Source: Lachnospiraceae bacterium (GTDB taxonomy: Bacteria; Bacillota; Clostridia; Lachnospirales; Lachnospiraceae). From it: DNA of 59,864 bases. The stretch is taken from contig JAILIO010000139.1 in assembly GCA_024695225.1 (NCBI GenBank), positions 1 to 59,864 on the forward strand, read 5' to 3'. The first letter of the stretch is position 1. The number at the start of each line of letters is the position of its first letter. The position numbers and the translations under genes were made by a program. This document shows positions 1 through 59,864 of the stretch, one piece after another. Below the pieces are notes generated by a model. It had not been told where the DNA came from, did not search any database, and worked only from the letters and a program-made list of their open reading frames with translations.

Positions 1-2
1 AA

Positions 3-2417
3 AGCATTGAGGGCGGAACCATCAGTATATGGTATAAAGGCGGAAGCCTTGGAGATGAATGGACTGATACACTTCCTGCAGATGCCGGAACCTACAGCGT
101 TGCAGTGGATTACTCTCAGGTTGGAAGCTACAGCGCAGCAGAGAAACTAACGGATGACAGCTGGAAATTCACTGTCACCCCCAAAGACATATCAGGCGCT
201 GTGTTGACCGGCATAGAGGGCAGCTATGATCATACAGGGGAAGCTCTGGAGCCCGCACCTGTGGTCTCTGTGCAGCTGAAGGATGGCGGCGTGACCCTTG
301 TAAAGGATACTGACTATACGGTTTCCTATACAGACAATGTAAATAAGGGCACTGCAAAGGTTACAGTCACAGGAAAGGGAAATTACACAGGAAGCGTCAT
401 AAAGACCTTCGAGATCGTGATCAGAGTCACCGGGATCGATATCGAAAACAGTAAGCTGTATTTGAAACCCGGGGAAAAGGCTGTCTTGAATGCTGTTGTC
501 ATGCCGGAAGATGCAAATGACAGATCAGTCTCCTGGAGCAGTTCAAATGACAGTGTCGCCACAGTTTCAGAGGGCGAAGTCACGGGAGTTTCCGCAGGTG
601 ACGCCATAATTTCCGCTGTTACAAAAGACGGAGCTTTCAAAGCAGAAGCTGTTGTGACTGTCCTTTCTGAAGGTGAAAATGTGCCTGATTCAGATATCTA
701 TGGGGATGAGGAAGAGTATGAAAAGGCCAAGGAAGAAGCCGGGAAGGAAGGCAGGGAACTGGGCCTTTGGATCGCAGGTGACTTCCGGCAGGAATATGTG
801 TACACCGGGGCTGCCATAAAGCCTCTGCCCAATGTGTATTACGGGACAAAGCTTCTGATCCAGGGAAGTGATTACACGGTCAAATACAAGAATAATACAA
901 ATGCAGCATCCCTCACGGACAGTAAGGCTCCTGAGATAACAGTGAAGGGAAAAGGCATTTACTCGGGAAGCGATACGGAAAACTTTGCCATAACAAAAGC
1001 GAGTTTTGAGGACGACAGGGATGATTTTGCAATATCAGATATAGCGATTGTGGTGAAGAATACAAAAGCGCAGAAGCCCGTGCCCAAGATCACATACATG
1101 GGCAAAAATCTGTCCGCAAAGAAGGACTTTACTGTCATCTACAGGGTTGGAGGACAGGAATCGGACAGCGTTTCCCTGGATGAAGGAGAGACAAAAAAAG
1201 AATTTGAAGCGGTTATAAAAGCAACGGACAGCGGAAACTACACCGGAGAGACTGTGGTCACAGGATGTTTGTATCTCAAAGGGGAATCAGATGTAACCGC
1301 GCTTCCCATATCAAAGCTTAAATTCACTGCATCTCCCGCTGCGTGCGTGTACGATGGCGCAGAGCAGAAGCCTTCATTTACCGCTTCCTACAATTCGAAG
1401 GACGTAAGTTTTGAAAGAAGCGAAGATGATGCAGAGGATTACTTTGATACAGTCTACGGCAACAATGTGGATCAGGGAAAAGGGAAGATGACCATATCCG
1501 GAAAGGCGGTATACACAGCCACGGACGGCAGCAAATATGTATTCACCGGAAACAAGACCCTTACCTTCAAGATAGACAGATTCGATCTGAAAGATGCGGA
1601 AATAGTCTTCAGCTCGGTTGAACAAAATGAGGACGGCTCATATACAGGAGTGCTCCCTTATGAGAAGGCAGGGGCGAAGCCCGGGGTTCTTGTGAGCTTT
1701 ACCGGGAAAGTGACCGCGGATGACGGTTCAGTTAGCGAGGAGAAGGTTTATCTCCAGCAGGGACGTCATTACAAGGTCAAATATAAATACACCGACAAGG
1801 ACAAGACCGGTATCACCGTTACGGTGAGCGGCACAGGAAACTTTACGGGCAGCAAAGCGCTGTCCGGGACCGCTGCAGCCGTGACCCTGAGAGAGAATGC
1901 TGTGGCTGTCGCCGAAGATGTTATATCCGGAAAGGATCCTTCAAAGGTGAGTGTCAAAGTGTACGACGAGTATGGCACCCTCCTCAAAAAGGGGAAAGAT
2001 TATGTCTACGATCCACAGACAGACATTTCGGAAGACGAGAGTCAGAGCGCCGAAGATGAGGGGGAAAAGACTTATACCCTCACCCTTCACGGTGTGGGAG
2101 TCTATGCTGCAAATGAAGGCGGGGACCTGACCTGCAGCTTCAAGAGTTACGATAAGGCGTATAAATTCGCTTCCGCAAAGCAGCTTACAAAACCTGAAAA
2201 GAATTACACGGGAAGCGCTGTGGAACTGACAGAAGAAGATCTCACAGGGATGCTTGGCCACAAGGAGAAAGATAAACTCGTGCCCGGCACGGACTTTGAG
2301 GTTGTAGTTTATCAGAAGAATGTGAAACCCGGAACCGCAAAGGCCATACTGAGAGGTCTGGGGCAGTTCGGAGGATCCAAGACCATCACTTTCAAGATCC
2401 AAAAGAGAGCATTTTAA
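3..2417 (+). CDS. Cell-surface adhesin-like protein, C-terminal part (5' end lies upstream of the window); one Big_2 Ig-like domain plus about six MBG/Ig-like 'GNYTG' modules
   Basis: Frame 3 is open from nt 3 with no stop before the listed GTG at 105, so the ORF enters from upstream. 'VTGIDIENSKLYLKPGEKAVLNAVVMPEDANDRSVSWSSSNDSVATVSEGEVTGVSAGDAIISAVTKDG' is a classic Big_2 signature. Repeated modules such as 'DYTVSYTDNVNKGTAKVTVTGKGNYTGS' and 'HYKVKYKYTDKDKTGITVTVSGTGNFTGS' are present. No LPXTG motif or C-terminal TM helix seen. Confidence 0.75.
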   Translation, partial: SIEGGTISIWYKGGSLGDEWTDTLPADAGTYSVAVDYSQVGSYSAAEKLTDDSWKFTVTPKDISGAVLTGIEGSYDHTGEALEPAPVVSVQLKDGGVTLVKDTDYTVSYTDNVNKGTAKVTVTGKGNYTGSVIKTFEIVIRVTGIDIENSKLYLKPGEKAVLNAVVMPEDANDRSVSWSSSNDSVATVSEGEVTGVSAGDAIISAVTKDGAFKAEAVVTVLSEGENVPDSDIYGDEEEYEKAKEEAGKEGRELGLWIAGDFRQEYVYTGAAIKPLPNVYYGTKLLIQGSDYTVKYKNNTNAASLTDSKAPEITVKGKGIYSGSDTENFAITKASFEDDRDDFAISDIAIVVKNTKAQKPVPKITYMGKNLSAKKDFTVIYRVGGQESDSVSLDEGETKKEFEAVIKATDSGNYTGETVVTGCLYLKGESDVTALPISKLKFTASPAACVYDGAEQKPSFTASYNSKDVSFERSEDDAEDYFDTVYGNNVDQGKGKMTISGKAVYTATDGSKYVFTGNKTLTFKIDRFDLKDAEIVFSSVEQNEDGSYTGVLPYEKAGAKPGVLVSFTGKVTADDGSVSEEKVYLQQGRHYKVKYKYTDKDKTGITVTVSGTGNFTGSKALSGTAAAVTLRENAVAVAEDVISGKDPSKVSVKVYDEYGTLLKKGKDYVYDPQTDISEDESQSAEDEGEKTYTLTLHGVGVYAANEGGDLTCSFKSYDKAYKFASAKQLTKPEKNYTGSAVELTEEDLTGMLGHKEKDKLVPGTDFEVVVYQKNVKPGTAKAILRGLGQFGGSKTITFKIQKRAF

Positions 2418-2445
2418 GCGTGGAGTACGTGGAAGGCATAAGATA

Positions 2446-3441
2446 ATGAAAAAGATACTGATCACGGGAGCTGCAGGGTTCATAGGGGCAGCTCTCGCCG
2501 CAAGGCTTTTGTCGGAGGATAAAGATACTTATGTGACAGGGATCGATTCCCTGACAGATTATTACGATCCTGCACTCAAGAGGGAGAGACTTGAAGAATT
2601 AAAAACCTTTGGAGAGAGATTCAGGTTCATCAAGGGAGATATTGCAGACCGGCTCTTTGTGGAGGATGTGATGAGAAGTGTCCGCCCTGACACAGTGGTG
2701 AACCTGGCAGCCCAAGCAGGGGTCAGGTATTCACTGATCCAGCCGGAGGCTTATATGCATTCCAATATAACGGGTTTTTACAATATTCTCGAGGCATGCC
2801 GCTCCTACTCCCCGGTGCATCTGGTCTATGCCAGTTCATCATCCGTATACGGAACCGATGCAAAGGCGCCCTTTCGCGAGGATGCGGCACTGCTGACTCC
2901 GGCTTCACTTTACGCTGCAACGAAGATCTCAAACGAAGCCATGGCTAAGGCCTATTCCCATCTGTTCGGATTCCCTTCAACAGGGCTCAGGTTTTTTACG
3001 GTGTACGGTCCCAAGGGGAGACCTGACATGGCTTACTACAAGTTCACCATCAGGATGATCGCCGGTGAAAGACTGCAGATATACAACAACGGAGATATGC
3101 TTAGGGATTTCACATACATAGATGACATCACCCGGGGCATAGCCCTTGTGATAAATGAGGGTCAGTCTGAGGGCAGTGAGATATATAATATCGGCGCAGG
3201 ACAGCCTGTGAAGCTTTTGGATTTCATTGATGTGCTGGAGGATGAACTTTTGGAGGCCGGCGTGATCCTGAAGAGGCCGGAGAGAGAGTTTCTGCCCATG
3301 CAGCCCGGGGATGTGCCGGAGACCTGGTGCGACACCGGAAAGCTTGAAAAGAGATTTGGCTACAAGCCGGAGACCGATCTGAGGACAGGGCTCAGGGCCT
3401 TTGCAATATGGTATAGGGAGAGATATGGTACTGACGGGTAA
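2446..3441 (+). CDS. NAD-dependent nucleotide-sugar 4-epimerase (SDR; UDP-glucuronate/UDP-hexose 4-epimerase-like)
   Basis: N-terminal Rossmann motif 'ILITGAAGFIGAALAARLL'. Catalytic YxxxK in 'SLYAATKISNE'. 'DYYDPALKRERL' resembles Cap1J/UDP-GlcA 4-epimerase-type proteins. Length 331 aa. Confidence 0.8.
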   Translation: MKKILITGAAGFIGAALAARLLSEDKDTYVTGIDSLTDYYDPALKRERLEELKTFGERFRFIKGDIADRLFVEDVMRSVRPDTVVNLAAQAGVRYSLIQPEAYMHSNITGFYNILEACRSYSPVHLVYASSSSVYGTDAKAPFREDAALLTPASLYAATKISNEAMAKAYSHLFGFPSTGLRFFTVYGPKGRPDMAYYKFTIRMIAGERLQIYNNGDMLRDFTYIDDITRGIALVINEGQSEGSEIYNIGAGQPVKLLDFIDVLEDELLEAGVILKRPEREFLPMQPGDVPETWCDTGKLEKRFGYKPETDLRTGLRAFAIWYRERYGTDG

Positions 3442-4777
3442 GAAAAGATTTCTGGTCTGGCCGATCATGCTGCTGTGCTGGATCCCCTGTTATATTTCAT
3501 ACTTCCCCGGTATCTACGCTTACGACATTCCTTTTCAGCATCTGGTATACCTGGGACAGGTGCCGTGGAACAATCACCAGCCTCTGATACACACGCTGTT
3601 CTGGGGACTGTGCTGGGGGTTTGAGAATCTTGTGGGATATCATCCCGCAGCCCTCATCATGTATGCGGTCCTGCAGATGATAATGCTGTCGGGGCTTTTG
3701 TCCTATGTGGTCCTCAGGATGTACCGTTTTGGAAAAGCGGCGCCTCTGGTCGCCTTTATCTGGTATGCACTGAACCCGGTGCTTGTGATCTTCTCTTTTG
3801 TGACCACAAAGGATGTTCTCTTTTCGGGGCTCTTCATGGTTTGGCTCATGATACTCATGGATCTTTATTCATCAAAAAAAGAGATCGTTGTGAGAGATGT
3901 GATCCCCTTTGTGATCATAGGACTTCTGGCCTGTCTGCTCAGAAAGAACGTTCCGTATGTGATGCTCCTCACAGCCTTTATCTTTCTCGGGCTTAAGAAG
4001 ACCAGGCTGTTTTTTGCCATACTGGCGACCACTGCCATGTCGGTTTTTGTGACTTCGGGCATATATAACTGGGCCGGGGTCCTGGCGTCTTCCGATGCGG
4101 AAATGCTTTCCGTTCCCATGACCCAGCTGGCTTCCGTTTACAACGACGAAGGGGCTATGATCACTGACCGGGACAGGGAGGGGATAGAATACTATATGGA
4201 TCCCTCGGTTTTCAATCCCAGGCTGGCGGACCCACTGAAGATCAGTTTCAACACTGACAGATATGACAAGGACAAGTTCCGTTTCTGGAAACTGTATCTG
4301 AACGTGCTGTTTGAAGAGCCCGTAAGGATGATAAACGCAGGACTCACCCTGGATGAGCCCTACTGGAATCCCTTATTGCCCTTCCCGGATCCCTATGCAC
4401 AGCTCAGGTACATTGAAACCTATATATCCGTGGACACCCAGTACAAGACTGAATGCGCAGGACTTCTCCCAAAGATCCACAGGATATACGACTCTTTTGC
4501 AAGACATGACAACAAATTCACCAATTCCAGATACACCGGATGGCTCTTTTCCCTCTGGTTCCCCATCTGGTTTATATTTGGGTGCATGATAATATGTATC
4601 ATAAGGGGAAGGCATGAGTTCCGCTGTATCTTCATACCGGTGTTCATCCTCTTTGCCACATACCTTTTGGGGCCGGTGGCCAATTTCAGATATCTGTACA
4701 CTTTTGAACTGGTGATGCCCATCGCAGCCTGTGCTGCTCTTTCCAGGGAAGGGACGACTGTTGAAAGATACTCTTAA
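3425..4777 (+). CDS. Polytopic integral membrane protein, GT-C-like architecture, function unknown
   Basis: ATG at 3425 preceded by GGGAGAG; the listed ORF start at 3401 is a TTG inside the epimerase gene. About 10 hydrophobic segments followed by a roughly 200-aa less hydrophobic region and two more TM helices. 17-nt overlap with the upstream gene suggests translational coupling. Confidence 0.6.
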   Translation: MVLTGKKRFLVWPIMLLCWIPCYISYFPGIYAYDIPFQHLVYLGQVPWNNHQPLIHTLFWGLCWGFENLVGYHPAALIMYAVLQMIMLSGLLSYVVLRMYRFGKAAPLVAFIWYALNPVLVIFSFVTTKDVLFSGLFMVWLMILMDLYSSKKEIVVRDVIPFVIIGLLACLLRKNVPYVMLLTAFIFLGLKKTRLFFAILATTAMSVFVTSGIYNWAGVLASSDAEMLSVPMTQLASVYNDEGAMITDRDREGIEYYMDPSVFNPRLADPLKISFNTDRYDKDKFRFWKLYLNVLFEEPVRMINAGLTLDEPYWNPLLPFPDPYAQLRYIETYISVDTQYKTECAGLLPKIHRIYDSFARHDNKFTNSRYTGWLFSLWFPIWFIFGCMIICIIRGRHEFRCIFIPVFILFATYLLGPVANFRYLYTFELVMPIAACAALSREGTTVERYS

Positions 4778-6200
4778 GAAAATAAGGCTCTGTGTCCTTG
4801 TGATAACTGCTGCGCTGACGGTGATGATGCTCCTTTCAGCCCCCTTTGATGTGCCCTCCATGGACGATTTTTCATTCTCCGTGGCAGCCAAAGAGGCTCT
4901 GGATTCAGGGGAGGGGATATGGGGCGTTATACAGGCGGCGGCTGCTACCTCCTACGACAAATACATGAACTGGCAGGGAACCTTTACATCCATATTTTTT
5001 ATGGCCATGATGCCCGGCATATTCGGCCTGAGAGCCTATGCCGTAACGCCCTGCATAATGCTGGCTGTTCTCTTCTTCGGGATCCTTTATTTCTTCAGGG
5101 CCCTGGGGGACAATGAAGAAGACAGGATCAGGCTGGACATAGTATCTATGCTTGTGTTCATCGCAGTCACGCAGTGTATGCCGGATCCCACGGAGGGCAT
5201 ATACTGGTATAACGGAGCGGTGCATTACACCATCCCCACCGCCGCTGCCATGTTCTTCTGCGGAGCTTTTGTGAGAAATGCCGAGGGGAACAAAAAATGG
5301 TATCACAATGTTCTCATGTATATTTCAGCGGTGCTGGCGGGAGGTGGAAATTATGTGACAGCCCTGGTGCTGGCGCTCATCATCCTCTCCTATCTGGTCT
5401 TTTCCCGGGTGCCTTTCTTCGGACAAAGGGCTTTTGGATTCTTTTCCATAATGTCCTATCTGATACTGTCGGCATCTTTTGCCCCGCTCTGGTACGGCTC
5501 CGGCAACATCGAGGCCGGAAGGGCCAGGGATGCCATATACATCTTTTATATGATTCTCCTGTTCCTGAACCTGATCATGCTGGTCCGGCGCAGGGAGTCC
5601 TCCTCACGGCTCGCCGCCATACTCACCCCGGACCCATATTCCGTCAGGTGGAACCTGGCAGGTGTCCTGTTGTTCTTTGCCTGCTTTATAGTGAATGTGC
5701 TGGCCCCTGGGAATACCGTCAGAGCTTCACAGACAGAATCCTACGGGATCATCCATTCCGTGGGGCTCAGCCTGTACTCCGGCTTTACCGTGCCCTTAAG
5801 GGAGTGGACGGACTGGCTTCCGGCGCTGATGCTGGTGGTTGCGGCCATTTTGTTCAGCAGTGTGGGGGTCAGGCGTGTCCTTCCGGCACTTCCCGTATTC
5901 ATGCTTTTTATGATAATGTCATTCAAGGCAGGGCCGGAACATTACACAGCCCTTTCCTCGGTAAAGTCCGTCGCCAACGGGGACGTGTTTCAGTACCGCG
6001 CCCAAGTGGTTGACCGCACAGCCTTTATTTCCACCTGTACGGGGGATGAGGTGGTGAAATTCTATTCCATAAAACCCGGACCCATTTTCAAGGGGGACAT
6101 CTCCTCCGATGAGACCCAGTGGGAAAACATTGCTTACGCCAGGTATTACGGTCTTGAGAGCATAAGGGGAGAGGGCGAGTACGGAGTGATGGAGAGATGA
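4761..6200 (+). CDS. Polytopic integral membrane protein, paralogue 1 (DDFSFS...YMNWQG family)
   Basis: Long ORF 4731..6200. The preferred start is TTG 4761 with GGGAAGGGA 7 nt upstream, giving 'MKDTLKKIRLCVLVITAAL'. Alternatives are GTG 4731 and ATG 4824. Shares N-terminal, internal ('APGN.VRAS') and C-terminal ('WENIAYARYYG') motifs with the next gene. Confidence 0.6.
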   Translation: MKDTLKKIRLCVLVITAALTVMMLLSAPFDVPSMDDFSFSVAAKEALDSGEGIWGVIQAAAATSYDKYMNWQGTFTSIFFMAMMPGIFGLRAYAVTPCIMLAVLFFGILYFFRALGDNEEDRIRLDIVSMLVFIAVTQCMPDPTEGIYWYNGAVHYTIPTAAAMFFCGAFVRNAEGNKKWYHNVLMYISAVLAGGGNYVTALVLALIILSYLVFSRVPFFGQRAFGFFSIMSYLILSASFAPLWYGSGNIEAGRARDAIYIFYMILLFLNLIMLVRRRESSSRLAAILTPDPYSVRWNLAGVLLFFACFIVNVLAPGNTVRASQTESYGIIHSVGLSLYSGFTVPLREWTDWLPALMLVVAAILFSSVGVRRVLPALPVFMLFMIMSFKAGPEHYTALSSVKSVANGDVFQYRAQVVDRTAFISTCTGDEVVKFYSIKPGPIFKGDISSDETQWENIAYARYYGLESIRGEGEYGVMER

Positions 6201-7540
6201 TGGAAAAGAAAAAAATACCCGTGACCTTTGTGGCAGCTGTGGCTGCAGCATATGTGGCGATCCTCGTTTTCATGCTTTTGACGCCCATGCTCACAGATGA
6301 CTTTTCATATTCCGTGATAGTGAGAAAAGCTTCTTCTCTCGGGGATCTCATCGCCCAGGAGAGGGATCAGTACATGAACTGGACCGGCAGGAGCATGGCC
6401 CACTTTCTTTTGAGACTGTTTTTGAAGGCCCCCCACCCGGTGTTCTGCATCCTTTCCGCCGGGGCTTTCACAGGGCTTTCGGTGTTTATTTACATGAACG
6501 CCTTCAGGAGAGAAAGCTACGATACGAGGGCGTTTTTGCTGATACAGCTTCTCATGTGGCTCACCGGGGTTTCCTTTCCTCAGACCGTGCTCTGGGAGAC
6601 CGGGGCGTGCACTTATCTCTGGGGCTCATTTGTGATAATGGCCTTCGTGACCGCCTACAGGGCAGGGCTAAACGCCCCCCACAGAAAATGGCTTTTCACC
6701 GTGCTGATCACTGTCCTGGGGTTTGTGGCCGGATGGTTCAATGAAAACACATCAGCCGGCGGGATATTTATCTGCGCAGCTTTTTTGATCCTGTATGTGA
6801 AGGATCAGGGACGGGGGACAAAGGCCCTTAGACCCTGGATGATCTCATCCCTCGTCTCTTCCTGCCTGTCCTTTCTCATAATGATTTCCGCCCCCGGAAA
6901 CAAGATCCGGGCTTCATTCTCCGAGGAGAATCACTCCGGGCTCTACGGCATGGCAGCCAGGGTACAGAAGCTGACCCTTAAGGTAAATGACAACTTCTTT
7001 GTGCTGCTTTCCCTGACAGTGCTTTTATTTGCGGTGCTGAAGGCCCAGGGAATCCTGATGAAGAGCCTGAGGGCGGAATTCGTGTTCCTGATAGCAGGTT
7101 TTCTCACGGTGTACTCCCTGTCCGCTGTGGCGTCCACTGAAGACAGGGCGCTGTTCGGGGCCGGCATGTTCCTGATAGTCGTGGTGGCATCGCTGTATTC
7201 CCGGATCGATGAGAAGGATGTGCTGATAAAAGCCCTGAAGAACGCGTCCGTCTGCATAGCGCTCATGTACTTTTTCTTCCTGTATCTGGATTCCGGGGCG
7301 GATCTGGCCAGGATATACAGGGAGAGCAGCGCCAGGCTTTCATCCATAGAGGAGCAGATGGCCGGAGGGGAAAGGGATGTGACTGCGGAATTCCTCCATA
7401 CGGAATTCGATAACCCCTACACTGCCGCATACGAGTCGGAGATCACAGATGACCCTGAGTACTGGGTAAATGTGGCCTATGCAGAGTACTTTGGGGCGGA
7501 CTCCGTGACGGGAGTCCCCAGGGCAGATTCGGAGGACTGA
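6197..7540 (+). CDS. Polytopic integral membrane protein, paralogue 2 (DDFSYS...YMNWTG family)
   Basis: ATGA start/stop overlap with the upstream paralogue. 'PMLTDDFSYS', 'YMNWTGRS', 'SAPGNKIRAS' and 'WVNVAYAEYFG' match the upstream gene position for position. Multiple TM segments. Confidence 0.65.
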   Translation: MMEKKKIPVTFVAAVAAAYVAILVFMLLTPMLTDDFSYSVIVRKASSLGDLIAQERDQYMNWTGRSMAHFLLRLFLKAPHPVFCILSAGAFTGLSVFIYMNAFRRESYDTRAFLLIQLLMWLTGVSFPQTVLWETGACTYLWGSFVIMAFVTAYRAGLNAPHRKWLFTVLITVLGFVAGWFNENTSAGGIFICAAFLILYVKDQGRGTKALRPWMISSLVSSCLSFLIMISAPGNKIRASFSEENHSGLYGMAARVQKLTLKVNDNFFVLLSLTVLLFAVLKAQGILMKSLRAEFVFLIAGFLTVYSLSAVASTEDRALFGAGMFLIVVVASLYSRIDEKDVLIKALKNASVCIALMYFFFLYLDSGADLARIYRESSARLSSIEEQMAGGERDVTAEFLHTEFDNPYTAAYESEITDDPEYWVNVAYAEYFGADSVTGVPRADSED

Positions 7541-7731
7541 GAGAGCTGAAGGGAATCAGCTGTGGGGAGCGGGACCACCTGATCGGGGGACTTAAGGAGA
7601 ACAGGGAGTACAATCTGACCGGAGGACTTAAGGAAATCGGGGGGACAACACCTGATCGGGGGAGCGAAGAGTATCAAGTGTGGAAAAAACCGTCTGATCA
7701 GTGTGCTGAATAGGATCGAAGGGAAAGCAGG

Positions 7732-8832
7732 ATGAAAAACAGGATCTATGTTTGTCATACATATTATCATGCGTTTATCACCTTTCTGAAGGAACTGTCC
7801 ATCAGAGAGAGGGAAAAGGACCCGGGGGAGGCTGTGCTTGTGCTCTCCTCCCTTTCCACGGATTTTACGGGTTTTATCGACAGGGCCGCAGCCTCAGGAC
7901 TTTTCAGGGAGGTGGTGGAATTTCCCGAGAAGCGTTTCACGGAGATCACGGAACTCAGGGTGCTCAGCAGAGACCGGGGCTCCATCTTTTCCAATATGAT
8001 CCAGAGGATACAGTTCACAAAAAGATACGCAGAGATAGAGGATCAGTATGTCCCTGATATCCTGAGGGAGCAGGGATATTCCATATATGTATACTGCGAC
8101 TCAGATCCTGTGGGTACCTGGCTGAACCAAAAGCACATAAGATATCATGCGGTGGAGGATGGCCTGAACTGCCTGGCCCATTTTGACACCGCCAGGTATG
8201 ACAACAGGAAAGCCTTTGCCCTGAAGGCTTTTATGTCCCGGAAACTGAACCTTATCTTCATACAGAACGGTTACGGTAAGTACTGCATGGACATGGAAGT
8301 AAACGACCTGTCCGCCATAGCGCTCCCTCCCATCTGGGGAGCCGTGTACAGGGAAGTGCCCAGGGCTCCTCTCTATGACAGACTGAAGCCCATTGACAAG
8401 GTGATCATAAGGGATGCATTCCTTCCCGAACTGGATAAAAAACTGCTCAGGGGGAAAGGTACTTCGGTGCTTCTTTTGACCGAGGCCCACAGACCATCCG
8501 AGATGCTGATCACCATGTATACGGACATCGTGAACGCCAGACCCGGGGCAAAGATATTCATAAAGCCCCATCCCATGGATGAGACCGACTACTCCTTTGC
8601 CTTCCCGGACGCAGTGATACTGCCGGGAAAGGTGCCAATGGAAGTGCTGAAACTGGTGCCGAGGGTGCATTTCAGCGAGGTCATAACCATTTATACGGAT
8701 CTGACCATGATAGACTTTGCCGACAAGAAGACAAGGCTCGGCAGCACATTTATGGACAGATATGAGGACCATTCCCTGCACGACCTGAACGACGGCATCG
8801 GGGTGAACACGGACAGGGACGATCCCCTGTGA
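7732..8832 (+). CDS. Sialyltransferase-like GT-B glycosyltransferase (GT52/GT38-polysialyltransferase-like, HP motif)
   Basis: The N-terminus 'MKNRIYVCHTYYHAFITFLKEL' and the motif 'AKIFIKPHPMDETDY' resemble my recollection of the start and the K-P-H-P 'HP motif' of bacterial sialyl/polysialyltransferases. No TM segments. The family call is from memory and needs an HMM check. Confidence 0.5.
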   Translation: MKNRIYVCHTYYHAFITFLKELSIREREKDPGEAVLVLSSLSTDFTGFIDRAAASGLFREVVEFPEKRFTEITELRVLSRDRGSIFSNMIQRIQFTKRYAEIEDQYVPDILREQGYSIYVYCDSDPVGTWLNQKHIRYHAVEDGLNCLAHFDTARYDNRKAFALKAFMSRKLNLIFIQNGYGKYCMDMEVNDLSAIALPPIWGAVYREVPRAPLYDRLKPIDKVIIRDAFLPELDKKLLRGKGTSVLLLTEAHRPSEMLITMYTDIVNARPGAKIFIKPHPMDETDYSFAFPDAVILPGKVPMEVLKLVPRVHFSEVITIYTDLTMIDFADKKTRLGSTFMDRYEDHSLHDLNDGIGVNTDRDDPL

Positions 8833-8842
8833 GGCGGGGGTC
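8821..8842 (+). terminator. Weak stem-loop overlapping the stop codon of the upstream gene
   Basis: GATCCCC (8821-8827) pairs with GGGGGTC (8836-8842) with one G-U pair and an 8-nt loop containing the TGA, followed by TTTGT. It is short, so it would be a weak terminator at best. Confidence 0.25.
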
Positions 8843-8871
8843 TTTGTCTGCGAAGTGAGATCTTCCTTTGG

Positions 8872-8899
8872 TTGATTTATCTACGGCGATATATATAAT
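8872..8899 (+). promoter_or_regulatory. Putative sigma-A promoter of the SGNH/ACP/MBOAT/rSAM operon
   Basis: TTGATT (8872-8877), 16-nt spacer, TATAAT (8894-8899). It lies 47 nt upstream of the ATG at 8946. Confidence 0.5.
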
Positions 8900-8945
8900 A
8901 GTTCGTAAACGAAGAGTGAACATACTTGATAAGAGGGAAAGATAT

Positions 8946-10079
8946 ATGGTTTTAAAGAGAAGGATGGCGGCGTGCCTCGTGGCAGTGTCCCTGATATTTA
9001 CGGGATGCAGCGCAGCGGGAACAGGCGCGGATATAAAGGACCCTGCCGGCACCGGGACAGAAACCGGGACAGTACAGGAGACGGAGGCTTCAGCGACTGC
9101 GGAGAGTTCAGATACAGCTGCAGGCACAGGTGAAACATCATCTGACAACTCCGGGGCAAATGAAAGCGCAGCCCTTCAGGGTACCTCCGCAGCGGAGACT
9201 CTCCCCTATGAGGAGAGTGATATGTACTCAGGGACGGGCAGTTCATTTACCCCTGACCCCAACTTTACAGAGCTTGAGCCGGACAGTCCGGAGCACCCCT
9301 GGAAGGAGAAATATAACCAAAAGAATCCCTGCAGGATAGTGTTTCTGGGGGACAGCCTTTACGAGGTTGGGAGGGAGAGCGATTCGGTCCCCCTGAGGGT
9401 TTGGAGCGACCTCATGAATGAGGAGTTCACCTGCACAGTATACAATCTGGCCATGGGAGGCACCTGCGCGGCTCTCCAGTCAAACGAGACCAATAAGCTC
9501 GAACTCTGGGACAGCAGATCCCTCACCGGGATGGTGCATATCCTGACCGGGGATATAGACGACAGCATACTGAAGGGGTACAAGACTCAGGAGATATACA
9601 GGTCCATAGGGGATCTGCAGACCGTGGATTATTTCATAATAGGCTACGGTACCAATGATTTCCTTTCAAAGATCCCTTTGGAGCGGGAGGGCATACCTTA
9701 CGCCCACGATCCCTACGGTTACCGGGGAGCCATGAATTATGCCGTGGAGACCATGATGAGTGAGTTTCCAAACGCCAGGATACTGGTGTGCACACCCCTT
9801 TACGCCCAGTTTTTCGGGGCTGACAGGTCCTATCTTGGGGACGCTTTTTCGTACAATAACGGATATGGCACCCTTCAGGACTACATAGGAGTCTGCCACA
9901 ATGTGGCATCCTCCGCCGGAGCCATGGTGTTCAACGGATATGACAATGCGAACATAAATGTTGGCAACGCATCGGAAACCCTGATGGACGACGGGATACA
10001 CCTGACTGCCGAGGGAAGACAGAGATATGCAGATGCCATAGCGAGACTGCTTCTGGAAAATAATGACGGCAAGGGATGA
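8946..10079 (+). CDS. SGNH/GDSL-family hydrolase/acyltransferase lipoprotein
   Basis: Start ATG 8946 with GAGGGAAAG upstream. The listed start at 8868 lies upstream of the predicted promoter. Signal peptide with lipobox 'SLIFTGC'. A Thr/Ser/Ala/Glu-rich linker follows, then SGNH blocks 'IVFLGDSLYE' (I), 'IGYGTNDF' (III) and 'DDGIHLTAEG' (V). Confidence 0.8.
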   Translation: MVLKRRMAACLVAVSLIFTGCSAAGTGADIKDPAGTGTETGTVQETEASATAESSDTAAGTGETSSDNSGANESAALQGTSAAETLPYEESDMYSGTGSSFTPDPNFTELEPDSPEHPWKEKYNQKNPCRIVFLGDSLYEVGRESDSVPLRVWSDLMNEEFTCTVYNLAMGGTCAALQSNETNKLELWDSRSLTGMVHILTGDIDDSILKGYKTQEIYRSIGDLQTVDYFIIGYGTNDFLSKIPLEREGIPYAHDPYGYRGAMNYAVETMMSEFPNARILVCTPLYAQFFGADRSYLGDAFSYNNGYGTLQDYIGVCHNVASSAGAMVFNGYDNANINVGNASETLMDDGIHLTAEGRQRYADAIARLLLENNDGKG

Positions 10080-10097
10080 CAAAAGGAGGTATGGACT

Positions 10098-10352
10098 ATG
10101 ACAAGGGAAGAGGTATATGAGACTTTGAATGAGGTCTTCAGGGACGTGTTTGACGATCCGACGCTGACTGTCTGTGATGAGACTACTGCCGAGGACGTGG
10201 AGGACTGGGACTCCCTGGAGCATATAAATCTTGTGGCAGCTGTGGAGCAGGAGTTTGGCGTGAGTTTTTCTCTTGGCCAGGTGCAGTCCATGAAAAATGT
10301 TGGAGAGATGGTGGATATAATACTCAGTCAGACAGAATCAGGCGAGTTCTGA
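10098..10352 (+). CDS. Acyl/aminoacyl carrier protein (phosphopantetheine-binding, DltC-like position)
   Basis: 84 aa and acidic. 'EDVEDWDSLEHINLVAAVEQEFG' carries the DSL serine at the expected start of helix 2. AAAGGAGG lies 9 nt upstream of the ATG. Confidence 0.8.
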   Translation: MTREEVYETLNEVFRDVFDDPTLTVCDETTAEDVEDWDSLEHINLVAAVEQEFGVSFSLGQVQSMKNVGEMVDIILSQTESGEF

Positions 10353-10359
10353 CAGCCTG

Positions 10360-11817
10360 ATGTCTGTCACGTCCTTTTATTTTTTGATATTTACTGCAGT
10401 CCTGCTTGCAGTTTACTATCTTGTGCCGGAGAGGCTCCGCGCAGCCGTGTTGCTGGCTGCGGGGGGCTTTTTTGTGTATTTTGGAGGAGGCTTTAAGGCC
10501 CTCATTCTCATGGCGCTCCAGTGCCTTATAGTGTGGTTCCTGACAGCAAGGCTTTCCGAAGCACAGGGGAAAATAAGGACGGTCCTTTTTGTGATCTCGA
10601 TCGCCCTTTGCCTCTGCCCTCTGATACTCCTTAAATATATAGGGATACAGGGCTTTATGGCGCCTGTTGGGATATCCTACTACTCCTTGAGCCTTGTCAG
10701 CATGACTGCGGATGTTTATCTGGGGATGGGAAAAGCACCCGGGGTTTCGGAGGCATTGCTCTTTGGCTCTTATTTCCCGGCTCTCACCTCCGGCCCCATC
10801 CTGTATTACCGGGAAGACTCCGGGGAACTGTTGGGGCTGTACGCTTATTCCCGGGAGAATGTGCTGAGGGGGCTCCAGCGCATGCTGTGGGGGCTTATGA
10901 AAAAGCTTGTGATATCGGAGAGACTTGCCGTGATCGCAGGGGCTGTTTTCGGTGAACCTGAGACCTACGGGGCGGTCTGGCTGATCATCGGCACTTTTTC
11001 TTTCTCCTTCCAGCTGTATACCGATTTCTCCGGCTGCATGGATATCATATTGGGGCTTTCAGAAGCTCTTGGCATTCATCTTCCCGAGAATTTTGACAGG
11101 CCTTTTCTCAGCCGGACCGTGGCTGAATACTGGCGCAGATGGCATATGACCCTGGGGGCTTTCATGAAGAATTATCTGTTTTACCCCCTTCTCCGGACCC
11201 GGCTCTTTACCGGCCTGAACAGGAAACTTAAAAAGAGCATGGGGAAAAAGGCCGGCAAGACCGCAGTCACAGCCCTTGCCATGCTGGTCCTTTGGACTGC
11301 CGTGGGATACTGGCATGGGGGTGATATCAAATATGTGATAGGCTCAGGCCTTCTGCACTGGTTTTATATAGTAACAGGCGAAATTATAAATCCTAAATTT
11401 AACAAATTCTGGAAAAGGTTCTCCTTCGGCCCGGATGCCCCCTGGCTGAATGCCCTTAGAGTGGTGCGGACCTTCTGCCTGGTGAGCATAGGATTCGTGT
11501 TTTTCAGGGCAGACACCGCAGCCTCTGCAGTGGTGATATTGAAGCGCATATTCACAGGAGCTTCGGGCACCGGATCCTGGAGTGATATTGGTATGGCCGC
11601 AAAAGATACAGCTGTTATGTTAATGTTTCTTTTAATAATGATCTGCATTGAATTTATGGCAGACAGGTGCCCGGGGAAGGATATAAGGCTTAAGATATCC
11701 GGATTCAGGCTGCCGCTGCGGTGGACCATCTGGTTTGCCCTTATCTTTTCTGTCATCATATTCGGCAAATATGGACCCGGCTACGATGCAGCTGCATTTA
11801 TATATCAGGAGTTCTGA
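10360..11817 (+). CDS. MBOAT-family membrane-bound O-acyltransferase (DltB/AlgI/PatA-like)
   Basis: 485 aa and polytopic. 'AEYWRRWHMTLGAFMKNYLFYPL' and 'VGYWHGGD' match the conserved MBOAT core, including the catalytic His region. It starts 7 nt after the carrier-protein gene. Confidence 0.85.
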   Translation: MSVTSFYFLIFTAVLLAVYYLVPERLRAAVLLAAGGFFVYFGGGFKALILMALQCLIVWFLTARLSEAQGKIRTVLFVISIALCLCPLILLKYIGIQGFMAPVGISYYSLSLVSMTADVYLGMGKAPGVSEALLFGSYFPALTSGPILYYREDSGELLGLYAYSRENVLRGLQRMLWGLMKKLVISERLAVIAGAVFGEPETYGAVWLIIGTFSFSFQLYTDFSGCMDIILGLSEALGIHLPENFDRPFLSRTVAEYWRRWHMTLGAFMKNYLFYPLLRTRLFTGLNRKLKKSMGKKAGKTAVTALAMLVLWTAVGYWHGGDIKYVIGSGLLHWFYIVTGEIINPKFNKFWKRFSFGPDAPWLNALRVVRTFCLVSIGFVFFRADTAASAVVILKRIFTGASGTGSWSDIGMAAKDTAVMLMFLLIMICIEFMADRCPGKDIRLKISGFRLPLRWTIWFALIFSVIIFGKYGPGYDAAAFIYQEF

Positions 11818-13634
11818 TGAAAGCTTTTGGAAGAGAGAAGATACATATAAGGCCACAGGTGCTGGCAGTGCTGATCTTTCTGGCGCTGGTGGCAGTTTCT
11901 GCTGTGATCCTCGGTGAAGACAAAATGGTGATCGCAGTCCAGGACGATCTGGATCTGTTTCAGGCAGAGTATGCGGACCTCAGAAACACGGGCACATTCT
12001 TTTCCCAGGGGGCAGTGAGCTCTGAACTGGGTGGTGTCACAAGAGACGCCATGCCGACGGAATTGAGCCTTACAGCCCTCATCTATATGATATTCCCGCC
12101 CTTCCCGGCGTATATCGCAGTTTACATACTGAAGGTACTGATATCCGTGTTTTCCTTTGGCCTTCTTTCCTGCGAGCTGTACGGATACGGAGATAAAACT
12201 GCAGGGGCAGGGCTTTCTGCAGGGTTCCTCTACGGGATATTGAACCTGTTCCCTGCCTATGGCATTGCTTTTGCATCCGTGCCCCTTGCGGTTTATTTTT
12301 TCATAAGGCTTGTAAATACGGGCAGGAAGCGGTATCTCCTCTGTCTCTTCCTGTATCCCTTTGTCTCCTATCTGTCATATCTGGGACTGTTCATCCTCAT
12401 GTGGGCCTTTGTATTCTGGGTGATCCTGTCTGTCAGGAGAAGGAAACCGGAGCTCAAAATGCTTGCAGGTGTGATATGCCTGGGGGCAGGCTATGTCTGT
12501 TTTGAATACAGACTGGTGAGGCTGACTGTAACCGGCCCGGAATCCATAAGGTCTTTATTTACATGGCCTGATATGAGCCTTGTTGAGGCACTCGGGGAAT
12601 CCCTGGATGTGTTTCTGAAAGGGCAGATGCATTCCGATGCCGCGGTCACCTTCTTCGTGCTGCCGCTCTGCGCGATCTACCTGATATACATCATCTTCCG
12701 GAAGATGCGGCCCTCCGGCGGGGGACCTGAAGAGGGGATTTCAGGCAGGAACTTCCCGGGCGGGTCCGGAGAGGATCATACAGATGAAAAGGCCTCAGGC
12801 AAATATCTTACAGCAGAAAGTGTATTCCTGGTTTCTGCCGCAATGATCGCAGTAAACTCCGTTATATACGGGATGCAGGATATAAAGGCGGTCCGGGATC
12901 TGGTGTGGGGTATCTTCCCCTTTATGTCATCCCTTCAGTTTGACAGGGCCGTTTTCCTGAACCCATTCCTCTGGTACCTGGCATTCCTGTCTGTAATGTT
13001 GTCTGTCAGGAGAGAGGCTGTCCGCAATCTCATGGCGGCTCTGGCAGCTCTTATGATCCTCCTGCATCCCGGCACCTACAACGACATCCTGAACACCGCA
13101 AAACAGCAGGCCCTTGAAGTCCTCACAGAAAAGGAGGGGGGATCCCTGACCTACGGTGAATTCTATGACACCGAAATGTTTTGCGCCATAAGGGAGGATC
13201 TGGGCTATAATGGAGAGTGGTGCGTATGTTACGGGCTTTATCCCGCAGAACTAAACTATAACGGCTTCAGGACCCTGGACGGGTATCTGGGTTTTTATCC
13301 CCTGGAGTACAAGGAGCGTTTCAGAGAGGTCATAAAGCCTGCCCTCGACATGAACCCCTGGGCCCGGGAATATTATGACGGCTGGGGCGCCAGATGCGTT
13401 CTGTTTTCCGGGACCGGACAGAATATATGGTCCGGGGAAAGACGGTTTGACATAGAGGATTCAAATATTTATATTGATACAGAGGCTTTGAAAGCCATGG
13501 ACTGCAGGTGGCTGTTTTCCCGATACCGCCTGGAAAACGCTGAAGAAACAGGACTTTACGGCGAGCGGGTGTACAGCGGAAAAGCCCCCTACAGCGTGTA
13601 TGTGTACGGTCTGGACCCCGGGGATGAAGATTAG
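11817..13634 (+). CDS. Large polytopic membrane protein with C-terminal extracytoplasmic domain, unknown function
   Basis: ATG 11817 overlaps the MBOAT stop codon (TGATG). The listed start at 11721 lies inside the MBOAT gene. About 10 TM helices, a Gly/Glu-rich loop ('SGGGPEEGISGRNFPGGSGEDH'), and a roughly 170-aa soluble C-terminal domain ending in 'APYSVYVYGL'. Confidence 0.6.
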   Translation: MKAFGREKIHIRPQVLAVLIFLALVAVSAVILGEDKMVIAVQDDLDLFQAEYADLRNTGTFFSQGAVSSELGGVTRDAMPTELSLTALIYMIFPPFPAYIAVYILKVLISVFSFGLLSCELYGYGDKTAGAGLSAGFLYGILNLFPAYGIAFASVPLAVYFFIRLVNTGRKRYLLCLFLYPFVSYLSYLGLFILMWAFVFWVILSVRRRKPELKMLAGVICLGAGYVCFEYRLVRLTVTGPESIRSLFTWPDMSLVEALGESLDVFLKGQMHSDAAVTFFVLPLCAIYLIYIIFRKMRPSGGGPEEGISGRNFPGGSGEDHTDEKASGKYLTAESVFLVSAAMIAVNSVIYGMQDIKAVRDLVWGIFPFMSSLQFDRAVFLNPFLWYLAFLSVMLSVRREAVRNLMAALAALMILLHPGTYNDILNTAKQQALEVLTEKEGGSLTYGEFYDTEMFCAIREDLGYNGEWCVCYGLYPAELNYNGFRTLDGYLGFYPLEYKERFREVIKPALDMNPWAREYYDGWGARCVLFSGTGQNIWSGERRFDIEDSNIYIDTEALKAMDCRWLFSRYRLENAEETGLYGERVYSGKAPYSVYVYGLDPGDED

Positions 13635-13693
13635 GCGCCGGGGCCTTTATCAATAAACCCGGGTCCTGATACCCGGATATACGGAGGTGTGAA

Positions 13694-14677
13694 ATGCCTG
13701 TAAAAATCCATTGTTTCATGGGAAAGATCGGATGGGAACTGAGGAAGCGCGTGCCTTCCCTCTCCAGCGACAGCTATCTGAAGCTGCAGTTTGTGACCAG
13801 GAGAAAACTCCAGCAGCGCTACATCGAATACTTCAACAACAGCCCTGAGACCCCCAAACCCCTTGTGGTGAACATCGAGACCATAAACCGCTGCAACTCC
13901 ACCTGCGAGTTCTGCACCGCAAATAAAAACGCTGAAAAGAGACCTTTCAAGCGCATAGAGGAAGACCTTTATTATTCCATAATCGACCAGCTTGCGGACT
14001 GGGGCTACAGAGGACATCTGACGCTGTACGGCAACAATGAACCCTGGCTGGACAACAGGATAGTGGAGTTCCACAAGTACGCCAGGGAGAAGCTTCCGGA
14101 TTCATTTATATTCATGTCCACCAACGGCCTTATCCTGGATGTGGACAAGGTGAAACAGATAAAGCCCTACGTGAACCAGCTGATCATAAATAATTACAGC
14201 TACGAGATGAAGCTTCACGAGAATCTGCAGATCGTCTACAGGTATATCGAGAAGCATCCTGAGGAGTTCGAGGATGTGGATGTGCTCTTCCAGATCAGGT
14301 ATCTGGGGGAAGTCCTGACAAACAGGGCCGGCAGCGCACCCAACAAGCAGTCCACCGGGAAGATCATAACAGAGACCTGTCTCATGCCCTTTACTGACAT
14401 GTGGATCGAGCCCGACGGGAGAATGGGCATCTGCTGCTGCGACAACTTTGAGACCACATGCCTTGCGGACCTTACAAAGACTCCCTTAAAGGAAGCCTGG
14501 GAGGGAAAGCCTTACAAAGCTTTGAGGGAAGCGGTGGCCCAGGGCCGTGACAAATATCCCTTCTGCAAATACTGTGATTTCATAGATGCAGGACTCAGGA
14601 TGGACGCAGTGAAGGATGAGCTGAACCATTCGGAGGTGCTCCACGGCGCAAGACAGTCCCTGAAGAGACTTAAGTGA
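13694..14677 (+). CDS. Radical SAM enzyme with C-terminal SPASM/twitch-like Cys-rich domain
   Basis: CX3CX2C motif in 'NRCNSTCEFCTA'. 'GNNEPW' is a GGEP-like motif. C-terminal cysteines occur in 'CLMPF...GICCCDNFETTCLADL...YPFCKYCDF'. GGAGGTG lies upstream of the ATG. Confidence 0.8.
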   Translation: MPVKIHCFMGKIGWELRKRVPSLSSDSYLKLQFVTRRKLQQRYIEYFNNSPETPKPLVVNIETINRCNSTCEFCTANKNAEKRPFKRIEEDLYYSIIDQLADWGYRGHLTLYGNNEPWLDNRIVEFHKYAREKLPDSFIFMSTNGLILDVDKVKQIKPYVNQLIINNYSYEMKLHENLQIVYRYIEKHPEEFEDVDVLFQIRYLGEVLTNRAGSAPNKQSTGKIITETCLMPFTDMWIEPDGRMGICCCDNFETTCLADLTKTPLKEAWEGKPYKALREAVAQGRDKYPFCKYCDFIDAGLRMDAVKDELNHSEVLHGARQSLKRLK

Positions 14678-14710
14678 TCTTCGTAACAGCGTAAGATAAA
14701 GGCATTAGAT

Positions 14711-14742
14711 AACCCCCTTGAGAAGATATCCTCAAGGGGGTT
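14711..14742. terminator. Bidirectional intrinsic terminator between convergent genes
   Basis: Perfect 10-bp stem CCCCCTTGAG (14713-14722) / CTCAAGGGGG (14731-14740) with an 8-nt loop. It is flanked by AA and TTTGTT and sits between the stop codons at 14677 (+) and 14790 (-). Confidence 0.7.
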
Positions 14743-14789
14743 TGTTATCATCTGTTTGCGGCATCCGCTGTTCCCGCAGGTGTACGGTC

Positions 14790-16373
14790 TCAGTCCATTT
14801 CGTTGTCTTCAGGTTTTTCCTGGGCTTCGTGGTAGTCCTTCTCCGTGTTCACGCTCCAGACATTGTCCTTATTTTTCCTGCCGCTCATTATGTTGTTCAC
14901 GGCTTCGAAAGACGTGCACATGCTGTGATCTATGTTGTTGTAGCGGTGCTGACCGTTTCGCCCCACGCAGTACAGGTTTTCAATGCCTTTCAGCCAGTCC
15001 ACCAGAGTGTCTATCTCGTCATAGGTGTCAAAGTATGCGGGGTAGGCCTTCTTGACCCTCTCCACATGGGTGTCCAGCACGCAGGCGGGATCGTCTATGA
15101 TCCCCAGCTTCACCATCTCTTTTACTGCGCCTCTGGCAAACTTGGAGTCCTCCAGATTCCAGTACCTGTCCCCCTCATTTACAAAGTATTCGAGACCCAT
15201 CCACACAGTGTTCTCCAGGTCCTTTATCATGTAAGGGGACCAGTTGTTGTAGATCTGGAAACGTCCCATCTTCACGCTCCTGTCCTGCACGTAGATCCAG
15301 CAGTCAGGGATTATGTTTGAGACTGTCTTCATCTGGGTTTCATTCTTCAAAAGCAGGTTCTTCCTGGGGATCAGCACTCCCAGTGTCATGTAGTCCCTGT
15401 AGGGAAGCCCTGCGGCGATCCTGGCAGGGTCTGAGGGCACGTCGTTCATGCCTGCCACCAGGTCCTTTATGGGCATGGAGGAAATGATCACATCTCCGGA
15501 AAGCTCGTGTTCTTTCCCCTCCGGATCCGTATAGACGACTCCGGTGAGCCTGTCCCCGTCCTTTATGATCTTTACCACCTTGCTGTTTTTGAGGATATTA
15601 CCTCCCAGCTCGGACACCTTTTTCGCTGTCACATCCCAAAGCTGGCCGGGGCCTAACTTGGGATAGCTGAATTCCTCTATGAGGGATGTCTCAACCTTCC
15701 TGTTCTTCTTTCCGAAGGCCTTCCCCAGCACATCCTTGATGACCGCCACTATGGAAAGTCCCTTGACCCTCTGGGCTCCCCAGGAGGCATCGATCTCGCT
15801 GGGGTGTCTCCCCCAGAGATTCTCGGTATAGTTCTCAAAGAACATGGAATAGAGTTTCTTTCCGAAACGGTTTATGTAAAAGTTCTCAAGGTTTGTCTCC
15901 TCTTTCTTGAAGAGTACAGCCTTTATGTATGAGAATCCCACTTTTATGGTGGTGGCAAGCCCCAGAGTCTGAAGGGTCTTAAGCTTCAGGGAGATGGGAT
16001 AATCAAAGAACTTTTTGTCAAAGAATATCCTGGATACCCTGTGGCGGCGGAGCATGACCACATCTGTCTTCTCAGGGTCCGGACCGCCTTTTTTGAGCGG
16101 CATCTGCCTGCCCAGCATGATGTCGTCCTTCGTGGGACTGCCCTGGAGAGGAAGCATCTTCTCCCACCACTCATTTACCTCCGGCACTTTGGAGAAAAAT
16201 CTGTGGCCGCCCATATCCATCCTGTTGCCATGCCAGGATACGGTCTTTGAGATGCCGCCGAAGTCATTGCTCTCTTCGAGAACCGTGACTTCATAGCCGC
16301 TGTTTCTGTTCAGGAGTTCGTATGCGGCAGTGAGTCCCGCAGGACCCGCGCCTATGACTATTGCTTTTTTCAT
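14790..16373 (-). CDS. FAD/NAD(P)-dependent oxidoreductase (protoporphyrinogen-oxidase / UDP-galactopyranose-mutase superfamily)
   Basis: N-terminal dinucleotide fold '[19 protein letters not shown]...[10 protein letters not shown]' and 'GGHRFFSK'. 527 aa. It is the only minus-strand gene in this part of the locus. The specific substrate cannot be called. Confidence 0.65.
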
Positions 16374-16470
16374 TTGGCACAGAACCTTTCACATGAAAAT
16401 ATGGAATAAATTTAAGGAATAGTATATCATAGCGGCGTAAGAACTTGCAATCCAAAAAGATGCCATAACC

Positions 16471-17502
16471 ATGATAATATTCAAGCTCATATCCCTCATA
16501 TTCTGGCTGGGGCTTATCCCTTTTGGGATAGGTCTTCTCGTGTCCCTGTTTTTGCCGGAAAAGGAGATATCCATACTTTCTGTTACGGTTTCCGGTTATA
16601 TGGCCTATTGGTCTCTCTTTGAGATAACTGCTCTTCCCTTTTTGCTCCTGGGGAAGGGGGTCCCTGTGTTTGACTCTCTTTCTGCAGTGTTTGCAGTCCT
16701 GTCCGCCATGGTATCCCTTTCCGGTTACATCCTGAGAAGAGGGAAGTTAAGGGGGCTTATCCCGGATATCAGACCGGTATTCCCGGCGATCCTTTCATTT
16801 GCGGTGATCGCATTCATCCTTGTGATGAACACCCGCACTGCCTTCTTTGACGGCGATGAAGCCTACTACACCGGACAGGCTCTGGCAGCGCAGCAGACGG
16901 GATATCTGTATTACAGATCCCCCTACACCGGAACCTGGGCCTATTTTGACAGCAGGCACGCCCTGGCAATGCTCCCGGTATGGGAAGCTTTCATAGGAAA
17001 GATGAGCGGACTCCACGCAGCTGTGATAAACCACACGGTCATGAGCTTTGTGATGATCCCGCTGTCCATGGGAGCTGCGGCCCTCGCTGCAGGAACAGTC
17101 CTTAAAAAAAGAAGTTCTCTCTGTATTTTCACAGCCCTGTACGGAGCAGCCCTGGTGTTCTCCAGGATGTCCATCTACAACCGGGGGACTTTTCTCATCA
17201 CCAGGACCTCCCAGGGAAAGGCTGCCGCTGCGGGCTTCTTCATGACACTTCTACTGTGGCTTATATTTATATCCATGGAGCAGTATCGGGAAAACAGGAC
17301 ATTCCCCCTGCTTCTCATGCTGTCAGGGCCTGCGGTGGGGCTGTTCTCTTCCCTTGCGCTTCTCCTCTGCATGATGTTTTTATTTACGGCTTTTGCCCTT
17401 TACGCTATCCTTAAGAAGAGCCTGAGACCGTTGATATATGCGGGTCTCTCCTGTGTCCCGCAGTTCCTGTATCTGCTGCTCTACATGGGGGCCGGCTCAT
17501 GA
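16471..17502 (+). CDS. Polytopic integral membrane protein (N-terminal 'half' of a GT-C-like architecture)
   Basis: 343 aa and almost entirely TM helices. No Shine-Dalgarno sequence is visible upstream of the ATG. The stop overlaps the next start (ATGA). Confidence 0.5.
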   Translation: MIIFKLISLIFWLGLIPFGIGLLVSLFLPEKEISILSVTVSGYMAYWSLFEITALPFLLLGKGVPVFDSLSAVFAVLSAMVSLSGYILRRGKLRGLIPDIRPVFPAILSFAVIAFILVMNTRTAFFDGDEAYYTGQALAAQQTGYLYYRSPYTGTWAYFDSRHALAMLPVWEAFIGKMSGLHAAVINHTVMSFVMIPLSMGAAALAAGTVLKKRSSLCIFTALYGAALVFSRMSIYNRGTFLITRTSQGKAAAAGFFMTLLLWLIFISMEQYRENRTFPLLLMLSGPAVGLFSSLALLLCMMFLFTAFALYAILKKSLRPLIYAGLSCVPQFLYLLLYMGAGS

Positions 17503-18323
17503 CAGGGATAATAAGGACTTCCATAGACATATTCCGGGAGTTTGGCGGGGGCTATGGCCGCTGGATCCTTTATTTTGCAGCTCTTATTTATCTGCTCTAT
17601 GCGCTCAGGGGAAATGAAGACGAAAATGAGATGTACAGGGAGAAGAGGATCATCTTCATATGGACCCCTCTTGTGATCACCCTGCTTTTCTTTCTGCCCC
17701 CGTTTTACATCCTTTACTCAAAGGTTACGGATATTTCCACCTACTACAGGATACTGTGGCTTCTGCCCTCGGAGGTCACGGTGTGCCAGGCGGCCGTATG
17801 CCTTGTGGAGAAGGCGGGAAAGCCTGTCATAAAGGCTGCGGTGGCTATCGCCGCATGCGCACTGATCATCCTTACCGGAAAGTATACATATGATTCCGAC
17901 ATCGCATCCCGGGCGGAGAACCCATATCATCTGCCGCAGTATGTGATGGACATTTGCGACGAGATAGCCCCGGCGGATGGCAGGTATGAGGTCTGCGCCG
18001 TGTTTCCCCCGGAACTTGTCTATTATGTCAGGCAGTACCGCACGGATATAAGGCTGGTCTACGGAAGGGAAATGGTGGAGCCTGCCTGGGCGGGGGAGGG
18101 ATACAACGGGGTCTACAATGAGATGGCAGCCCCGGTGATAAATATGGACAGCCTTTTGAGAGAGGCCAGGGCATCCGAGAGAGGGCCTGTGAAATATTAT
18201 ATCCTGGGAAATGAAAGAGAGATCGACAGGGATCCCCGGGAGGCAGGGCTGATACCTCAGGCAGAGATCGGGGGCTACACTGTATACCGGGATCCTGAAG
18301 CTGAGGCGGGGACAGAGTTCTGA
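17499..18323 (+). CDS. Membrane protein with 3-4 TM helices plus soluble C-terminal domain ('second half')
   Basis: 274 aa, with N-terminal TM helices and then a roughly 150-aa soluble domain. Combined with the upstream ORF it equals the size and layout (about 617 aa) of the other large membrane proteins in this locus. Confidence 0.5.
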   Translation: MTGIIRTSIDIFREFGGGYGRWILYFAALIYLLYALRGNEDENEMYREKRIIFIWTPLVITLLFFLPPFYILYSKVTDISTYYRILWLLPSEVTVCQAAVCLVEKAGKPVIKAAVAIAACALIILTGKYTYDSDIASRAENPYHLPQYVMDICDEIAPADGRYEVCAVFPPELVYYVRQYRTDIRLVYGREMVEPAWAGEGYNGVYNEMAAPVINMDSLLREARASERGPVKYYILGNEREIDRDPREAGLIPQAEIGGYTVYRDPEAEAGTEF

Positions 18324-18336
18324 GGGAGCCCGCAGC

Positions 18337-18434
18337 TGCGCAGGCAGGTATGCTGAGTGGGTCCGGGTCCGGAAATGCGCAGGCAGGTATACTGAGAGGG
18401 TCCGGGTCCGCAGATACTCAGGCAGGTATACCGG
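18337..18434. repeat. 39-bp direct repeat, about 2.5 copies (intergenic)
   Basis: 'tgcgcaggcaggtatgctgagtgggtccgggtccgg' (18337-18372) is repeated at 18376-18411 with 3 mismatches. A partial third copy follows ('actcaggcaggtataccgg'). Confidence 0.8.
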
Positions 18435-18441
18435 ATGATAC

Positions 18442-18510
18442 AAAGACAGAAAAATAAAGACAGACATATAAAGACAGAAAAATAAAGACAGACAAATAAA
18501 GACAGAAAAA
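18442..18510. repeat. 28-bp A-rich tandem repeat, about 2.5 copies (intergenic)
   Basis: 'aaagacagaaaaataaagacagacatat' at 18442-18469, a copy with one mismatch at 18470-18497, and a partial copy at 18498-18510. Confidence 0.85.
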
Positions 18511-18533
18511 GTCCCCGGATCTCTCCGGGGACT
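18510..18533 (-). terminator. Intrinsic terminator of the minus-strand SGNH-like gene (also faces the plus-strand operon)
   Basis: Stem AGTCCCCGGA / TCCGGGGACT with a 4-nt loop. On the minus strand it is followed by TTTTTCTGTCTTTATTT. It lies 16 nt after the stop at 18549. Confidence 0.65.
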
Positions 18534-18548
18534 CTGTATATCTCAGGA

Positions 18549-20054
18549 TCACTCCGCTGCGTCGTAGTAGGTCAGGGCGTACACAAATCTGCTGGCCAGC
18601 TTTTCCACACCTTTATCCGTGAGATGGAACTCCTTATCCAGGTAATCCGGATAATTGCTTCCGTTTATGGAACCGTAATAATTGTCCACCACGGTTATGG
18701 ACAGGTCTGCGGCCGTCTGTATCTCCTTCATGATGTAGAGCGGCATCTTCTCGATATTGTTGCTGGTGGTGTCCGGGTCGTACACATTTCCCTCCACATC
18801 CACTCCGGGTGAATAGTAGGGAGTCATGAGGATGATCCTGATCCAGGGATAGTTCTGCTGGATCTTCTTCACGCTGTAAATAAGGGCGGAGTTCACGGAG
18901 TCCTTGTCCCCGTTTGATATGAGCTGTCTGCCGTAGAAGTAATCATTTGCATCGTAGAATATGCAGAGCACATCCACGCTGTTCATGTCGGTGGCTTCAA
19001 GAGCATTCAGGTTTTCCAGGGAGGTGGTGGAATCGCCGTGGTTTTCCGTGAGATCTGCCTCCTGTATGGCGAAATCGCCGCTCACAAGGGAGTCTGCAAG
19101 ATTTGGCAGGGCGGCGGCATCATCTGCGTAGGACGAAGCGTCATAGCTGTCATTTATGCAGGCAAGGGTTGAGAAACTGATGGGGGCGTTCACGGCCTCC
19201 GCTTCCTTCCCTTTGGACTTGAGTGTGGAGACTGTAATGTCGGCTATGCGGTTTCCCTCTCCCCCTGCCATAAGGGGGGTATTTCCCAGAAACATTATGG
19301 TGGTCTTTCCGTCATCCTCATGCCCTGCCAGGAGTTTTTCGTCCAGGGGCAGGATGGAATCCAAAGCTTCATAATCGTACTGGGATGTATCCTCGTTTGG
19401 ATCGAAGATGATCTTCACGCCGCGGTTCCAGGACCATAAACGGATAACGCAGAACAGCGCCACCGCAAGTATGGCGATCAAAAGTATGAGATTCAGGTTT
19501 AAACGATAGCGTTTTTTCTTGGGCTTTACATCGTCCTCATCGTCGAAGGTCTGTCCTTCGTCCAGATCCAGGACTTCGTCGTCTATATCAGACGGAGAGG
19601 TGTCCCGGTCATCCCCTGAGAGATCTGAGCCTGCACCTGCAGTGTCATCCTCATCCGAAAAAATGTCATCGTCATCCATATCCTCGAGATCGGAGTCGAT
19701 GTCATTCACGTCTTCAATATCGGAGTTCGCTTCATCCGTATTTTTAAGATCGGGATCGGAGATATCAATGTCTTTGTGATCGGGATCCGTGTCCGCAGCA
19801 TCCGTGTCTTTGACGCCGGGATCCGTGTCCGTATCTTTATCCGGAAGGTCTTTGGCGGCTTCAGAGTTATCTTTCCCTGCGTCTGGCATACCTGATACGT
19901 CTGCAGCATCCTCCGCTTCCGGAGAAACAGCCTCTTCAGGAGATGCGGCTGTTTCTTCAGCGGTGAGCTTCTTGTTTTCAGGTTTATTGTTCACAGGTTT
20001 CCCGGAATTTGACTGGTTTTTCCTGTTGTTTCTGTTTTTCTTTTTGCGTGTCAT
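18549..20054 (-). CDS. Single-pass (type II) membrane protein: about 185-aa basic-then-acidic N-terminal tail, TM helix, C-terminal SGNH-like domain with variant catalytic block
   Basis: Starts 'MTRKKKNRNNRKNQ', then a D/E/T-rich tail ('DTDTDPGVKDTDAADTDPDHKDIDISDPD...DMDDDDIFSDEDD'). TM helix 'LILLIAILAVALFCVIRLW'. SGNH-like blocks 'IMFLGNTPL' (I, Asp to Asn and Ser to Thr), 'FYDANDYF' (III) and 'DKEFHLTDKG' (V-like). Confidence 0.65.
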   Translation of the reverse strand: MTRKKKNRNNRKNQSNSGKPVNNKPENKKLTAEETAASPEEAVSPEAEDAADVSGMPDAGKDNSEAAKDLPDKDTDTDPGVKDTDAADTDPDHKDIDISDPDLKNTDEANSDIEDVNDIDSDLEDMDDDDIFSDEDDTAGAGSDLSGDDRDTSPSDIDDEVLDLDEGQTFDDEDDVKPKKKRYRLNLNLILLIAILAVALFCVIRLWSWNRGVKIIFDPNEDTSQYDYEALDSILPLDEKLLAGHEDDGKTTIMFLGNTPLMAGGEGNRIADITVSTLKSKGKEAEAVNAPISFSTLACINDSYDASSYADDAAALPNLADSLVSGDFAIQEADLTENHGDSTTSLENLNALEATDMNSVDVLCIFYDANDYFYGRQLISNGDKDSVNSALIYSVKKIQQNYPWIRIILMTPYYSPGVDVEGNVYDPDTTSNNIEKMPLYIMKEIQTAADLSITVVDNYYGSINGSNYPDYLDKEFHLTDKGVEKLASRFVYALTYYDAAE

Positions 20055-20111
20055 CGCTGACCCCTCTCTGATGTGATATGTGGTTTACATTTTACAATAA
20101 TTCACAAAGGC

Positions 20112-20140
20112 TTGCAACATTCAAAAACAGGTGCTATAAT
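20112..20140 (+). promoter_or_regulatory. Putative strong sigma-A promoter (extended -10) for the GH25 gene
   Basis: TTGCAA (20112-20117), 17-nt spacer, TGcTATAAT (20132-20140). It lies 75 nt upstream of the ATG at 20215, which is preceded by AAAGGAG. Confidence 0.55.
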
Positions 20141-20214
20141 TCAAAATCGTTTACATAACTCTACGATAGGGCGAAAATGTCGAAAGCCCTTGACGACTCG
20201 TTAAAGGAGCCCGA

Positions 20215-22857
20215 ATGAGTTTTTGGAAAAAAGATGACATAAAGAGGTCGGGAAGGGAACGGAACCGGAAGAGATCCGACGGTGGCCGTGTATTTCATGA
20301 CTTTCCATATGAGGGATCAGGCACGGACAGGGTTGATGACCGCGACTCTTACGAAGACGCCGACTTTTATGACGACTACGAGGACGAAGCCCGCAGGTCG
20401 GACAGAGTATCTGCAGAAGAGTACGAGGACGAAGCCCGCGAAGCGGATACAGTCTCTGCGGATGAGTACGAGGACGAGGTTCGTGAAACGGACATAATTT
20501 CCGAAGAAGAGTATGAAGACGAGGTCCGTGAAGCGAATGCAGTCTCTGCAGACGAATATGAAGATGAAGTCCGCGAATCGGATATAACTTTCGAAGATGA
20601 GTATGAATACGAAGCCCGCGAAGCGGATGCAGCCTCTGCATATGAGTACGAGGACGACGTGCCCGCAATGGATACAGTCCGGGCGGAGACTCATAAAGAG
20701 AGTGGACGGATGGCAGCCCCCTCCCCTGCAGATGAATACGAAAATGACCGCATCGAAGCTGATGCGGATCTCGCTGACGGTTTTGAGGACGACTGGTATG
20801 AAGACGATGAACAATGGGAGGATGACGCTGACTGGGCTGATGAGGACGATTGGGAGTCGGAAGACGATCCCTATGTGAAGTCCGAGACAGAACTGGCATC
20901 TGAGGATGATGCCCACAGAGAATCTTCCGAGCCTCAATCCGGATGGTATGAAGAGGAATACGGGGAGGAACCCTACGATGACATGGGAGATTATCCGGAA
21001 GATGAGGAAGATTATGACAGGGGAGGCAGGAGAGGACGTTCCCGTGGAAACAGGATACCTGTCCCTGCGTTTCTGGACTCAGTCATAAAGGGCAGGAGAT
21101 CTCCTTCAAAGAAACATGTCTATTTCAAACGGGGAATGGGCGGTTCCTTCACAGACGCCCTGGGGGAAAAGGCCGGACAGGTGTGGAACTGGCTCTCGGG
21201 GATGGACCGCATGGATCGCATTGTTGCGCTCACAGGCGTGTTTGTTGCCATTATTTCCCTCGTCACGTGTTCCATGTATGCCCAGGCCCAGAGCGTCAGG
21301 AAGCAGGTGGACAGCTTCTCATCTGTGGGTGACGCCATGGCAGACATAAGCATGATAGGTGAGAGCGGTATCGATGCAGTGGCGGAAGCCGCCAGGGAAA
21401 AGGCGGTGGCGGCGGAGGCAGAAGCTGCAGCCGAAGCAGAATCCGAGGCTCTGGCAGCCGCAGCTGAGTCTGAGGAATCCGGGGAGGTCACAGTCAAACT
21501 GAAGGTGACCACCATCCAGAGCGACCTGAAGATCAAGTTTGTGGACAACGAGAGAGGAAAGCTGATAGAAGGCGTGCCCTTCGGCGCGGAAGCATCTTCT
21601 TCCGCGGAAACCTTAGATCTGAATGATGACGATCAGGACGGTATTATTTACGTGAAGGACGTGAAGAACGGCAAATACACCGTGACTGTGAAGGCGCTCA
21701 CCGGGTCCTATGCCGCCAAGTATCTGCTGCCCACATCCGGGCAGACAGTCAATGTCACAGACACCATAGCCTACAAAAAGGTGGACGTTTCCGACGAGAT
21801 CAAGACAGAGGCCCAGGTCAATGCAAAGGCTGAAGATACTGCGAAGAACGACACCGTTGTGGAATCAACCCTGACAGACACTGTAGCCTGGGTGGAGTCC
21901 ACCAAGACAGAGGGCGGAGACCAGGTGACCTACACCCAGACGAACAGCATATCCACCCCTTCATCTTCCGGTGATACGGTGTCTTCAAATTCCGACAGCG
22001 GAGGAAATGCCCTGACCGACACCAACGGCAACAGGCTTTATTACTTCGACGGCAGCAATTATATCGAGGCCACCTGGCAGGATTACTGGAGCGATTCCGG
22101 ACGCGCTTATTACACAAGGAGCGCATCCTATGTCTACACCGGATGGCAGACCATAGGAGGCTATACCTACTACTTCACCGCTGACCACAATTTCGTCACC
22201 GGAGAACAGGTCATACAGGGAGCCAAGTACAACTTCGATTCCCTGGGCCATCTCCAGGCCAGCAGCGGCCAGCTGGGTATCGATGTCTCCAAGTGGAACG
22301 GAGCCATCGACTGGAATCAGGTGAAGAATTCAGGCGTATCCTTCGCCATCATCAGATGCGGATACAGAGGTTCTTCCACCGGAGCATTGATCGAGGATCC
22401 TACTTTCAGGACCAATATATCAGGAGCGAAGGCTGCAGGTATCTCGGTAGGTATCTACTTCTTCACCCAGGCCATCAATGAGGCCGAGGCGGTCGAGGAA
22501 GCGTCCATGGCGGTGACCCTTGCATCGGGCTACGGACTGAACCTGCCTATCTACATGGATGTGGAATCCAGCGGCGGAAGGGGAGATCTTCTCACAACTT
22601 CAGCCAGAACAGCAGTCTGCAGCGCATTCCTGAGGACAGTGCAGGCTTCCGGATATTCGGGAGGGATCTATGGAAATAAGACCTGGCTCACTTCAAAGAT
22701 AGGCACGGGATCCCTTGCGTCCTACAGCATCTGGCTCGCCCAGTACGCTGCTGTGCCCACATATACCGCTACACGTTATGACCTGTGGCAGTATACTTCG
22801 AAGGGAAGGGTGTCAGGTATCTCCGGAAATGTTGACATGAACATAAGATACCGCTGA
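20215..22857 (+). CDS. Single-pass membrane GH25 muramidase: about 335-aa acidic repeat tail, TM helix, Ala-rich linker, Ig-like region, cell-wall-binding repeats, GH25 lysozyme domain
   Basis: GH25 signatures: 'LGIDVSKWNGAIDWNQVKNSGVSFAIIRCGY', 'VGIYFF', 'IYMDVE', 'WLAQY' and 'DLWQYTSKGRVSGISGNVDMN'. CW_binding_1-type repeat: 'YVYTGWQTIGGYTYYFTADHNFVTGEQVIQGAKYNFDSLGHL'. TM helix 'IVALTGVFVAIISLVTCSMYA'. Six 15-aa acidic repeats in the N-terminal tail. Confidence 0.85.
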   Translation: MSFWKKDDIKRSGRERNRKRSDGGRVFHDFPYEGSGTDRVDDRDSYEDADFYDDYEDEARRSDRVSAEEYEDEAREADTVSADEYEDEVRETDIISEEEYEDEVREANAVSADEYEDEVRESDITFEDEYEYEAREADAASAYEYEDDVPAMDTVRAETHKESGRMAAPSPADEYENDRIEADADLADGFEDDWYEDDEQWEDDADWADEDDWESEDDPYVKSETELASEDDAHRESSEPQSGWYEEEYGEEPYDDMGDYPEDEEDYDRGGRRGRSRGNRIPVPAFLDSVIKGRRSPSKKHVYFKRGMGGSFTDALGEKAGQVWNWLSGMDRMDRIVALTGVFVAIISLVTCSMYAQAQSVRKQVDSFSSVGDAMADISMIGESGIDAVAEAAREKAVAAEAEAAAEAESEALAAAAESEESGEVTVKLKVTTIQSDLKIKFVDNERGKLIEGVPFGAEASSSAETLDLNDDDQDGIIYVKDVKNGKYTVTVKALTGSYAAKYLLPTSGQTVNVTDTIAYKKVDVSDEIKTEAQVNAKAEDTAKNDTVVESTLTDTVAWVESTKTEGGDQVTYTQTNSISTPSSSGDTVSSNSDSGGNALTDTNGNRLYYFDGSNYIEATWQDYWSDSGRAYYTRSASYVYTGWQTIGGYTYYFTADHNFVTGEQVIQGAKYNFDSLGHLQASSGQLGIDVSKWNGAIDWNQVKNSGVSFAIIRCGYRGSSTGALIEDPTFRTNISGAKAAGISVGIYFFTQAINEAEAVEEASMAVTLASGYGLNLPIYMDVESSGGRGDLLTTSARTAVCSAFLRTVQASGYSGGIYGNKTWLTSKIGTGSLASYSIWLAQYAAVPTYTATRYDLWQYTSKGRVSGISGNVDMNIRYR
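20386..20655 (+). repeat. In-frame 45-bp tandem repeat x6 encoding 'E(A/V)RE.D..S..EYED'
   Basis: Six consecutive 45-nt units read directly from the sequence: EARRSDRVSAEEYED / EAREADTVSADEYED / EVRETDIISEEEYED / EVREANAVSADEYED / EVRESDITFEDEYEY / EAREADAASAYEYED. Confidence 0.9.
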
Positions 22858-22858
22858 T

Positions 22859-24586
22859 ATGGAAGGAATGAACGGAAAAATCAGAAAGGGGGCAGGGGGC
22901 TTACTCACTGCCCCCTTTCTCGCATTTATGTCCTGCTTTACGGCAGGGATCATGACTCATTTATATGCCCTCACCAACAAGATCCCCAACTGGGACGATG
23001 TGACGGATGTCAACTGGTACGGGATGGGCGAGGAACTGGGAAGATGGCTGATCCCCCATGTGTGGAGGATGTCCACCTCCTACAGCGCCCCTGCTGTCCA
23101 CGGACTCCAGGCCATCGCCCTTATAGCTGCAGCAGTTGCGGTGTGCGTCTCCGCCCTCAGGATCAGCGACAGGACCTCTGCGATCCTCACAGGGATAAGC
23201 TTTGCCGTATTTCCGGCCCTTGTAAGCGGGATGACATATATGTTCACAGTTCATGTCTACGCCCTGGCCATACTCATGTCAGTGTCTGCCGCATGGATCA
23301 CCATGCGCTGCAGAAAGACGGGGTGGATCCTTGGGATCGCACTGATATTTCTCTCCCTCTCCATTTACCAGGCTTTCTATGTGTTTGCCTCCGGGATCTT
23401 TGTTATATCCCTGGCGGGGGATCTGATGGAAGGCGAGAGGGCAAAAGATGTTGTAAAGAAGGGCGTGAGATACCTTGTGGTACTTCTGCTCTCCATGGCC
23501 TTTTACCTCGCCTTCATAAAACTTGCAGGCTTCAGTCTCATTTCCTACAGAGGGGCTGACAGCATGGGGCAGATATCCCTGTCCTCGATCCCAATGGTGA
23601 TCGCCAGGTCTTATCACAGATTTCTCCAGTATTTTGTGACCTCCCCGGATTCCTACATAGGTCCCTGGACACTTGCCTTTATGCAGGTGATGACAGTGAC
23701 CGCATTCGGCATTCCTGTTTTCTTTTTCTTTGCGGACAGGAAGAGAAGGGATGGCAGAGGAGTGCCGGAGACTGTCCTGTTTCTGTTCTGCCTTTTCCTT
23801 GTGCCCCTGGCGGTTGGAGGCGTATATATAATGGCCCCCGGGGTGTCCAAGGCCTCCACCATAATGATCTATCCCTACGTGCTTATTTTCTCCCTGCCCG
23901 GGGCAGTGCTCAGGGACAGGATGCTGAATGTGCCGGAGCTCCTGAAGACTCTGAAGCCGGGACCTGTGGAGATCCTGAAGCACAAGTCTCCGGAGAATAC
24001 AGTGGTAATAAGGGCGTCAAAGCCCGGAAGCACCACTCCCGACACTGAAATTGAGATCACTCATTTCCCCAAAACCCTCTTTTACAGATGGAGAGGTTCC
24101 TCTGTGAAAAACAGGATACTGGTCACCATGTGCTGCCTTTTCACAGCCTCGGTGATCCTCTGCTCCTATCAGTACTCGGTGGTTGCGGGAAGCGCTTATT
24201 TCCGCTCATCCATAGCCATGGAGAGACTGCAGGGCCTCTACAACAGGATAATGGTGAGGCTGGAAGCCCAGGACGGCTTTCAGTACGGGGACAAGATCCT
24301 GATCTGCGGGGACTGGTGGCCGGAAAAGAATATACTTTCCTCCTATGAGCTGGATATGGACAGGTTCACCGACCTGGACGGGGTGACTGCGGAGCACGGC
24401 CTGTATACCTCAGGCGTCAGGAGGCAGTTTATCAGGACCTATCTGGGGATCGATTACGATCTGGTGATGGATGAGGAAGGGCTTGCCATCGAGGCCACCC
24501 GGGAGTACAAGGACATGGGAGTGTGGCCTGACAGCACCTGCGTGAAGAAGATAAATGATATCTGGATCGTGAAGATGCACGACTGA
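22859..24586 (+). CDS. Polytopic membrane protein, tentatively GtrII-type (PF14264-like) membrane glucosyltransferase
   Basis: Starts 1 nt after the GH25 stop. About 11 TM helices plus a roughly 170-aa C-terminal soluble domain. The first loop 'HLYALTNKIPNWDDVTDVNWYGMGEELGRWLIP' resembles my recollection of the 'hDD....GRW' loop of GtrII-like proteins. Confidence 0.5.
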   Translation: MEGMNGKIRKGAGGLLTAPFLAFMSCFTAGIMTHLYALTNKIPNWDDVTDVNWYGMGEELGRWLIPHVWRMSTSYSAPAVHGLQAIALIAAAVAVCVSALRISDRTSAILTGISFAVFPALVSGMTYMFTVHVYALAILMSVSAAWITMRCRKTGWILGIALIFLSLSIYQAFYVFASGIFVISLAGDLMEGERAKDVVKKGVRYLVVLLLSMAFYLAFIKLAGFSLISYRGADSMGQISLSSIPMVIARSYHRFLQYFVTSPDSYIGPWTLAFMQVMTVTAFGIPVFFFFADRKRRDGRGVPETVLFLFCLFLVPLAVGGVYIMAPGVSKASTIMIYPYVLIFSLPGAVLRDRMLNVPELLKTLKPGPVEILKHKSPENTVVIRASKPGSTTPDTEIEITHFPKTLFYRWRGSSVKNRILVTMCCLFTASVILCSYQYSVVAGSAYFRSSIAMERLQGLYNRIMVRLEAQDGFQYGDKILICGDWWPEKNILSSYELDMDRFTDLDGVTAEHGLYTSGVRRQFIRTYLGIDYDLVMDEEGLAIEATREYKDMGVWPDSTCVKKINDIWIVKMHD

Positions 24587-24607
24587 AGGAGTGGGCTTTG
24601 CAAACCC

Positions 24608-24815
24608 CGGATCCTGACAGAGGCGACAGGGAAGCAATGTGACCCTGAAGGGTGCGGTGGGAAAGACAGACTATCCTGACAGGTGCAACAGAAGATCCGG
24701 ATCCTGAGGGGTACGACAGGGATGACATATGCACCGTGCCGGAATGACAGGAAACCGGGTATAAGGACTTATGTTGGCGGGAGGTATGGCACAGCGACCC
24801 GGAATTGACGGAAAC
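24608..24815. repeat. Degenerate direct repeats in the 278-bp leader upstream of rfbA
   Basis: 'cggatcctgacagaggcgacaggga' (24608), 'atcctgacaggtgcaacagaa' (24673) and 'cggatcctgaggggtacgacaggga' (24698). In addition, 'ccggaatgacaggaaac' (24739) and 'ccggaattgacggaaac' (24799). Confidence 0.45.
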
Positions 24816-24834
24816 ACATTACAGGTTGTATGAT
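24805..24834 (+). promoter_or_regulatory. Putative sigma-A promoter for rfbA and downstream genes
   Basis: TTGACG (24805-24810), 18-nt spacer, TATGAT (24829-24834). It lies 31 nt upstream of the ATG at 24865 and AAAGGAGG lies between them. Confidence 0.35.
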
Positions 24835-24864
24835 TAAATATCGGACTGAAAGGAGGCTCGGTAA

Positions 24865-25737
24865 ATGAAAGGAATAATACTTGCAGGAGGTTCAGGCACC
24901 AGGCTGTACCCTCTTACAAGGGCTGTATCCAAGCAGATCATGCCCGTTTACGACAAGCCGATGATCTATTATCCCCTTTCCACCCTGATGCTTGCAGGGA
25001 TAAGGGAGATACTGATAATATCAACGCCCCGGGACATAACCGTGTTTGAGGACCTCTTCGGCACAGGTGAAGAACTGGGACTTTCCATTTCTTATGCAGT
25101 GCAGACTGAGCCCAGAGGACTTGCGGATGCTTTCCTCGTTGGGAAGTCTTTCATCGGACAGGACTCTGTGGCGCTGGTTCTTGGGGACAATATCTTTTAC
25201 GGACAGAGCTTTTCCAAGGTCCTCAGAAGGGCTGCCGCCAGGGAAAAGGGAGCCACCATTTTCGGCTATTACGTGAAGGATCCCAAAGAGTACGGAGTGG
25301 TTGAATTCGATGAAGAGGGGCGGGTGCTCTCACTGGAGGAGAAACCTGAGAAACCCAAGAGCAATTACGCCGTGCCGGGTCTTTATTTCTATGACAATGA
25401 TGTGGTGTCGATAGCCGAGAATATAAAACCCTCAGCCAGGGGAGAACTGGAGATCACATCCGTGAACAATGAATACCTGAGGAGGGGAGACCTGCTGGTG
25501 GAACCCCTGGGCAGAGGCTTTGCATGGCTGGATACGGGAAGCCACGACAGTCTTCTGGACGCTGCGGATTTCGTGGCCGCCTTTGAAAAGAGACAGGGGC
25601 TTTATATATCCTGCATCGAAGAGATTGCCTACAAGATGGGCTACATCGACAAGGAACAGCTTTTGAAACTGGCAGAGCCTCTTATGAAGACCAATTACGG
25701 TCAGTATCTGAAGGGCATCGCCGAAGGCACCCTTTGA
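24865..25737 (+). CDS. rfbA: Glucose-1-phosphate thymidylyltransferase
   Basis: '[24 protein letters not shown]', 'LGDNIFYG' and 'GLYFYD', 290 aa. This is the canonical RmlA signature. Confidence 0.95.
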
Positions 25738-25752
25738 TGGCGTGGAAAAGAA

Positions 25753-26298
25753 GTGAGGGATCATTCCACATTTAAAACCGCCATGTTCGGGATATGCGCA
25801 GCCTTCATCGTTCTGGTGATCGCTGTGGTGCTGCTGACAAACATGGACAGCCTTGGATGGGGCAGAGGAAAGCAGCCTTCACAGACCGGAGGGGAATCCC
25901 TGCCGCCGGGGCAGGTGGGATACGACCTGGAAGGCTTTCTTTACGACGAGACTTTTTTTGACGAAGAGACCACCCTTCCCCTGGTGGAAGTGATCTCAGG
26001 AGCCCCTGAGGAGGGCACCGAAGGCTACACCCACGTGATCCCGGACGCTGAAGAGACCGGGGAGTCCGGAGAAAAGGAGTCGGAGACTTCGGAAAGTGAA
26101 ACAGAGGCGAAGGGGAAAATGAATGCCCCGGCGGGAGACGGAAACGGGCCGGATGGGGACAAAACCTCTGACAAGGACAGAGATTCTTCTCGGGAAGAAC
26201 CTCCGGGAGAGCCCGGAGATATGGGTGAAAAGCCGGGTGAACCCCCGGAGGGACCACAAAAATACGGAAAGGAGATGGGGGCAAATGGGAAAGATTGA
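25753..26298 (+). CDS. Small membrane-anchored protein with acidic/Gly-Pro-rich low-complexity tail, unknown function
   Basis: GTG 25753 (or ATG 25783). TM helix 'MFGICAAFIVLVIAVVLLT', then 'EETGESGEKESETSESETEAKG...DKDRDSSREEPPGEPGDMGEKPGEPPEGP'. The 3' end overlaps the rfbC start by 14 nt. Coding status rests on length, position and the TM helix only. Confidence 0.45.
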   Translation: MRDHSTFKTAMFGICAAFIVLVIAVVLLTNMDSLGWGRGKQPSQTGGESLPPGQVGYDLEGFLYDETFFDEETTLPLVEVISGAPEEGTEGYTHVIPDAEETGESGEKESETSESETEAKGKMNAPAGDGNGPDGDKTSDKDRDSSREEPPGEPGDMGEKPGEPPEGPQKYGKEMGANGKD

Positions 26299-26836
26299 AG
26301 TACAGACTTGCGAGATTGAGGGACTTAAGGTGATCACCCCCAGGGTCATATACGACAACAGGGGATATTTCTCTGAGACATACAATCAGCGCGATATGGA
26401 GGAGGCGGGGATCCACATAGACTTCGTCCAGGACAACCAGTCGGCGTCTGTCCGGGGCGTGCTGAGAGGCCTTCATTTCCAGAAGGAGCATCCCCAGGAC
26501 AAGCTGGTGAGGGTCATAAGCGGAGAGGTCTTCGATGTGGCGGTGGATATCAGAAAGGGATCCCCCACCTTTGGCAAGTGGTACGGAGTCAAACTTTCTG
26601 CAGCCAACAAAAAGCAGTTTTTGATCCCCAAGAATTTTGCCCACGGTTTTCTGGTGCTGTCTGATTTTGCCGAGTTTGTCTACAAGTGTTCGGATTTTTA
26701 CCATCCCGGCGATGAAGGGGGCTTTATGTACAATGACCCCGACATAGGGGTGGAGTGGCCTCTCTCAGAGGATATGAAAGTGACTCTTTCTGAGCGGGAT
26801 ACCAAATGGGCGTCCTTTAAGGATACTTTTACCTGA
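26285..26836 (+). CDS. rfbC: dTDP-4-dehydrorhamnose 3,5-epimerase
   Basis: ATG 26285 with GGAGATGGGGG upstream. The listed start at 26123 adds 54 aa of out-of-context sequence overlapping the previous ORF. 'IEGLKVITPRVIYDNRGYFSETYN', 'VLRGLHFQKEHPQDKLVRV', 'VDIRKGSPTFGKW' and 'HGFLVLSD' are canonical RmlC motifs. Confidence 0.93.
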   Translation: MGKIEVQTCEIEGLKVITPRVIYDNRGYFSETYNQRDMEEAGIHIDFVQDNQSASVRGVLRGLHFQKEHPQDKLVRVISGEVFDVAVDIRKGSPTFGKWYGVKLSAANKKQFLIPKNFAHGFLVLSDFAEFVYKCSDFYHPGDEGGFMYNDPDIGVEWPLSEDMKVTLSERDTKWASFKDTFT

Positions 26837-26840
26837 GGTC

Positions 26841-27644
26841 ATGGACAGTAAGCGTTGGGCCCTGATCGCCAGGCTATCCGCCAACGATTTCAGGAAAAAA
26901 TATGCCGGGTCTTACCTGGGCAGGATATGGGCCCTTGCCCAGCCTGTGGTGACCGTTGCCATGTATTATGTAGTCTTTGACAGGATATTCGGCGCGGTGC
27001 CCCCCATCACGGAGGAGGGGGGACGGGTGACCTATGTCGCCTGGCTCACGGCGGGACTTGTGCCCTGGTTCTTTATAAGCGAATCACTGAATTCGGGGCT
27101 TATGGCCCTTCTGGATTACAGTTATCTGGTAAAGAAGGTGGTGTTTGACATAGACACCCTGCCTCTCATCAAAGTGATGGGGGCAGTCTACACCCACCTG
27201 ATCTTTGTGGGAGTATACCTGATCCTTTTCTTTGTCACAGGCTGCAAAGCCTTTCCCACCATGATACAGATCGTATATTACAGTTTTGCCGCGGCAGTGC
27301 TGTCTCTGGCCCTGTCTTATTTCAATGCGGCGGTGGTGGTGTTTTTCAGGGATCTCCAGCAGATAGTCAGCATCCTTCTCCAGCTCCTTATGTGGGGCAC
27401 TCCCATACTCTGGGATGTCTCCATGGTGGGAGATGGGACCACGGGAAAGATCGCCGGCATCATAACCTATCTGAACCCCTTTGCCTATATAGTCATGGGA
27501 TACAGGACCGCATCCTTTGAGGGCAAGTGGTTCTGGGAACTTGGCAGCAGGAATCTTTATTTCTGGGGACTTACCCTTTTCCTTTTGTTTGTGAACCGGA
27601 GACTGTTCAAGAGGCTTAAGCCTCATTTTGCAGATGTGTTATGA
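26841..27644 (+). CDS. ABC-2-type polysaccharide/teichoic-acid export permease (Wzm/TagG-like)
   Basis: 267 aa with 6 predicted TM helices. The N-terminus 'FRKKYAGSYLGRIWALAQP' is typical of ABC-2 permeases. Its stop overlaps the start of the ATPase gene. Confidence 0.85.
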   Translation: MDSKRWALIARLSANDFRKKYAGSYLGRIWALAQPVVTVAMYYVVFDRIFGAVPPITEEGGRVTYVAWLTAGLVPWFFISESLNSGLMALLDYSYLVKKVVFDIDTLPLIKVMGAVYTHLIFVGVYLILFFVTGCKAFPTMIQIVYYSFAAAVLSLALSYFNAAVVVFFRDLQQIVSILLQLLMWGTPILWDVSMVGDGTTGKIAGIITYLNPFAYIVMGYRTASFEGKWFWELGSRNLYFWGLTLFLLFVNRRLFKRLKPHFADVL

Positions 27645-28933
27645 GTGAAAAAGAGATCGCCATAGAGGTCAGGGACCTCTCAAAGGAATACATGCTCTAC
27701 AACAAGCCCTCCGACCGCCTGGTGGAGGCTTTGGGGCTCTCCAAAAAGAGCCGTCACACACTCCACGAAGCCCTGAAAGATGTGAACCTGACAGTTTACC
27801 GTGGGGAGAGCATAGGGATCATAGGAAAGAACGGTTCCGGAAAATCCACCATACTGAAGATCATAACCGGGGTGCTGAGCCCCACCAGAGGCACTGTCAC
27901 CGTGAACGGCAGGATATCGGCCCTGCTGGAACTGGGGGCCGGCTTCAATATGGAGTACACCGGGCTTGAAAATATCTACCTGAACGGCGCCATGACGGGC
28001 TTCACTGACAGGGAGATAGACGAGAGGCTGGAATCCATACTGGAATTTGCAGACATAGGGGATTACGTGCACCAGCCGGTGAAGACCTATTCAAGCGGTA
28101 TGTTCGTGAGACTGGCCTTCGCTCTCGCCATAAATATCGACCCGGAGATACTCATAGTGGACGAAGCGCTGTCCGTGGGGGATGTGTTCTTTCAGGCCAA
28201 GTGCTACCACAAATTCGAGGAGTTCAGGCAGCAGGGAAAGACCATAATCTTTGTGAGCCACGATCTCTCAAGCATCGCCAAATACTGCGACAGGGTGATG
28301 CTGTTAAACGACGGCGTGAAACTTGGGGAGGGACTTCCCAAGCAGATGATAGACGATTACAAGAGAGTGCTGGTGGGACAGTATGAACTGCCGGAACCGG
28401 GGACCAGGCTTGCTGACGACAGCGATATAAGAGCCGCTGCCGCCCGTGCTTCCCGGCAGAATCCGGAAACCCTGGAGTACGGATCCATGAAGGCCCAGAT
28501 AACCGAGACCTTTGTCACCGATGAAAACGGCGTCAGGGCAAAGGCTGTCATAAAGGGCACCAGATTCACCATACACATGAAAGTGGATATCACCGGGGAT
28601 ATCGAATGCCCCATCTTTGCATTTACCTTTAAGAATGTGCGTGGCACGGAGATCACCGGCACAAATACCATGTTTGAAAAAGCGTTTCTGGAGCCGGTCC
28701 GCGCAGGCGACAGTCTGGAGGTCACCTTCACCCAGGTCATGAGCCTGCAGGGGGGAGAGTACCTGCTGTCCTTCGGGTGTACCGGGTATGAGGGAGAGAC
28801 CTTTACAGTCTATCACAGACTCTACGATGCCCTGAATGTGACAGTGGTGTCAGACAAAGATACCGTCGGTTTTTATGATATGGATTCAGAGATATCAGTC
28901 AGGAAGGAAAATGGGAAAGATAAAAAAACCTGA
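27641..28933 (+). CDS. ABC polysaccharide export ATP-binding protein (Wzt/TagH-like) with about 185-aa C-terminal beta-rich extension (Wzt_C-like glycan-binding domain candidate)
   Basis: Walker A 'GKNGSGKST', signature 'YSSGMFVRLAFA' and Walker B 'ILIVDEALSVGD'. Residues from about 245 to 430 ('...ITETFVTDENGVRAKAVIKGTRFTIHMKVDITGDIECPIFAFTFKNVRGTEITGTNT...') form an extra domain. Confidence 0.85.
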   Translation: MSEKEIAIEVRDLSKEYMLYNKPSDRLVEALGLSKKSRHTLHEALKDVNLTVYRGESIGIIGKNGSGKSTILKIITGVLSPTRGTVTVNGRISALLELGAGFNMEYTGLENIYLNGAMTGFTDREIDERLESILEFADIGDYVHQPVKTYSSGMFVRLAFALAINIDPEILIVDEALSVGDVFFQAKCYHKFEEFRQQGKTIIFVSHDLSSIAKYCDRVMLLNDGVKLGEGLPKQMIDDYKRVLVGQYELPEPGTRLADDSDIRAAAARASRQNPETLEYGSMKAQITETFVTDENGVRAKAVIKGTRFTIHMKVDITGDIECPIFAFTFKNVRGTEITGTNTMFEKAFLEPVRAGDSLEVTFTQVMSLQGGEYLLSFGCTGYEGETFTVYHRLYDALNVTVVSDKDTVGFYDMDSEISVRKENGKDKKT

Positions 28934-30962
28934 ACCTAAGACGAAGGAAGAGATCGGTTCCGTCATCGTAGATATCTCCAAATATAGCGGGGATGACAGA
29001 TACTGTGACGGGGAGGTGGAGGATGAGATCCTCTCCATCGCAAAGAAGTATGCGGAGCCGGAATATCCGGAGATCATAGAGGAAAAGAAGAACTGGCCCG
29101 TTCTCTATCACCTTTCAAAGGAGAGAGAGAACATCGTGGAATGGCTTCCCATACAGAAGGACCAGAAGGTTTTGGAAGTGGGCGCAGGATGCGGCGCCGT
29201 AACCGGCATGCTGTCAAAAAAGGCCGCAAAAGTGGACTGTGCGGAGCTGTCTCTCAAACGCAGCAGGATAAACGCCTACAGGCACGCCGACAGGGACAAT
29301 ATCGTCATATATGTGGGGAATTTCACGGACACAGAACCCTCCCTCCCCTGTGACTACGACTGGATCATACTGACAGGAGTTCTGGAGTATGCAGGTTCCT
29401 ATGTGGATGATAGGGACCCTTATGTGACCCTGCTGAAACTCCTGAAAAAGCATCTCGCCCCCGGAGGCCGCATGGCCACAGCCATAGAAAACAGACTGGG
29501 GCTCAAGTATTTCGCAGGATGCCGTGAAGATCATGTAGCCCGCTATTTTGCAGGGATCGAAGGCTATACCGGGAATGAGCCTGCGGTGACATTCTCCCGG
29601 GGTTCTCTGAAAGGGATCTTTGAAAGCGCGGGATTCTCAGAGGATGAGCTCTCATTTTACTACCCCTATCCCGATTATAAATTCATGAGGGAACTGTACA
29701 GCGACAGAAGGCTGCCTCTCAGGGGTGAACTCTGCGACAATATCAGAAACTTTGACATGGACAGGCTGCTGCTCTTCGACGAGGGGAAAGCCTTTGACGC
29801 CCTTATTTCCGACGGGCTCTTTCGGGAGTTCTCAAACTCCTTCATGGTGCTGACAGGACCCGAACCGGATACGGTCTATGTCAGGTATTCCGGGGAGAGA
29901 GCTCCCGAATACAGGATAAAGACCGAGGAGCACCTGAAGGAAAATGAACACTATGTCCTGAAAGCACCCCTGACCGAGGAAGCCCGTTCCCATGTGGAAC
30001 AGATGGCGGAGGTCTATCCCGCTCTCAGGGACAGATACGAAGGGGGAGGTCTGAAACTCTGCCCCTGTACAAAGGATGCGGAGGGAAGAGGCGTGAGATT
30101 TGAGCACTGCAAAGGCACAACCCTTGCAAGGCTTATGAGCGACGCCGTGTCCGCAGGGGATGAGCTGCTGATACGAAAGCTCTTTCACAGATATGTGAAG
30201 CTCATTTCCTATGGAGATGACAACTGCGAGATCACGGATTCGGACCTTCTGTTTTCAAACATCATGGTGGACGGGGACAACTGGACTGCCATCGATTACG
30301 AATGGACCGACAATGAAAACGTTCCCGTGATGGATGTGGCTTTCAGGGCTCTGTACTGCTTTGCCCTGACCCAGCCCGAGGATTCGGTGATCCCCGGCGT
30401 GGACGATCTGATCGAGGAACTGGGCATAACCCAGAAACGCATGGATGAGATCAGAAGGGGAGAACTGGCTTTCCAGAAGAAGGTCACGGGAAACAGGCTG
30501 ACCCTGGGAGAGATAAGGGAGCGCATCGGAAACCGCATCTATACCGCGTCTGACCTGAAGACCGGGGAGAACCTCAGAAATGAAGCTGTGGTCTACGAGG
30601 ATACAGGACACGGTTTCAATGAAGAGGAGACTGTGAGATTTGAGGATGCCCATATCAATTATGAAGTGCCCTCCGGCAGAAGGGCTCTCAGGGTGGACCC
30701 CTGTTCCTACAGATGCATCCTTAAGATAGGGACACTGAGCTTTATGGGCAGGGAGATCACGGACAAGGAGATAAGGTCAAACGGGCTTAAGCTGTCACCG
30801 GGGCTCTATGCCTTTGACACAGAGGATCCCTGGATAGAATTTGATCTGGACAGGACAGGGCTTCCCGGGGGAACCCTCATATTTGAAGCTGAGGCATCTC
30901 ATCTGACAGAAGGCATTGCGGAGGCCCTCTCCGGAGTCAGGGTAAAGAGAGGTATATTCTGA
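28911..30962 (+). CDS. Bifunctional class I SAM methyltransferase plus protein-kinase-like/APH-fold domain protein (WbdD-like chain-terminator candidate)
   Basis: ATG 28911 with AGGAAGGAAA upstream (the listed start is 28875). SAM motif I 'VLEVGAGCGAVTGMLSKKA'. Kinase-like catalytic loop 'DSDLLFSNIMVDGDNWTAIDYEW' (DxxxxN...D). The C-terminal 150 aa are unassigned. Confidence 0.65.
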   Translation: MGKIKKPEPKTKEEIGSVIVDISKYSGDDRYCDGEVEDEILSIAKKYAEPEYPEIIEEKKNWPVLYHLSKERENIVEWLPIQKDQKVLEVGAGCGAVTGMLSKKAAKVDCAELSLKRSRINAYRHADRDNIVIYVGNFTDTEPSLPCDYDWIILTGVLEYAGSYVDDRDPYVTLLKLLKKHLAPGGRMATAIENRLGLKYFAGCREDHVARYFAGIEGYTGNEPAVTFSRGSLKGIFESAGFSEDELSFYYPYPDYKFMRELYSDRRLPLRGELCDNIRNFDMDRLLLFDEGKAFDALISDGLFREFSNSFMVLTGPEPDTVYVRYSGERAPEYRIKTEEHLKENEHYVLKAPLTEEARSHVEQMAEVYPALRDRYEGGGLKLCPCTKDAEGRGVRFEHCKGTTLARLMSDAVSAGDELLIRKLFHRYVKLISYGDDNCEITDSDLLFSNIMVDGDNWTAIDYEWTDNENVPVMDVAFRALYCFALTQPEDSVIPGVDDLIEELGITQKRMDEIRRGELAFQKKVTGNRLTLGEIRERIGNRIYTASDLKTGENLRNEAVVYEDTGHGFNEEETVRFEDAHINYEVPSGRRALRVDPCSYRCILKIGTLSFMGREITDKEIRSNGLKLSPGLYAFDTEDPWIEFDLDRTGLPGGTLIFEAEASHLTEGIAEALSGVRVKRGIF

Positions 30963-33136
30963 TGGCGATGGAAGGATGGGACGGTTATTATAAAAGGCTT
31001 TCTGCCGCCATAAGGTCCGAGAACAACAGAAAGGCCGCGGATGCCGCTGCCCTGAGATCCGCAGCAGAGGAGACGGACAGAAAGATCGCAAAGATAGAGA
31101 AGAACCCGGTTTACAGGGCTCTCAGATTTTTGACGGGAGGGGGGAGATCAAAGGACTCCCTGCCCGTAAATGAGGACAGGGATACCGGGAAAACTCTGTC
31201 CAAAGAGCTCAGATCCCCATCCTCACCGGAATACGAAAGGGAATTCCACCGGCAGACAAATCCTTACGAATCCCTGAAGGAAAGCCATGCCCTCACACCC
31301 CGCCACATCCCCTGTGACACGGATGAGATCAGGGTGGTAAGCCTTGCAGGGTGTTCGGGGATAAATCCCCTCGCGGAGTCGGAGGGCAGAAAATACATAC
31401 TCTTCCTGCCTGAGGACACATATGTCACTGAAAATGCGGAACACAGGATGACCGCCTTTATGGATGGTGAACCTGACTGTTCCTTTGTCTACTGGGATGA
31501 GGACCGCTTTGACCCCGGGCGTGGGATCGGTTCTGACCCTGTGTTCAAACCCGGGCCTTCCCCCGACACCCTCATCTCATTTATGTATACCGGGGCCTGC
31601 GTCATGGTCCGGGAGGAGGCCTGCAGGGATCTTCCCTGGGAGGCTGAATGGGATCCTGTTCAGAACATATATGTACTTCTCTTAAGGCTCCTCCTCACAA
31701 AGGGAGTGAAGACCATGGGGTATATCCCCGAGGTGCTCTCCGGCAGTGTCCGGGGCTTTCGGGAATTTGGCGCCCACCCGGATCTCTCCGGGATAAAAGA
31801 GAAGATCTTTCGTGAAACAGGGACCGGGGTGTCCTTCAAACCCGCCCAGGACCCCCTTATAACCCATGCATTATATGAGCCTCAGGGACCCTGGCCTTTG
31901 GTGTCTGTGATCATTCCCTCAAAGGATCATCCGGATATCCTGGAAAGGGCTGTGGCGTCCATAAGGACCGGAACAGATTACAGTAGTTATGAAATAATCG
32001 TAGTGGACAACGGCAGTACTGATATGGGCCGGAAGGCATATGAACACCTGTCGGAGATATATGATTTCAACTATATATATTTTAAATCAGAATTTAACTT
32101 CTCCCATTCCTGCAATCTTGGAGCGGAAAAGTCCAGAGGAGAACTACTGTTATTTTTAAATGATGACACTGAGGTCATCGAAAAGGACTGGATGAGAAAT
32201 CTGGCCTGTCAGACGCTAAGGCCTTGGACCGGGGCAGCGGGAGCCAGGCTCCTGTATGAGGGGACAGACCTGATACAGCACGCAGGAGTCACCAATATGG
32301 CCATAGGTCCCTCCCATAAGCTGGCTACCCTCACGGATGAACGCTCTTATTACCATGGGGTGAACAGGTATGACAGGAATGTCCTTGCGGTGACAGGGGC
32401 ATGCATGATGATTAGAAGGGAAGTGTTTGACAAAGCCTGCGGTTTCGACGAGGAACTGGCAGTTGCCTACAATGACATAGACCTGTGCATGACCCTGACT
32501 GAGATGGGTTATTTCAATGTGCTGAGGAACGATTCCGTCATGTGGCATGACGAGTCACTCTCCCGGGGAGCGGACGATGCGGATCCGGAAAAAACAGACA
32601 GGCTGTACTCCGAGGAACAGCGTCTTTACAGTAAACATGCGGATTTCAAGGGAAGAGATCCATTTTACAGCCCCTTCCTGTCCCAGGACACGGTTTACTA
32701 CGAGGTTCGGGGGGATTTTGAATGGAATGACAAAAAACTTTTGTCAAAGAGGGCATCGGCCCCCGAAGGTCAGGTTCATGAGGGCATGAAACTCACTGTG
32801 GACAGGGCAGTGCTTAAAAAAGACCCCGACCCCGCGGTCCCCGTATCCGTTTTGGTTGAAGGCTGGGCCTATGTGCCCGACAGGGACAATTCCGACTTTG
32901 AAAAGACTGTGCTTCTGAGGGATACCCAGGGACATACTCTGGCTTTCAGAGCATTTCCCAGGTACAGGAAGGATGTTTACCGGGCGCTTGATTCCATGCA
33001 GAATTGCGGACTCACGGCATTTACCGCAAGGATTTCCCCCGGGGATGTTCCAAAGGGAACCTACAATGTGGGACTCAGTCTGAAAGCAGAGGGCCTGGTC
33101 TATGTGACATGGTCTGACAGGGAGGTTACTTTATGA
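30962..33136 (+). CDS. Multidomain glycosyltransferase (N-terminal coiled-coil/unknown region plus GT2 domain)
   Basis: ATGA overlap with the upstream gene. GT2 signature 'VSVIIPSKDHPDILERAVASIRTGTDYSSYEIIVVDNGSTD' and 'LLFLNDDTEV'. The N-terminal 300 aa include 'AADAAALRSAAEETDRKIAKIEKN'. Confidence 0.8.
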   Translation: MAMEGWDGYYKRLSAAIRSENNRKAADAAALRSAAEETDRKIAKIEKNPVYRALRFLTGGGRSKDSLPVNEDRDTGKTLSKELRSPSSPEYEREFHRQTNPYESLKESHALTPRHIPCDTDEIRVVSLAGCSGINPLAESEGRKYILFLPEDTYVTENAEHRMTAFMDGEPDCSFVYWDEDRFDPGRGIGSDPVFKPGPSPDTLISFMYTGACVMVREEACRDLPWEAEWDPVQNIYVLLLRLLLTKGVKTMGYIPEVLSGSVRGFREFGAHPDLSGIKEKIFRETGTGVSFKPAQDPLITHALYEPQGPWPLVSVIIPSKDHPDILERAVASIRTGTDYSSYEIIVVDNGSTDMGRKAYEHLSEIYDFNYIYFKSEFNFSHSCNLGAEKSRGELLLFLNDDTEVIEKDWMRNLACQTLRPWTGAAGARLLYEGTDLIQHAGVTNMAIGPSHKLATLTDERSYYHGVNRYDRNVLAVTGACMMIRREVFDKACGFDEELAVAYNDIDLCMTLTEMGYFNVLRNDSVMWHDESLSRGADDADPEKTDRLYSEEQRLYSKHADFKGRDPFYSPFLSQDTVYYEVRGDFEWNDKKLLSKRASAPEGQVHEGMKLTVDRAVLKKDPDPAVPVSVLVEGWAYVPDRDNSDFEKTVLLRDTQGHTLAFRAFPRYRKDVYRALDSMQNCGLTAFTARISPGDVPKGTYNVGLSLKAEGLVYVTWSDREVTL

Positions 33137-35097
33137 GCGGCGATCCAAATCTCGAAAAAGCCCTTCTGGAGTACAGGGAAGAGAAGGAAAGGGGAGAGAA
33201 GGTCCGCCGGGAGTACGAGGACGCGGCCCTTTTGCTGGACAGGAAACTCATGACCCTGGAGGCCATAAAGACCGGGAAACTCTGGAAGATGACGGGACCC
33301 ATGAGAAGCGTGTACCACTGGGCTCAGAGACAGAAGGACAGGGTTGCGAGATACGGAAGCGTAAAGGGCTTTCTCAGAAAGCTGGCCTCCAAGAAGCATG
33401 AGATCAGCGTGAGAAAGAGCTACGGCGTGAGCTCCTACCCGGATGAGGCTGTCAGGAAAGAGCACTCTGAGAGAAAATTCAAGAATGCCATAACCGTATC
33501 CATCCTGGTGCCCCTGTACAACACACCGGAAAAATTCCTGAGGGAAATGATAGAATCAGTCCTCTGGCAGACCTACGGCGGGTGGCAACTGTGCCTGGCA
33601 GACGGGTCTGACAGCGCTCACGGAAAAGTAGGCGACATATGCAGGGAGTACGCGGCAAAGGATAGCCGGATCTGCTACAAAAAGCTTGAGAAGAATCAGG
33701 GGATATCCGGGAACACAAATGAATGCCTGAAAATGGCAACGGGAGAGTACGCAGGGCTTTTTGACCACGATGATATCCTCCATCCGGATGTGCTCTATCA
33801 GTACATGGATGTCATAGAGAGGGAAGGGGCAGACTATCTCTACTGTGACGAGACCACATTCCACGGAAACAGCGTGGACAATATGATCACCATGCATTTC
33901 AAACCGGACTTTGCAATAGACAATCTCCGGGCCAACAACTATATATGTCATTTCAGTGTGTTCAAAAAAAGCCTGCTGGAGGGTGAAGAACTCTTCAGAC
34001 CCAGATTTGACGGGAGCCAGGACCACGATATGATACTCAGGCTCACAGCCAGGGCAGAGCACATAGTGCATGTGCCAAAACTCATGTACTACTGGAGATC
34101 CCATAAAGGATCCACTGCAGCGGACATAAATGCAAAAAGCTATGCCATTGCGGCTGCAAAGGGGGCAGTGTCAGATCATCTGACAAAGGCCGGTTTCAGG
34201 AACTTTGAGATCACATCCACCAAGGCTTTTGAGACCATATTCAGGATCCGGTACGAGATAAAGGGAAGACCCATGGTCTCCATCGTGATCCCCGCCAGGG
34301 ACCGGGCGGAGGATACGGGGCGCTGCGTAAGGTCCATTCTGGAGAGGAGCACCTACGACTGCTTTGAGATCCTGATAATGGACAACGGCTCAGTGCAGGA
34401 GGAGACAAAGGAACTCTACAGAGAACTTGAAAAGAAGGAAAATGTAAGGATACTTCGGGATGACGGGGACTTTAATTACCCAAGGCTCAATAACGAGGCG
34501 GTGTCTGAGGCCTCGGGAGAATACATCCTGCTCTTAAATAACGACACGGAGGTCATAACCCCCGACTGGATAGAGGAACTGCTCATGTACGCCCAGAGAC
34601 CGGATGTGGGGGCAGTTGGGGCAAAGCTTTATTACCCGGACTACACCATCCAGCACGCGGGAGTGGTGATCGGGCTCGGCGCCCACAGGACTGCAGGCCA
34701 TGTGCACTACAGGGTGGGACAGGAGAACCTGGGTTATATGGGCAGGCTTTGCTATGTCCAGAACTTTTCTGCGGTCACCGCCGCCTGCCTGATGGTGAAA
34801 AAATCCCTTTACGAGGAAGTGGGGGGGCTGGATCAGAAATTTGCCATAGCCTTAAACGATGTGGACTTCTGTCTCAGGCTCAGGGAAAAGGGGCTTGTGA
34901 ACGTGTGGACCCCCTTTGCGGAACTGTTCCACTACGAATCCGCTTCCAGGGGGAATGATATGGAGGGGGAGAGGGCAGAGCGCTACAACAGGGAGTCAGC
35001 CCTTTTCAGGGAACGGTGGAAGGAGATCCTGGAAAAGGGAGATCCCTATTACAACGTGAATTTCTCCCTCGACAGGAGTGATTTCTCCCTCAGATGA
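33133..35097 (+). CDS. Dual-domain GT2 glycosyltransferase (two GT-A modules; polymerising-type architecture)
   Basis: Domain 1: 'VSILVPLYNTPEKFLREMIESVLWQTY...FDHDDILHPD'. Domain 2: 'VSIVIPARDRAEDTGRCVRSIL...ILIMDNGS...LLLNNDTEV'. ATGA overlap with the upstream gene. Confidence 0.85.
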   Translation: MSGDPNLEKALLEYREEKERGEKVRREYEDAALLLDRKLMTLEAIKTGKLWKMTGPMRSVYHWAQRQKDRVARYGSVKGFLRKLASKKHEISVRKSYGVSSYPDEAVRKEHSERKFKNAITVSILVPLYNTPEKFLREMIESVLWQTYGGWQLCLADGSDSAHGKVGDICREYAAKDSRICYKKLEKNQGISGNTNECLKMATGEYAGLFDHDDILHPDVLYQYMDVIEREGADYLYCDETTFHGNSVDNMITMHFKPDFAIDNLRANNYICHFSVFKKSLLEGEELFRPRFDGSQDHDMILRLTARAEHIVHVPKLMYYWRSHKGSTAADINAKSYAIAAAKGAVSDHLTKAGFRNFEITSTKAFETIFRIRYEIKGRPMVSIVIPARDRAEDTGRCVRSILERSTYDCFEILIMDNGSVQEETKELYRELEKKENVRILRDDGDFNYPRLNNEAVSEASGEYILLLNNDTEVITPDWIEELLMYAQRPDVGAVGAKLYYPDYTIQHAGVVIGLGAHRTAGHVHYRVGQENLGYMGRLCYVQNFSAVTAACLMVKKSLYEEVGGLDQKFAIALNDVDFCLRLREKGLVNVWTPFAELFHYESASRGNDMEGERAERYNRESALFRERWKEILEKGDPYYNVNFSLDRSDFSLR

Positions 35098-35121
35098 TCC
35101 GGGGCAGAATTCACCTTATTG

Positions 35122-35130
35122 TGGTATACT
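35122..35130 (+). promoter_or_regulatory. Putative extended -10 promoter element upstream of the phosphohexomutase gene
   Basis: TGgTATACT at 35122-35130. It lies 35 nt upstream of the ATG at 35165 (RBS AAGGAGG at 35151). No good -35 element is present. Confidence 0.35.
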
Positions 35131-35164
35131 GTTAAGACATACTTAAATATAAGGAGGTGCAGTA

Positions 35165-36895
35165 ATGGGGTATCAGGAAAATTATAACCAGTGGGTGAGC
35201 AATCCTTATTTCGATGAGGATACGAAAAAGGAACTTCTCGCCATCAAGGACGACAAGGCTGAAGTCGAGGACCGTTTCTATAAAGATCTTGAATTCGGAA
35301 CCGGGGGGCTCCGCGGGGTCATAGGAGCAGGTACCAACCGTATGAATGTTTATACCGTCAGAAAGACCACCCAGGGACTTGCAAACTTCATCATCAAGCA
35401 GGGGGCAAAGGACAAGGGAGTGGCTATTTCCTATGATTCCAGGAGGATGTCTCCGGAATTTGCAGACGAGGCGGCGCTCTGCCTGAACGCCAACGGAATA
35501 AAGGCTTACGTGTTTGAGAGCCTGAGACCTACTCCCGAGCTTTCATTTGCAGTCAGGAGCCTTAAGTGCACCGCGGGGATAATGATCACCGCAAGCCATA
35601 ACCGTCCCCAGTACAACGGGTACAAGTGCTACTGGGAAGACGGCGCCCAGATCACATCACCTCTGGACAAGGAGATCATAGACGAAGTGAGGGCAGTGAC
35701 GGATTACGCCGACGTTCTCACCATGGACAAGGAAGAGGCCAAAAAAGCAGGCCTTTACAATGTCATAGGCAAGGATATAGACGATCTCTATATGGTGGAG
35801 CTGAAAAAGCAGATGATCCACCCCGAGATCATAAAAGAGCAGGCGGATGAGCTGAAGATCGTATACACCCCCTTCCACGGCACCGGTATGGAGCCCGTGC
35901 GCAGGATACTGACAGAACTTGGATACAAGAATCTCTATGTGGTGCCTGAGCAGGAAGATCCGGATCCCGAATTCACAACCCTTGATTATCCCAACCCCGA
36001 AGATCCCAAGGCCTTTGAACTGGCATTGAAGCTTGCAAAGGAAAAGGATGCGGATCTTGTGCTGGCAACAGACCCGGATGCGGACAGGCTGGGCATATAT
36101 GCCAAGGATTCAGCCACCGGGGAGTACATGGCCTTCACCGGCAATATGTCCGGTATGATAATAGGGGAATACATCCTGAGGGAGAGGACTGCCACCGGCA
36201 CCATGCCCAAGAACCCCGCCTTTGTCACCACCATAGTCACCACCAATATGGCTGCCGCCATAGCAAAGGATTACGGCCTCCATTATGTGGAGGTGCTCAC
36301 AGGCTTCAAGTACATCGGAGAGCAGATCAAGTGGTTTGAGAGGGACAATTCATACAATTACGTCTTCGGCCTGGAGGAGAGTTACGGCTGTCTTCCCGGG
36401 ACCCACGCCAGGGACAAGGACGCCATCGTGGCGGTTATGATGCTCTGCGAAGCTGCGGCATTTGCCAGGAAGAACAACATGACCCTCTGGGATCAGATGA
36501 TAAAGCTCTATGAAAAATATGGCTATTACAGGGAGACCCAGTACTCCGTGACCATGGAGGGCGTCACCGGGGCAGAGAAGATCGCAGCCCTTATGGACGG
36601 GCTCAGGAACGATCCCCCCAAGAAGTTTGGGGACTGGGATGTGCTGACCTTCAGGGACTACAAGAAAGACACGGTGCTTGATCTGAAGACCGGGGAAACC
36701 GGAAAGACAGGGCTTCCCGAGTCCAATGTGCTGTATTTTGACCTTACGGACGACGCATGGTGCTGCGCAAGGCCTTCGGGCACGGAACCCAAGATCAAGT
36801 TCTACATGGGCGTCAAGGGCACCAGCCTTGAGGATTCACAAAAGAAGGTGGAACTGCTCACGGCTGCGGTAAAGGAGAGAATCGGTGAAACCTGA
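35165..36895 (+). CDS. Phosphoglucomutase/phosphomannomutase-family phosphohexomutase (PgcA-type)
   Basis: Phosphoserine loop 'GIMITASHNRPQYNGYK', metal loop 'ATDPDADRLG' and sugar loop 'GLEESYG'. 576 aa. Confidence 0.92.
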   Translation: MGYQENYNQWVSNPYFDEDTKKELLAIKDDKAEVEDRFYKDLEFGTGGLRGVIGAGTNRMNVYTVRKTTQGLANFIIKQGAKDKGVAISYDSRRMSPEFADEAALCLNANGIKAYVFESLRPTPELSFAVRSLKCTAGIMITASHNRPQYNGYKCYWEDGAQITSPLDKEIIDEVRAVTDYADVLTMDKEEAKKAGLYNVIGKDIDDLYMVELKKQMIHPEIIKEQADELKIVYTPFHGTGMEPVRRILTELGYKNLYVVPEQEDPDPEFTTLDYPNPEDPKAFELALKLAKEKDADLVLATDPDADRLGIYAKDSATGEYMAFTGNMSGMIIGEYILRERTATGTMPKNPAFVTTIVTTNMAAAIAKDYGLHYVEVLTGFKYIGEQIKWFERDNSYNYVFGLEESYGCLPGTHARDKDAIVAVMMLCEAAAFARKNNMTLWDQMIKLYEKYGYYRETQYSVTMEGVTGAEKIAALMDGLRNDPPKKFGDWDVLTFRDYKKDTVLDLKTGETGKTGLPESNVLYFDLTDDAWCCARPSGTEPKIKFYMGVKGTSLEDSQKKVELLTAAVKERIGET

Positions 36896-38249
36896 ATCAC
36901 TCAGGAACGATCTTTCCAGGACATTTCGGTATCTTAAGAGGAACGGCCTCTCCGAGACGGTGTTTTCCGTCGCGGAGAGGGTGACTCTGAAGGCACGGGA
37001 TCATTATGACTACATCCCGCCCCTTCAGCTGGAGATAAGGGAACAGCGCGAACGCTCCCGGAATCTTGAAGAAGATGAGATCGTAAAGATAAGCATTGTC
37101 GTACCCGCCTATAATACCGACAGGCATTGTCTGGTGCAGCTGATAAAGAGTGTCGCCGCCCAGACCTACTGCTGGTATGAGCTGATAGTGGCCGATGCAG
37201 GGGATGACGATGTTGTGAGCCTTATATGCGACAGAGCCTTAAACCGCAAGGTGATGAAGAGACCGGAGGGGGATGGATTCACCCCCGGGTCCCTTAAGTA
37301 TGTGAAACTTGAGAAAAATGAGGGCATATCAGGAAATCTGAACCGGGCTGTGACCTATGCATCCGGCGACTGGTTTCAGTTTTTGGATCACGATGATCTG
37401 CTGTCTCCGGATGCCCTTTACGCTGCAGTGTCCGCCATAAGGAAACACAAGGACGCATTCCTTGTATACTGTGACGAGGACAAGACCGACAGGTCGGGGA
37501 AGGTTTTTTTCGATCTGAACGACAAGCCGGGATTCAATCCCGACATGCTTTTGTGCAACAACTATATATGCCACGGGCTCACCATAAGGAGAGACAAGGT
37601 TGAAGGATTTCCCTTCAGACCGGAATTCGACGGAGCACAGGATTACGATCTGCTGTTAAGGATCCTGGGACAGATGATGGATAAGGGACTTTCTGTTTCC
37701 GATATGAGAAGGTTTGCCGTACATGACAGCACGGTGGCTTATCATTGGAGAGTCCACAAAGGGTCTACGGCGGGGGATTCCTCTGCCAAGAGCTGGGCTT
37801 ACGATGCGGGAAAGAGGGCGCTGGAGGATTTTTACAAGGCCATGGGTATCAAGGCTGATGTAAGCCATTCCATGCATCTGGGCTTTTACAGGAGCAGGTA
37901 CGAACCGGACATCTTCGCCGCAAGAAATGACGTGGGGATAGTGTGCGGACGGGTGCTGGATCCGCTTGGCAGGATGTGCGCCCACATGGGATCCCTGGAA
38001 GGGGAGGAAATGTTCAGCGGCATGCCGGGGTGTTTCAGCGGAAGGCTCAACCGGTTTGACACCCGCCAGGACATATCCTACGGTGACGTGCGAAATATGA
38101 AGATCGCCCCGGGTCTCCGCCATCTCTTAAGGGAGGCGGATGACAGTGATACAGGGGCTCGGAGTGAGAAGATATGCAGGCTTGCCAGGGATAAAGGTTA
38201 TACTGTGGTATATGATCCCGATCTCCCTGCAGTGAAAGGCAGACTTTAA
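36885..38249 (+). CDS. GT2-family glycosyltransferase
   Basis: GTG start with AAAGGAGAG 7 nt upstream, overlapping the upstream stop by 11 nt. 'ISIVVPAYNTDRHCLVQLIKSVAAQTY...LIVADAG' and 'LDHDDLLSPDA'. Confidence 0.8.
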   Translation: MKPESLRNDLSRTFRYLKRNGLSETVFSVAERVTLKARDHYDYIPPLQLEIREQRERSRNLEEDEIVKISIVVPAYNTDRHCLVQLIKSVAAQTYCWYELIVADAGDDDVVSLICDRALNRKVMKRPEGDGFTPGSLKYVKLEKNEGISGNLNRAVTYASGDWFQFLDHDDLLSPDALYAAVSAIRKHKDAFLVYCDEDKTDRSGKVFFDLNDKPGFNPDMLLCNNYICHGLTIRRDKVEGFPFRPEFDGAQDYDLLLRILGQMMDKGLSVSDMRRFAVHDSTVAYHWRVHKGSTAGDSSAKSWAYDAGKRALEDFYKAMGIKADVSHSMHLGFYRSRYEPDIFAARNDVGIVCGRVLDPLGRMCAHMGSLEGEEMFSGMPGCFSGRLNRFDTRQDISYGDVRNMKIAPGLRHLLREADDSDTGARSEKICRLARDKGYTVVYDPDLPAVKGRL

Positions 38250-38283
38250 AGATACAGCCTGAGTCTTTCCGGAGAGACAGATA

Positions 38284-39267
38284 TTGAAAAAGACTACAGT
38301 TGTGATCCCCAACCTGAACGGGGAGAAGTACATAAGGAAATGCCTTGGCAGCATAGATCACACCCGGTGCGATGTAATAGTCGTTGACAACGGCTCTGCG
38401 GACAACAGCCTTAAGGTTATAAGGGAGGAATTCCCCGGTGTGACATTGCTTGAAAATAAGAGCAACACAGGCTTTTGCAGGGCAGTGAATCAGGGAGTAA
38501 AAGCCGCTCAGACTGAGTATGTGTTTCTTTTGAACAACGACGCCTTTATTTCCCCTGACTGTATCGGGAAACTGGAGCGCTTTATGGATGACAACGAGAA
38601 GGTTTTCTCCTGTCAGGCCAGGGTGATGACTGTAAAAGATCCGGATGTGACAGATGATTCCGGCGATCGGTACAGCGCCATGGGCTGGGCTTATTGCCCG
38701 GAAAAGGGGCTGAGGACTGACCGGGGGGAGTGCATACAGAAGGGAGCAGTCAGAGTGTTTTCCTGCTGCGCCTGCGCTGCCATGTACAGAAGGGATGTGT
38801 GGGAGTCCCTGGGGGGCATGGATGAGAGGCATTTTGCATATTTGGAGGACACGGATATAGGCTGGAGGGCAGCCAAGGAAGGTTACGCCAATATGTGCCT
38901 TAACAGCGCACTGGCCTGGCATGTGGGATCTGCATCCTCCGGCTCCAGATACAACACCTTCAAGGCTGAGCAGTCTGCCAGGAACAGCCTTTTTGTCATT
39001 GCAAAGAATATGACGGCCTGGCAGAAATTTTTGAATTTCATCCCCTGCGTTCTGGGGTTTGCGCTGAAGATCTGTTTCTACGCGAGACAGGGGCTCTGGA
39101 GGGATTATCTCAAGGGGCTTTTCGAGGGGGCAGTGCTTTTGGCCCGCACGGACAGAAATGATATATACTTCAGCGCAGGGAAAAACCTTGGCTTTGCCGG
39201 GAGACTTAAGAATGAACTGATCCTGGAGGGGCAGATGATAGCTGCGATCCCCAGGAGAAGGGTCTGA
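38284..39267 (+). CDS. GT2-family glycosyltransferase (rhamnosyltransferase-like) with C-terminal membrane-associated segment
   Basis: TTG start with GGAGAG 7 nt upstream. 'TTVVIPNLNGEKYIRKCLGSI...VIVVDNGSADNS' and 'FLLNNDAF'. A hydrophobic helix 'FIPCVLGFALKICFY' lies near the C-terminus. Confidence 0.8.
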   Translation: MKKTTVVIPNLNGEKYIRKCLGSIDHTRCDVIVVDNGSADNSLKVIREEFPGVTLLENKSNTGFCRAVNQGVKAAQTEYVFLLNNDAFISPDCIGKLERFMDDNEKVFSCQARVMTVKDPDVTDDSGDRYSAMGWAYCPEKGLRTDRGECIQKGAVRVFSCCACAAMYRRDVWESLGGMDERHFAYLEDTDIGWRAAKEGYANMCLNSALAWHVGSASSGSRYNTFKAEQSARNSLFVIAKNMTAWQKFLNFIPCVLGFALKICFYARQGLWRDYLKGLFEGAVLLARTDRNDIYFSAGKNLGFAGRLKNELILEGQMIAAIPRRRV

Positions 39268-39268
39268 G

Positions 39269-40678
39269 ATGATAAAGGATAATCAGAGATACATAAGCGT
39301 TATAAAGCTGACCGTGGACATTGTGGCCACAGTCCTTATATATGTGCTGTCATGGTTTCTGAAGTTCCGCGGCATATTTATGACCGAGGACCCCAACGTG
39401 ATCGCCCTGCCCATGTCGGTGTATATGACTGCCCTGTACTTTATAGTGCCGGGCTATACGCTTTTGTATTATTTCTCAGGTCTCTATTCCCAGAAAAAGG
39501 AACATTCAAGGGGACATTATTTCCTGAGCATCATCTGGGCCAACACCATAGGACTGGCCCTTTTTATCATAGTTCTCTACGCCGTAAAGCAGATCCATTT
39601 CTCCAGGTCCATGATATTCATCTTCTATGTGCTGAATATCATCATCCTCACCGTTATACACGCCTTCGGGAACAAGATAATAGCCTCCATGGTCATGAAG
39701 AGCCCCAACAGGCGGGAGATCCTGCTGGTGGGTTATTCCAGGGCGGCGGAGGGCTATATATCCAGGATAGATGCCAGCCCCGAATGGGGATATGTGGTGA
39801 GGGGTATACTGGACGACCACGTGCCCGCAGGTACCCTGTACAAGGGGGTAAAGGTCCTGGGCACCATTGCAAATCTCCAGTACATTCTGCCGGAAAACCA
39901 TTTGGATGAGATCGCAGTGACCCTGTCCCTCCAGGACTATCCCAGGCTGGATTCCATAGTATCCATGTGTGAAAAGTCGGGGATACATACGAAGTTCATC
40001 CCGGATTACGGCTCACTCTTCCCCAGCAATCCCTACACAGAGGACCTTATGGGACTGCCTGTTATCAGCATCAGGTATGTGCCCCTGACCAATGCTTTCA
40101 ACGCCCTGGTAAAGAGGGTCTTTGATATCGTGTTCTCCCTGCTGGCCATTATACTCACATCCCCTGTGATGCTGGTGGCGGCCATCGCAGTCAGGCACTC
40201 CGGACCCGGAGGTATCATCTTCAAGCAGGAGAGGATAGGCCTTCACAACAAGCCCTTTATGATGTACAAGTTCAGGACCATGAAGGTGGTGTCTGAGGAG
40301 GTTGAAAAGAAGGGCTGGACCACCAGGGATGATCCCAGGGTGACCCGGGCCGGCAGGTTCATGAGAAGGACCAGCATAGACGAACTTCCCCAGTTCTTCA
40401 ATGTGCTGAAGGGGGAAATGAGCGTCGTGGGTCCCAGACCTGAGAGACCCCAGTTCGTGGACAGGTTCAAGGAGGAGATCCCCAGGTACATGGTGAAACA
40501 CCAGGTGCGCCCGGGGCTTACGGGCTGGGCTCAGATAAACGGATACCGGGGTGACACTTCCATCAAACGCCGTATCGAGTACGATATCTATTACATTGAG
40601 AATTGGACATTCAGCCTGGATCTGAGGATCATTTTCCTCACGGTGTTCAAGGTGTTCAGGGACAAGAACGCCTATTAA
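39269..40678 (+). CDS. Polytopic polyprenyl-phosphate hexose-1-phosphate transferase (WbaP/CpsE-type initiating enzyme)
   Basis: 469 aa: 4-5 N-terminal TM helices, a central Rossmann-like region and a C-terminal bacterial sugar transferase domain. Motifs 'KRVFDIVFSLLAIILTSPVMLVAAIAV' and 'DELPQFFNVLKGEMSVVGPRPERP'. Confidence 0.9.
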   Translation: MIKDNQRYISVIKLTVDIVATVLIYVLSWFLKFRGIFMTEDPNVIALPMSVYMTALYFIVPGYTLLYYFSGLYSQKKEHSRGHYFLSIIWANTIGLALFIIVLYAVKQIHFSRSMIFIFYVLNIIILTVIHAFGNKIIASMVMKSPNRREILLVGYSRAAEGYISRIDASPEWGYVVRGILDDHVPAGTLYKGVKVLGTIANLQYILPENHLDEIAVTLSLQDYPRLDSIVSMCEKSGIHTKFIPDYGSLFPSNPYTEDLMGLPVISIRYVPLTNAFNALVKRVFDIVFSLLAIILTSPVMLVAAIAVRHSGPGGIIFKQERIGLHNKPFMMYKFRTMKVVSEEVEKKGWTTRDDPRVTRAGRFMRRTSIDELPQFFNVLKGEMSVVGPRPERPQFVDRFKEEIPRYMVKHQVRPGLTGWAQINGYRGDTSIKRRIEYDIYYIENWTFSLDLRIIFLTVFKVFRDKNAY

Positions 40679-40723
40679 AGAGGCTTTCAGGGGCAGGAAC
40701 GCCTCTGTTGAGGAGGATTTAAA

Positions 40724-41926
40724 TTGGATGATAACATTCCCGCCATAGCAGGCGGAACGCCCATAAGGGAAAATAAGATATATTATGCGCACCAGTACAT
40801 AGACGATGCGGATATAAAGGCTGTGACTGATGTGCTTAAGAGCGATTATCTGACCTGCGGTCCCGCCATAGACCGGATGGAAGAGAAACTCAAAAAAATC
40901 ACCGGAGCCAAATATGCGGCAGCCTGCAGCAATGGCACATCCGCCCTCCATATCGTATGCATGGCCCTCGGGATAGGAGAGGGGGACGAGGTCATAGTGC
41001 CTCCCATAACCTTTGCCGCAAGCTCAAACTGTGTGTTGTACTGCGGAGGGACCCCTGTATTTGCCGATGTGGATCCGAAGACCTATCTGCTGGATCCAAA
41101 GAAGGTGGAGGAAAAGATAACAGAAAAGACAAAGGCTGTGATCACCGTGGATTACGGCGGGCAGGCGTCTCCCCTGCCGGAGCTTCTGGACATATGCAGG
41201 AAACACTCCCTGAAACTCATAGAGGACGCAGCCCATTCCATAGGCACTGTCTATAAAGGCCTGGGGGCTGTGGGGTCAGTTGCGGATGTCACCACATTTT
41301 CATTCCATCCGGTGAAGGTGGTGACCGGCGGGGAAGGGGGAGCCATAACCACCAATGATCCTGAGGTGTATTCAAAGGCTCTTCTCTACAGATCCCACGG
41401 GATAACCAGGGACAGGACCTTTATGGAAGGCGAGTCCGAGGGGCCCTGGTATTACGAACAGACAGGGCTCTCCATGAACTACAGGATGACCGACATCCAG
41501 GCAGCCCTTATTTCCAGCCAGCTGGACAAGCTCCCGGAGTTTAAAGCCCGCAGGCAGGAGATCGTCAGGATGTACGACGAAGCCTTTTCAAAGATCCCCG
41601 GGATCACTGTGCAGCAGGAGATCCCCGAGTCCGATACCGCCCGCCATCTGTATGTGATAAGGGTGCAGGAGGGGGCTTTTGAGATCGACAGGGCAGGCTT
41701 CTTCGACGCACTGGTAAAAGAAAACATAATCCCCAACGTCCACTATATTCCTGTGTATCTTCACCCCTATTACAGACATCTGGGGTATGCCCCCGGGCTC
41801 TGCCCCGAGGCTGAAAAGATCTACAGGGAAATGATAACCCTTCCCCTTTTCTATTCCATGACAGACAGTGATGTGTCGGATGTGACAGAGGCTGTGAAGA
41901 GGATCGCTGATCATTACCGCAAATAA
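40724..41926 (+). CDS. pseC: DegT/DnrJ/EryC1-family PLP aminotransferase, PseC-like (UDP-4-amino-4,6-dideoxy-N-acetyl-beta-L-altrosamine transaminase candidate)
   Basis: TTG start with AGGAGGA 6 nt upstream. 'YAHQYIDDADIKAVTDVLKSDYLTCGPAIDRME', 'FSFHPVKVVTGGEGG' (PLP lysine) and 'RSHGITRD'. The PseC versus PglE/other assignment rests on the motif pattern and on the pseGHF genes nearby. Confidence 0.7.
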   Translation: MDDNIPAIAGGTPIRENKIYYAHQYIDDADIKAVTDVLKSDYLTCGPAIDRMEEKLKKITGAKYAAACSNGTSALHIVCMALGIGEGDEVIVPPITFAASSNCVLYCGGTPVFADVDPKTYLLDPKKVEEKITEKTKAVITVDYGGQASPLPELLDICRKHSLKLIEDAAHSIGTVYKGLGAVGSVADVTTFSFHPVKVVTGGEGGAITTNDPEVYSKALLYRSHGITRDRTFMEGESEGPWYYEQTGLSMNYRMTDIQAALISSQLDKLPEFKARRQEIVRMYDEAFSKIPGITVQQEIPESDTARHLYVIRVQEGAFEIDRAGFFDALVKENIIPNVHYIPVYLHPYYRHLGYAPGLCPEAEKIYREMITLPLFYSMTDSDVSDVTEAVKRIADHYRK

Positions 41927-42067
41927 ACCCCCTGTGCAAAACACAGGAGGATTACCGCAAATAAAAACCCCTGTGCGATACGCAGGGGGATTTCAGCAAA
42001 TAAAAATGTCTGTGCGAAAAACACAGGGGATTGCCGCAAATAAAAACCCCTGTGCAAAACACAGGGG
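41913..42067. repeat. Four tandem 38-40-bp units, each consisting of 'CGCAAATAAA' plus a hairpin
   Basis: Units at 41913-41950, 41951-41989, 41990-42029 and 42030-42067. Unit 1 contains the last codons and the TAA stop of pseC ('cattaccgcaaataa'). The hairpin CCCCTGTG-caaaa-CACAGGGG is perfect in unit 4 and degenerate in units 1-3. Confidence 0.9.
42036..42067 (-). terminator. Intrinsic terminator (best copy of the four) for the minus-strand AKR/hypothetical operon
   Basis: The minus strand reads CCCCTGTG-TTTTG-CACAGGGG followed by TTTTTATTTGC: a perfect 8-bp stem and a canonical U-tract. It lies 39 nt downstream of the stop at 42106. Confidence 0.6.
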
Positions 42068-42105
42068 ATCACAGGTCCGGGATCATCCCGGGGGCAGGCT
42101 TTTCT

Positions 42106-42570
42106 TCAGCCCTTCCCGAAACCCGAATAGAATCTGAAAACGTAATCGGTGTAAGCCCTGACTGCAGGGAAGTCTTCAAAGTCCACCCCAACTGCGTAGG
42201 CTGTTTTTATATGGGTGGATTTTCCCAGGTGGAACAGCAGATTTACCCCCTGTCCCCCTTCTCCCGGAGTGATGTTGAAATTTATATGGCTGAACTGGGT
42301 GGTGGGTTCTAAGTGGTATTCTATGAGCTTTGTCCTCCGGGTCAGTTCCTCGGAGACCCCTCTTTTATGCATCTCGATCTTTATAAGGGGCAGTGGATTG
42401 TATTCGTAGATATTGCCGTCCGTTGCCAGATAAAACAGTTCAGTTCCCGACTCTGACTGGCCGCGCAAAAGACACCTGCCCTGGTTTATCCGGTCCTGGG
42501 ACACGGTGACCCGGCTTCCGTCATCAAAGGAATACACCTCATGCGTATAAACTGTCAGAAACTGTCTCAT
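42106..42570 (-). CDS. Hypothetical soluble protein (154 aa)
   Basis: An ORF with no recognisable motif, co-directional with and 67 nt downstream of the AKR gene. No TM helix or signal peptide. Confidence 0.45.
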   Translation of the reverse strand: MRQFLTVYTHEVYSFDDGSRVTVSQDRINQGRCLLRGQSESGTELFYLATDGNIYEYNPLPLIKIEMHKRGVSEELTRRTKLIEYHLEPTTQFSHINFNITPGEGGQGVNLLFHLGKSTHIKTAYAVGVDFEDFPAVRAYTDYVFRFYSGFGKG

Positions 42571-42637
42571 AGGTAAATAATAGCACAGTCCGGGATATGA
42601 TAAAAGAATTTTGTGCCTTTATTTGCCCTTATTTAAC

Positions 42638-43777
42638 TCAAGACTTCTGATCTTCCTCGTAGAGGGCCGCAAATTCTTTCAGATGGTCTCTTATGGGCAG
42701 ATGCTGGGGACAGTTCTGTTCGCACAGTCCGCATTTGAGACAGTCCCCTGCCTTTCCCCGGTTCATGGAGTAGCGCTCGTAATACATGACGGTCTTCTTG
42801 CCGGTTATGGCGTGGAGGTTCAGAAGGCCAAAGTAACCGGGGATGTTTATGTTCTGAGGGCATACCTCCGTGCAGTATCTGCAGCTTGTGCAGGCCACCC
42901 GGATCTTCTCTCTCATGTAGCCGGATATCTTCTTTGTCAGTGCTTTCTCACCCTCTGCAAGAGGTTTGAAATCCTGCATGTATCCGGTGTTGTCGTCCAT
43001 CTGCCCGATGCTGCTCATGCCGCTTAAGACCATCATCACATTGGGAAGGCTGGCTGCAAAACGGATGGCAAGGGATGCGGGGGTGGGGAGGGATCCTTCT
43101 GTGAGCCCCTGCGCCAGATAGTGATCCCTGAAATATCCGGCTGCCACCTCGGGAAGGGAAGCCAAAGTCCCGCCCTTCACAGGTTCCATGACCACCACGG
43201 GTTTCCCGTGTTTTGTGGCGGTCTCATAGCATTTGCCGGACTGGGTCACGGCGTCCTCCCAGTCCAGATAATTGATCTGGAGCTGGACGAAATCAACTTC
43301 CGGGTGATCTGTCAGGATCCTGTCCAAAGTCTCTGCGTCGTCGTGGAATGAAAAGCCGATATTCCGGATGTTTCCGGCTTTTTTCATCTTTTCCATAAAG
43401 GCAAAGCCGCCGAACTTCTCAGTGTTTATATAACGGTCTCTCCCCAGATTGTGGAGGAGATAGTTGTCAAAGTATTCCGTGCCGCAGCGTTTTCTCTGGG
43501 TGTCAAAGTAGCCCTGGTACTGGTCCGGCCCGGTTACCCTGAGGATGGGCATCTTGTCTGCCAGGAAGAATCTTTCCCTGGGAAAGCGGTCTGTTATGCA
43601 TTTTTTTACAGCCTCCTCGGAGTGCTCCGAGTGGTAGGGATAGGCGGTGTCCACATAGGTGAAGCCGCGTTCAAAAAACATATCCGCCATTTTAGATGTC
43701 TGGTCAAAATCTATGGAGGCGGTGTCATCTGCATCCAGAAGGGGAAGCCTCATGGTTCCAAAACCCAGTTTTTTCAT
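42638..43777 (-). CDS. Aldo/keto reductase with C-terminal 2x[4Fe-4S] ferredoxin-type domain
   Basis: AKR N-terminus 'MKKLGFGTMRLP...FERGFTYVDTAYPYH'. C-terminal cluster motifs 'CTSCRYCTEVCPQ' and 'CLKCGLCEQNCPQ'. Confidence 0.85.
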   Translation of the reverse strand: MKKLGFGTMRLPLLDADDTASIDFDQTSKMADMFFERGFTYVDTAYPYHSEHSEEAVKKCITDRFPRERFFLADKMPILRVTGPDQYQGYFDTQRKRCGTEYFDNYLLHNLGRDRYINTEKFGGFAFMEKMKKAGNIRNIGFSFHDDAETLDRILTDHPEVDFVQLQINYLDWEDAVTQSGKCYETATKHGKPVVVMEPVKGGTLASLPEVAAGYFRDHYLAQGLTEGSLPTPASLAIRFAASLPNVMMVLSGMSSIGQMDDNTGYMQDFKPLAEGEKALTKKISGYMREKIRVACTSCRYCTEVCPQNINIPGYFGLLNLHAITGKKTVMYYERYSMNRGKAGDCLKCGLCEQNCPQHLPIRDHLKEFAALYEEDQKS

Positions 43778-43863
43778 GATATTTCCTTTCTCCCATGGAC
43801 CTGTCCATGGACGTGAATTTTTTGGGGTGATCGCTGTCCGGCCTTCCCGAAGTGTGTCCGTTT

Positions 43864-43892
43864 ATTTTACAGCAAAGGAAGTAAAAACACAA
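43864..43892 (-). promoter_or_regulatory. Putative sigma-A promoter of the AKR operon
   Basis: The minus strand reads TTGTGT (43892-43887), 17-nt spacer, TAAAAT (43869-43864). It lies about 87 nt upstream of the ATG at 43777. Confidence 0.35.
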
Positions 43893-43960
43893 AAGAGAAG
43901 AGACTTAAAAAGATTGTGAAGGGATGTGGGAAAAGATATTATTGACGATCATCATCAGGT

Positions 43961-43989
43961 GTGACAACAGACAGGAGATGCATTATACT
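43961..43989 (+). promoter_or_regulatory. Putative sigma-A promoter for the GT2 gene at 44150
   Basis: GTGACA (43961-43966), 17-nt spacer, TATACT (43984-43989). It lies back-to-back with the minus-strand promoter. Confidence 0.35.
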
Positions 43990-44149
43990 TCTGTCAGGCA
44001 GGGACTGCCGGGGCAGATGGGATCATATCCTGTAGCGGTCCCCGGGGCAGACGTGAGAAAGTCCTGCAGTGGTCCCTGCAGCAGTATGGATCATACCTGA
44101 TGCTGTCCGGAGTGCAGGTGAACACAAGGGGGATTTTGGGAGATACCGT

Positions 44150-45181
44150 ATGATAAGCGTGATCATACCCGTATACAATATGGAGACAGGAAACAGGCTC
44201 AGATTCTGCCTTGAAAGCATTACAGGGCAGACCATCGGCATGGACTGCCTGGATGTGATCGGTGTGGACGACTGCTCAACAGACGGCTCTTACGGGATCC
44301 TGAAGGAGTATGAGGCTGCATACCCGGGACATTTCAGGGCTGTTAAACATGACAGGAATACCCGTCAGGGAGGGGCCAGGAATACCGGGCTTGATATGGC
44401 CCGGGGGGAGTATATATCCTTTATCGATTCAGACGACTGGATCGATCCCGGTTTTTACGAGCGCATGTTATCCCTTGCGGAGAGTTCAGGGGCTGACATG
44501 GTCGGCTGCGACTACCGATATACGGAAAGCCAGAGCTTTGAAGGGGGCAGTCCCGTCGCCATGAACCTGCCGGAGCAGACCGGGGAACTGAACGACCTCA
44601 AATATAAAAGCCTGATCCTTAAAAGCGGCTCCCTTGTGACTAAGATCTACAGGCGGGAGATGTTTGAAGAGCCCCTGCTCAGGTTCCCTGAGGGGATCTT
44701 TTACGAAGACAACGCCATAGCCCCGTCTCTTATGCTCAGGAGCAGACATTTTGAATACATTCCGGAAGCCATGTATTTCTATTACAGGTACGGGAATTCC
44801 ACCACCACGGGCATCACTGAAGAACGGTGCAGAGACAGGATGGAGGCTTCCAGGATAATGCTCTCTGCCGCGGAAAAGGACGGCAGTCTTTACAGATACA
44901 GGGAAGAATACGAGTATTTATTTACGCGGAATTTTTATATAAATACCCTTTTTTCCTATGTGAGGAATGTGAAGAAGCCATCCCTCTCCTTCATGGAAGA
45001 GTTGGGGCAGGAGATGGCGAGGACCTTCCCGGGGTTTCGTGAGAATCCGTACTACCTTGAGAATACGGATCCCGAGGAGCAGAGATATATCGCCCTGCAG
45101 CAGAAGGACACCCGGATCTTCAGCCTTAAGTACAGAGCCCTGTGGTTTTACAGGGATCTCAGGAAGAAAATAAGTTCGTAA
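44150..45181 (+). CDS. GT2-family glycosyltransferase
   Basis: ATG 44150 with GGGAG upstream (the listed GTG at 44069 adds 27 aa of non-GT sequence). 'ISVIIPVYNMETGNRLRFCLESITGQT...VIGVDDCSTDGS', 'ARNTGL' and 'FIDSDDWIDP'. Confidence 0.85.
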   Translation: MISVIIPVYNMETGNRLRFCLESITGQTIGMDCLDVIGVDDCSTDGSYGILKEYEAAYPGHFRAVKHDRNTRQGGARNTGLDMARGEYISFIDSDDWIDPGFYERMLSLAESSGADMVGCDYRYTESQSFEGGSPVAMNLPEQTGELNDLKYKSLILKSGSLVTKIYRREMFEEPLLRFPEGIFYEDNAIAPSLMLRSRHFEYIPEAMYFYYRYGNSTTTGITEERCRDRMEASRIMLSAAEKDGSLYRYREEYEYLFTRNFYINTLFSYVRNVKKPSLSFMEELGQEMARTFPGFRENPYYLENTDPEEQRYIALQQKDTRIFSLKYRALWFYRDLRKKISS

Positions 45182-45254
45182 GGGAAGGGATGAGTTCCCC
45201 GGGAAAACCGTGATCCCCGGGAGGTTAAAAAATTCCGGGTGGCCCTGAGGCTAA

Positions 45255-46244
45255 TCAAAAACTGAGGATCGCCTCCGCTATCCTCCGGGCCCCTTTCCCG
45301 TCCACCAGTCTTTTCATGTTTTCGCTTAGGCCGAGCCTGAAATCCCTTTTGTCATCCCCGGTCATTGACCTTATGATGTCCGCAAGATTTCTCATGGTAT
45401 CGGGCCCTTTCCTGATGTCCCCTGCGCATTTGATAACCCCGAGTCTTTGGAAGGCCTCTGCCCCGGGGATCTGATTGTCCGCTGTGACCATGCTGACCGC
45501 AGGAAGCCCCATGGCGCATGCTTCATAGAGGGTGCTGCCCGCAGCGCTTATCAGTATGTCCCCCTCAGAAAGAGTGCCGGACATATCCGAGGTTGGAGGA
45601 AGGAGACAGATCTCCGGGAGACCGGACTGATCCTTTAGTTTTCCCCATTCTGATCTGAGAGCCTTCTCTGTCATCTCTGCAGTGTCCCTTCCTGCCCCGC
45701 CGCAGGAGATCCATATCTTTGAGACCCTTTCCCTCACAGTGAAGGAGGCCTCCGCAAATTCCCGGCGGATGGGTGCGTAGTCCGGACCTGAAAGCACAAG
45801 CCCCGGGGCTCTGTACGAAGGCATATCCCCCGGGGTGTAATTTATCAGAAGGTCCACTTCCGGGTCGAAAGCCCGGAGGTCGTCGATATAACCCAGGGTG
45901 ACCCTGTCTCTCAGGGCTGACAGATATCCGTTGTCCGTGAAATAGCTGTCCACCAGCAGAAACCCTTTGGGCTCATCCGTAAATAAACCCCTCAGGAATC
46001 TCAGCTCGCTTACGGGATCCCTGTAGGGCACATCGGTTTCAACTGTGCTGGATATGTTCACATCCTGGGGAAATGAAAGGATACGGCTTTTCAGAAGCTC
46101 CCGGGATTCCCGGTCCGACACTATGAAGGACACCGGGATATCAGACAGGGCGTTCACTTCAGAAGCCACCGCCAGGCATCTCATGATATGCCCCGTTGCT
46201 ATCTCGCTGTTGCCGTCTGCTCTGATATACAGTTTGTTTATCAT
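45255..46244 (-). CDS. pseG: UDP-2,4-diacetamido-2,4,6-trideoxy-beta-L-altropyranose hydrolase (PseG-like, GT28-type fold)
   Basis: 'LYIRADGNSEIATGHIMRCLAVASE' is the characteristic PseG N-terminus. C-terminal 'AAGSTLYEACAMGLPAVSM'. It lies downstream of pseF-pseH on the same strand. Confidence 0.75.
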   Translation of the reverse strand: MINKLYIRADGNSEIATGHIMRCLAVASEVNALSDIPVSFIVSDRESRELLKSRILSFPQDVNISSTVETDVPYRDPVSELRFLRGLFTDEPKGFLLVDSYFTDNGYLSALRDRVTLGYIDDLRAFDPEVDLLINYTPGDMPSYRAPGLVLSGPDYAPIRREFAEASFTVRERVSKIWISCGGAGRDTAEMTEKALRSEWGKLKDQSGLPEICLLPPTSDMSGTLSEGDILISAAGSTLYEACAMGLPAVSMVTADNQIPGAEAFQRLGVIKCAGDIRKGPDTMRNLADIIRSMTGDDKRDFRLGLSENMKRLVDGKGARRIAEAILSF

Positions 46245-46324
46245 ATGTGCCCCGCCCGTGACCCTGAGACTGTCACTCTCTGTTTGTAAGACATGTATTC
46301 ATGTGTCAGGTAAATCTTTCAGGA

Positions 46325-46894
46325 TCATCTCCTGCAGTCGTATGTGTAAATAAAGATCCCGTCCTCTGAAATATCCTCCCGAAAGCCGAGACCTCTGAAT
46401 ATGTGTTTTGAAGCTTCGTTTTCCGGCTTGACTTCCCCTTTGAAGCACGCTGTATCCGGCCTTTTGTCAAGGGTGTATCCCATGGCCGTCTTAAGAAATA
46501 AAGACCCGAAGCCCTGCCTTCTGAATCCCCTGTCAACGCTGTAGCTTATGAGCGCAGTGCCGTCCCTGTGGTCCAGTCGGACCATTCCTGCAGGTATGTC
46601 GGAAGGGGACATGGGAACTGCAGCGCCTTCCAAAGCACCTTCCGAAGAGTCTTCCACAACGTTTTCCGCGGGAGTTTCACCGGTCCGGTCTTTATTTTCA
46701 AGGGGGCTTTTGAGACTGAAGATCAGGATATCACAGCAGGGATCCGAGAGCTTCCCGGAAAACCACCTGTGGTGCTGTTCAGGGGAAATAAGGGCAGAGG
46801 TAAATGAGTTCGCCCTGGTGGCTGGGTCGTTTGCCCATCTGAGGAGAAGGGCTTCGTCTCCGGGCTCTGCCTTTCTCAGGTTCACATCATTCAA
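46325..46894 (-). CDS. pseH: GNAT N-acetyltransferase, PseH-like, with a low-complexity insertion
   Basis: 'LRKAEPGDEALLLRWANDPATRANSFTSALISPEQHHRWF' fits the PseH/GNAT pattern. A roughly 40-aa insert 'LENKDRTGETPAENVVEDSSEGALEGAAVPMSPSD' is present. 4-nt overlap with pseF. Confidence 0.65.
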   Translation of the reverse strand: MNDVNLRKAEPGDEALLLRWANDPATRANSFTSALISPEQHHRWFSGKLSDPCCDILIFSLKSPLENKDRTGETPAENVVEDSSEGALEGAAVPMSPSDIPAGMVRLDHRDGTALISYSVDRGFRRQGFGSLFLKTAMGYTLDKRPDTACFKGEVKPENEASKHIFRGLGFREDISEDGIFIYTYDCRR

Positions 46895-47631
46895 GGGTTC
46901 TGGTCCTTCTCAGACTGCCTTTTCTTCATGAGGGTGTATTTCATCTCCGCTATATCCCAGTCCGTATCGTAGTCGATGTCCTGGACCTCCGTCTCAGGCA
47001 CCGGCATGGCGCCTGTGTTGTCGTCTATCAGTTCCCCGGTCTCCATGAATCTCTTTACCCTGAACATATAGAACTGCCCGCAGTCGTGATAGAGGGTTTC
47101 CAGATCCTGGGATCGGCGCATTGAAAATTCGGGCCAGCGGTAGAAAGCTCTGCCGTCTTTTACGCTCATTCCCCTGAACACGGGAAATGAGAAGGGAGTC
47201 ACCGGCAGCACACAGTCGAAATTGCCGGAAAGCATGATGTCCATTGCTTTTTTCAGCTTTTCGGGGGTGACGAAGGGGGCAGTGGGATACAGGCAGCAGG
47301 CATATCTGAATTTGACCCCGGTATTCTTGTATTCCGAGATGACCTCGTGGAGTACATCCGCCGTTGTGGCAAAGTCTCCTGAGGTCGCAGGGGACCTGAG
47401 AAAGGGGACTTCCGCGCCGTATTTTTCGGCCACAGATCTTATTTCCGCGCTGTCGGTGGATACCATCACGGTCTTGAAGATCCCTGAGTTCAGGGCAGCC
47501 TCTATGGAATAGGCTATGATGGGTTTGCCGAGGAAATCCTTTATGTTCTTTCCGGGGATCCTGCGGCTTCCGCCTCTCGCGGTGATTATGGCGATACTGT
47601 CTTCCGTAAAGTCTTTTATCATATCTTCCAT
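46891..47631 (-). CDS. pseF: CMP-sugar synthetase, pseudaminic acid cytidylyltransferase-like
   Basis: 'IAIITARGGSRRIPGKNIKDFLGKPIIAYSIEAA' is the CMP-NeuAc synthetase-family motif. 246 aa. GGAGG lies upstream on the minus strand. Gene order is pseF-pseH-pseG. Confidence 0.8.
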   Translation of the reverse strand: MEDMIKDFTEDSIAIITARGGSRRIPGKNIKDFLGKPIIAYSIEAALNSGIFKTVMVSTDSAEIRSVAEKYGAEVPFLRSPATSGDFATTADVLHEVISEYKNTGVKFRYACCLYPTAPFVTPEKLKKAMDIMLSGNFDCVLPVTPFSFPVFRGMSVKDGRAFYRWPEFSMRRSQDLETLYHDCGQFYMFRVKRFMETGELIDDNTGAMPVPETEVQDIDYDTDWDIAEMKYTLMKKRQSEKDQNP

Positions 47632-47657
47632 AATGGATAATTCCTCCGTCTTATGCT

Positions 47658-49418
47658 ATGATAACTGCCATGAAGATTTTGCGCAAGTTGAATGTGCTCC
47701 TGGACAGACGCCAGAAAAGGCAGATGGCATGGCTGGTCCTGCTGATGCTCATAGGCGGTGTCCTGGAGTCTCTGGGGATCACCATCGTAGTGCCTATCAT
47801 GCAGGTGGTGCTGGACCCCGACGCCGTGGAAAAGAGCAGGCTGCTCTCTGCGGTGTATGATGCGCTCCCCGTAAACGGAACCGTGGAGTTTGCCTGCTTT
47901 ATGATGGGGGCCATGATCCTGCTCTTCGTCGTAAAGAATGTCTTTCTCTTTTTCATGAACAAGGCTCAGCTGCGCTTTGTATACACCAACCAGTTCTCCA
48001 CCTCCCGCCGGATGATGATCAATTTCATGGAGAGACCCTATGAGTACTATCTCTCTGCGGATACAGCGGTGATCCAGAGACAGATCACATCTGATGTGAA
48101 CAATATGTACGCCCTGATCATGGCACTCCTGAAACTGGTGACAGAGATCATCGTTTTTGTGTGCCTGATACTGATGCTCTTATTTACGGATGTGAAGATG
48201 ACACTGATAGTGGCCCTGCTCTTGACAGCGGTGCTCCTCATCGTAAAGAGCGTGATAAAGCCTGTGATGCACCGCACCGGGGAGGAGTACCAGAAGCATT
48301 ACGCCCTCCTTTTCAAGTGGATAAATCAGGCCGTCACCGGGATAAAAGAGATAAAGATAGCAGACAGGAGTGATTATTTCATAAACAGCTACAGCGACTG
48401 CGGCGGCAGGTATGTGGAGAATGTCCGGACCTACCAGCTCTACAACGCAACCCCAAGGCTTGTGATCGAATCCGTGTGTGTGGGCGGCCTTCTGGGCTAT
48501 ATGATCGTGATCATGATGATGGGGGCCGGGATATCCACAATGCTGCCCCAGCTTACGGTCTTTGCCCTGGCGGCCATGAGGCTTTTGCCCTCCGCAAACC
48601 GCATGAACACTTATCTCACTGATATGGCCTACTATGAGCCTTTCTTCATGGGGGTGTCCGACAATCTGAAGAAAGATATAAACGATGCGGGCGTGGAGTA
48701 CGGCGAGGACGCTTACACAAACAGGGAGCAGACAGAGAAACTGCCTGTGAAGAAGGAGATAACGTTAAAGGACATAGTCTACAGATATCCCGGCAGCGAT
48801 GCTCTCATTTTTAACGGGGCGGATATGACAATACCCGTTGGAAAGAGCGTGGGCATCGTGGGAACCTCAGGCGCAGGGAAGACCACCATAGTGGATATAA
48901 TGCTTGGACTGTTGAAGATCGAGAGAGGGCAGGTGCTGGCCGACGGGACAGATGTGTTCTCCGATTACCGGGGCTGGCTTGCAAACATAGGATACATACC
49001 CCAGACCATATTTATGATGGATACCTCCATCAGAAAGAACGTGGCTTTCGGCATCGCCGATGAAGACATAGACGATGAGAAGGTGTGGAAAGCCCTGGAG
49101 GAAGCCCAGCTGGATGATTTTGTGAGAGGGCTTGAAGAGGGGCTGGACACGGGCATTGGAGAGAGGGGCATAAGGCTCTCCGGCGGACAGAGACAGAGGA
49201 TAGGCATAGCCAGGGCCCTTTACGACGACCCGGAGGTGCTGGTGCTGGACGAAGCCACAAGCGCCCTGGACCAGGATACGGAAAAGGCTATAATGGATCA
49301 GATAAACAGGCTGCACGGGCGAAAGACCCTTGTGATCATAGCCCACAGGCTCACGACCATAGAAAAATGCGATATGATCTACAGAGTGGAGGATGAGAGG
49401 ATTGAGCGGGAAAGATAA
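47658..49418 (+). CDS. ABC exporter, fused TMD-NBD half-transporter (MsbA/PglK/Wzk-like lipid-linked-glycan flippase candidate)
   Basis: Six N-terminal TM helices. Walker A 'GTSGAGKTT', signature 'LSGGQRQRIGIARAL' and Walker B 'VLVLDEATSALD'. The start is ATG 47658 or ATG 47670 ('MKILRKL...'), and neither has a Shine-Dalgarno sequence. Confidence 0.85.
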   Translation: MITAMKILRKLNVLLDRRQKRQMAWLVLLMLIGGVLESLGITIVVPIMQVVLDPDAVEKSRLLSAVYDALPVNGTVEFACFMMGAMILLFVVKNVFLFFMNKAQLRFVYTNQFSTSRRMMINFMERPYEYYLSADTAVIQRQITSDVNNMYALIMALLKLVTEIIVFVCLILMLLFTDVKMTLIVALLLTAVLLIVKSVIKPVMHRTGEEYQKHYALLFKWINQAVTGIKEIKIADRSDYFINSYSDCGGRYVENVRTYQLYNATPRLVIESVCVGGLLGYMIVIMMMGAGISTMLPQLTVFALAAMRLLPSANRMNTYLTDMAYYEPFFMGVSDNLKKDINDAGVEYGEDAYTNREQTEKLPVKKEITLKDIVYRYPGSDALIFNGADMTIPVGKSVGIVGTSGAGKTTIVDIMLGLLKIERGQVLADGTDVFSDYRGWLANIGYIPQTIFMMDTSIRKNVAFGIADEDIDDEKVWKALEEAQLDDFVRGLEEGLDTGIGERGIRLSGGQRQRIGIARALYDDPEVLVLDEATSALDQDTEKAIMDQINRLHGRKTLVIIAHRLTTIEKCDMIYRVEDERIERER

Positions 49419-49857
49419 CAGTGAGGAACCTAAAAAGATAGGTCTTTTTGAACAGATACTCAGGTTTGGGGCAGTGGGATTCACCTGCTTTTTCATCGAT
49501 TTCGGCATAACCATGCTCCTGAAGGTGATAGGCGTGAACTATCTGATCGCGGCTTTCGCGGGCTTTGTGGTCAGCATGATCGCCAATTACATCATGAGCT
49601 TCAGGTTTGTCTTCAGCAGGAAGGAAGGACTGGACAGGCGGGCGGAATTCATAGCCTTCATGGTGCTGTCGGTTATAGGACTGGGCATAAATGAGCTGGT
49701 GATCTGGCTCTGTGTTGATAAATTGTACTACGGCGCAGGTTTCCTCATGGGGATCCTCAGCGAAAACCTGGCGGTGGCCGGAGGGAAGATCGTGGCAACC
49801 GCAGTGGTCATGGTGTACAACTTTATCACCAGGAAGAAGTTTCTCTCTTCAAACTGA
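49393..49857 (+). CDS. GtrA-family small membrane protein (polyprenyl-phosphate-sugar translocase-like)
   Basis: 'ILRFGAVGFTCFFIDFGITMLL', four TM helices, and 'VYNFITRKKF' near the C-terminus, which is typical of GtrA. The exact start is uncertain (ATG 49393 overlaps the ABC gene). Confidence 0.75.
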   Translation: MRGLSGKDNSEEPKKIGLFEQILRFGAVGFTCFFIDFGITMLLKVIGVNYLIAAFAGFVVSMIANYIMSFRFVFSRKEGLDRRAEFIAFMVLSVIGLGINELVIWLCVDKLYYGAGFLMGILSENLAVAGGKIVATAVVMVYNFITRKKFLSSN

Positions 49858-49895
49858 AAACAAATGGCCTGCAGGAGGACTGAACACTCCTCTGG

Positions 49896-50972
49896 ATGAA
49901 AATGAAAAATAAAAGAGAAGCAAATTTTGAATTGCTGCGCATAGTGTCAATGTTTATGATCACTGTGCTGCATTATATGAATCACGGCGGCATGCTGACA
50001 CCCTGGCACGAGGGACAGTCCGCCATGAATGCGGTGAATGGAGCAGCCTGGCTGATAGAAGCCTTTTGCCTCTGCGGCATGAGCTGTTTTATCCTTTTGT
50101 CCGGTTATTTCCTGGTCCCTGAGAAATGGAAGCTCTCCAGGGTGGTCTCCCTGATCCTCCAGTGCCTGTTCTATTCCCTGGCAGTGCCGGTGATAGCCAT
50201 GCTCACAGGCGCCGTAAACCCTGCAGACATAGATGTTTACGATGTGCTTGACTGGTTCTTCCCGATAGCCACCGAAAGCTGGTGGTTCATGACGTCCTAC
50301 ATCTCCATGTACATCCTGTCCCCCCTTCTCTCCTACGGTGCGGAGAAGATGGGCAGACACAGGCTGGGGGCCCTTATCATCTTTCTGATCTTCTTTGAGT
50401 CCGTAGAGAAGACCATCCTTCCGGTGATCCTGCCCACGGACGGCTACGGTTACGACGCCATGTGGATGATCACCATGTTCCTCACAGCCAGGTACATAAG
50501 GCTTTACGGCATAGGATTCCTTGAAAAACCTTTCAGGCCGGCCATCTGTTACACCATTTGCTGCCTCGGGATGTATTTCATAAGCCTCATCACCGGAAGA
50601 GCGGCAGCCCTGGGGGTGGACGGGCTTAAATACTATTCGGGAATGCCCTACACCTGCAATTATTTCCTCTGTATGTCAGGCAGCATCGCTCTGTTTTACA
50701 TGTTCAAAAAACTGGTTATGAGGGAGGGATATCCGGCGGATTTTGCAAGGGCAGTGTCACCTCTGGTGCTGGGAGCCTATCTCATACACGAACACCCCGT
50801 CATAAGGGAAATATGGCCGGGATGGCTTTTTGCGGATTCCGTGAGAGGCACATTTCTCTTTATCCCCGGGACCTTTGCCGCGGTGACAGTGGTGATGGCT
50901 GTGGGATGCATATGTGAGCTTTTGAGGAGCAGGCTGTTTTCACTTGCACAGAGACCCCGGAGGGCGGCATGA
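49896..50972 (+). CDS. Acyltransferase family 3 (membrane O-acetyltransferase, OatA/WecH-like)
   Basis: 'NFELLRIVSMFMITVLHYMNHGG' (the conserved R...H region) and about 10 TM helices. 358 aa. Confidence 0.75.
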   Translation: MKMKNKREANFELLRIVSMFMITVLHYMNHGGMLTPWHEGQSAMNAVNGAAWLIEAFCLCGMSCFILLSGYFLVPEKWKLSRVVSLILQCLFYSLAVPVIAMLTGAVNPADIDVYDVLDWFFPIATESWWFMTSYISMYILSPLLSYGAEKMGRHRLGALIIFLIFFESVEKTILPVILPTDGYGYDAMWMITMFLTARYIRLYGIGFLEKPFRPAICYTICCLGMYFISLITGRAAALGVDGLKYYSGMPYTCNYFLCMSGSIALFYMFKKLVMREGYPADFARAVSPLVLGAYLIHEHPVIREIWPGWLFADSVRGTFLFIPGTFAAVTVVMAVGCICELLRSRLFSLAQRPRRAA

Positions 50973-52858
50973 GCGCTGAAGAGAGAACAGATCAGGTCAC
51001 AGGAGTGAACGTGCCTGCTGAAGAGAGAACCGGACAGGCTGCAGAAGTGAACGTGCCTGCGGAAGAGAGAACCGGTCAGGTTGCAGAAGTGAACGTGCCT
51101 GCTGAAGAGAGAACAGATCAGTTGCAGGATACCTCCGCGGACAGGGATATCTCCCCTGTCGGACGGCTTAAAGGTCTTGCGGGCAACTCCATGCTCCACG
51201 TGATCATACTGGGCATCTGGCCTTTATTTGCCTGCGGCAGGGGGCTTTCCCTGGCGGATCCCCTCTACGCCCTGTCAAATTATCAGTATTTCGGCACTAT
51301 GGGCGGCACCTGGGAGCTTGCAACCATCCTTGCAAACGCCTTCGGAGCTTTTATTTCCCGGATGCCCGGCGCCGGCAGCGTCCTCGGGATGCAGATATAC
51401 ACATCCCTCATCATGTCCGCTTTTCTGATCGCGCTGTACTTTCTCCTGATGGACACCTTCGGGAAGATAAATACCTTCCTGGGGCTCTTTACGGCCTGTG
51501 CTTTCGCCTGGTGCCCCTCCGTGATCCTTTATAACCGGCTGACCTACATCCTCTTCTCCATAGCCACATGCCTCCTGATAAGAGCCGTGTTTTCGGAGGA
51601 TGACAGGAGGTCCATGATCCTGTTCATCCTGTCCGGGGTGATCCTGGGGCTGAATGTTTCCGTGAAATTTTCAAACGCCGACGAGGCGCTTCTGATAGTC
51701 CTTCTGATCTTCGACAAAAAGCAGAGGAGGATAAGGGATATCCTGCTCTGTATCGCAGGGTGGCTTTCGGGTTTTCTGATCCCTGTTGCGGTCGCTGCGC
51801 TCTGTTACGGCATCGAGGCCTATACAGGCATGATAAACATACTCTTTACTATGCAGCAGGGAGGCGCTGATGATTACACCTTTTATTCGATGGTCAGGGA
51901 GATCCTGTCCTCCTACGGCGACGCCCTTATTTTCATGGTCCCCATGATGGCGGTCATGGGGGTTGTGACCCTGCTGTCCGGAAGGCTTTACCACCGCGGG
52001 GACACCGGGCGCAGGATATGCTATGCGGCAGCGTACTGCGGCATGGCGCTGTGGCTCAGATTCGCCTGGGGGCGGGGGATGTTTGATCTTAAATATTTCC
52101 ATTACAATGCGATCTACCTCTGGGGCGTGCTGGGGACCATAGCGGTTCTGGTTCTTGCCCTGTATGTGCTTCTGGACAAAAGACAGTGGAAGATGATGCG
52201 GGCCTGGGCTCTCGCCGTCATGGTGATCGTGCTGGTGACCCCCCTGGGCTCCAACAATTCCCTCTATCCCGTGGTGGACAATATGTTCCTGATCTGCCCC
52301 TTCGGGATATGGGCCGGCAGCAGGGCAGTTAAGGACAGGAAGCTTTCAAGGATGAAACCTGCCCTCACCGCATCCCTCACAACCATCCTCCTTATGCTGA
52401 TCCTCCAGGGGAGCCTGTTCCACATGAACTTCGCCATCCAGGACGGTTACTGGGGGGAGAGCAGGACTTATCTCACAAGTGAAAATAAGAGATCCAAAGG
52501 GGTCATGACCACAAAGGACAATGCAGCTCTCATCGATTCCCTGACGGAGCTCTCAAAGGAGTATTCCCTTCAGGGAAATGAGGGCATCTTCTACGGAAAC
52601 ATGCCCGGGCTCTGCTACATTCTGGATATGCCAAGCCCTCTCACCACCATCTGGCCGTCCCTGCCTTCATTTACCCGGGGAGAGTGGGAAAGGGATACTC
52701 AAAAAGCCTTTCAGGGATCCCCTGTCATATTCTTCTCCGAGGACTGCCCAAAGGACTATAAGTACGAAAGCCTTATGGGGTTTATAGAGGAGAGGGGTTA
52801 CGCGCGTATCTTCCATGAGAAGGGGATGGACGTGTACATGGAGGATCCCGGGAAATGA
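50969..52858 (+). CDS. Polytopic membrane protein (GT-C-like) with N-terminal 14-aa tandem repeats
   Basis: ATGA overlap with the upstream gene. N-terminus '(VNVPAEERTGQxAE)x3.7'. About 13 TM helices, then a roughly 130-aa soluble C-terminal domain. Confidence 0.6.
   Translation: MSAEERTDQVTGVNVPAEERTGQAAEVNVPAEERTGQVAEVNVPAEERTDQLQDTSADRDISPVGRLKGLAGNSMLHVIILGIWPLFACGRGLSLADPLYALSNYQYFGTMGGTWELATILANAFGAFISRMPGAGSVLGMQIYTSLIMSAFLIALYFLLMDTFGKINTFLGLFTACAFAWCPSVILYNRLTYILFSIATCLLIRAVFSEDDRRSMILFILSGVILGLNVSVKFSNADEALLIVLLIFDKKQRRIRDILLCIAGWLSGFLIPVAVAALCYGIEAYTGMINILFTMQQGGADDYTFYSMVREILSSYGDALIFMVPMMAVMGVVTLLSGRLYHRGDTGRRICYAAAYCGMALWLRFAWGRGMFDLKYFHYNAIYLWGVLGTIAVLVLALYVLLDKRQWKMMRAWALAVMVIVLVTPLGSNNSLYPVVDNMFLICPFGIWAGSRAVKDRKLSRMKPALTASLTTILLMLILQGSLFHMNFAIQDGYWGESRTYLTSENKRSKGVMTTKDNAALIDSLTELSKEYSLQGNEGIFYGNMPGLCYILDMPSPLTTIWPSLPSFTRGEWERDTQKAFQGSPVIFFSEDCPKDYKYESLMGFIEERGYARIFHEKGMDVYMEDPGK
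50975..51129 (+). repeat. In-frame 42-bp tandem repeat, 3.7 copies
   Basis: Copies at 50975-51016, 51017-51058 and 51059-51100, plus a partial copy at 51101-51129. The unit is 'gctgaagagagaacNgNNcaggNNgcagaagtgaacgtgcct'. Confidence 0.9.
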
Positions 52859-54561
52859 GGACACAGAGGGATGACAGATACCTCACGGTCATAGCTTCCA
52901 TCGCGGTGACGCTCTTCTGTGTTATCTTCACCATGTCCCGCTATGAGATCTACTATGACATGAATGATGATGTGCTGATAAAAGACATACTGGCCGGGGT
53001 TTACACCGGTATTCCCGAGGGACTGAACATCCAGATGCTCTCCCCCCTGTCTTTTCTGATCAGCCTGTTCTACCGCATGGCACCGACACCCGACTGGTAT
53101 GCGGTGTTTTTGCTTTTCACATTTTTTGTGAGCCTGTTTCTGGTGACGGAGCGGGTGCTTCTCATGGTGGACGGACTGCCTGCAAAGGCGGTGTCCTGCC
53201 TGGCGGTTGTCCTGTCTTACCTGGCCTTCTCGGCCTCCCGGGTGGTGTTCATGCAGTACACCGTGGTCAGCGGTTTTGTCATGTCATCTGCCATATTCCT
53301 TCTGTGTACGGAGAGCAACCTGAGGAGGCCCGGAGCCCTCATAAAGACAGGCTTCATGTGCGGCCTGGCCTTTGCCCTGAGGTCTGAGATGGCGCTCTTC
53401 CTTTTGCCCATACTCCTTTTGGGGGTGCTTTTCAACAGGATCATGCGGGGGGAAGGGAGCATAAAGAAGTACCTTTCGGACACGGGCCTTATCGCTGCTT
53501 TTGTCGCAGTCATCTTCTTCCTTTTGTTCTCCCTGGATGCCCTTTCCTATTCCGGGAAGGACTGGAGGGAGTTCAGGGCTTTTTTCAGGGCCAGGACAGA
53601 ACTCTACGACTATCAGCAGATCCCTTCCTGGAAAAGCGCCCAGGATATGTATGGGGAACTCGGGCTTGACAGCGCGGATGTGGAAGTCCTTAAAAACTAC
53701 AACTTCGGAATAGACGACAGGATCACCACAGATGTCATGTCCGGGGTTTCTGAGTATGCGGCGTCTTTAAAGCCGGGGTTTGCCGCAAGGCTTAAGGAAA
53801 CCTTTTACGTGTACTTCCGCCAGGTTCTTCCCGGGGCGGAATACAGGAATTCCACCTTCACCGTACTGGTGCTGTACGCTGCGGTCATTTACGGTTTTAT
53901 TGCAGACCGCAGGTATTTAAGGCTTCTCATGTGTCCGGCGCTCTTTGTCATAAGGTCTGCCCTTTGGCTCTATCTGATATATGTCAACAGGTATCCCGAG
54001 CGGGTCACCTTTTCCCTTTTCCTGGCTGAGGCCTTTGTCCTTCTGGCCATAGCCCTCACCATACTCAAAAACCAGAAAAGGGATAAGAGATTTACTTTTC
54101 TGGTTTACAGCGTGGTGTGCCTGCTGTCCCTTTTCCTTATGGTGCCGGTTTCCGACAGCGCAATCAGAAAGGAGATGCTTGAGAGGACCTATGACAATTC
54201 CGGGGACGATGCCATAAACGATTACTGCGAAGCCCACCCGGATGTTTTCTATTTTGAAGATGTATATTCCACGGTGAACTTCTCTGAGAGGATGCCCGGG
54301 GATACATTGGGACGCTGCCCCATGAACTGTGCTATAATGGGCGGATGGGCCTGCAAGAGCCCCCTTTGGGACAGAAAACTGAAGGGCTTTGGCATAGAAG
54401 ACCCCTTCGAAGCCCTTCTGTCCGGAAAGGCTCAGTTTATATGCAGGCTGGACCGGGATGTGGACTGGCTTTCCGATTTCTGCGCTTCAAGGGGATACAG
54501 GGTGAATGTCAGGCGCATAGCCGGGATAATGGGGACTTACGGAGTTTACAGGATTGAATGA
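52855..54561 (+). CDS. Polytopic membrane protein (GT-C-like), unknown function
   Basis: ATGA overlap with the upstream gene. The first loop 'YEIYYDMNDDVLIKD' carries an acidic DD pair. About 11 TM helices plus a roughly 150-aa soluble C-terminal domain. Confidence 0.6.
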   Translation: MRTQRDDRYLTVIASIAVTLFCVIFTMSRYEIYYDMNDDVLIKDILAGVYTGIPEGLNIQMLSPLSFLISLFYRMAPTPDWYAVFLLFTFFVSLFLVTERVLLMVDGLPAKAVSCLAVVLSYLAFSASRVVFMQYTVVSGFVMSSAIFLLCTESNLRRPGALIKTGFMCGLAFALRSEMALFLLPILLLGVLFNRIMRGEGSIKKYLSDTGLIAAFVAVIFFLLFSLDALSYSGKDWREFRAFFRARTELYDYQQIPSWKSAQDMYGELGLDSADVEVLKNYNFGIDDRITTDVMSGVSEYAASLKPGFAARLKETFYVYFRQVLPGAEYRNSTFTVLVLYAAVIYGFIADRRYLRLLMCPALFVIRSALWLYLIYVNRYPERVTFSLFLAEAFVLLAIALTILKNQKRDKRFTFLVYSVVCLLSLFLMVPVSDSAIRKEMLERTYDNSGDDAINDYCEAHPDVFYFEDVYSTVNFSERMPGDTLGRCPMNCAIMGGWACKSPLWDRKLKGFGIEDPFEALLSGKAQFICRLDRDVDWLSDFCASRGYRVNVRRIAGIMGTYGVYRIE

Positions 54562-54588
54562 CATTATGAAAAATACAGAGGCTGTCCT

Positions 54589-56823
54589 ATGAGACACGTG
54601 CTTACAAAATCCGAGGCTCTTCGCCTCATAATATGGATACTGGCTTTTGCGGCCATAGTCACGGTGTTTCCTTTGAGGATATGGAAACAGAACTTCGTGA
54701 CTTCGGCTGCAAATAAGGACACGGGTGAGGTATGGGAACTGAACGACAGGCACAATCTGGTCCAGTCCTTTGTCCCTATGTACGACCATCTGGATGCGGT
54801 GGAATTTCTCATCACGGATATGGAGCCCTACACCTGGATCGATGTGAGGCTCAAGGACAGTGAAGGACAGATCATCGTGGGTGAATCCATGGAGCACAGG
54901 GAAAATGATATCACCCTCCCCCACACCCTGAGGATAGATCTGAATGCCCGGGTGACTCCGGGAACCATCTATTTTCTGGAACTGTCCACCGGGATAATGA
55001 GCGAAGCTCCGGACGGCACATCCGGACTCTGCATCCTGAGCACCGGACCTGAGGAAGATCAGGAGACACCCCTTCCCGCCCTTGCCTCTGTGGACAGAAA
55101 CAGCGGTGAGGTGAAGCCTGCGGGGGATGACAATGCCCTGGTCATGGATTTCATTTACACCCTGCCCCTTGGAAAGGCGATAAGCCTTGCGGTCATGGCG
55201 GCCATATTCTGCGCTGCCTACTTCCTGACTACGGTGCTTAAGCTTCTGGAAAAGAAATACGGGGTCCTGGACACTCTGACCACATATTTTTCAGCTGCCC
55301 GGGCTGTCATATTGCCTGCTGTGGCCCTGTTCTCCCTGTATGCATTCGCCCGCTGTGTGGTGTTTCACAGATATTCGGTTCACCTGGACGACATACTGGT
55401 CTATGCCGCCGGGATCATCATATTCGACCTGGTGGTATTCTATGTCCTCTTCGGAAAGGGGCGGGACAGGCTGTACGCCGGGGAACTTGTGAGGACCAAC
55501 GACTGGGTGCCCGCAGATCTGGTGTTTATTGTCGCCGTGTCCGGTGCCATGTACTGGGGCATACAGTATCTGAACGGAGTGACTGACGCTTCCCACGGGG
55601 AGTCCATGAGAAATCTCCTCATATATTTTGCCGTCGCCATGGCATCCACATTTTTCGCGGGGACCTTTTCTCCAAGGGTGAAGATAAACCTGCCATACAC
55701 CGTGTTCACCGTGCTCTTCATGGCTGTGTGGGTGATAATGAGAAACGGCAGGATGTATCCTGTGGTCTTCTCCGTGATACTGCTTTTAAGCGCCTACAGA
55801 TATGTGTGCTGGAGCAGGAGAAAATATTATCTCAGAAACATTGCCCTTGCGGTGGTGCTGAATTTTGTGGTCTGCGCGATCTACTGTCTGATACACCGCC
55901 CCTATCTCTCATTTACCTTTGCCAGATATCCTTTTGTCTTTGCATCGGCAACGGAAGCTGCGGTCTATCTCACACTGGTGCTTGTGACAGCGGCGTCCCT
56001 GATGCTCAGGGAAGAGGGCAGGCTTCATTTTCTGCCCCAGACTCTTTTCGGGGTTTCCGCCGCTTATCTCATATTCACATCCTCCCGCACAGGCATTCTG
56101 ACAGCGGCCTTTACAATGGTGGTGCTGGTATTTGTCATGTGCAGGACTTCCCCGGGAAAGGTGTGCAGGGTGATCCTGATATGTCTCCTGACTGCCGTGC
56201 TGTCCCTGCCTGTGGTGTTCACGGCCCAGAGGATACTGCCTGCGGAGGCGGGGTCCCCTGTGGAGATAGCCTATGAGAAATATCCGGATGAGATACTGAG
56301 AGCGGACAATAAAGCCTCCATGTGGTATATAACCTTCGGACGATTTGTGCAGGTGTTTCTCCAGAAAATGGCTTCCGTCCCTGAATTCACCACAGATCTG
56401 GACTCCATAGACATCGTCTCCACGGATGTGGGATACATCCCGGAGGACCTTAGCGATGTGTCAAACGGCAGAGTGTTTATTTACTCCCTTTACGCTTCCG
56501 GAATAGAGATGCAGGGCCATGAGGGGATGGGGATCACCACAGCGGATGGTACCTACATCTATCACGCCCACAACATATATTTACAGGCCCTTTGGGACTA
56601 TGGTATCATTGTCGGAACGCTCTTTGCCCTCTGGATAGCATACACACTGTTCAGGGCTTTCAGGCGTGCTTGTAAGAGCAGGGACCGGGGATACGGTTTT
56701 GCCCTGGCGGTGGTGCTCATTTTTGTTGTTTCGGGATTGTTCGAATGGGTCTCAGATCCATGCAATCCCGTGTGTTTTGTGTTTATGCAGGCAGTCGTGC
56801 CTTTATTTGCCGATGAAGAGTGA
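54589..56823 (+). CDS. O-antigen ligase/polymerase-family (Wzy_C) membrane protein with about 180-aa N-terminal extracytoplasmic domain
   Basis: 'FTSSRTGILTAAFTMVVL' and 'YHAHNIYLQALWDYGIIVGTLF' match the conserved O-antigen-ligase-family loop and histidine region. 744 aa with more than 10 TM helices. Confidence 0.75.
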   Translation: MRHVLTKSEALRLIIWILAFAAIVTVFPLRIWKQNFVTSAANKDTGEVWELNDRHNLVQSFVPMYDHLDAVEFLITDMEPYTWIDVRLKDSEGQIIVGESMEHRENDITLPHTLRIDLNARVTPGTIYFLELSTGIMSEAPDGTSGLCILSTGPEEDQETPLPALASVDRNSGEVKPAGDDNALVMDFIYTLPLGKAISLAVMAAIFCAAYFLTTVLKLLEKKYGVLDTLTTYFSAARAVILPAVALFSLYAFARCVVFHRYSVHLDDILVYAAGIIIFDLVVFYVLFGKGRDRLYAGELVRTNDWVPADLVFIVAVSGAMYWGIQYLNGVTDASHGESMRNLLIYFAVAMASTFFAGTFSPRVKINLPYTVFTVLFMAVWVIMRNGRMYPVVFSVILLLSAYRYVCWSRRKYYLRNIALAVVLNFVVCAIYCLIHRPYLSFTFARYPFVFASATEAAVYLTLVLVTAASLMLREEGRLHFLPQTLFGVSAAYLIFTSSRTGILTAAFTMVVLVFVMCRTSPGKVCRVILICLLTAVLSLPVVFTAQRILPAEAGSPVEIAYEKYPDEILRADNKASMWYITFGRFVQVFLQKMASVPEFTTDLDSIDIVSTDVGYIPEDLSDVSNGRVFIYSLYASGIEMQGHEGMGITTADGTYIYHAHNIYLQALWDYGIIVGTLFALWIAYTLFRAFRRACKSRDRGYGFALAVVLIFVVSGLFEWVSDPCNPVCFVFMQAVVPLFADEE

Positions 56824-58720
56824 CAAGGGGAAAAAGCCCATATTTAACGTAAAACTGCTGTACAGGCGTACTGCGCTGGTGATCTACGACATCATCAGCA
56901 TCATCCTGTCTTCGTATCTGGCTCTCATAATCAGATACGAGTTCAGTTTTGCATCCGTGCCGGAACATTTCCTGGAGCCGGTAAGGACCTTCCTGCCCTT
57001 CAGCGTTTTGGGAACCCTGATCATCTTTTATTTCTGCAGGCTCTATTCAAGCCTTTGGGCCTACGCCGGGGAGGCGGAGCTGCAGAACATCATAATAGGC
57101 AGCGCCCTTTCCGGGCTTCTCAACATGCTGGGCCTTCATTTCCTCATATACGACGGACAGTCCCAGGCTGTGCCCAAGAGCTGGTACGTGCTCTACATCT
57201 TCATCCTGATAGCCCTGGAGTTTTCCAGCAGGTTCTCCTACAGATTCCTGAGGAACCTGAAGCACAAGCAGGCCAACCGCATGAACAAGATATCCGTCAT
57301 GGTGGTGGGAGCCGGGGAAGCCGCAAATATAATCATAAAAGAGATAATAAATTCAAACTTCTCCACCATGCGCCTGAAGTGCATCATAGACGACGACAAG
57401 GGAAAGAAGGGCAAATATGTGCAGGGAGTCCGCATAGTGGGCGGCAGGGACTGCATTGTGAAGTATGCGGAGACCATGGATATCGATGAGATCATCCTGG
57501 CCATGCCCTCAATTTCAGGCTCCGAGAAAAAGGAACTTCTGGAGATATGCAAGCAGACCGGATGCAAGATCCAGTCGCTGCCCGGGATGTACCAGCTGGT
57601 GAACGGGGAGGTCAGCGTCTCAAAGCTCAGGGATATAGAGATCGAGGATCTTCTGGGAAGGGATCCGGTGAAGGTGGATCTGGATTCCATCCTGGGATAT
57701 GTCAGCGGGAGAAGGGTCCTGGTAACCGGCGGAGGCGGCTCCATCGGCAGCGAACTCTGCAGGCAGATAGCGGACCACAGGCCTTCCATGCTGATAGTTG
57801 TGGACATATATGAGAACGGGGTTTACGACCTTCAGCAGGAGCTTAAGAAGAAGCATCCGGATCTGGATCTGAAGGTGCTGATAGGCAGTATCAGGAGCGC
57901 TTCCAGGATGAACTGGATATTCGACCATTACCGGCCGGACATCGTCTACCACGCCGCTGCCCACAAGCATGTGCCTCTCATGGAGGATTCCCCGGAGGAA
58001 GCTGTGAAGAACAATGTCTTTGGGACCTTCAAGGTGGCCCAGGCCGCGGCCATGAGCGGGGTTAAGAGATTCGTGCTGATCAGCACCGACAAGGCGGTGA
58101 ACCCCACCAATATAATGGGGGCCAGCAAACGGATCTGCGAGATGATAGTCCAGACCTTTGACCACCATTACGACACTGAATTTGTGGCGGTGCGATTCGG
58201 CAATGTCCTTGGATCCAGCGGCTCCGTCATCCCTCTTTTCAGAAAGCAGATAGAAGCCGGGGGTCCGGTGACAGTGACCCACCCTGACATAACCAGGTTC
58301 TTCATGACCATACCGGAAGCCGTGTCCCTTGTGCTTCAGGCCGGGGCATACGCCCGGGGCGGGCAGATATTCGTGCTGGACATGGGGGAACCGGTGAAGA
58401 TACTGGACCTTGCGGAGAACCTTATCAAACTTTCCGGTTACAGAGTGGGGGAGGACATCCAGATAGAGTTCACGGGGCTTCGCCCCGGGGAGAAACTCTA
58501 TGAGGAGATACTGATGGACGAGGAGGGGATGAAGGAAACCCCTAACAAACTCATCCATATCGGCCGACCCATAGAGATCGATGAGGACCGGTTCTTCATG
58601 CAGTTAAAGGAACTGTCGGATTCAAGCCGTGTTGAGGGACAGGACATGAGACCCCTTGTCAGGAATATCGTCCCCACATATAAGTATAAGGGATGCGAGG
58701 AATGTACAGAAGATTCGTAA
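56813..58720 (+). CDS. Membrane-anchored UDP-N-acetylglucosamine 4,6-dehydratase (PglF/CapD/WbpM-like)
   Basis: ATG 56813 (the listed start at 56666 lies inside the upstream gene). Four TM helices and two Rossmann motifs, 'VMVVGAGEAANIIIKEI' and 'VLVTGGGGSIGSELCRQI'. 'YHAAAHKHVPLME' and 'NIMGASKRICE'. Confidence 0.88.
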   Translation: MKSDKGKKPIFNVKLLYRRTALVIYDIISIILSSYLALIIRYEFSFASVPEHFLEPVRTFLPFSVLGTLIIFYFCRLYSSLWAYAGEAELQNIIIGSALSGLLNMLGLHFLIYDGQSQAVPKSWYVLYIFILIALEFSSRFSYRFLRNLKHKQANRMNKISVMVVGAGEAANIIIKEIINSNFSTMRLKCIIDDDKGKKGKYVQGVRIVGGRDCIVKYAETMDIDEIILAMPSISGSEKKELLEICKQTGCKIQSLPGMYQLVNGEVSVSKLRDIEIEDLLGRDPVKVDLDSILGYVSGRRVLVTGGGGSIGSELCRQIADHRPSMLIVVDIYENGVYDLQQELKKKHPDLDLKVLIGSIRSASRMNWIFDHYRPDIVYHAAAHKHVPLMEDSPEEAVKNNVFGTFKVAQAAAMSGVKRFVLISTDKAVNPTNIMGASKRICEMIVQTFDHHYDTEFVAVRFGNVLGSSGSVIPLFRKQIEAGGPVTVTHPDITRFFMTIPEAVSLVLQAGAYARGGQIFVLDMGEPVKILDLAENLIKLSGYRVGEDIQIEFTGLRPGEKLYEEILMDEEGMKETPNKLIHIGRPIEIDEDRFFMQLKELSDSSRVEGQDMRPLVRNIVPTYKYKGCEECTEDS

Positions 58721-59343
58721 AAAGATTGTTGGATATCCTGCTCTCAGGGACTGCGCTTGTTATCTTTTCCCCGGTGATGCTGATCACTGCGGCACTTGTC
58801 AGGGTGAAGCTCGGGAGTCCCGTGATATTCACCCAGGAGCGCCCGGGCTACAGGGAGAAGATATTTAAGCTCTGCAAATTCCGCTCCATGACAAGCGAGA
58901 GAGATGAAAAGGGAAATCTTCTCCCGGACAGCAAAAGGCTCACCCCCTTCGGCAGGAAACTCAGGTCCACAAGCCTCGATGAACTGCCGGAGCTGTTCAA
59001 CATATTCAAGGGGGACATGAGCGTTGTGGGACCCCGCCCCCTTCTGGTGTCCTATCTCCCCTGGTATACCGAAAGGGAGCGCCTCCGCCACACAGTCCGC
59101 CCGGGACTCACAGGGCTGGCCCAGGTCAGCGGGAGGAACCGGATCAAGTGGGATGACAGGCTCGAAAAGGATGCTGAATACGTGGAGAATCTCTCATTTA
59201 TGCTGGATCTGAAGATATTGTTTATGACAGTGGCCCAGGTCTTCCGCCACGAGGGCGTTGAAGTGGACACAAGTGAAGAGGGGAATCTGGCGGAAATAAG
59301 GGCGGCGAAGAAGAGAGAAAAAACCTCCGGGGGAGAGACCTGA
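58693..59343 (+). CDS. Monotopic phosphoglycosyl transferase (PglC/WecA-independent small 'bacterial sugar transferase')
   Basis: 'KRLLDILLSGTALVIFSPVMLITAALV', 'PVIFTQERPG' and 'DELPELFNIFKGDMSVVGPRP'. The alternative start ATG 58702 is equally possible. Confidence 0.88.
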   Translation: MRGMYRRFVKRLLDILLSGTALVIFSPVMLITAALVRVKLGSPVIFTQERPGYREKIFKLCKFRSMTSERDEKGNLLPDSKRLTPFGRKLRSTSLDELPELFNIFKGDMSVVGPRPLLVSYLPWYTERERLRHTVRPGLTGLAQVSGRNRIKWDDRLEKDAEYVENLSFMLDLKILFMTVAQVFRHEGVEVDTSEEGNLAEIRAAKKREKTSGGET

Positions 59344-59347
59344 GGGC

Positions 59348-59864
59348 ATGGACATTTATTTCCGGAAGGAATACGGATGCCTTTACGAGGAGGCTGAAGG
59401 CGGGGTCTGTGAGACCTTTGACTTTGATGACCCCCTGGGACATGTGAGGCATATGTTCATAAAAAGGCAGATAAAGGCAGCTCCCGGTTTTTACGACCTT
59501 GTGACCCCCTACGGATACGGCGGCCCTTTGATAACACAGTGCCCGGAGGAGAGGATACACTATGTCCCGGGAAAGGCAGTTGGGAATGCTTCGTCCGGCA
59601 AGGCAATGGGGAATGCTGTTCCCGGCAGGGCAGAGGGTGATGCTGCGCGTGGCAGGACAGCGGGAAATACAAGTCCTGACAAGGCGGCGGAGGATTCTCC
59701 GTCCGGCAGGGCAGAGGGTGATGCTGCGTCTGATATGACGGCGGAAAACAGAGACTGTGAGGACACAGGATCACCTGACAGAAGGCCCGGAAGTGAAAGG
59801 GAATACCCGGGGAGGAAGGCCCTCTCTGCAGCCTTTGGACAGGCCTTCAGCGAGTACTGCAGGG
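59348..59864 (+). CDS. FemAB-like/GNAT-fold acyl- or aminoacyl-transferase, N-terminal part (runs off the window end), with low-complexity insertion
   Basis: The frame stays open from ATG 59348 to the window end (my own translation; it is not in the supplied ORF track because no stop is reached). 'MDIYFRKEYGCLYEE...FYDLVTPYGYGGPL' resembles my recollection of the N-terminus of FemAB-family proteins in polysaccharide loci. It is followed by a Gly/Ala/Asp-rich insert with a repeated 'GRAEGDAA'. Confidence 0.45.
   Translation, partial: MDIYFRKEYGCLYEEAEGGVCETFDFDDPLGHVRHMFIKRQIKAAPGFYDLVTPYGYGGPLITQCPEERIHYVPGKAVGNASSGKAMGNAVPGRAEGDAARGRTAGNTSPDKAAEDSPSGRAEGDAASDMTAENRDCEDTGSPDRRPGSEREYPGRKALSAAFGQAFSEYCR

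Follow-up and report, generated by a model that had tools for sequence, protein, structure and literature searches.

A predicted carrier-protein-fed acylation and side-chain glycosylation cassette in a cell-wall polysaccharide locus of a Lachnospiraceae bacterium

D-alanylation of teichoic acids is carried out by the Dlt pathway (DltA-DltC-DltB-DltX-DltD). FkbH/FkbJ, OzmB/OzmE and ZmaN/ZmaD provide glyceryl-ACP from 1,3-bisphosphoglycerate as a polyketide extender or starter unit; to our knowledge, FkbH makes glyceryl-S-ACP from this precursor in every characterised FkbH pathway. BtrN, the 2-deoxy-scyllo-inosamine dehydrogenase, is a twitch-domain radical SAM dehydrogenase, with SpeY and DesII grouped alongside. 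Cell-envelope glycans are decorated by PatA/PatB-type pairs (PatAB, AlgI/AlgJ/AlgX, WssH/WssI, Bacillus PatA1/PatB1), which combine an MBOAT of about 480-520 aa, ending in a C-terminal FxYxxF motif, with a separate extracytoplasmic SGNH partner. The PatA/PatB-type systems use an acyl-CoA donor and no carrier protein, and the FxYxxF shuttle mechanism is established for DltX and PatA (PMC12148441).

The window analysed here, i.e. the whole stretch of DNA of 59.9 kb, derives from a gut or rumen Lachnospiraceae bacterium carrying a five-gene unit, and the rest of it encodes a rhamnose-containing cell-wall polysaccharide. We consider it reasonably probable that these genes act together as a composite cassette for the extracytoplasmic decoration of this polysaccharide, combining ACP-fed acylation with side-chain glycosylation. 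The unit comprises the following features.

8821-8842, plus strand: terminator-like hairpin with T-run (7-bp stem, 5 G-C pairs, tail TTTGTCTG)
8872-8899, plus strand: sigma-70-like promoter motif TTGATT-16-TATAAT (10/12 matches), in a 113-nt intergenic gap
8946-10079, plus strand: SGNH/GDSL lipoprotein, 377 aa (Pfam Lipase_GDSL_2, 41.9 bits)
10098-10352, plus strand: dedicated acyl carrier protein (ACP), 84 aa (Pfam PP-binding, 24 bits)
10360-11817, plus strand: MBOAT, 485 aa (Pfam MBOAT, 50.3 bits)
11797-11814, plus strand: acyl-shuttle hexapeptide FIYQEF (FxYxxF, Tyr482), fused to the MBOAT C-terminus (motif search)
11817-13634, plus strand: DUF6044 membrane protein, 605 aa (PF19510, 443.5 bits)
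13694-14677, plus strand: BtrN-like 'twitch' radical SAM/SPASM enzyme (rSAM), 327 aa (Radical_SAM 37.5 bits, SPASM 42.1 bits)
14711-14742, no strand assigned: strong hairpin (8-nt loop closed by a 12-bp stem), flanked by U-rich sequence on either strand

An ORF check of the window revealed five closely spaced plus-strand genes spanning 8946-14677 with spacings of 18 nt, 7 nt, a 1-nt overlap (MBOAT/DUF6044) and 59 nt, exactly as given in the original prediction, whose description of five packed genes bracketed by boundary elements was borne out by ORFs and hairpins. The hairpin at 8821-8842 terminates an upstream GT52-like gene and forms the 5' boundary. The promoter proposed at 8872 fared less well: the motif is present, but such motifs are equally frequent in shuffled sequence (8 observed in the region vs 7.1 ± 2.8), and a better match (11/12) was found at 13447-13475 within the DUF6044 gene. 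Because of this lack of enrichment, the motif alone is of little weight. It is a plausible candidate promoter. The proposed 3' terminator corresponds to a real hairpin (-23 kcal/mol, z = -3.7; 0/200 shuffles folded as well) that separates the rSAM gene from a convergent minus-strand gene at 14790-16373, and it is likely a bidirectional terminator marking the 3' boundary.

The SGNH protein starts with a signal peptide and lipobox, MVLKRRMAACLVAVSLIFTG followed by the lipobox Cys21, and a low-complexity linker extends up to about aa 125. The catalytic motifs of the first three proteins, including all of those originally reported, were located: GDS at aa 135-137 (Ser137), block II MGG at 170-172, GTND at 235-238 and DGIH at 349-352 in the SGNH protein; the modifiable serine, Ser39 in WDSLEH (codon 10212-10214), in the PP-binding domain of the ACP; and RRWH at 259-262 (His262) and WHG at 318-320 (His319) in the MBOAT. 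Every complete MBOAT of the related loci keeps an FxYxxF-type shuttle at its very C-terminus.

These three genes (module 1, 8946-11817) would constitute a carrier-protein-fed MBOAT-SGNH O-acylation relay. A small acyl thioester on the Ser39-phosphopantetheine of the ACP would be offered to the MBOAT at the cytoplasmic face; the MBOAT, with predicted catalytic histidines in RRWH (His262) and WHG (His319), would act as transmembrane acyl relay and pass the acyl group to its own Tyr482 in FIYQEF at the outer face. The SGNH lipoprotein, a predicted extracytoplasmic acyltransferase, would accept it from this tyrosine on Ser137 and then esterify a sugar hydroxyl of the polymer.

As in the Dlt pathway, a small carrier is encoded beside the MBOAT, an extracytoplasmic SGNH-fold transferase is present, and the acyl group presumably flows from carrier thioester via MBOAT, tyrosine shuttle and SGNH serine to the polymer. 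Among solved structures, DltB (PDB 6BUG) is the one most closely related to the MBOAT (E 4e-24); the two His motifs align and are conserved. The 'DltD/DltC/DltB logic' noted earlier thus held for the set of carrier, MBOAT and SGNH protein, but not for the identity of its members. Pfam and NCBIfam profile searches gave no DltD match for the SGNH protein, and the MBOAT scored 154 bits against the DltB equivalog model TIGR04091, below its cutoff of 375. The question whether the carrier is closer to DltC or AcpP was answered in favour of the latter: its NCBIfam matches were of AcpP type with none from DltC, its best PDB match was 2LML (E 3e-18), and a PDB sequence search returned no DltC at E ≤ 1. 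No separate DltX-like ORF was found in the window, and DltX appears not to be needed here because the MBOAT bears the PatA-type C-terminal motif. Further differences from Dlt are the lack of an ANL ligase, the relatives' loader being of FkbH type, and the likely acceptor, a rhamnose-type wall polysaccharide rather than LTA. The MBOAT architecture, the separate SGNH partner and the decoration of a cell-envelope glycan are shared with PatA/PatB-type pairs; unlike these carrier-free systems, a dedicated and extremely conserved ACP, for which no fewer than 8000 clusters of homologues reach 75-84% identity, lies beside the MBOAT, usually accompanied by FkbH.

Loading of the ACP was analysed in two sets of relatives, namely the 27 ACP-bearing loci of a DUF6044-centred genome sample and an ACP-centred metagenome sample of 33 loci that extend at least 4 kb to either side. 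The ACP, which is adjoined by SGNH orthologues in relatives, was found next to an FkbH-family loader at 18/27 and 26/33 loci, respectively, and never beside an adenylating ligase in either set. The FkbH of relatives scores 283 bits with TIGR01686 (cutoff 146.65) and keeps the DLDNT HAD motif and the SCRV cysteine. As in the polyketide systems, it is full-length (FkbH_N, HAD-IIIC and C-terminal Cys domain) and encoded immediately 5' of a stand-alone ACP; here, however, the MBOAT follows the ACP in a cell-wall polysaccharide locus, with neither a PKS nor the FkbK/FkbI/FkbG oxidation and methylation genes. FkbH never occurred without the ACP in the DUF6044-centred sample, where 25 of the 27 ACP loci contained an MBOAT of the same clade and only one MBOAT of this clade lacked the ACP; the ACP-centred sample contained an MBOAT in 29 loci.

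As originally predicted, no adenylating (AMP-binding) ligase was detected when the main ORFs of at least 180 aa in the 59.9-kb window were scanned with Pfam, nor was a PPTase, and tblastn found no FkbH in it. Contrary to the earlier claim, the unit is hence not self-contained: the same ACP adjoins FkbH in most relatives, and this window has lost or relocated the gene. Given the absence of FkbH, ANL ligase and PPTase from the window and the purifying selection on all five genes (dN/dS 0.04-0.16 within the FkbH-less lineage), the loader probably acts in trans; with no loader in the window, the ACP would have to be charged in this way, most simply by an FkbH whose gene lies at another site in the genome. 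The acyl group is most likely glyceryl (D-glycerate) or a closely related small hydroxyacyl unit, since the ACP is FkbH-loaded in most relatives and characterised FkbH enzymes make glyceryl-S-ACP.

It is rather unlikely that the ACP of the FkbH-less lineage instead bears another acyl group, loaded by housekeeping or unlinked enzymes (FabD/FabH-type malonyl or acetyl loading, PPTase transfer of acyl-phosphopantetheine from acyl-CoA, or an unlinked ANL ligase), so that the polymer ester would be acetyl, malonyl or aminoacyl rather than glycerate. Consistent with this alternative, FkbH was not found within 59.9 kb, and the gene arrangement without it is a stable one on which selection acts. FkbH-less ACP-MBOAT loci recur (9/27 and 7/33), some with paired AsnB-like enzymes as neighbours (L147, L153, L154, L157), and in one locus (L128) the ACP has a MaoC dehydratase and an SDR as additional neighbours, showing that the ACP-bound group has diversified in the family. 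Because FkbH-less loci can have such other neighbours, the acyl group may vary among lineages. However, the ACP of the window is 68-84% identical to FkbH-adjacent ACPs of related loci and no residues separate the ACPs of FkbH-containing from those of FkbH-less loci, which argues for the same loader surface; moreover, in none of the genome sample's nine FkbH-less loci did a different loader adjoin the ACP.

Decay of the acylation module, with ACP, MBOAT and SGNH protein non-functional after loss of FkbH, would fit the absence from the window of the FkbH, VOC, GtrA and GtrB-like genes that most relatives have, but is exceedingly improbable: every ORF is intact with all catalytic motifs kept, the FkbH-less lineage shows dN/dS values of 0.055 (SGNH protein), 0.037 (ACP) and 0.14-0.16 (MBOAT), and the five-gene order is retained between lineages whose proteins are only 68-87% identical.

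The remaining two genes (module 2, 11817-14677) are proposed to act in GtrC-like side-chain glycosylation. The 606-aa protein, as it was first described, had been regarded as an unknown Dlt-like component. Its AlphaFold2 model (pLDDT 81.6, pTM 0.85) settled the question of a known fold, the top 21 Foldseek matches all being GT-C proteins (PglB, STT3, AftA, DPY19, ArnT, AftD, Emb), and the first external loop contains two invariant residues, Asp43 and Asp46 (nt 11943-11954). In relatives, GtrA (PF04138) lies immediately 5' of DUF6044 in 16 loci and a polyprenyl-phosphate-hexose-type GT2 inside the fetched locus in 68/80. DUF6044 is thus a predicted GT-C glycosyltransferase that would use a polyprenyl-phosphate sugar as donor and attach this sugar to the polymer on the outer side of the membrane. 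The GT-C fold, the invariant first-loop Asp and the partners in relatives are shared with GtrA/GtrB/GtrC-type systems (e.g. streptococcal GacI/GacL, ArnC/ArnT); on the other hand, the GT-C family DUF6044 is uncharacterised, occurred in this survey only in Lachnospiraceae-type genomes and is usually paired with an rSAM, and the window contains no GtrA/GtrB-type partners, though these are usual in relatives.

The Foldseek matches to AftD and Emb-AcpM complexes raise the question whether the ACP, rather than being the MBOAT donor, associates with the GT-C protein in a structural or regulatory capacity, as AcpM does with the mycobacterial GT-C enzymes EmbA/B/C and AftD. A bound ACP is reported in the paper on AftD, and nearly all ACP loci hold some GT-C gene. 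Yet the family of this gene varies (DUF6044, PMT_2, GT87 or DUF6056), while the ACP tracks one MBOAT clade nearly 1:1; the loading enzyme FkbH adjoins the ACP in most loci, which argues that the ACP carries cargo, and DltC-DltB provides a direct precedent for carrier and MBOAT. We therefore regard this role as very unlikely.

The rSAM contains CX3CX2C (Cys67/71/74), the auxiliary-cluster residues Cys229, Cys247-249, Cys291 and Cys294, and a conserved 55-aa N-terminal extension. BtrN was by far its best match both in sequence (E 1.4e-15, all four auxiliary Cys aligned) and in structure (Foldseek E 4.8e-13, TM 0.77; anSME 2.8e-6), with similarity over the full length, although this nearest characterised relative is only 17-19% identical, lacks the extension and the CCC triplet, and belongs to an aminoglycoside cluster, whereas the rSAM is encoded beside a GT-C enzyme in a cell-wall glycan locus. 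On the basis of this relationship, we guess its substrate to be a sugar or cyclitol; the cytoplasmic enzyme would most likely oxidise a hydroxyl, either of the donor itself or of a precursor, to a keto intermediate, possibly yielding an epimer. In relatives, no more than 3 kb separate the rSAM from DUF6044 at 45/65 loci.

The original prediction had placed all five proteins in one Dlt-like pathway, with the rSAM making or modifying the ACP-bound group and the DUF6044 protein participating in the acyl relay. Tight gene packing, including the 1-nt MBOAT/DUF6044 overlap, is in line with this, as is the five-gene order kept on at least four other contigs (L081, L087, L088, L091). The two sets, however, separate freely: rSAM accompanies DUF6044 at 25 loci without ACP, and only 10 of the 33 ACP-centred loci contain DUF6044 and 8 rSAM, with 23 having neither. 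In abundant gut lineages, FkbH-ACP-MBOAT-GT2-GT-C-SGNH loci occur without DUF6044 or rSAM. Together with the GT-C fold and GtrA/GtrB partners of DUF6044 and the resemblance of the rSAM to a carbohydrate dehydrogenase rather than to acyl-ACP-modifying enzymes, this makes an integrated pathway improbable and unties the rSAM from the carrier. The five-gene unit consists of two separable modules, SGNH/ACP/MBOAT and DUF6044/rSAM. Some functional coupling between them, such as acylation of the sugar added by DUF6044, is likely because many loci, among them Butyrivibrio loci that have no ACP, place an MBOAT/SGNH pair near DUF6044 and rSAM.

No description of an FkbH/ACP/MBOAT/SGNH system or of DUF6044 was found in the searchable literature, in agreement with the earlier statement that no system of such composition had been described. 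An ACP-fed route of cell-wall acylation whose usual loader is of FkbH rather than DltA type thus appears to be undescribed so far. Outside the five-gene unit, the window encodes RmlA/RmlC, a Wzm/Wzt ABC exporter, many GT2s and several GT-C-like proteins.

The five-gene unit was composed of the following genes, and when ORF coordinates and motif positions were compared, the five forward-strand reading frames, their spacing and their motifs were exactly those of the original prediction:

8946–10079, + strand: SGNH lipoprotein with lipobox Cys21 and the motifs GDS, MGG, GTND and DGIH
10098–10352, + strand: carrier protein (ACP) with the motif WDSLEH (Ser39)
10360–11817, + strand: MBOAT protein with the motifs RRWH and WHG
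11817–13634, + strand: 605-aa membrane protein (PF19510, DUF6044; 443 bits)
13694–14677, + strand: radical SAM/SPASM protein (rSAM) with the motif CX3CX2C

The intergenic gaps are, in order, 18 nt, 7 nt, −1 nt and 59 nt. The upstream gene is closed by a terminator-like hairpin at 8821–8842, and a strong hairpin at 14711–14742 (−23 kcal/mol, z = −3.7) lies between the unit and the convergent gene. The TTGATT-16-TATAAT motif that had been proposed as the promoter was present, but such motifs occur at chance frequency here (8 found versus 7.1 expected); being statistically indistinguishable from chance, it was discarded as evidence for the operon start. Of the sigma-70-like matches in the region, the best is TTGACA-17-TATATT at 13447–13475 (+), which conforms with the consensus at 11 of 12 positions. 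It lies inside the 3' end of the DUF6044 gene, ~220 nt before the rSAM gene begins, and may be either an internal rSAM promoter or a chance match.

We favour reading the unit as a compact decoration cassette composed of two separable modules, namely O-acylation by an ACP-fed MBOAT–SGNH pair (module 1) and GT-C glycosylation with a BtrN-like rSAM enzyme (module 2). A DUF6044 homologue profile revealed relatives in 404 species genomes, and 80 loci with 10-kb flanks each were retained, most of the records being titled Lachnospiraceae, Butyrivibrio or related Clostridia. The following layouts were found:

Type A: SGNH, FkbH-like, ACP, (antisense VOC), MBOAT, GT2, unknown 472-aa protein, DUF6044, DUF2142, rSAM, SGNH2
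Type B: MBOAT, GT2, SGNH, [FkbH-like], ACP, (VOC), GtrA, DUF6044, rSAM, SGNH2
Type C (Butyrivibrio): rSAM, DUF6044, GT2, SGNH, MBOAT; no ACP
Type D: GT2 and a DUF6044 protein of ~1150 aa; no rSAM

The ACP was present in 27 of the 80 loci, 25 of which held the same high-scoring MBOAT clade, and the rSAM in 51, of which 25 had no ACP. The DUF6044 protein of ~1150 aa was observed in fourteen loci (L011, L012, L015, L017, L020, L021, L025, L030, L033, L038, L055, L059, L070 and L076; L-numbers denote related loci or contigs compared with the window), where GT2 was present and rSAM, ACP and MBOAT never were; its C-terminal half (~550 aa) gave no Pfam match. Typical Lachnospiraceae-type DUF6044/rSAM loci were also seen on three MAG contigs labelled Muribaculaceae, Bacteroides sp. 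or Bacteroidaceae (L052, L067, L077), labels that probably reflect a binning or labelling error in public MAGs.

The ACP family was found to comprise at least 8000 clusters at 90% identity, the best 120 of these being 75–84% identical to the window ACP. It is very abundant in gut metagenomes, with single ACP sequences found on hundreds of contigs, and is consistently linked with a PatA-type MBOAT and an FkbH loader. Two very abundant ACPs occurred in the context of FkbH, ACP, MBOAT, GT2, GT-C (PMT_2 or GT87) and SGNH, with neither DUF6044 nor rSAM. The ACP profile was also used for an unbiased scan of metagenomes, from which 33 loci with flanks of at least 4 kb on both sides were obtained:

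Gene content of the metagenome loci recovered with the ACP profile
FkbH: 26/33
MBOAT: 29/33
DUF6044: 10/33
rSAM: 8/33
neither DUF6044 nor rSAM: 23/33

From these counts we conclude that the ACP belongs with FkbH and MBOAT, not with DUF6044 and rSAM.

To our knowledge, reviews and mechanistic papers place a carrier protein only in the Dlt pathway, and MBOAT–SGNH relays are the general bacterial route for the acylation of envelope polymers. The original prediction had asked whether the carrier is closer to DltC or to AcpP. Among NCBIfam models, the ACP matched AcpP-type models only (best 36.7 bits) and not the DltC model; in the PDB at E ≤ 1 it matched 54 ACPs, with 2LML as the best and no DltC chain among them, so that no likeness to DltC was borne out. 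The MBOAT protein was recognised by PF03062 (50.3 bits), and its best solved relative is DltB (6BUG, E = 4e-24), to whose His motifs both RRWH (259–262) and WHG (318–320) align; against TIGR04091, the DltB equivalog model, it scored 154.4 bits at a curated cutoff of 375. It is ~60–90 aa longer than DltB and carries a fused shuttle motif, ending in ...AAAFIYQEF (Tyr482), and the same FxYxxF closes every complete MBOAT in the related loci. FxYxxF is an acyl-shuttle motif: the MBOAT acylates its invariant Tyr, from which the acyl group is passed to the SGNH partner. The motif sits on the microprotein DltX in Dlt and on a fused C-terminus in PatA-type MBOATs (PMC12148441). When all six frames of the window were searched for ORFs with a terminal FxYxxF, no separate DltX-like ORF emerged; the only matches were the MBOAT and a chance segment of 27 codons at 5830–5910 within another gene. 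A hidden DltX or PPTase gene between ACP and MBOAT was rejected, the window gap being only 7 nt; the corresponding gap of 450–600 nt in relatives is filled by an antisense VOC/Glyoxalase_4 gene, with no DltX. The SGNH lipoprotein, with its lipoprotein signal (Cys21) and blocks I (GDS), II (MGG), III (GTND) and V (DGIH), matched Lipase_GDSL_2 and Lipase_GDSL only and had no match to DltD (PF04914) at E ≤ 0.01.

The module thus departs from Dlt, with its DltA ANL ligase, DltC-type carrier, DltX-borne FxYxxF and DltD, in having no AMP-binding match, an ACP with AcpP-type matches only, a shuttle motif fused to the MBOAT and an SGNH protein of the Lipase_GDSL families. With the PatA/PatB type it shares an MBOAT with catalytic His, the C-terminal FxYxxF and a separate extracytoplasmic SGNH protein with a Ser/Asp/His triad, whereas the PatA/PatB donor is acyl-CoA without a carrier and the unit has a dedicated ACP. 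That the ACP gene lies 7 nt upstream of the MBOAT gene and tracks this MBOAT clade in 25 of 27 loci argues for the ACP as the donor of the MBOAT. The sister Butyrivibrio clade has no ACP. By its sequence, module 1 appears to be a hybrid of a Dlt-like carrier-protein donor, to which the conserved adjacency points, and a PatA-type MBOAT–SGNH pair. MBOAT/SGNH pathways other than Dlt are described as having no carrier protein, and the combination therefore lies outside the current picture (PMC12148441). We regard it as a form of MBOAT–SGNH transmembrane acylation in which the logic of donor and loader is new. The core of the original prediction holds, namely carrier-dependent esterification of a wall glycopolymer by an MBOAT in a system that has no adenylating enzyme.

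Its claim that the operon is self-contained does not hold, since the ACP of most relatives is paired with FkbH and the window has none. Pfam and NCBIfam scans revealed no AMP-binding ligase among the five proteins, the main window ORFs of at least 180 aa or the scanned ORFs of related loci, and no PPTase among the main ORFs of the whole window. Searching the window by tblastn with two FkbH-like queries gave a best E of 2.4, and GtrB-like GT2, GtrA and VOC queries found no homologue either. A DltA-type or other ANL ligase, a PPTase or an FkbH inside the window was rejected on the basis of these domain scans and tblastn searches.

In relatives, a ~610-aa protein with FkbH_N and HAD domains is encoded between SGNH and ACP. 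Scores against TIGR01686 were 283, 270 and 280 bits (cutoff 146.65), the PDB match was 3SLR, and the DLDNT and SCRV motifs were kept; the protein is thus a bona fide FkbH-family member. In the genome sample it accompanies ACP in 18 of 27 loci, and in none of the 80 loci does it occur without ACP. One FkbH-bearing locus, L028, belongs to the cultivable Lachnospiraceae bacterium 28-4. In this arrangement FkbH stands beside a stand-alone ACP, as in FkbH-type loading; the window differs in having no FkbH. All characterised FkbH enzymes known to us (FkbH, OzmB, ZmaN and the tetronate enzymes) convert 1,3-bisphosphoglycerate to glyceryl-S-ACP.

The nine loci of the genome sample that lack FkbH were examined for another loader, a possibility that was rejected: their unassigned ORFs encode DUF6056-like GT-C, GtrA, GT2, Glf, CotH, DltD-like and carboxyltransferase proteins, and no ligase was found among them. 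The FkbH-less five-gene order recurs on L081, L087, L088 and L091, and the five proteins of L081 are 68–87% identical to those of the window. In the FkbH-less lineage, dN/dS was 0.055 for SGNH, 0.037 for ACP, 0.14–0.16 for MBOAT, 0.12 for DUF6044 and ~0 for rSAM. On these values, the acylation module as a pseudogenised relic was rejected. The FkbH-less order is stable. The ACPs of loci with and without FkbH are indistinguishable, and the simplest reading is that the window ACP would be loaded in trans, e.g., by an FkbH encoded at another polysaccharide locus.

Four FkbH-less loci with the ACP–MBOAT clade (L147, L153, L154, L157; ~3710–5605, 10919–12802) are flanked by two AsnB-like proteins, i.e., asparagine-synthetase-like proteins with GATase and Asn_synthase domains, and by GT4s; L111 and L128 are listed with this group, L128 encoding ACP, a MaoC dehydratase, an SDR, a GT, FkbH, an AsnB-like protein and MBOAT. 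These gene contents suggest that the ACP-bound unit is tailored, e.g., towards a lactyl-type group, with possible amidation chemistry. Because of the AsnB-flanked FkbH-less loci and the MaoC/SDR pair of L128, the ACP-bound group is probably tailored differently between lineages. A 131-aa VOC/Glyoxalase_4 protein of the methylmalonyl-CoA-epimerase-like fold family is encoded antisense, directly 3' of ACP, at 26 of the 27 ACP loci from genomes and 19 of the 33 from metagenomes, with or without FkbH (loci spanning L002–L080 and L089–L140; examples, both on the − strand, are L049:8948–9343 and L089:9308–9703). The gene was not found in the window by tblastn. The VOC protein might epimerise C2 of the ACP-bound hydroxyacyl group.

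For module 2, the AlphaFold2 model of DUF6044 (pLDDT 81.6, pTM 0.85) was compared with the PDB using Foldseek. The top 21 matches were all GT-C (probability 0.98–1.00, TM up to 0.47), and the significant ones, GT-C only, comprised PglB, STT3, AftA (TM 0.46–0.47), DPY19, ArnT, AftD and Emb. Asp43 and Asp46 (QDDLDLF) follow directly on TM1 (helix 13–36) and are invariant in 20 homologues at ~40% identity, which matches the catalytic loop of GT-C enzymes, their first extracytoplasmic loop. In 16 relatives' loci a GtrA-family gene (PF04138, 70 bits) lies directly upstream of DUF6044, and a GT2 of the polyprenyl-phosphate-hexose type is found within the fetched locus in 68 of 80, with matches to AglJ, dolichyl-P-hexose, PpgS and PgfS models. 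The GT-C fold, the invariant Asp residues and these neighbours lead to the prediction that DUF6044 is a GtrC/GacL-like side-chain glycosyltransferase and not a Dlt component. With GT-C enzymes of the GtrC/ArnT/PglB/Aft type it shares fold and acidic residues, the linked GtrB-like GT2 and GtrA being restricted to relatives. No homologue of GtrA or of the polyprenyl-phosphate-hexose GT2 was found in the 59.9-kb window by tblastn with relatives' queries, and the lipid-linked sugar donors must therefore be made elsewhere.

The rSAM homologues are 68–87% identical, and the few with a source name are labelled Lachnospiraceae. Cys67, Cys71 and Cys74 (CX3CX2C) are invariant. BtrN was both the best PDB sequence match (E = 4.5e-10 with the single sequence, 1.4e-15 with the profile) and the best structural match (Foldseek, 4M7T; E = 4.8e-13, TM (target) 0.77, rmsd 3.9 Å), and in the profile alignment Cys229, Cys247, Cys291 and Cys294, all invariant, align to its four auxiliary-cluster cysteines. 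The next Foldseek family was anSME (2.8e-6), and other structural neighbours included the carbohydrate enzymes SpeY and DesII.

A role as peptide maturase was weighed, given the Pfam SPASM match (42 bits). The protein was tested for the full SPASM pattern of the maturases (anSME, sactisynthases), CX9-15GX4C ... CX2CX5CX3C ... C, with seven cysteines and two auxiliary clusters; of this pattern it has no more than the initial CX12GX4C and a CX2C at the end, and the CX2CX5CX3C block is missing. Structural matches to anSME, CteB and SuiB were much weaker than to BtrN. Because of the incomplete SPASM cysteines and the better BtrN match, this role was rejected, and the rSAM is placed with the BtrN-like twitch enzymes, with which it shares CX3CX2C, the four Cys of a single auxiliary cluster and overall structure. 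We infer that it performs C–H abstraction on a carbohydrate or cyclitol, most likely a dehydrogenation, in the service of the glycosylation module; a possibility is that it acts on a lipid-linked or nucleotide sugar used by DUF6044. The original prediction had assigned both the membrane protein and the rSAM to the acyl pathway. This was not borne out, given the GT-C fold and GtrA/GT2 partners of the former, and the BtrN likeness and frequent occurrence without ACP (25 of 51 loci) of the latter.

MBOAT/SGNH pairs recur beside GT2/GT-C genes in all layouts. This co-location points to the side-chain sugar added by the GT-C enzyme, or a site close to it, as a possible place of acylation. Taken jointly, a reading that we consider possible yet somewhat doubtful, gut and rumen Lachnospiraceae would have a second carrier-dependent MBOAT pathway besides Dlt and an rSAM-fed DUF6044, the window ACP being charged in trans. 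FkbH would divert 1,3-bisphosphoglycerate onto the dedicated ACP, the PatA-type MBOAT with its fused Tyr shuttle would move the glyceryl group (in some loci a lactyl-type or otherwise tailored hydroxyacyl group) across the membrane, and the SGNH lipoprotein would esterify it onto a rhamnose-rich wall polysaccharide. DUF6044, as a new GT-C family, would receive from the BtrN-like rSAM a lipid-linked sugar that has been oxidised or epimerised, making the pair an anaerobic counterpart of the DprE1/DprE2–Aft/Emb logic. The window would represent a stripped-down version of this system. The family-level inference is attractive; the window itself is without a loader.

If true, this would be the first link of FkbH chemistry to the cell envelope and a counter-example to the statement that only Dlt uses a carrier protein. 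Common gut commensals would put glycerate-type esters on their wall polysaccharides, a chemistry that is not known to have been looked for, and these could affect phage adsorption, immune recognition and susceptibility to lysozyme or autolysins. Two orphan families receive their first functional assignments here, DUF6044 as a GT-C glycosyltransferase and its rSAM partner as BtrN-like. Within the searchable library, no paper was found that names DUF6044 or an FkbH/ACP/MBOAT system in envelope modification, in agreement with the earlier claim that this composition is undescribed.

Judged by gene content, the window is a large Lachnospiraceae-type cell-wall polysaccharide locus, encoding RmlA, RmlC, a Wzm/Wzt ABC exporter, a priming phosphoglycosyltransferase and many GT2s. 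GT-C-like membrane proteins comprise two DUF6056 proteins (GT_STM0557_N in newer Pfam) in tandem, DUF6020, DUF6077 and GtrII. Five sizeable ORFs (629, 568, 744, 501 and 329 aa) had no Pfam match at E ≤ 1e-4. The features are:

4731–7540, 3401–4777 and 22859–24586: the tandem DUF6056 pair, DUF6020 and GtrII, four predicted GT-C-like membrane proteins (coordinates given for the group)
14790–16373, − strand: NAD(P)/FAD oxidoreductase, NCBIfam PRK07208 type (772 bits)
16471–17502, + strand: DUF6077 membrane protein, divergent from the oxidoreductase gene
50969–56823 (+), 18549–20054 (−) and 45255–46244 (−): the five ORFs without Pfam match

The oxidoreductase has distant similarity to UDP-galactopyranose mutase. 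Just downstream of rSAM, it forms a conserved pair with DUF6077 in the window, in L001, L081 and L087/L088, and in many loci of types A and B; the pair may be another module of sugar modification and membrane transferase. A GH25 lysozyme of 880 aa with a choline-binding repeat is encoded at 20215–22857 (+), a position that is conserved in L081. It is a possible autolysin, and its binding could be dependent on how the polymer is decorated.
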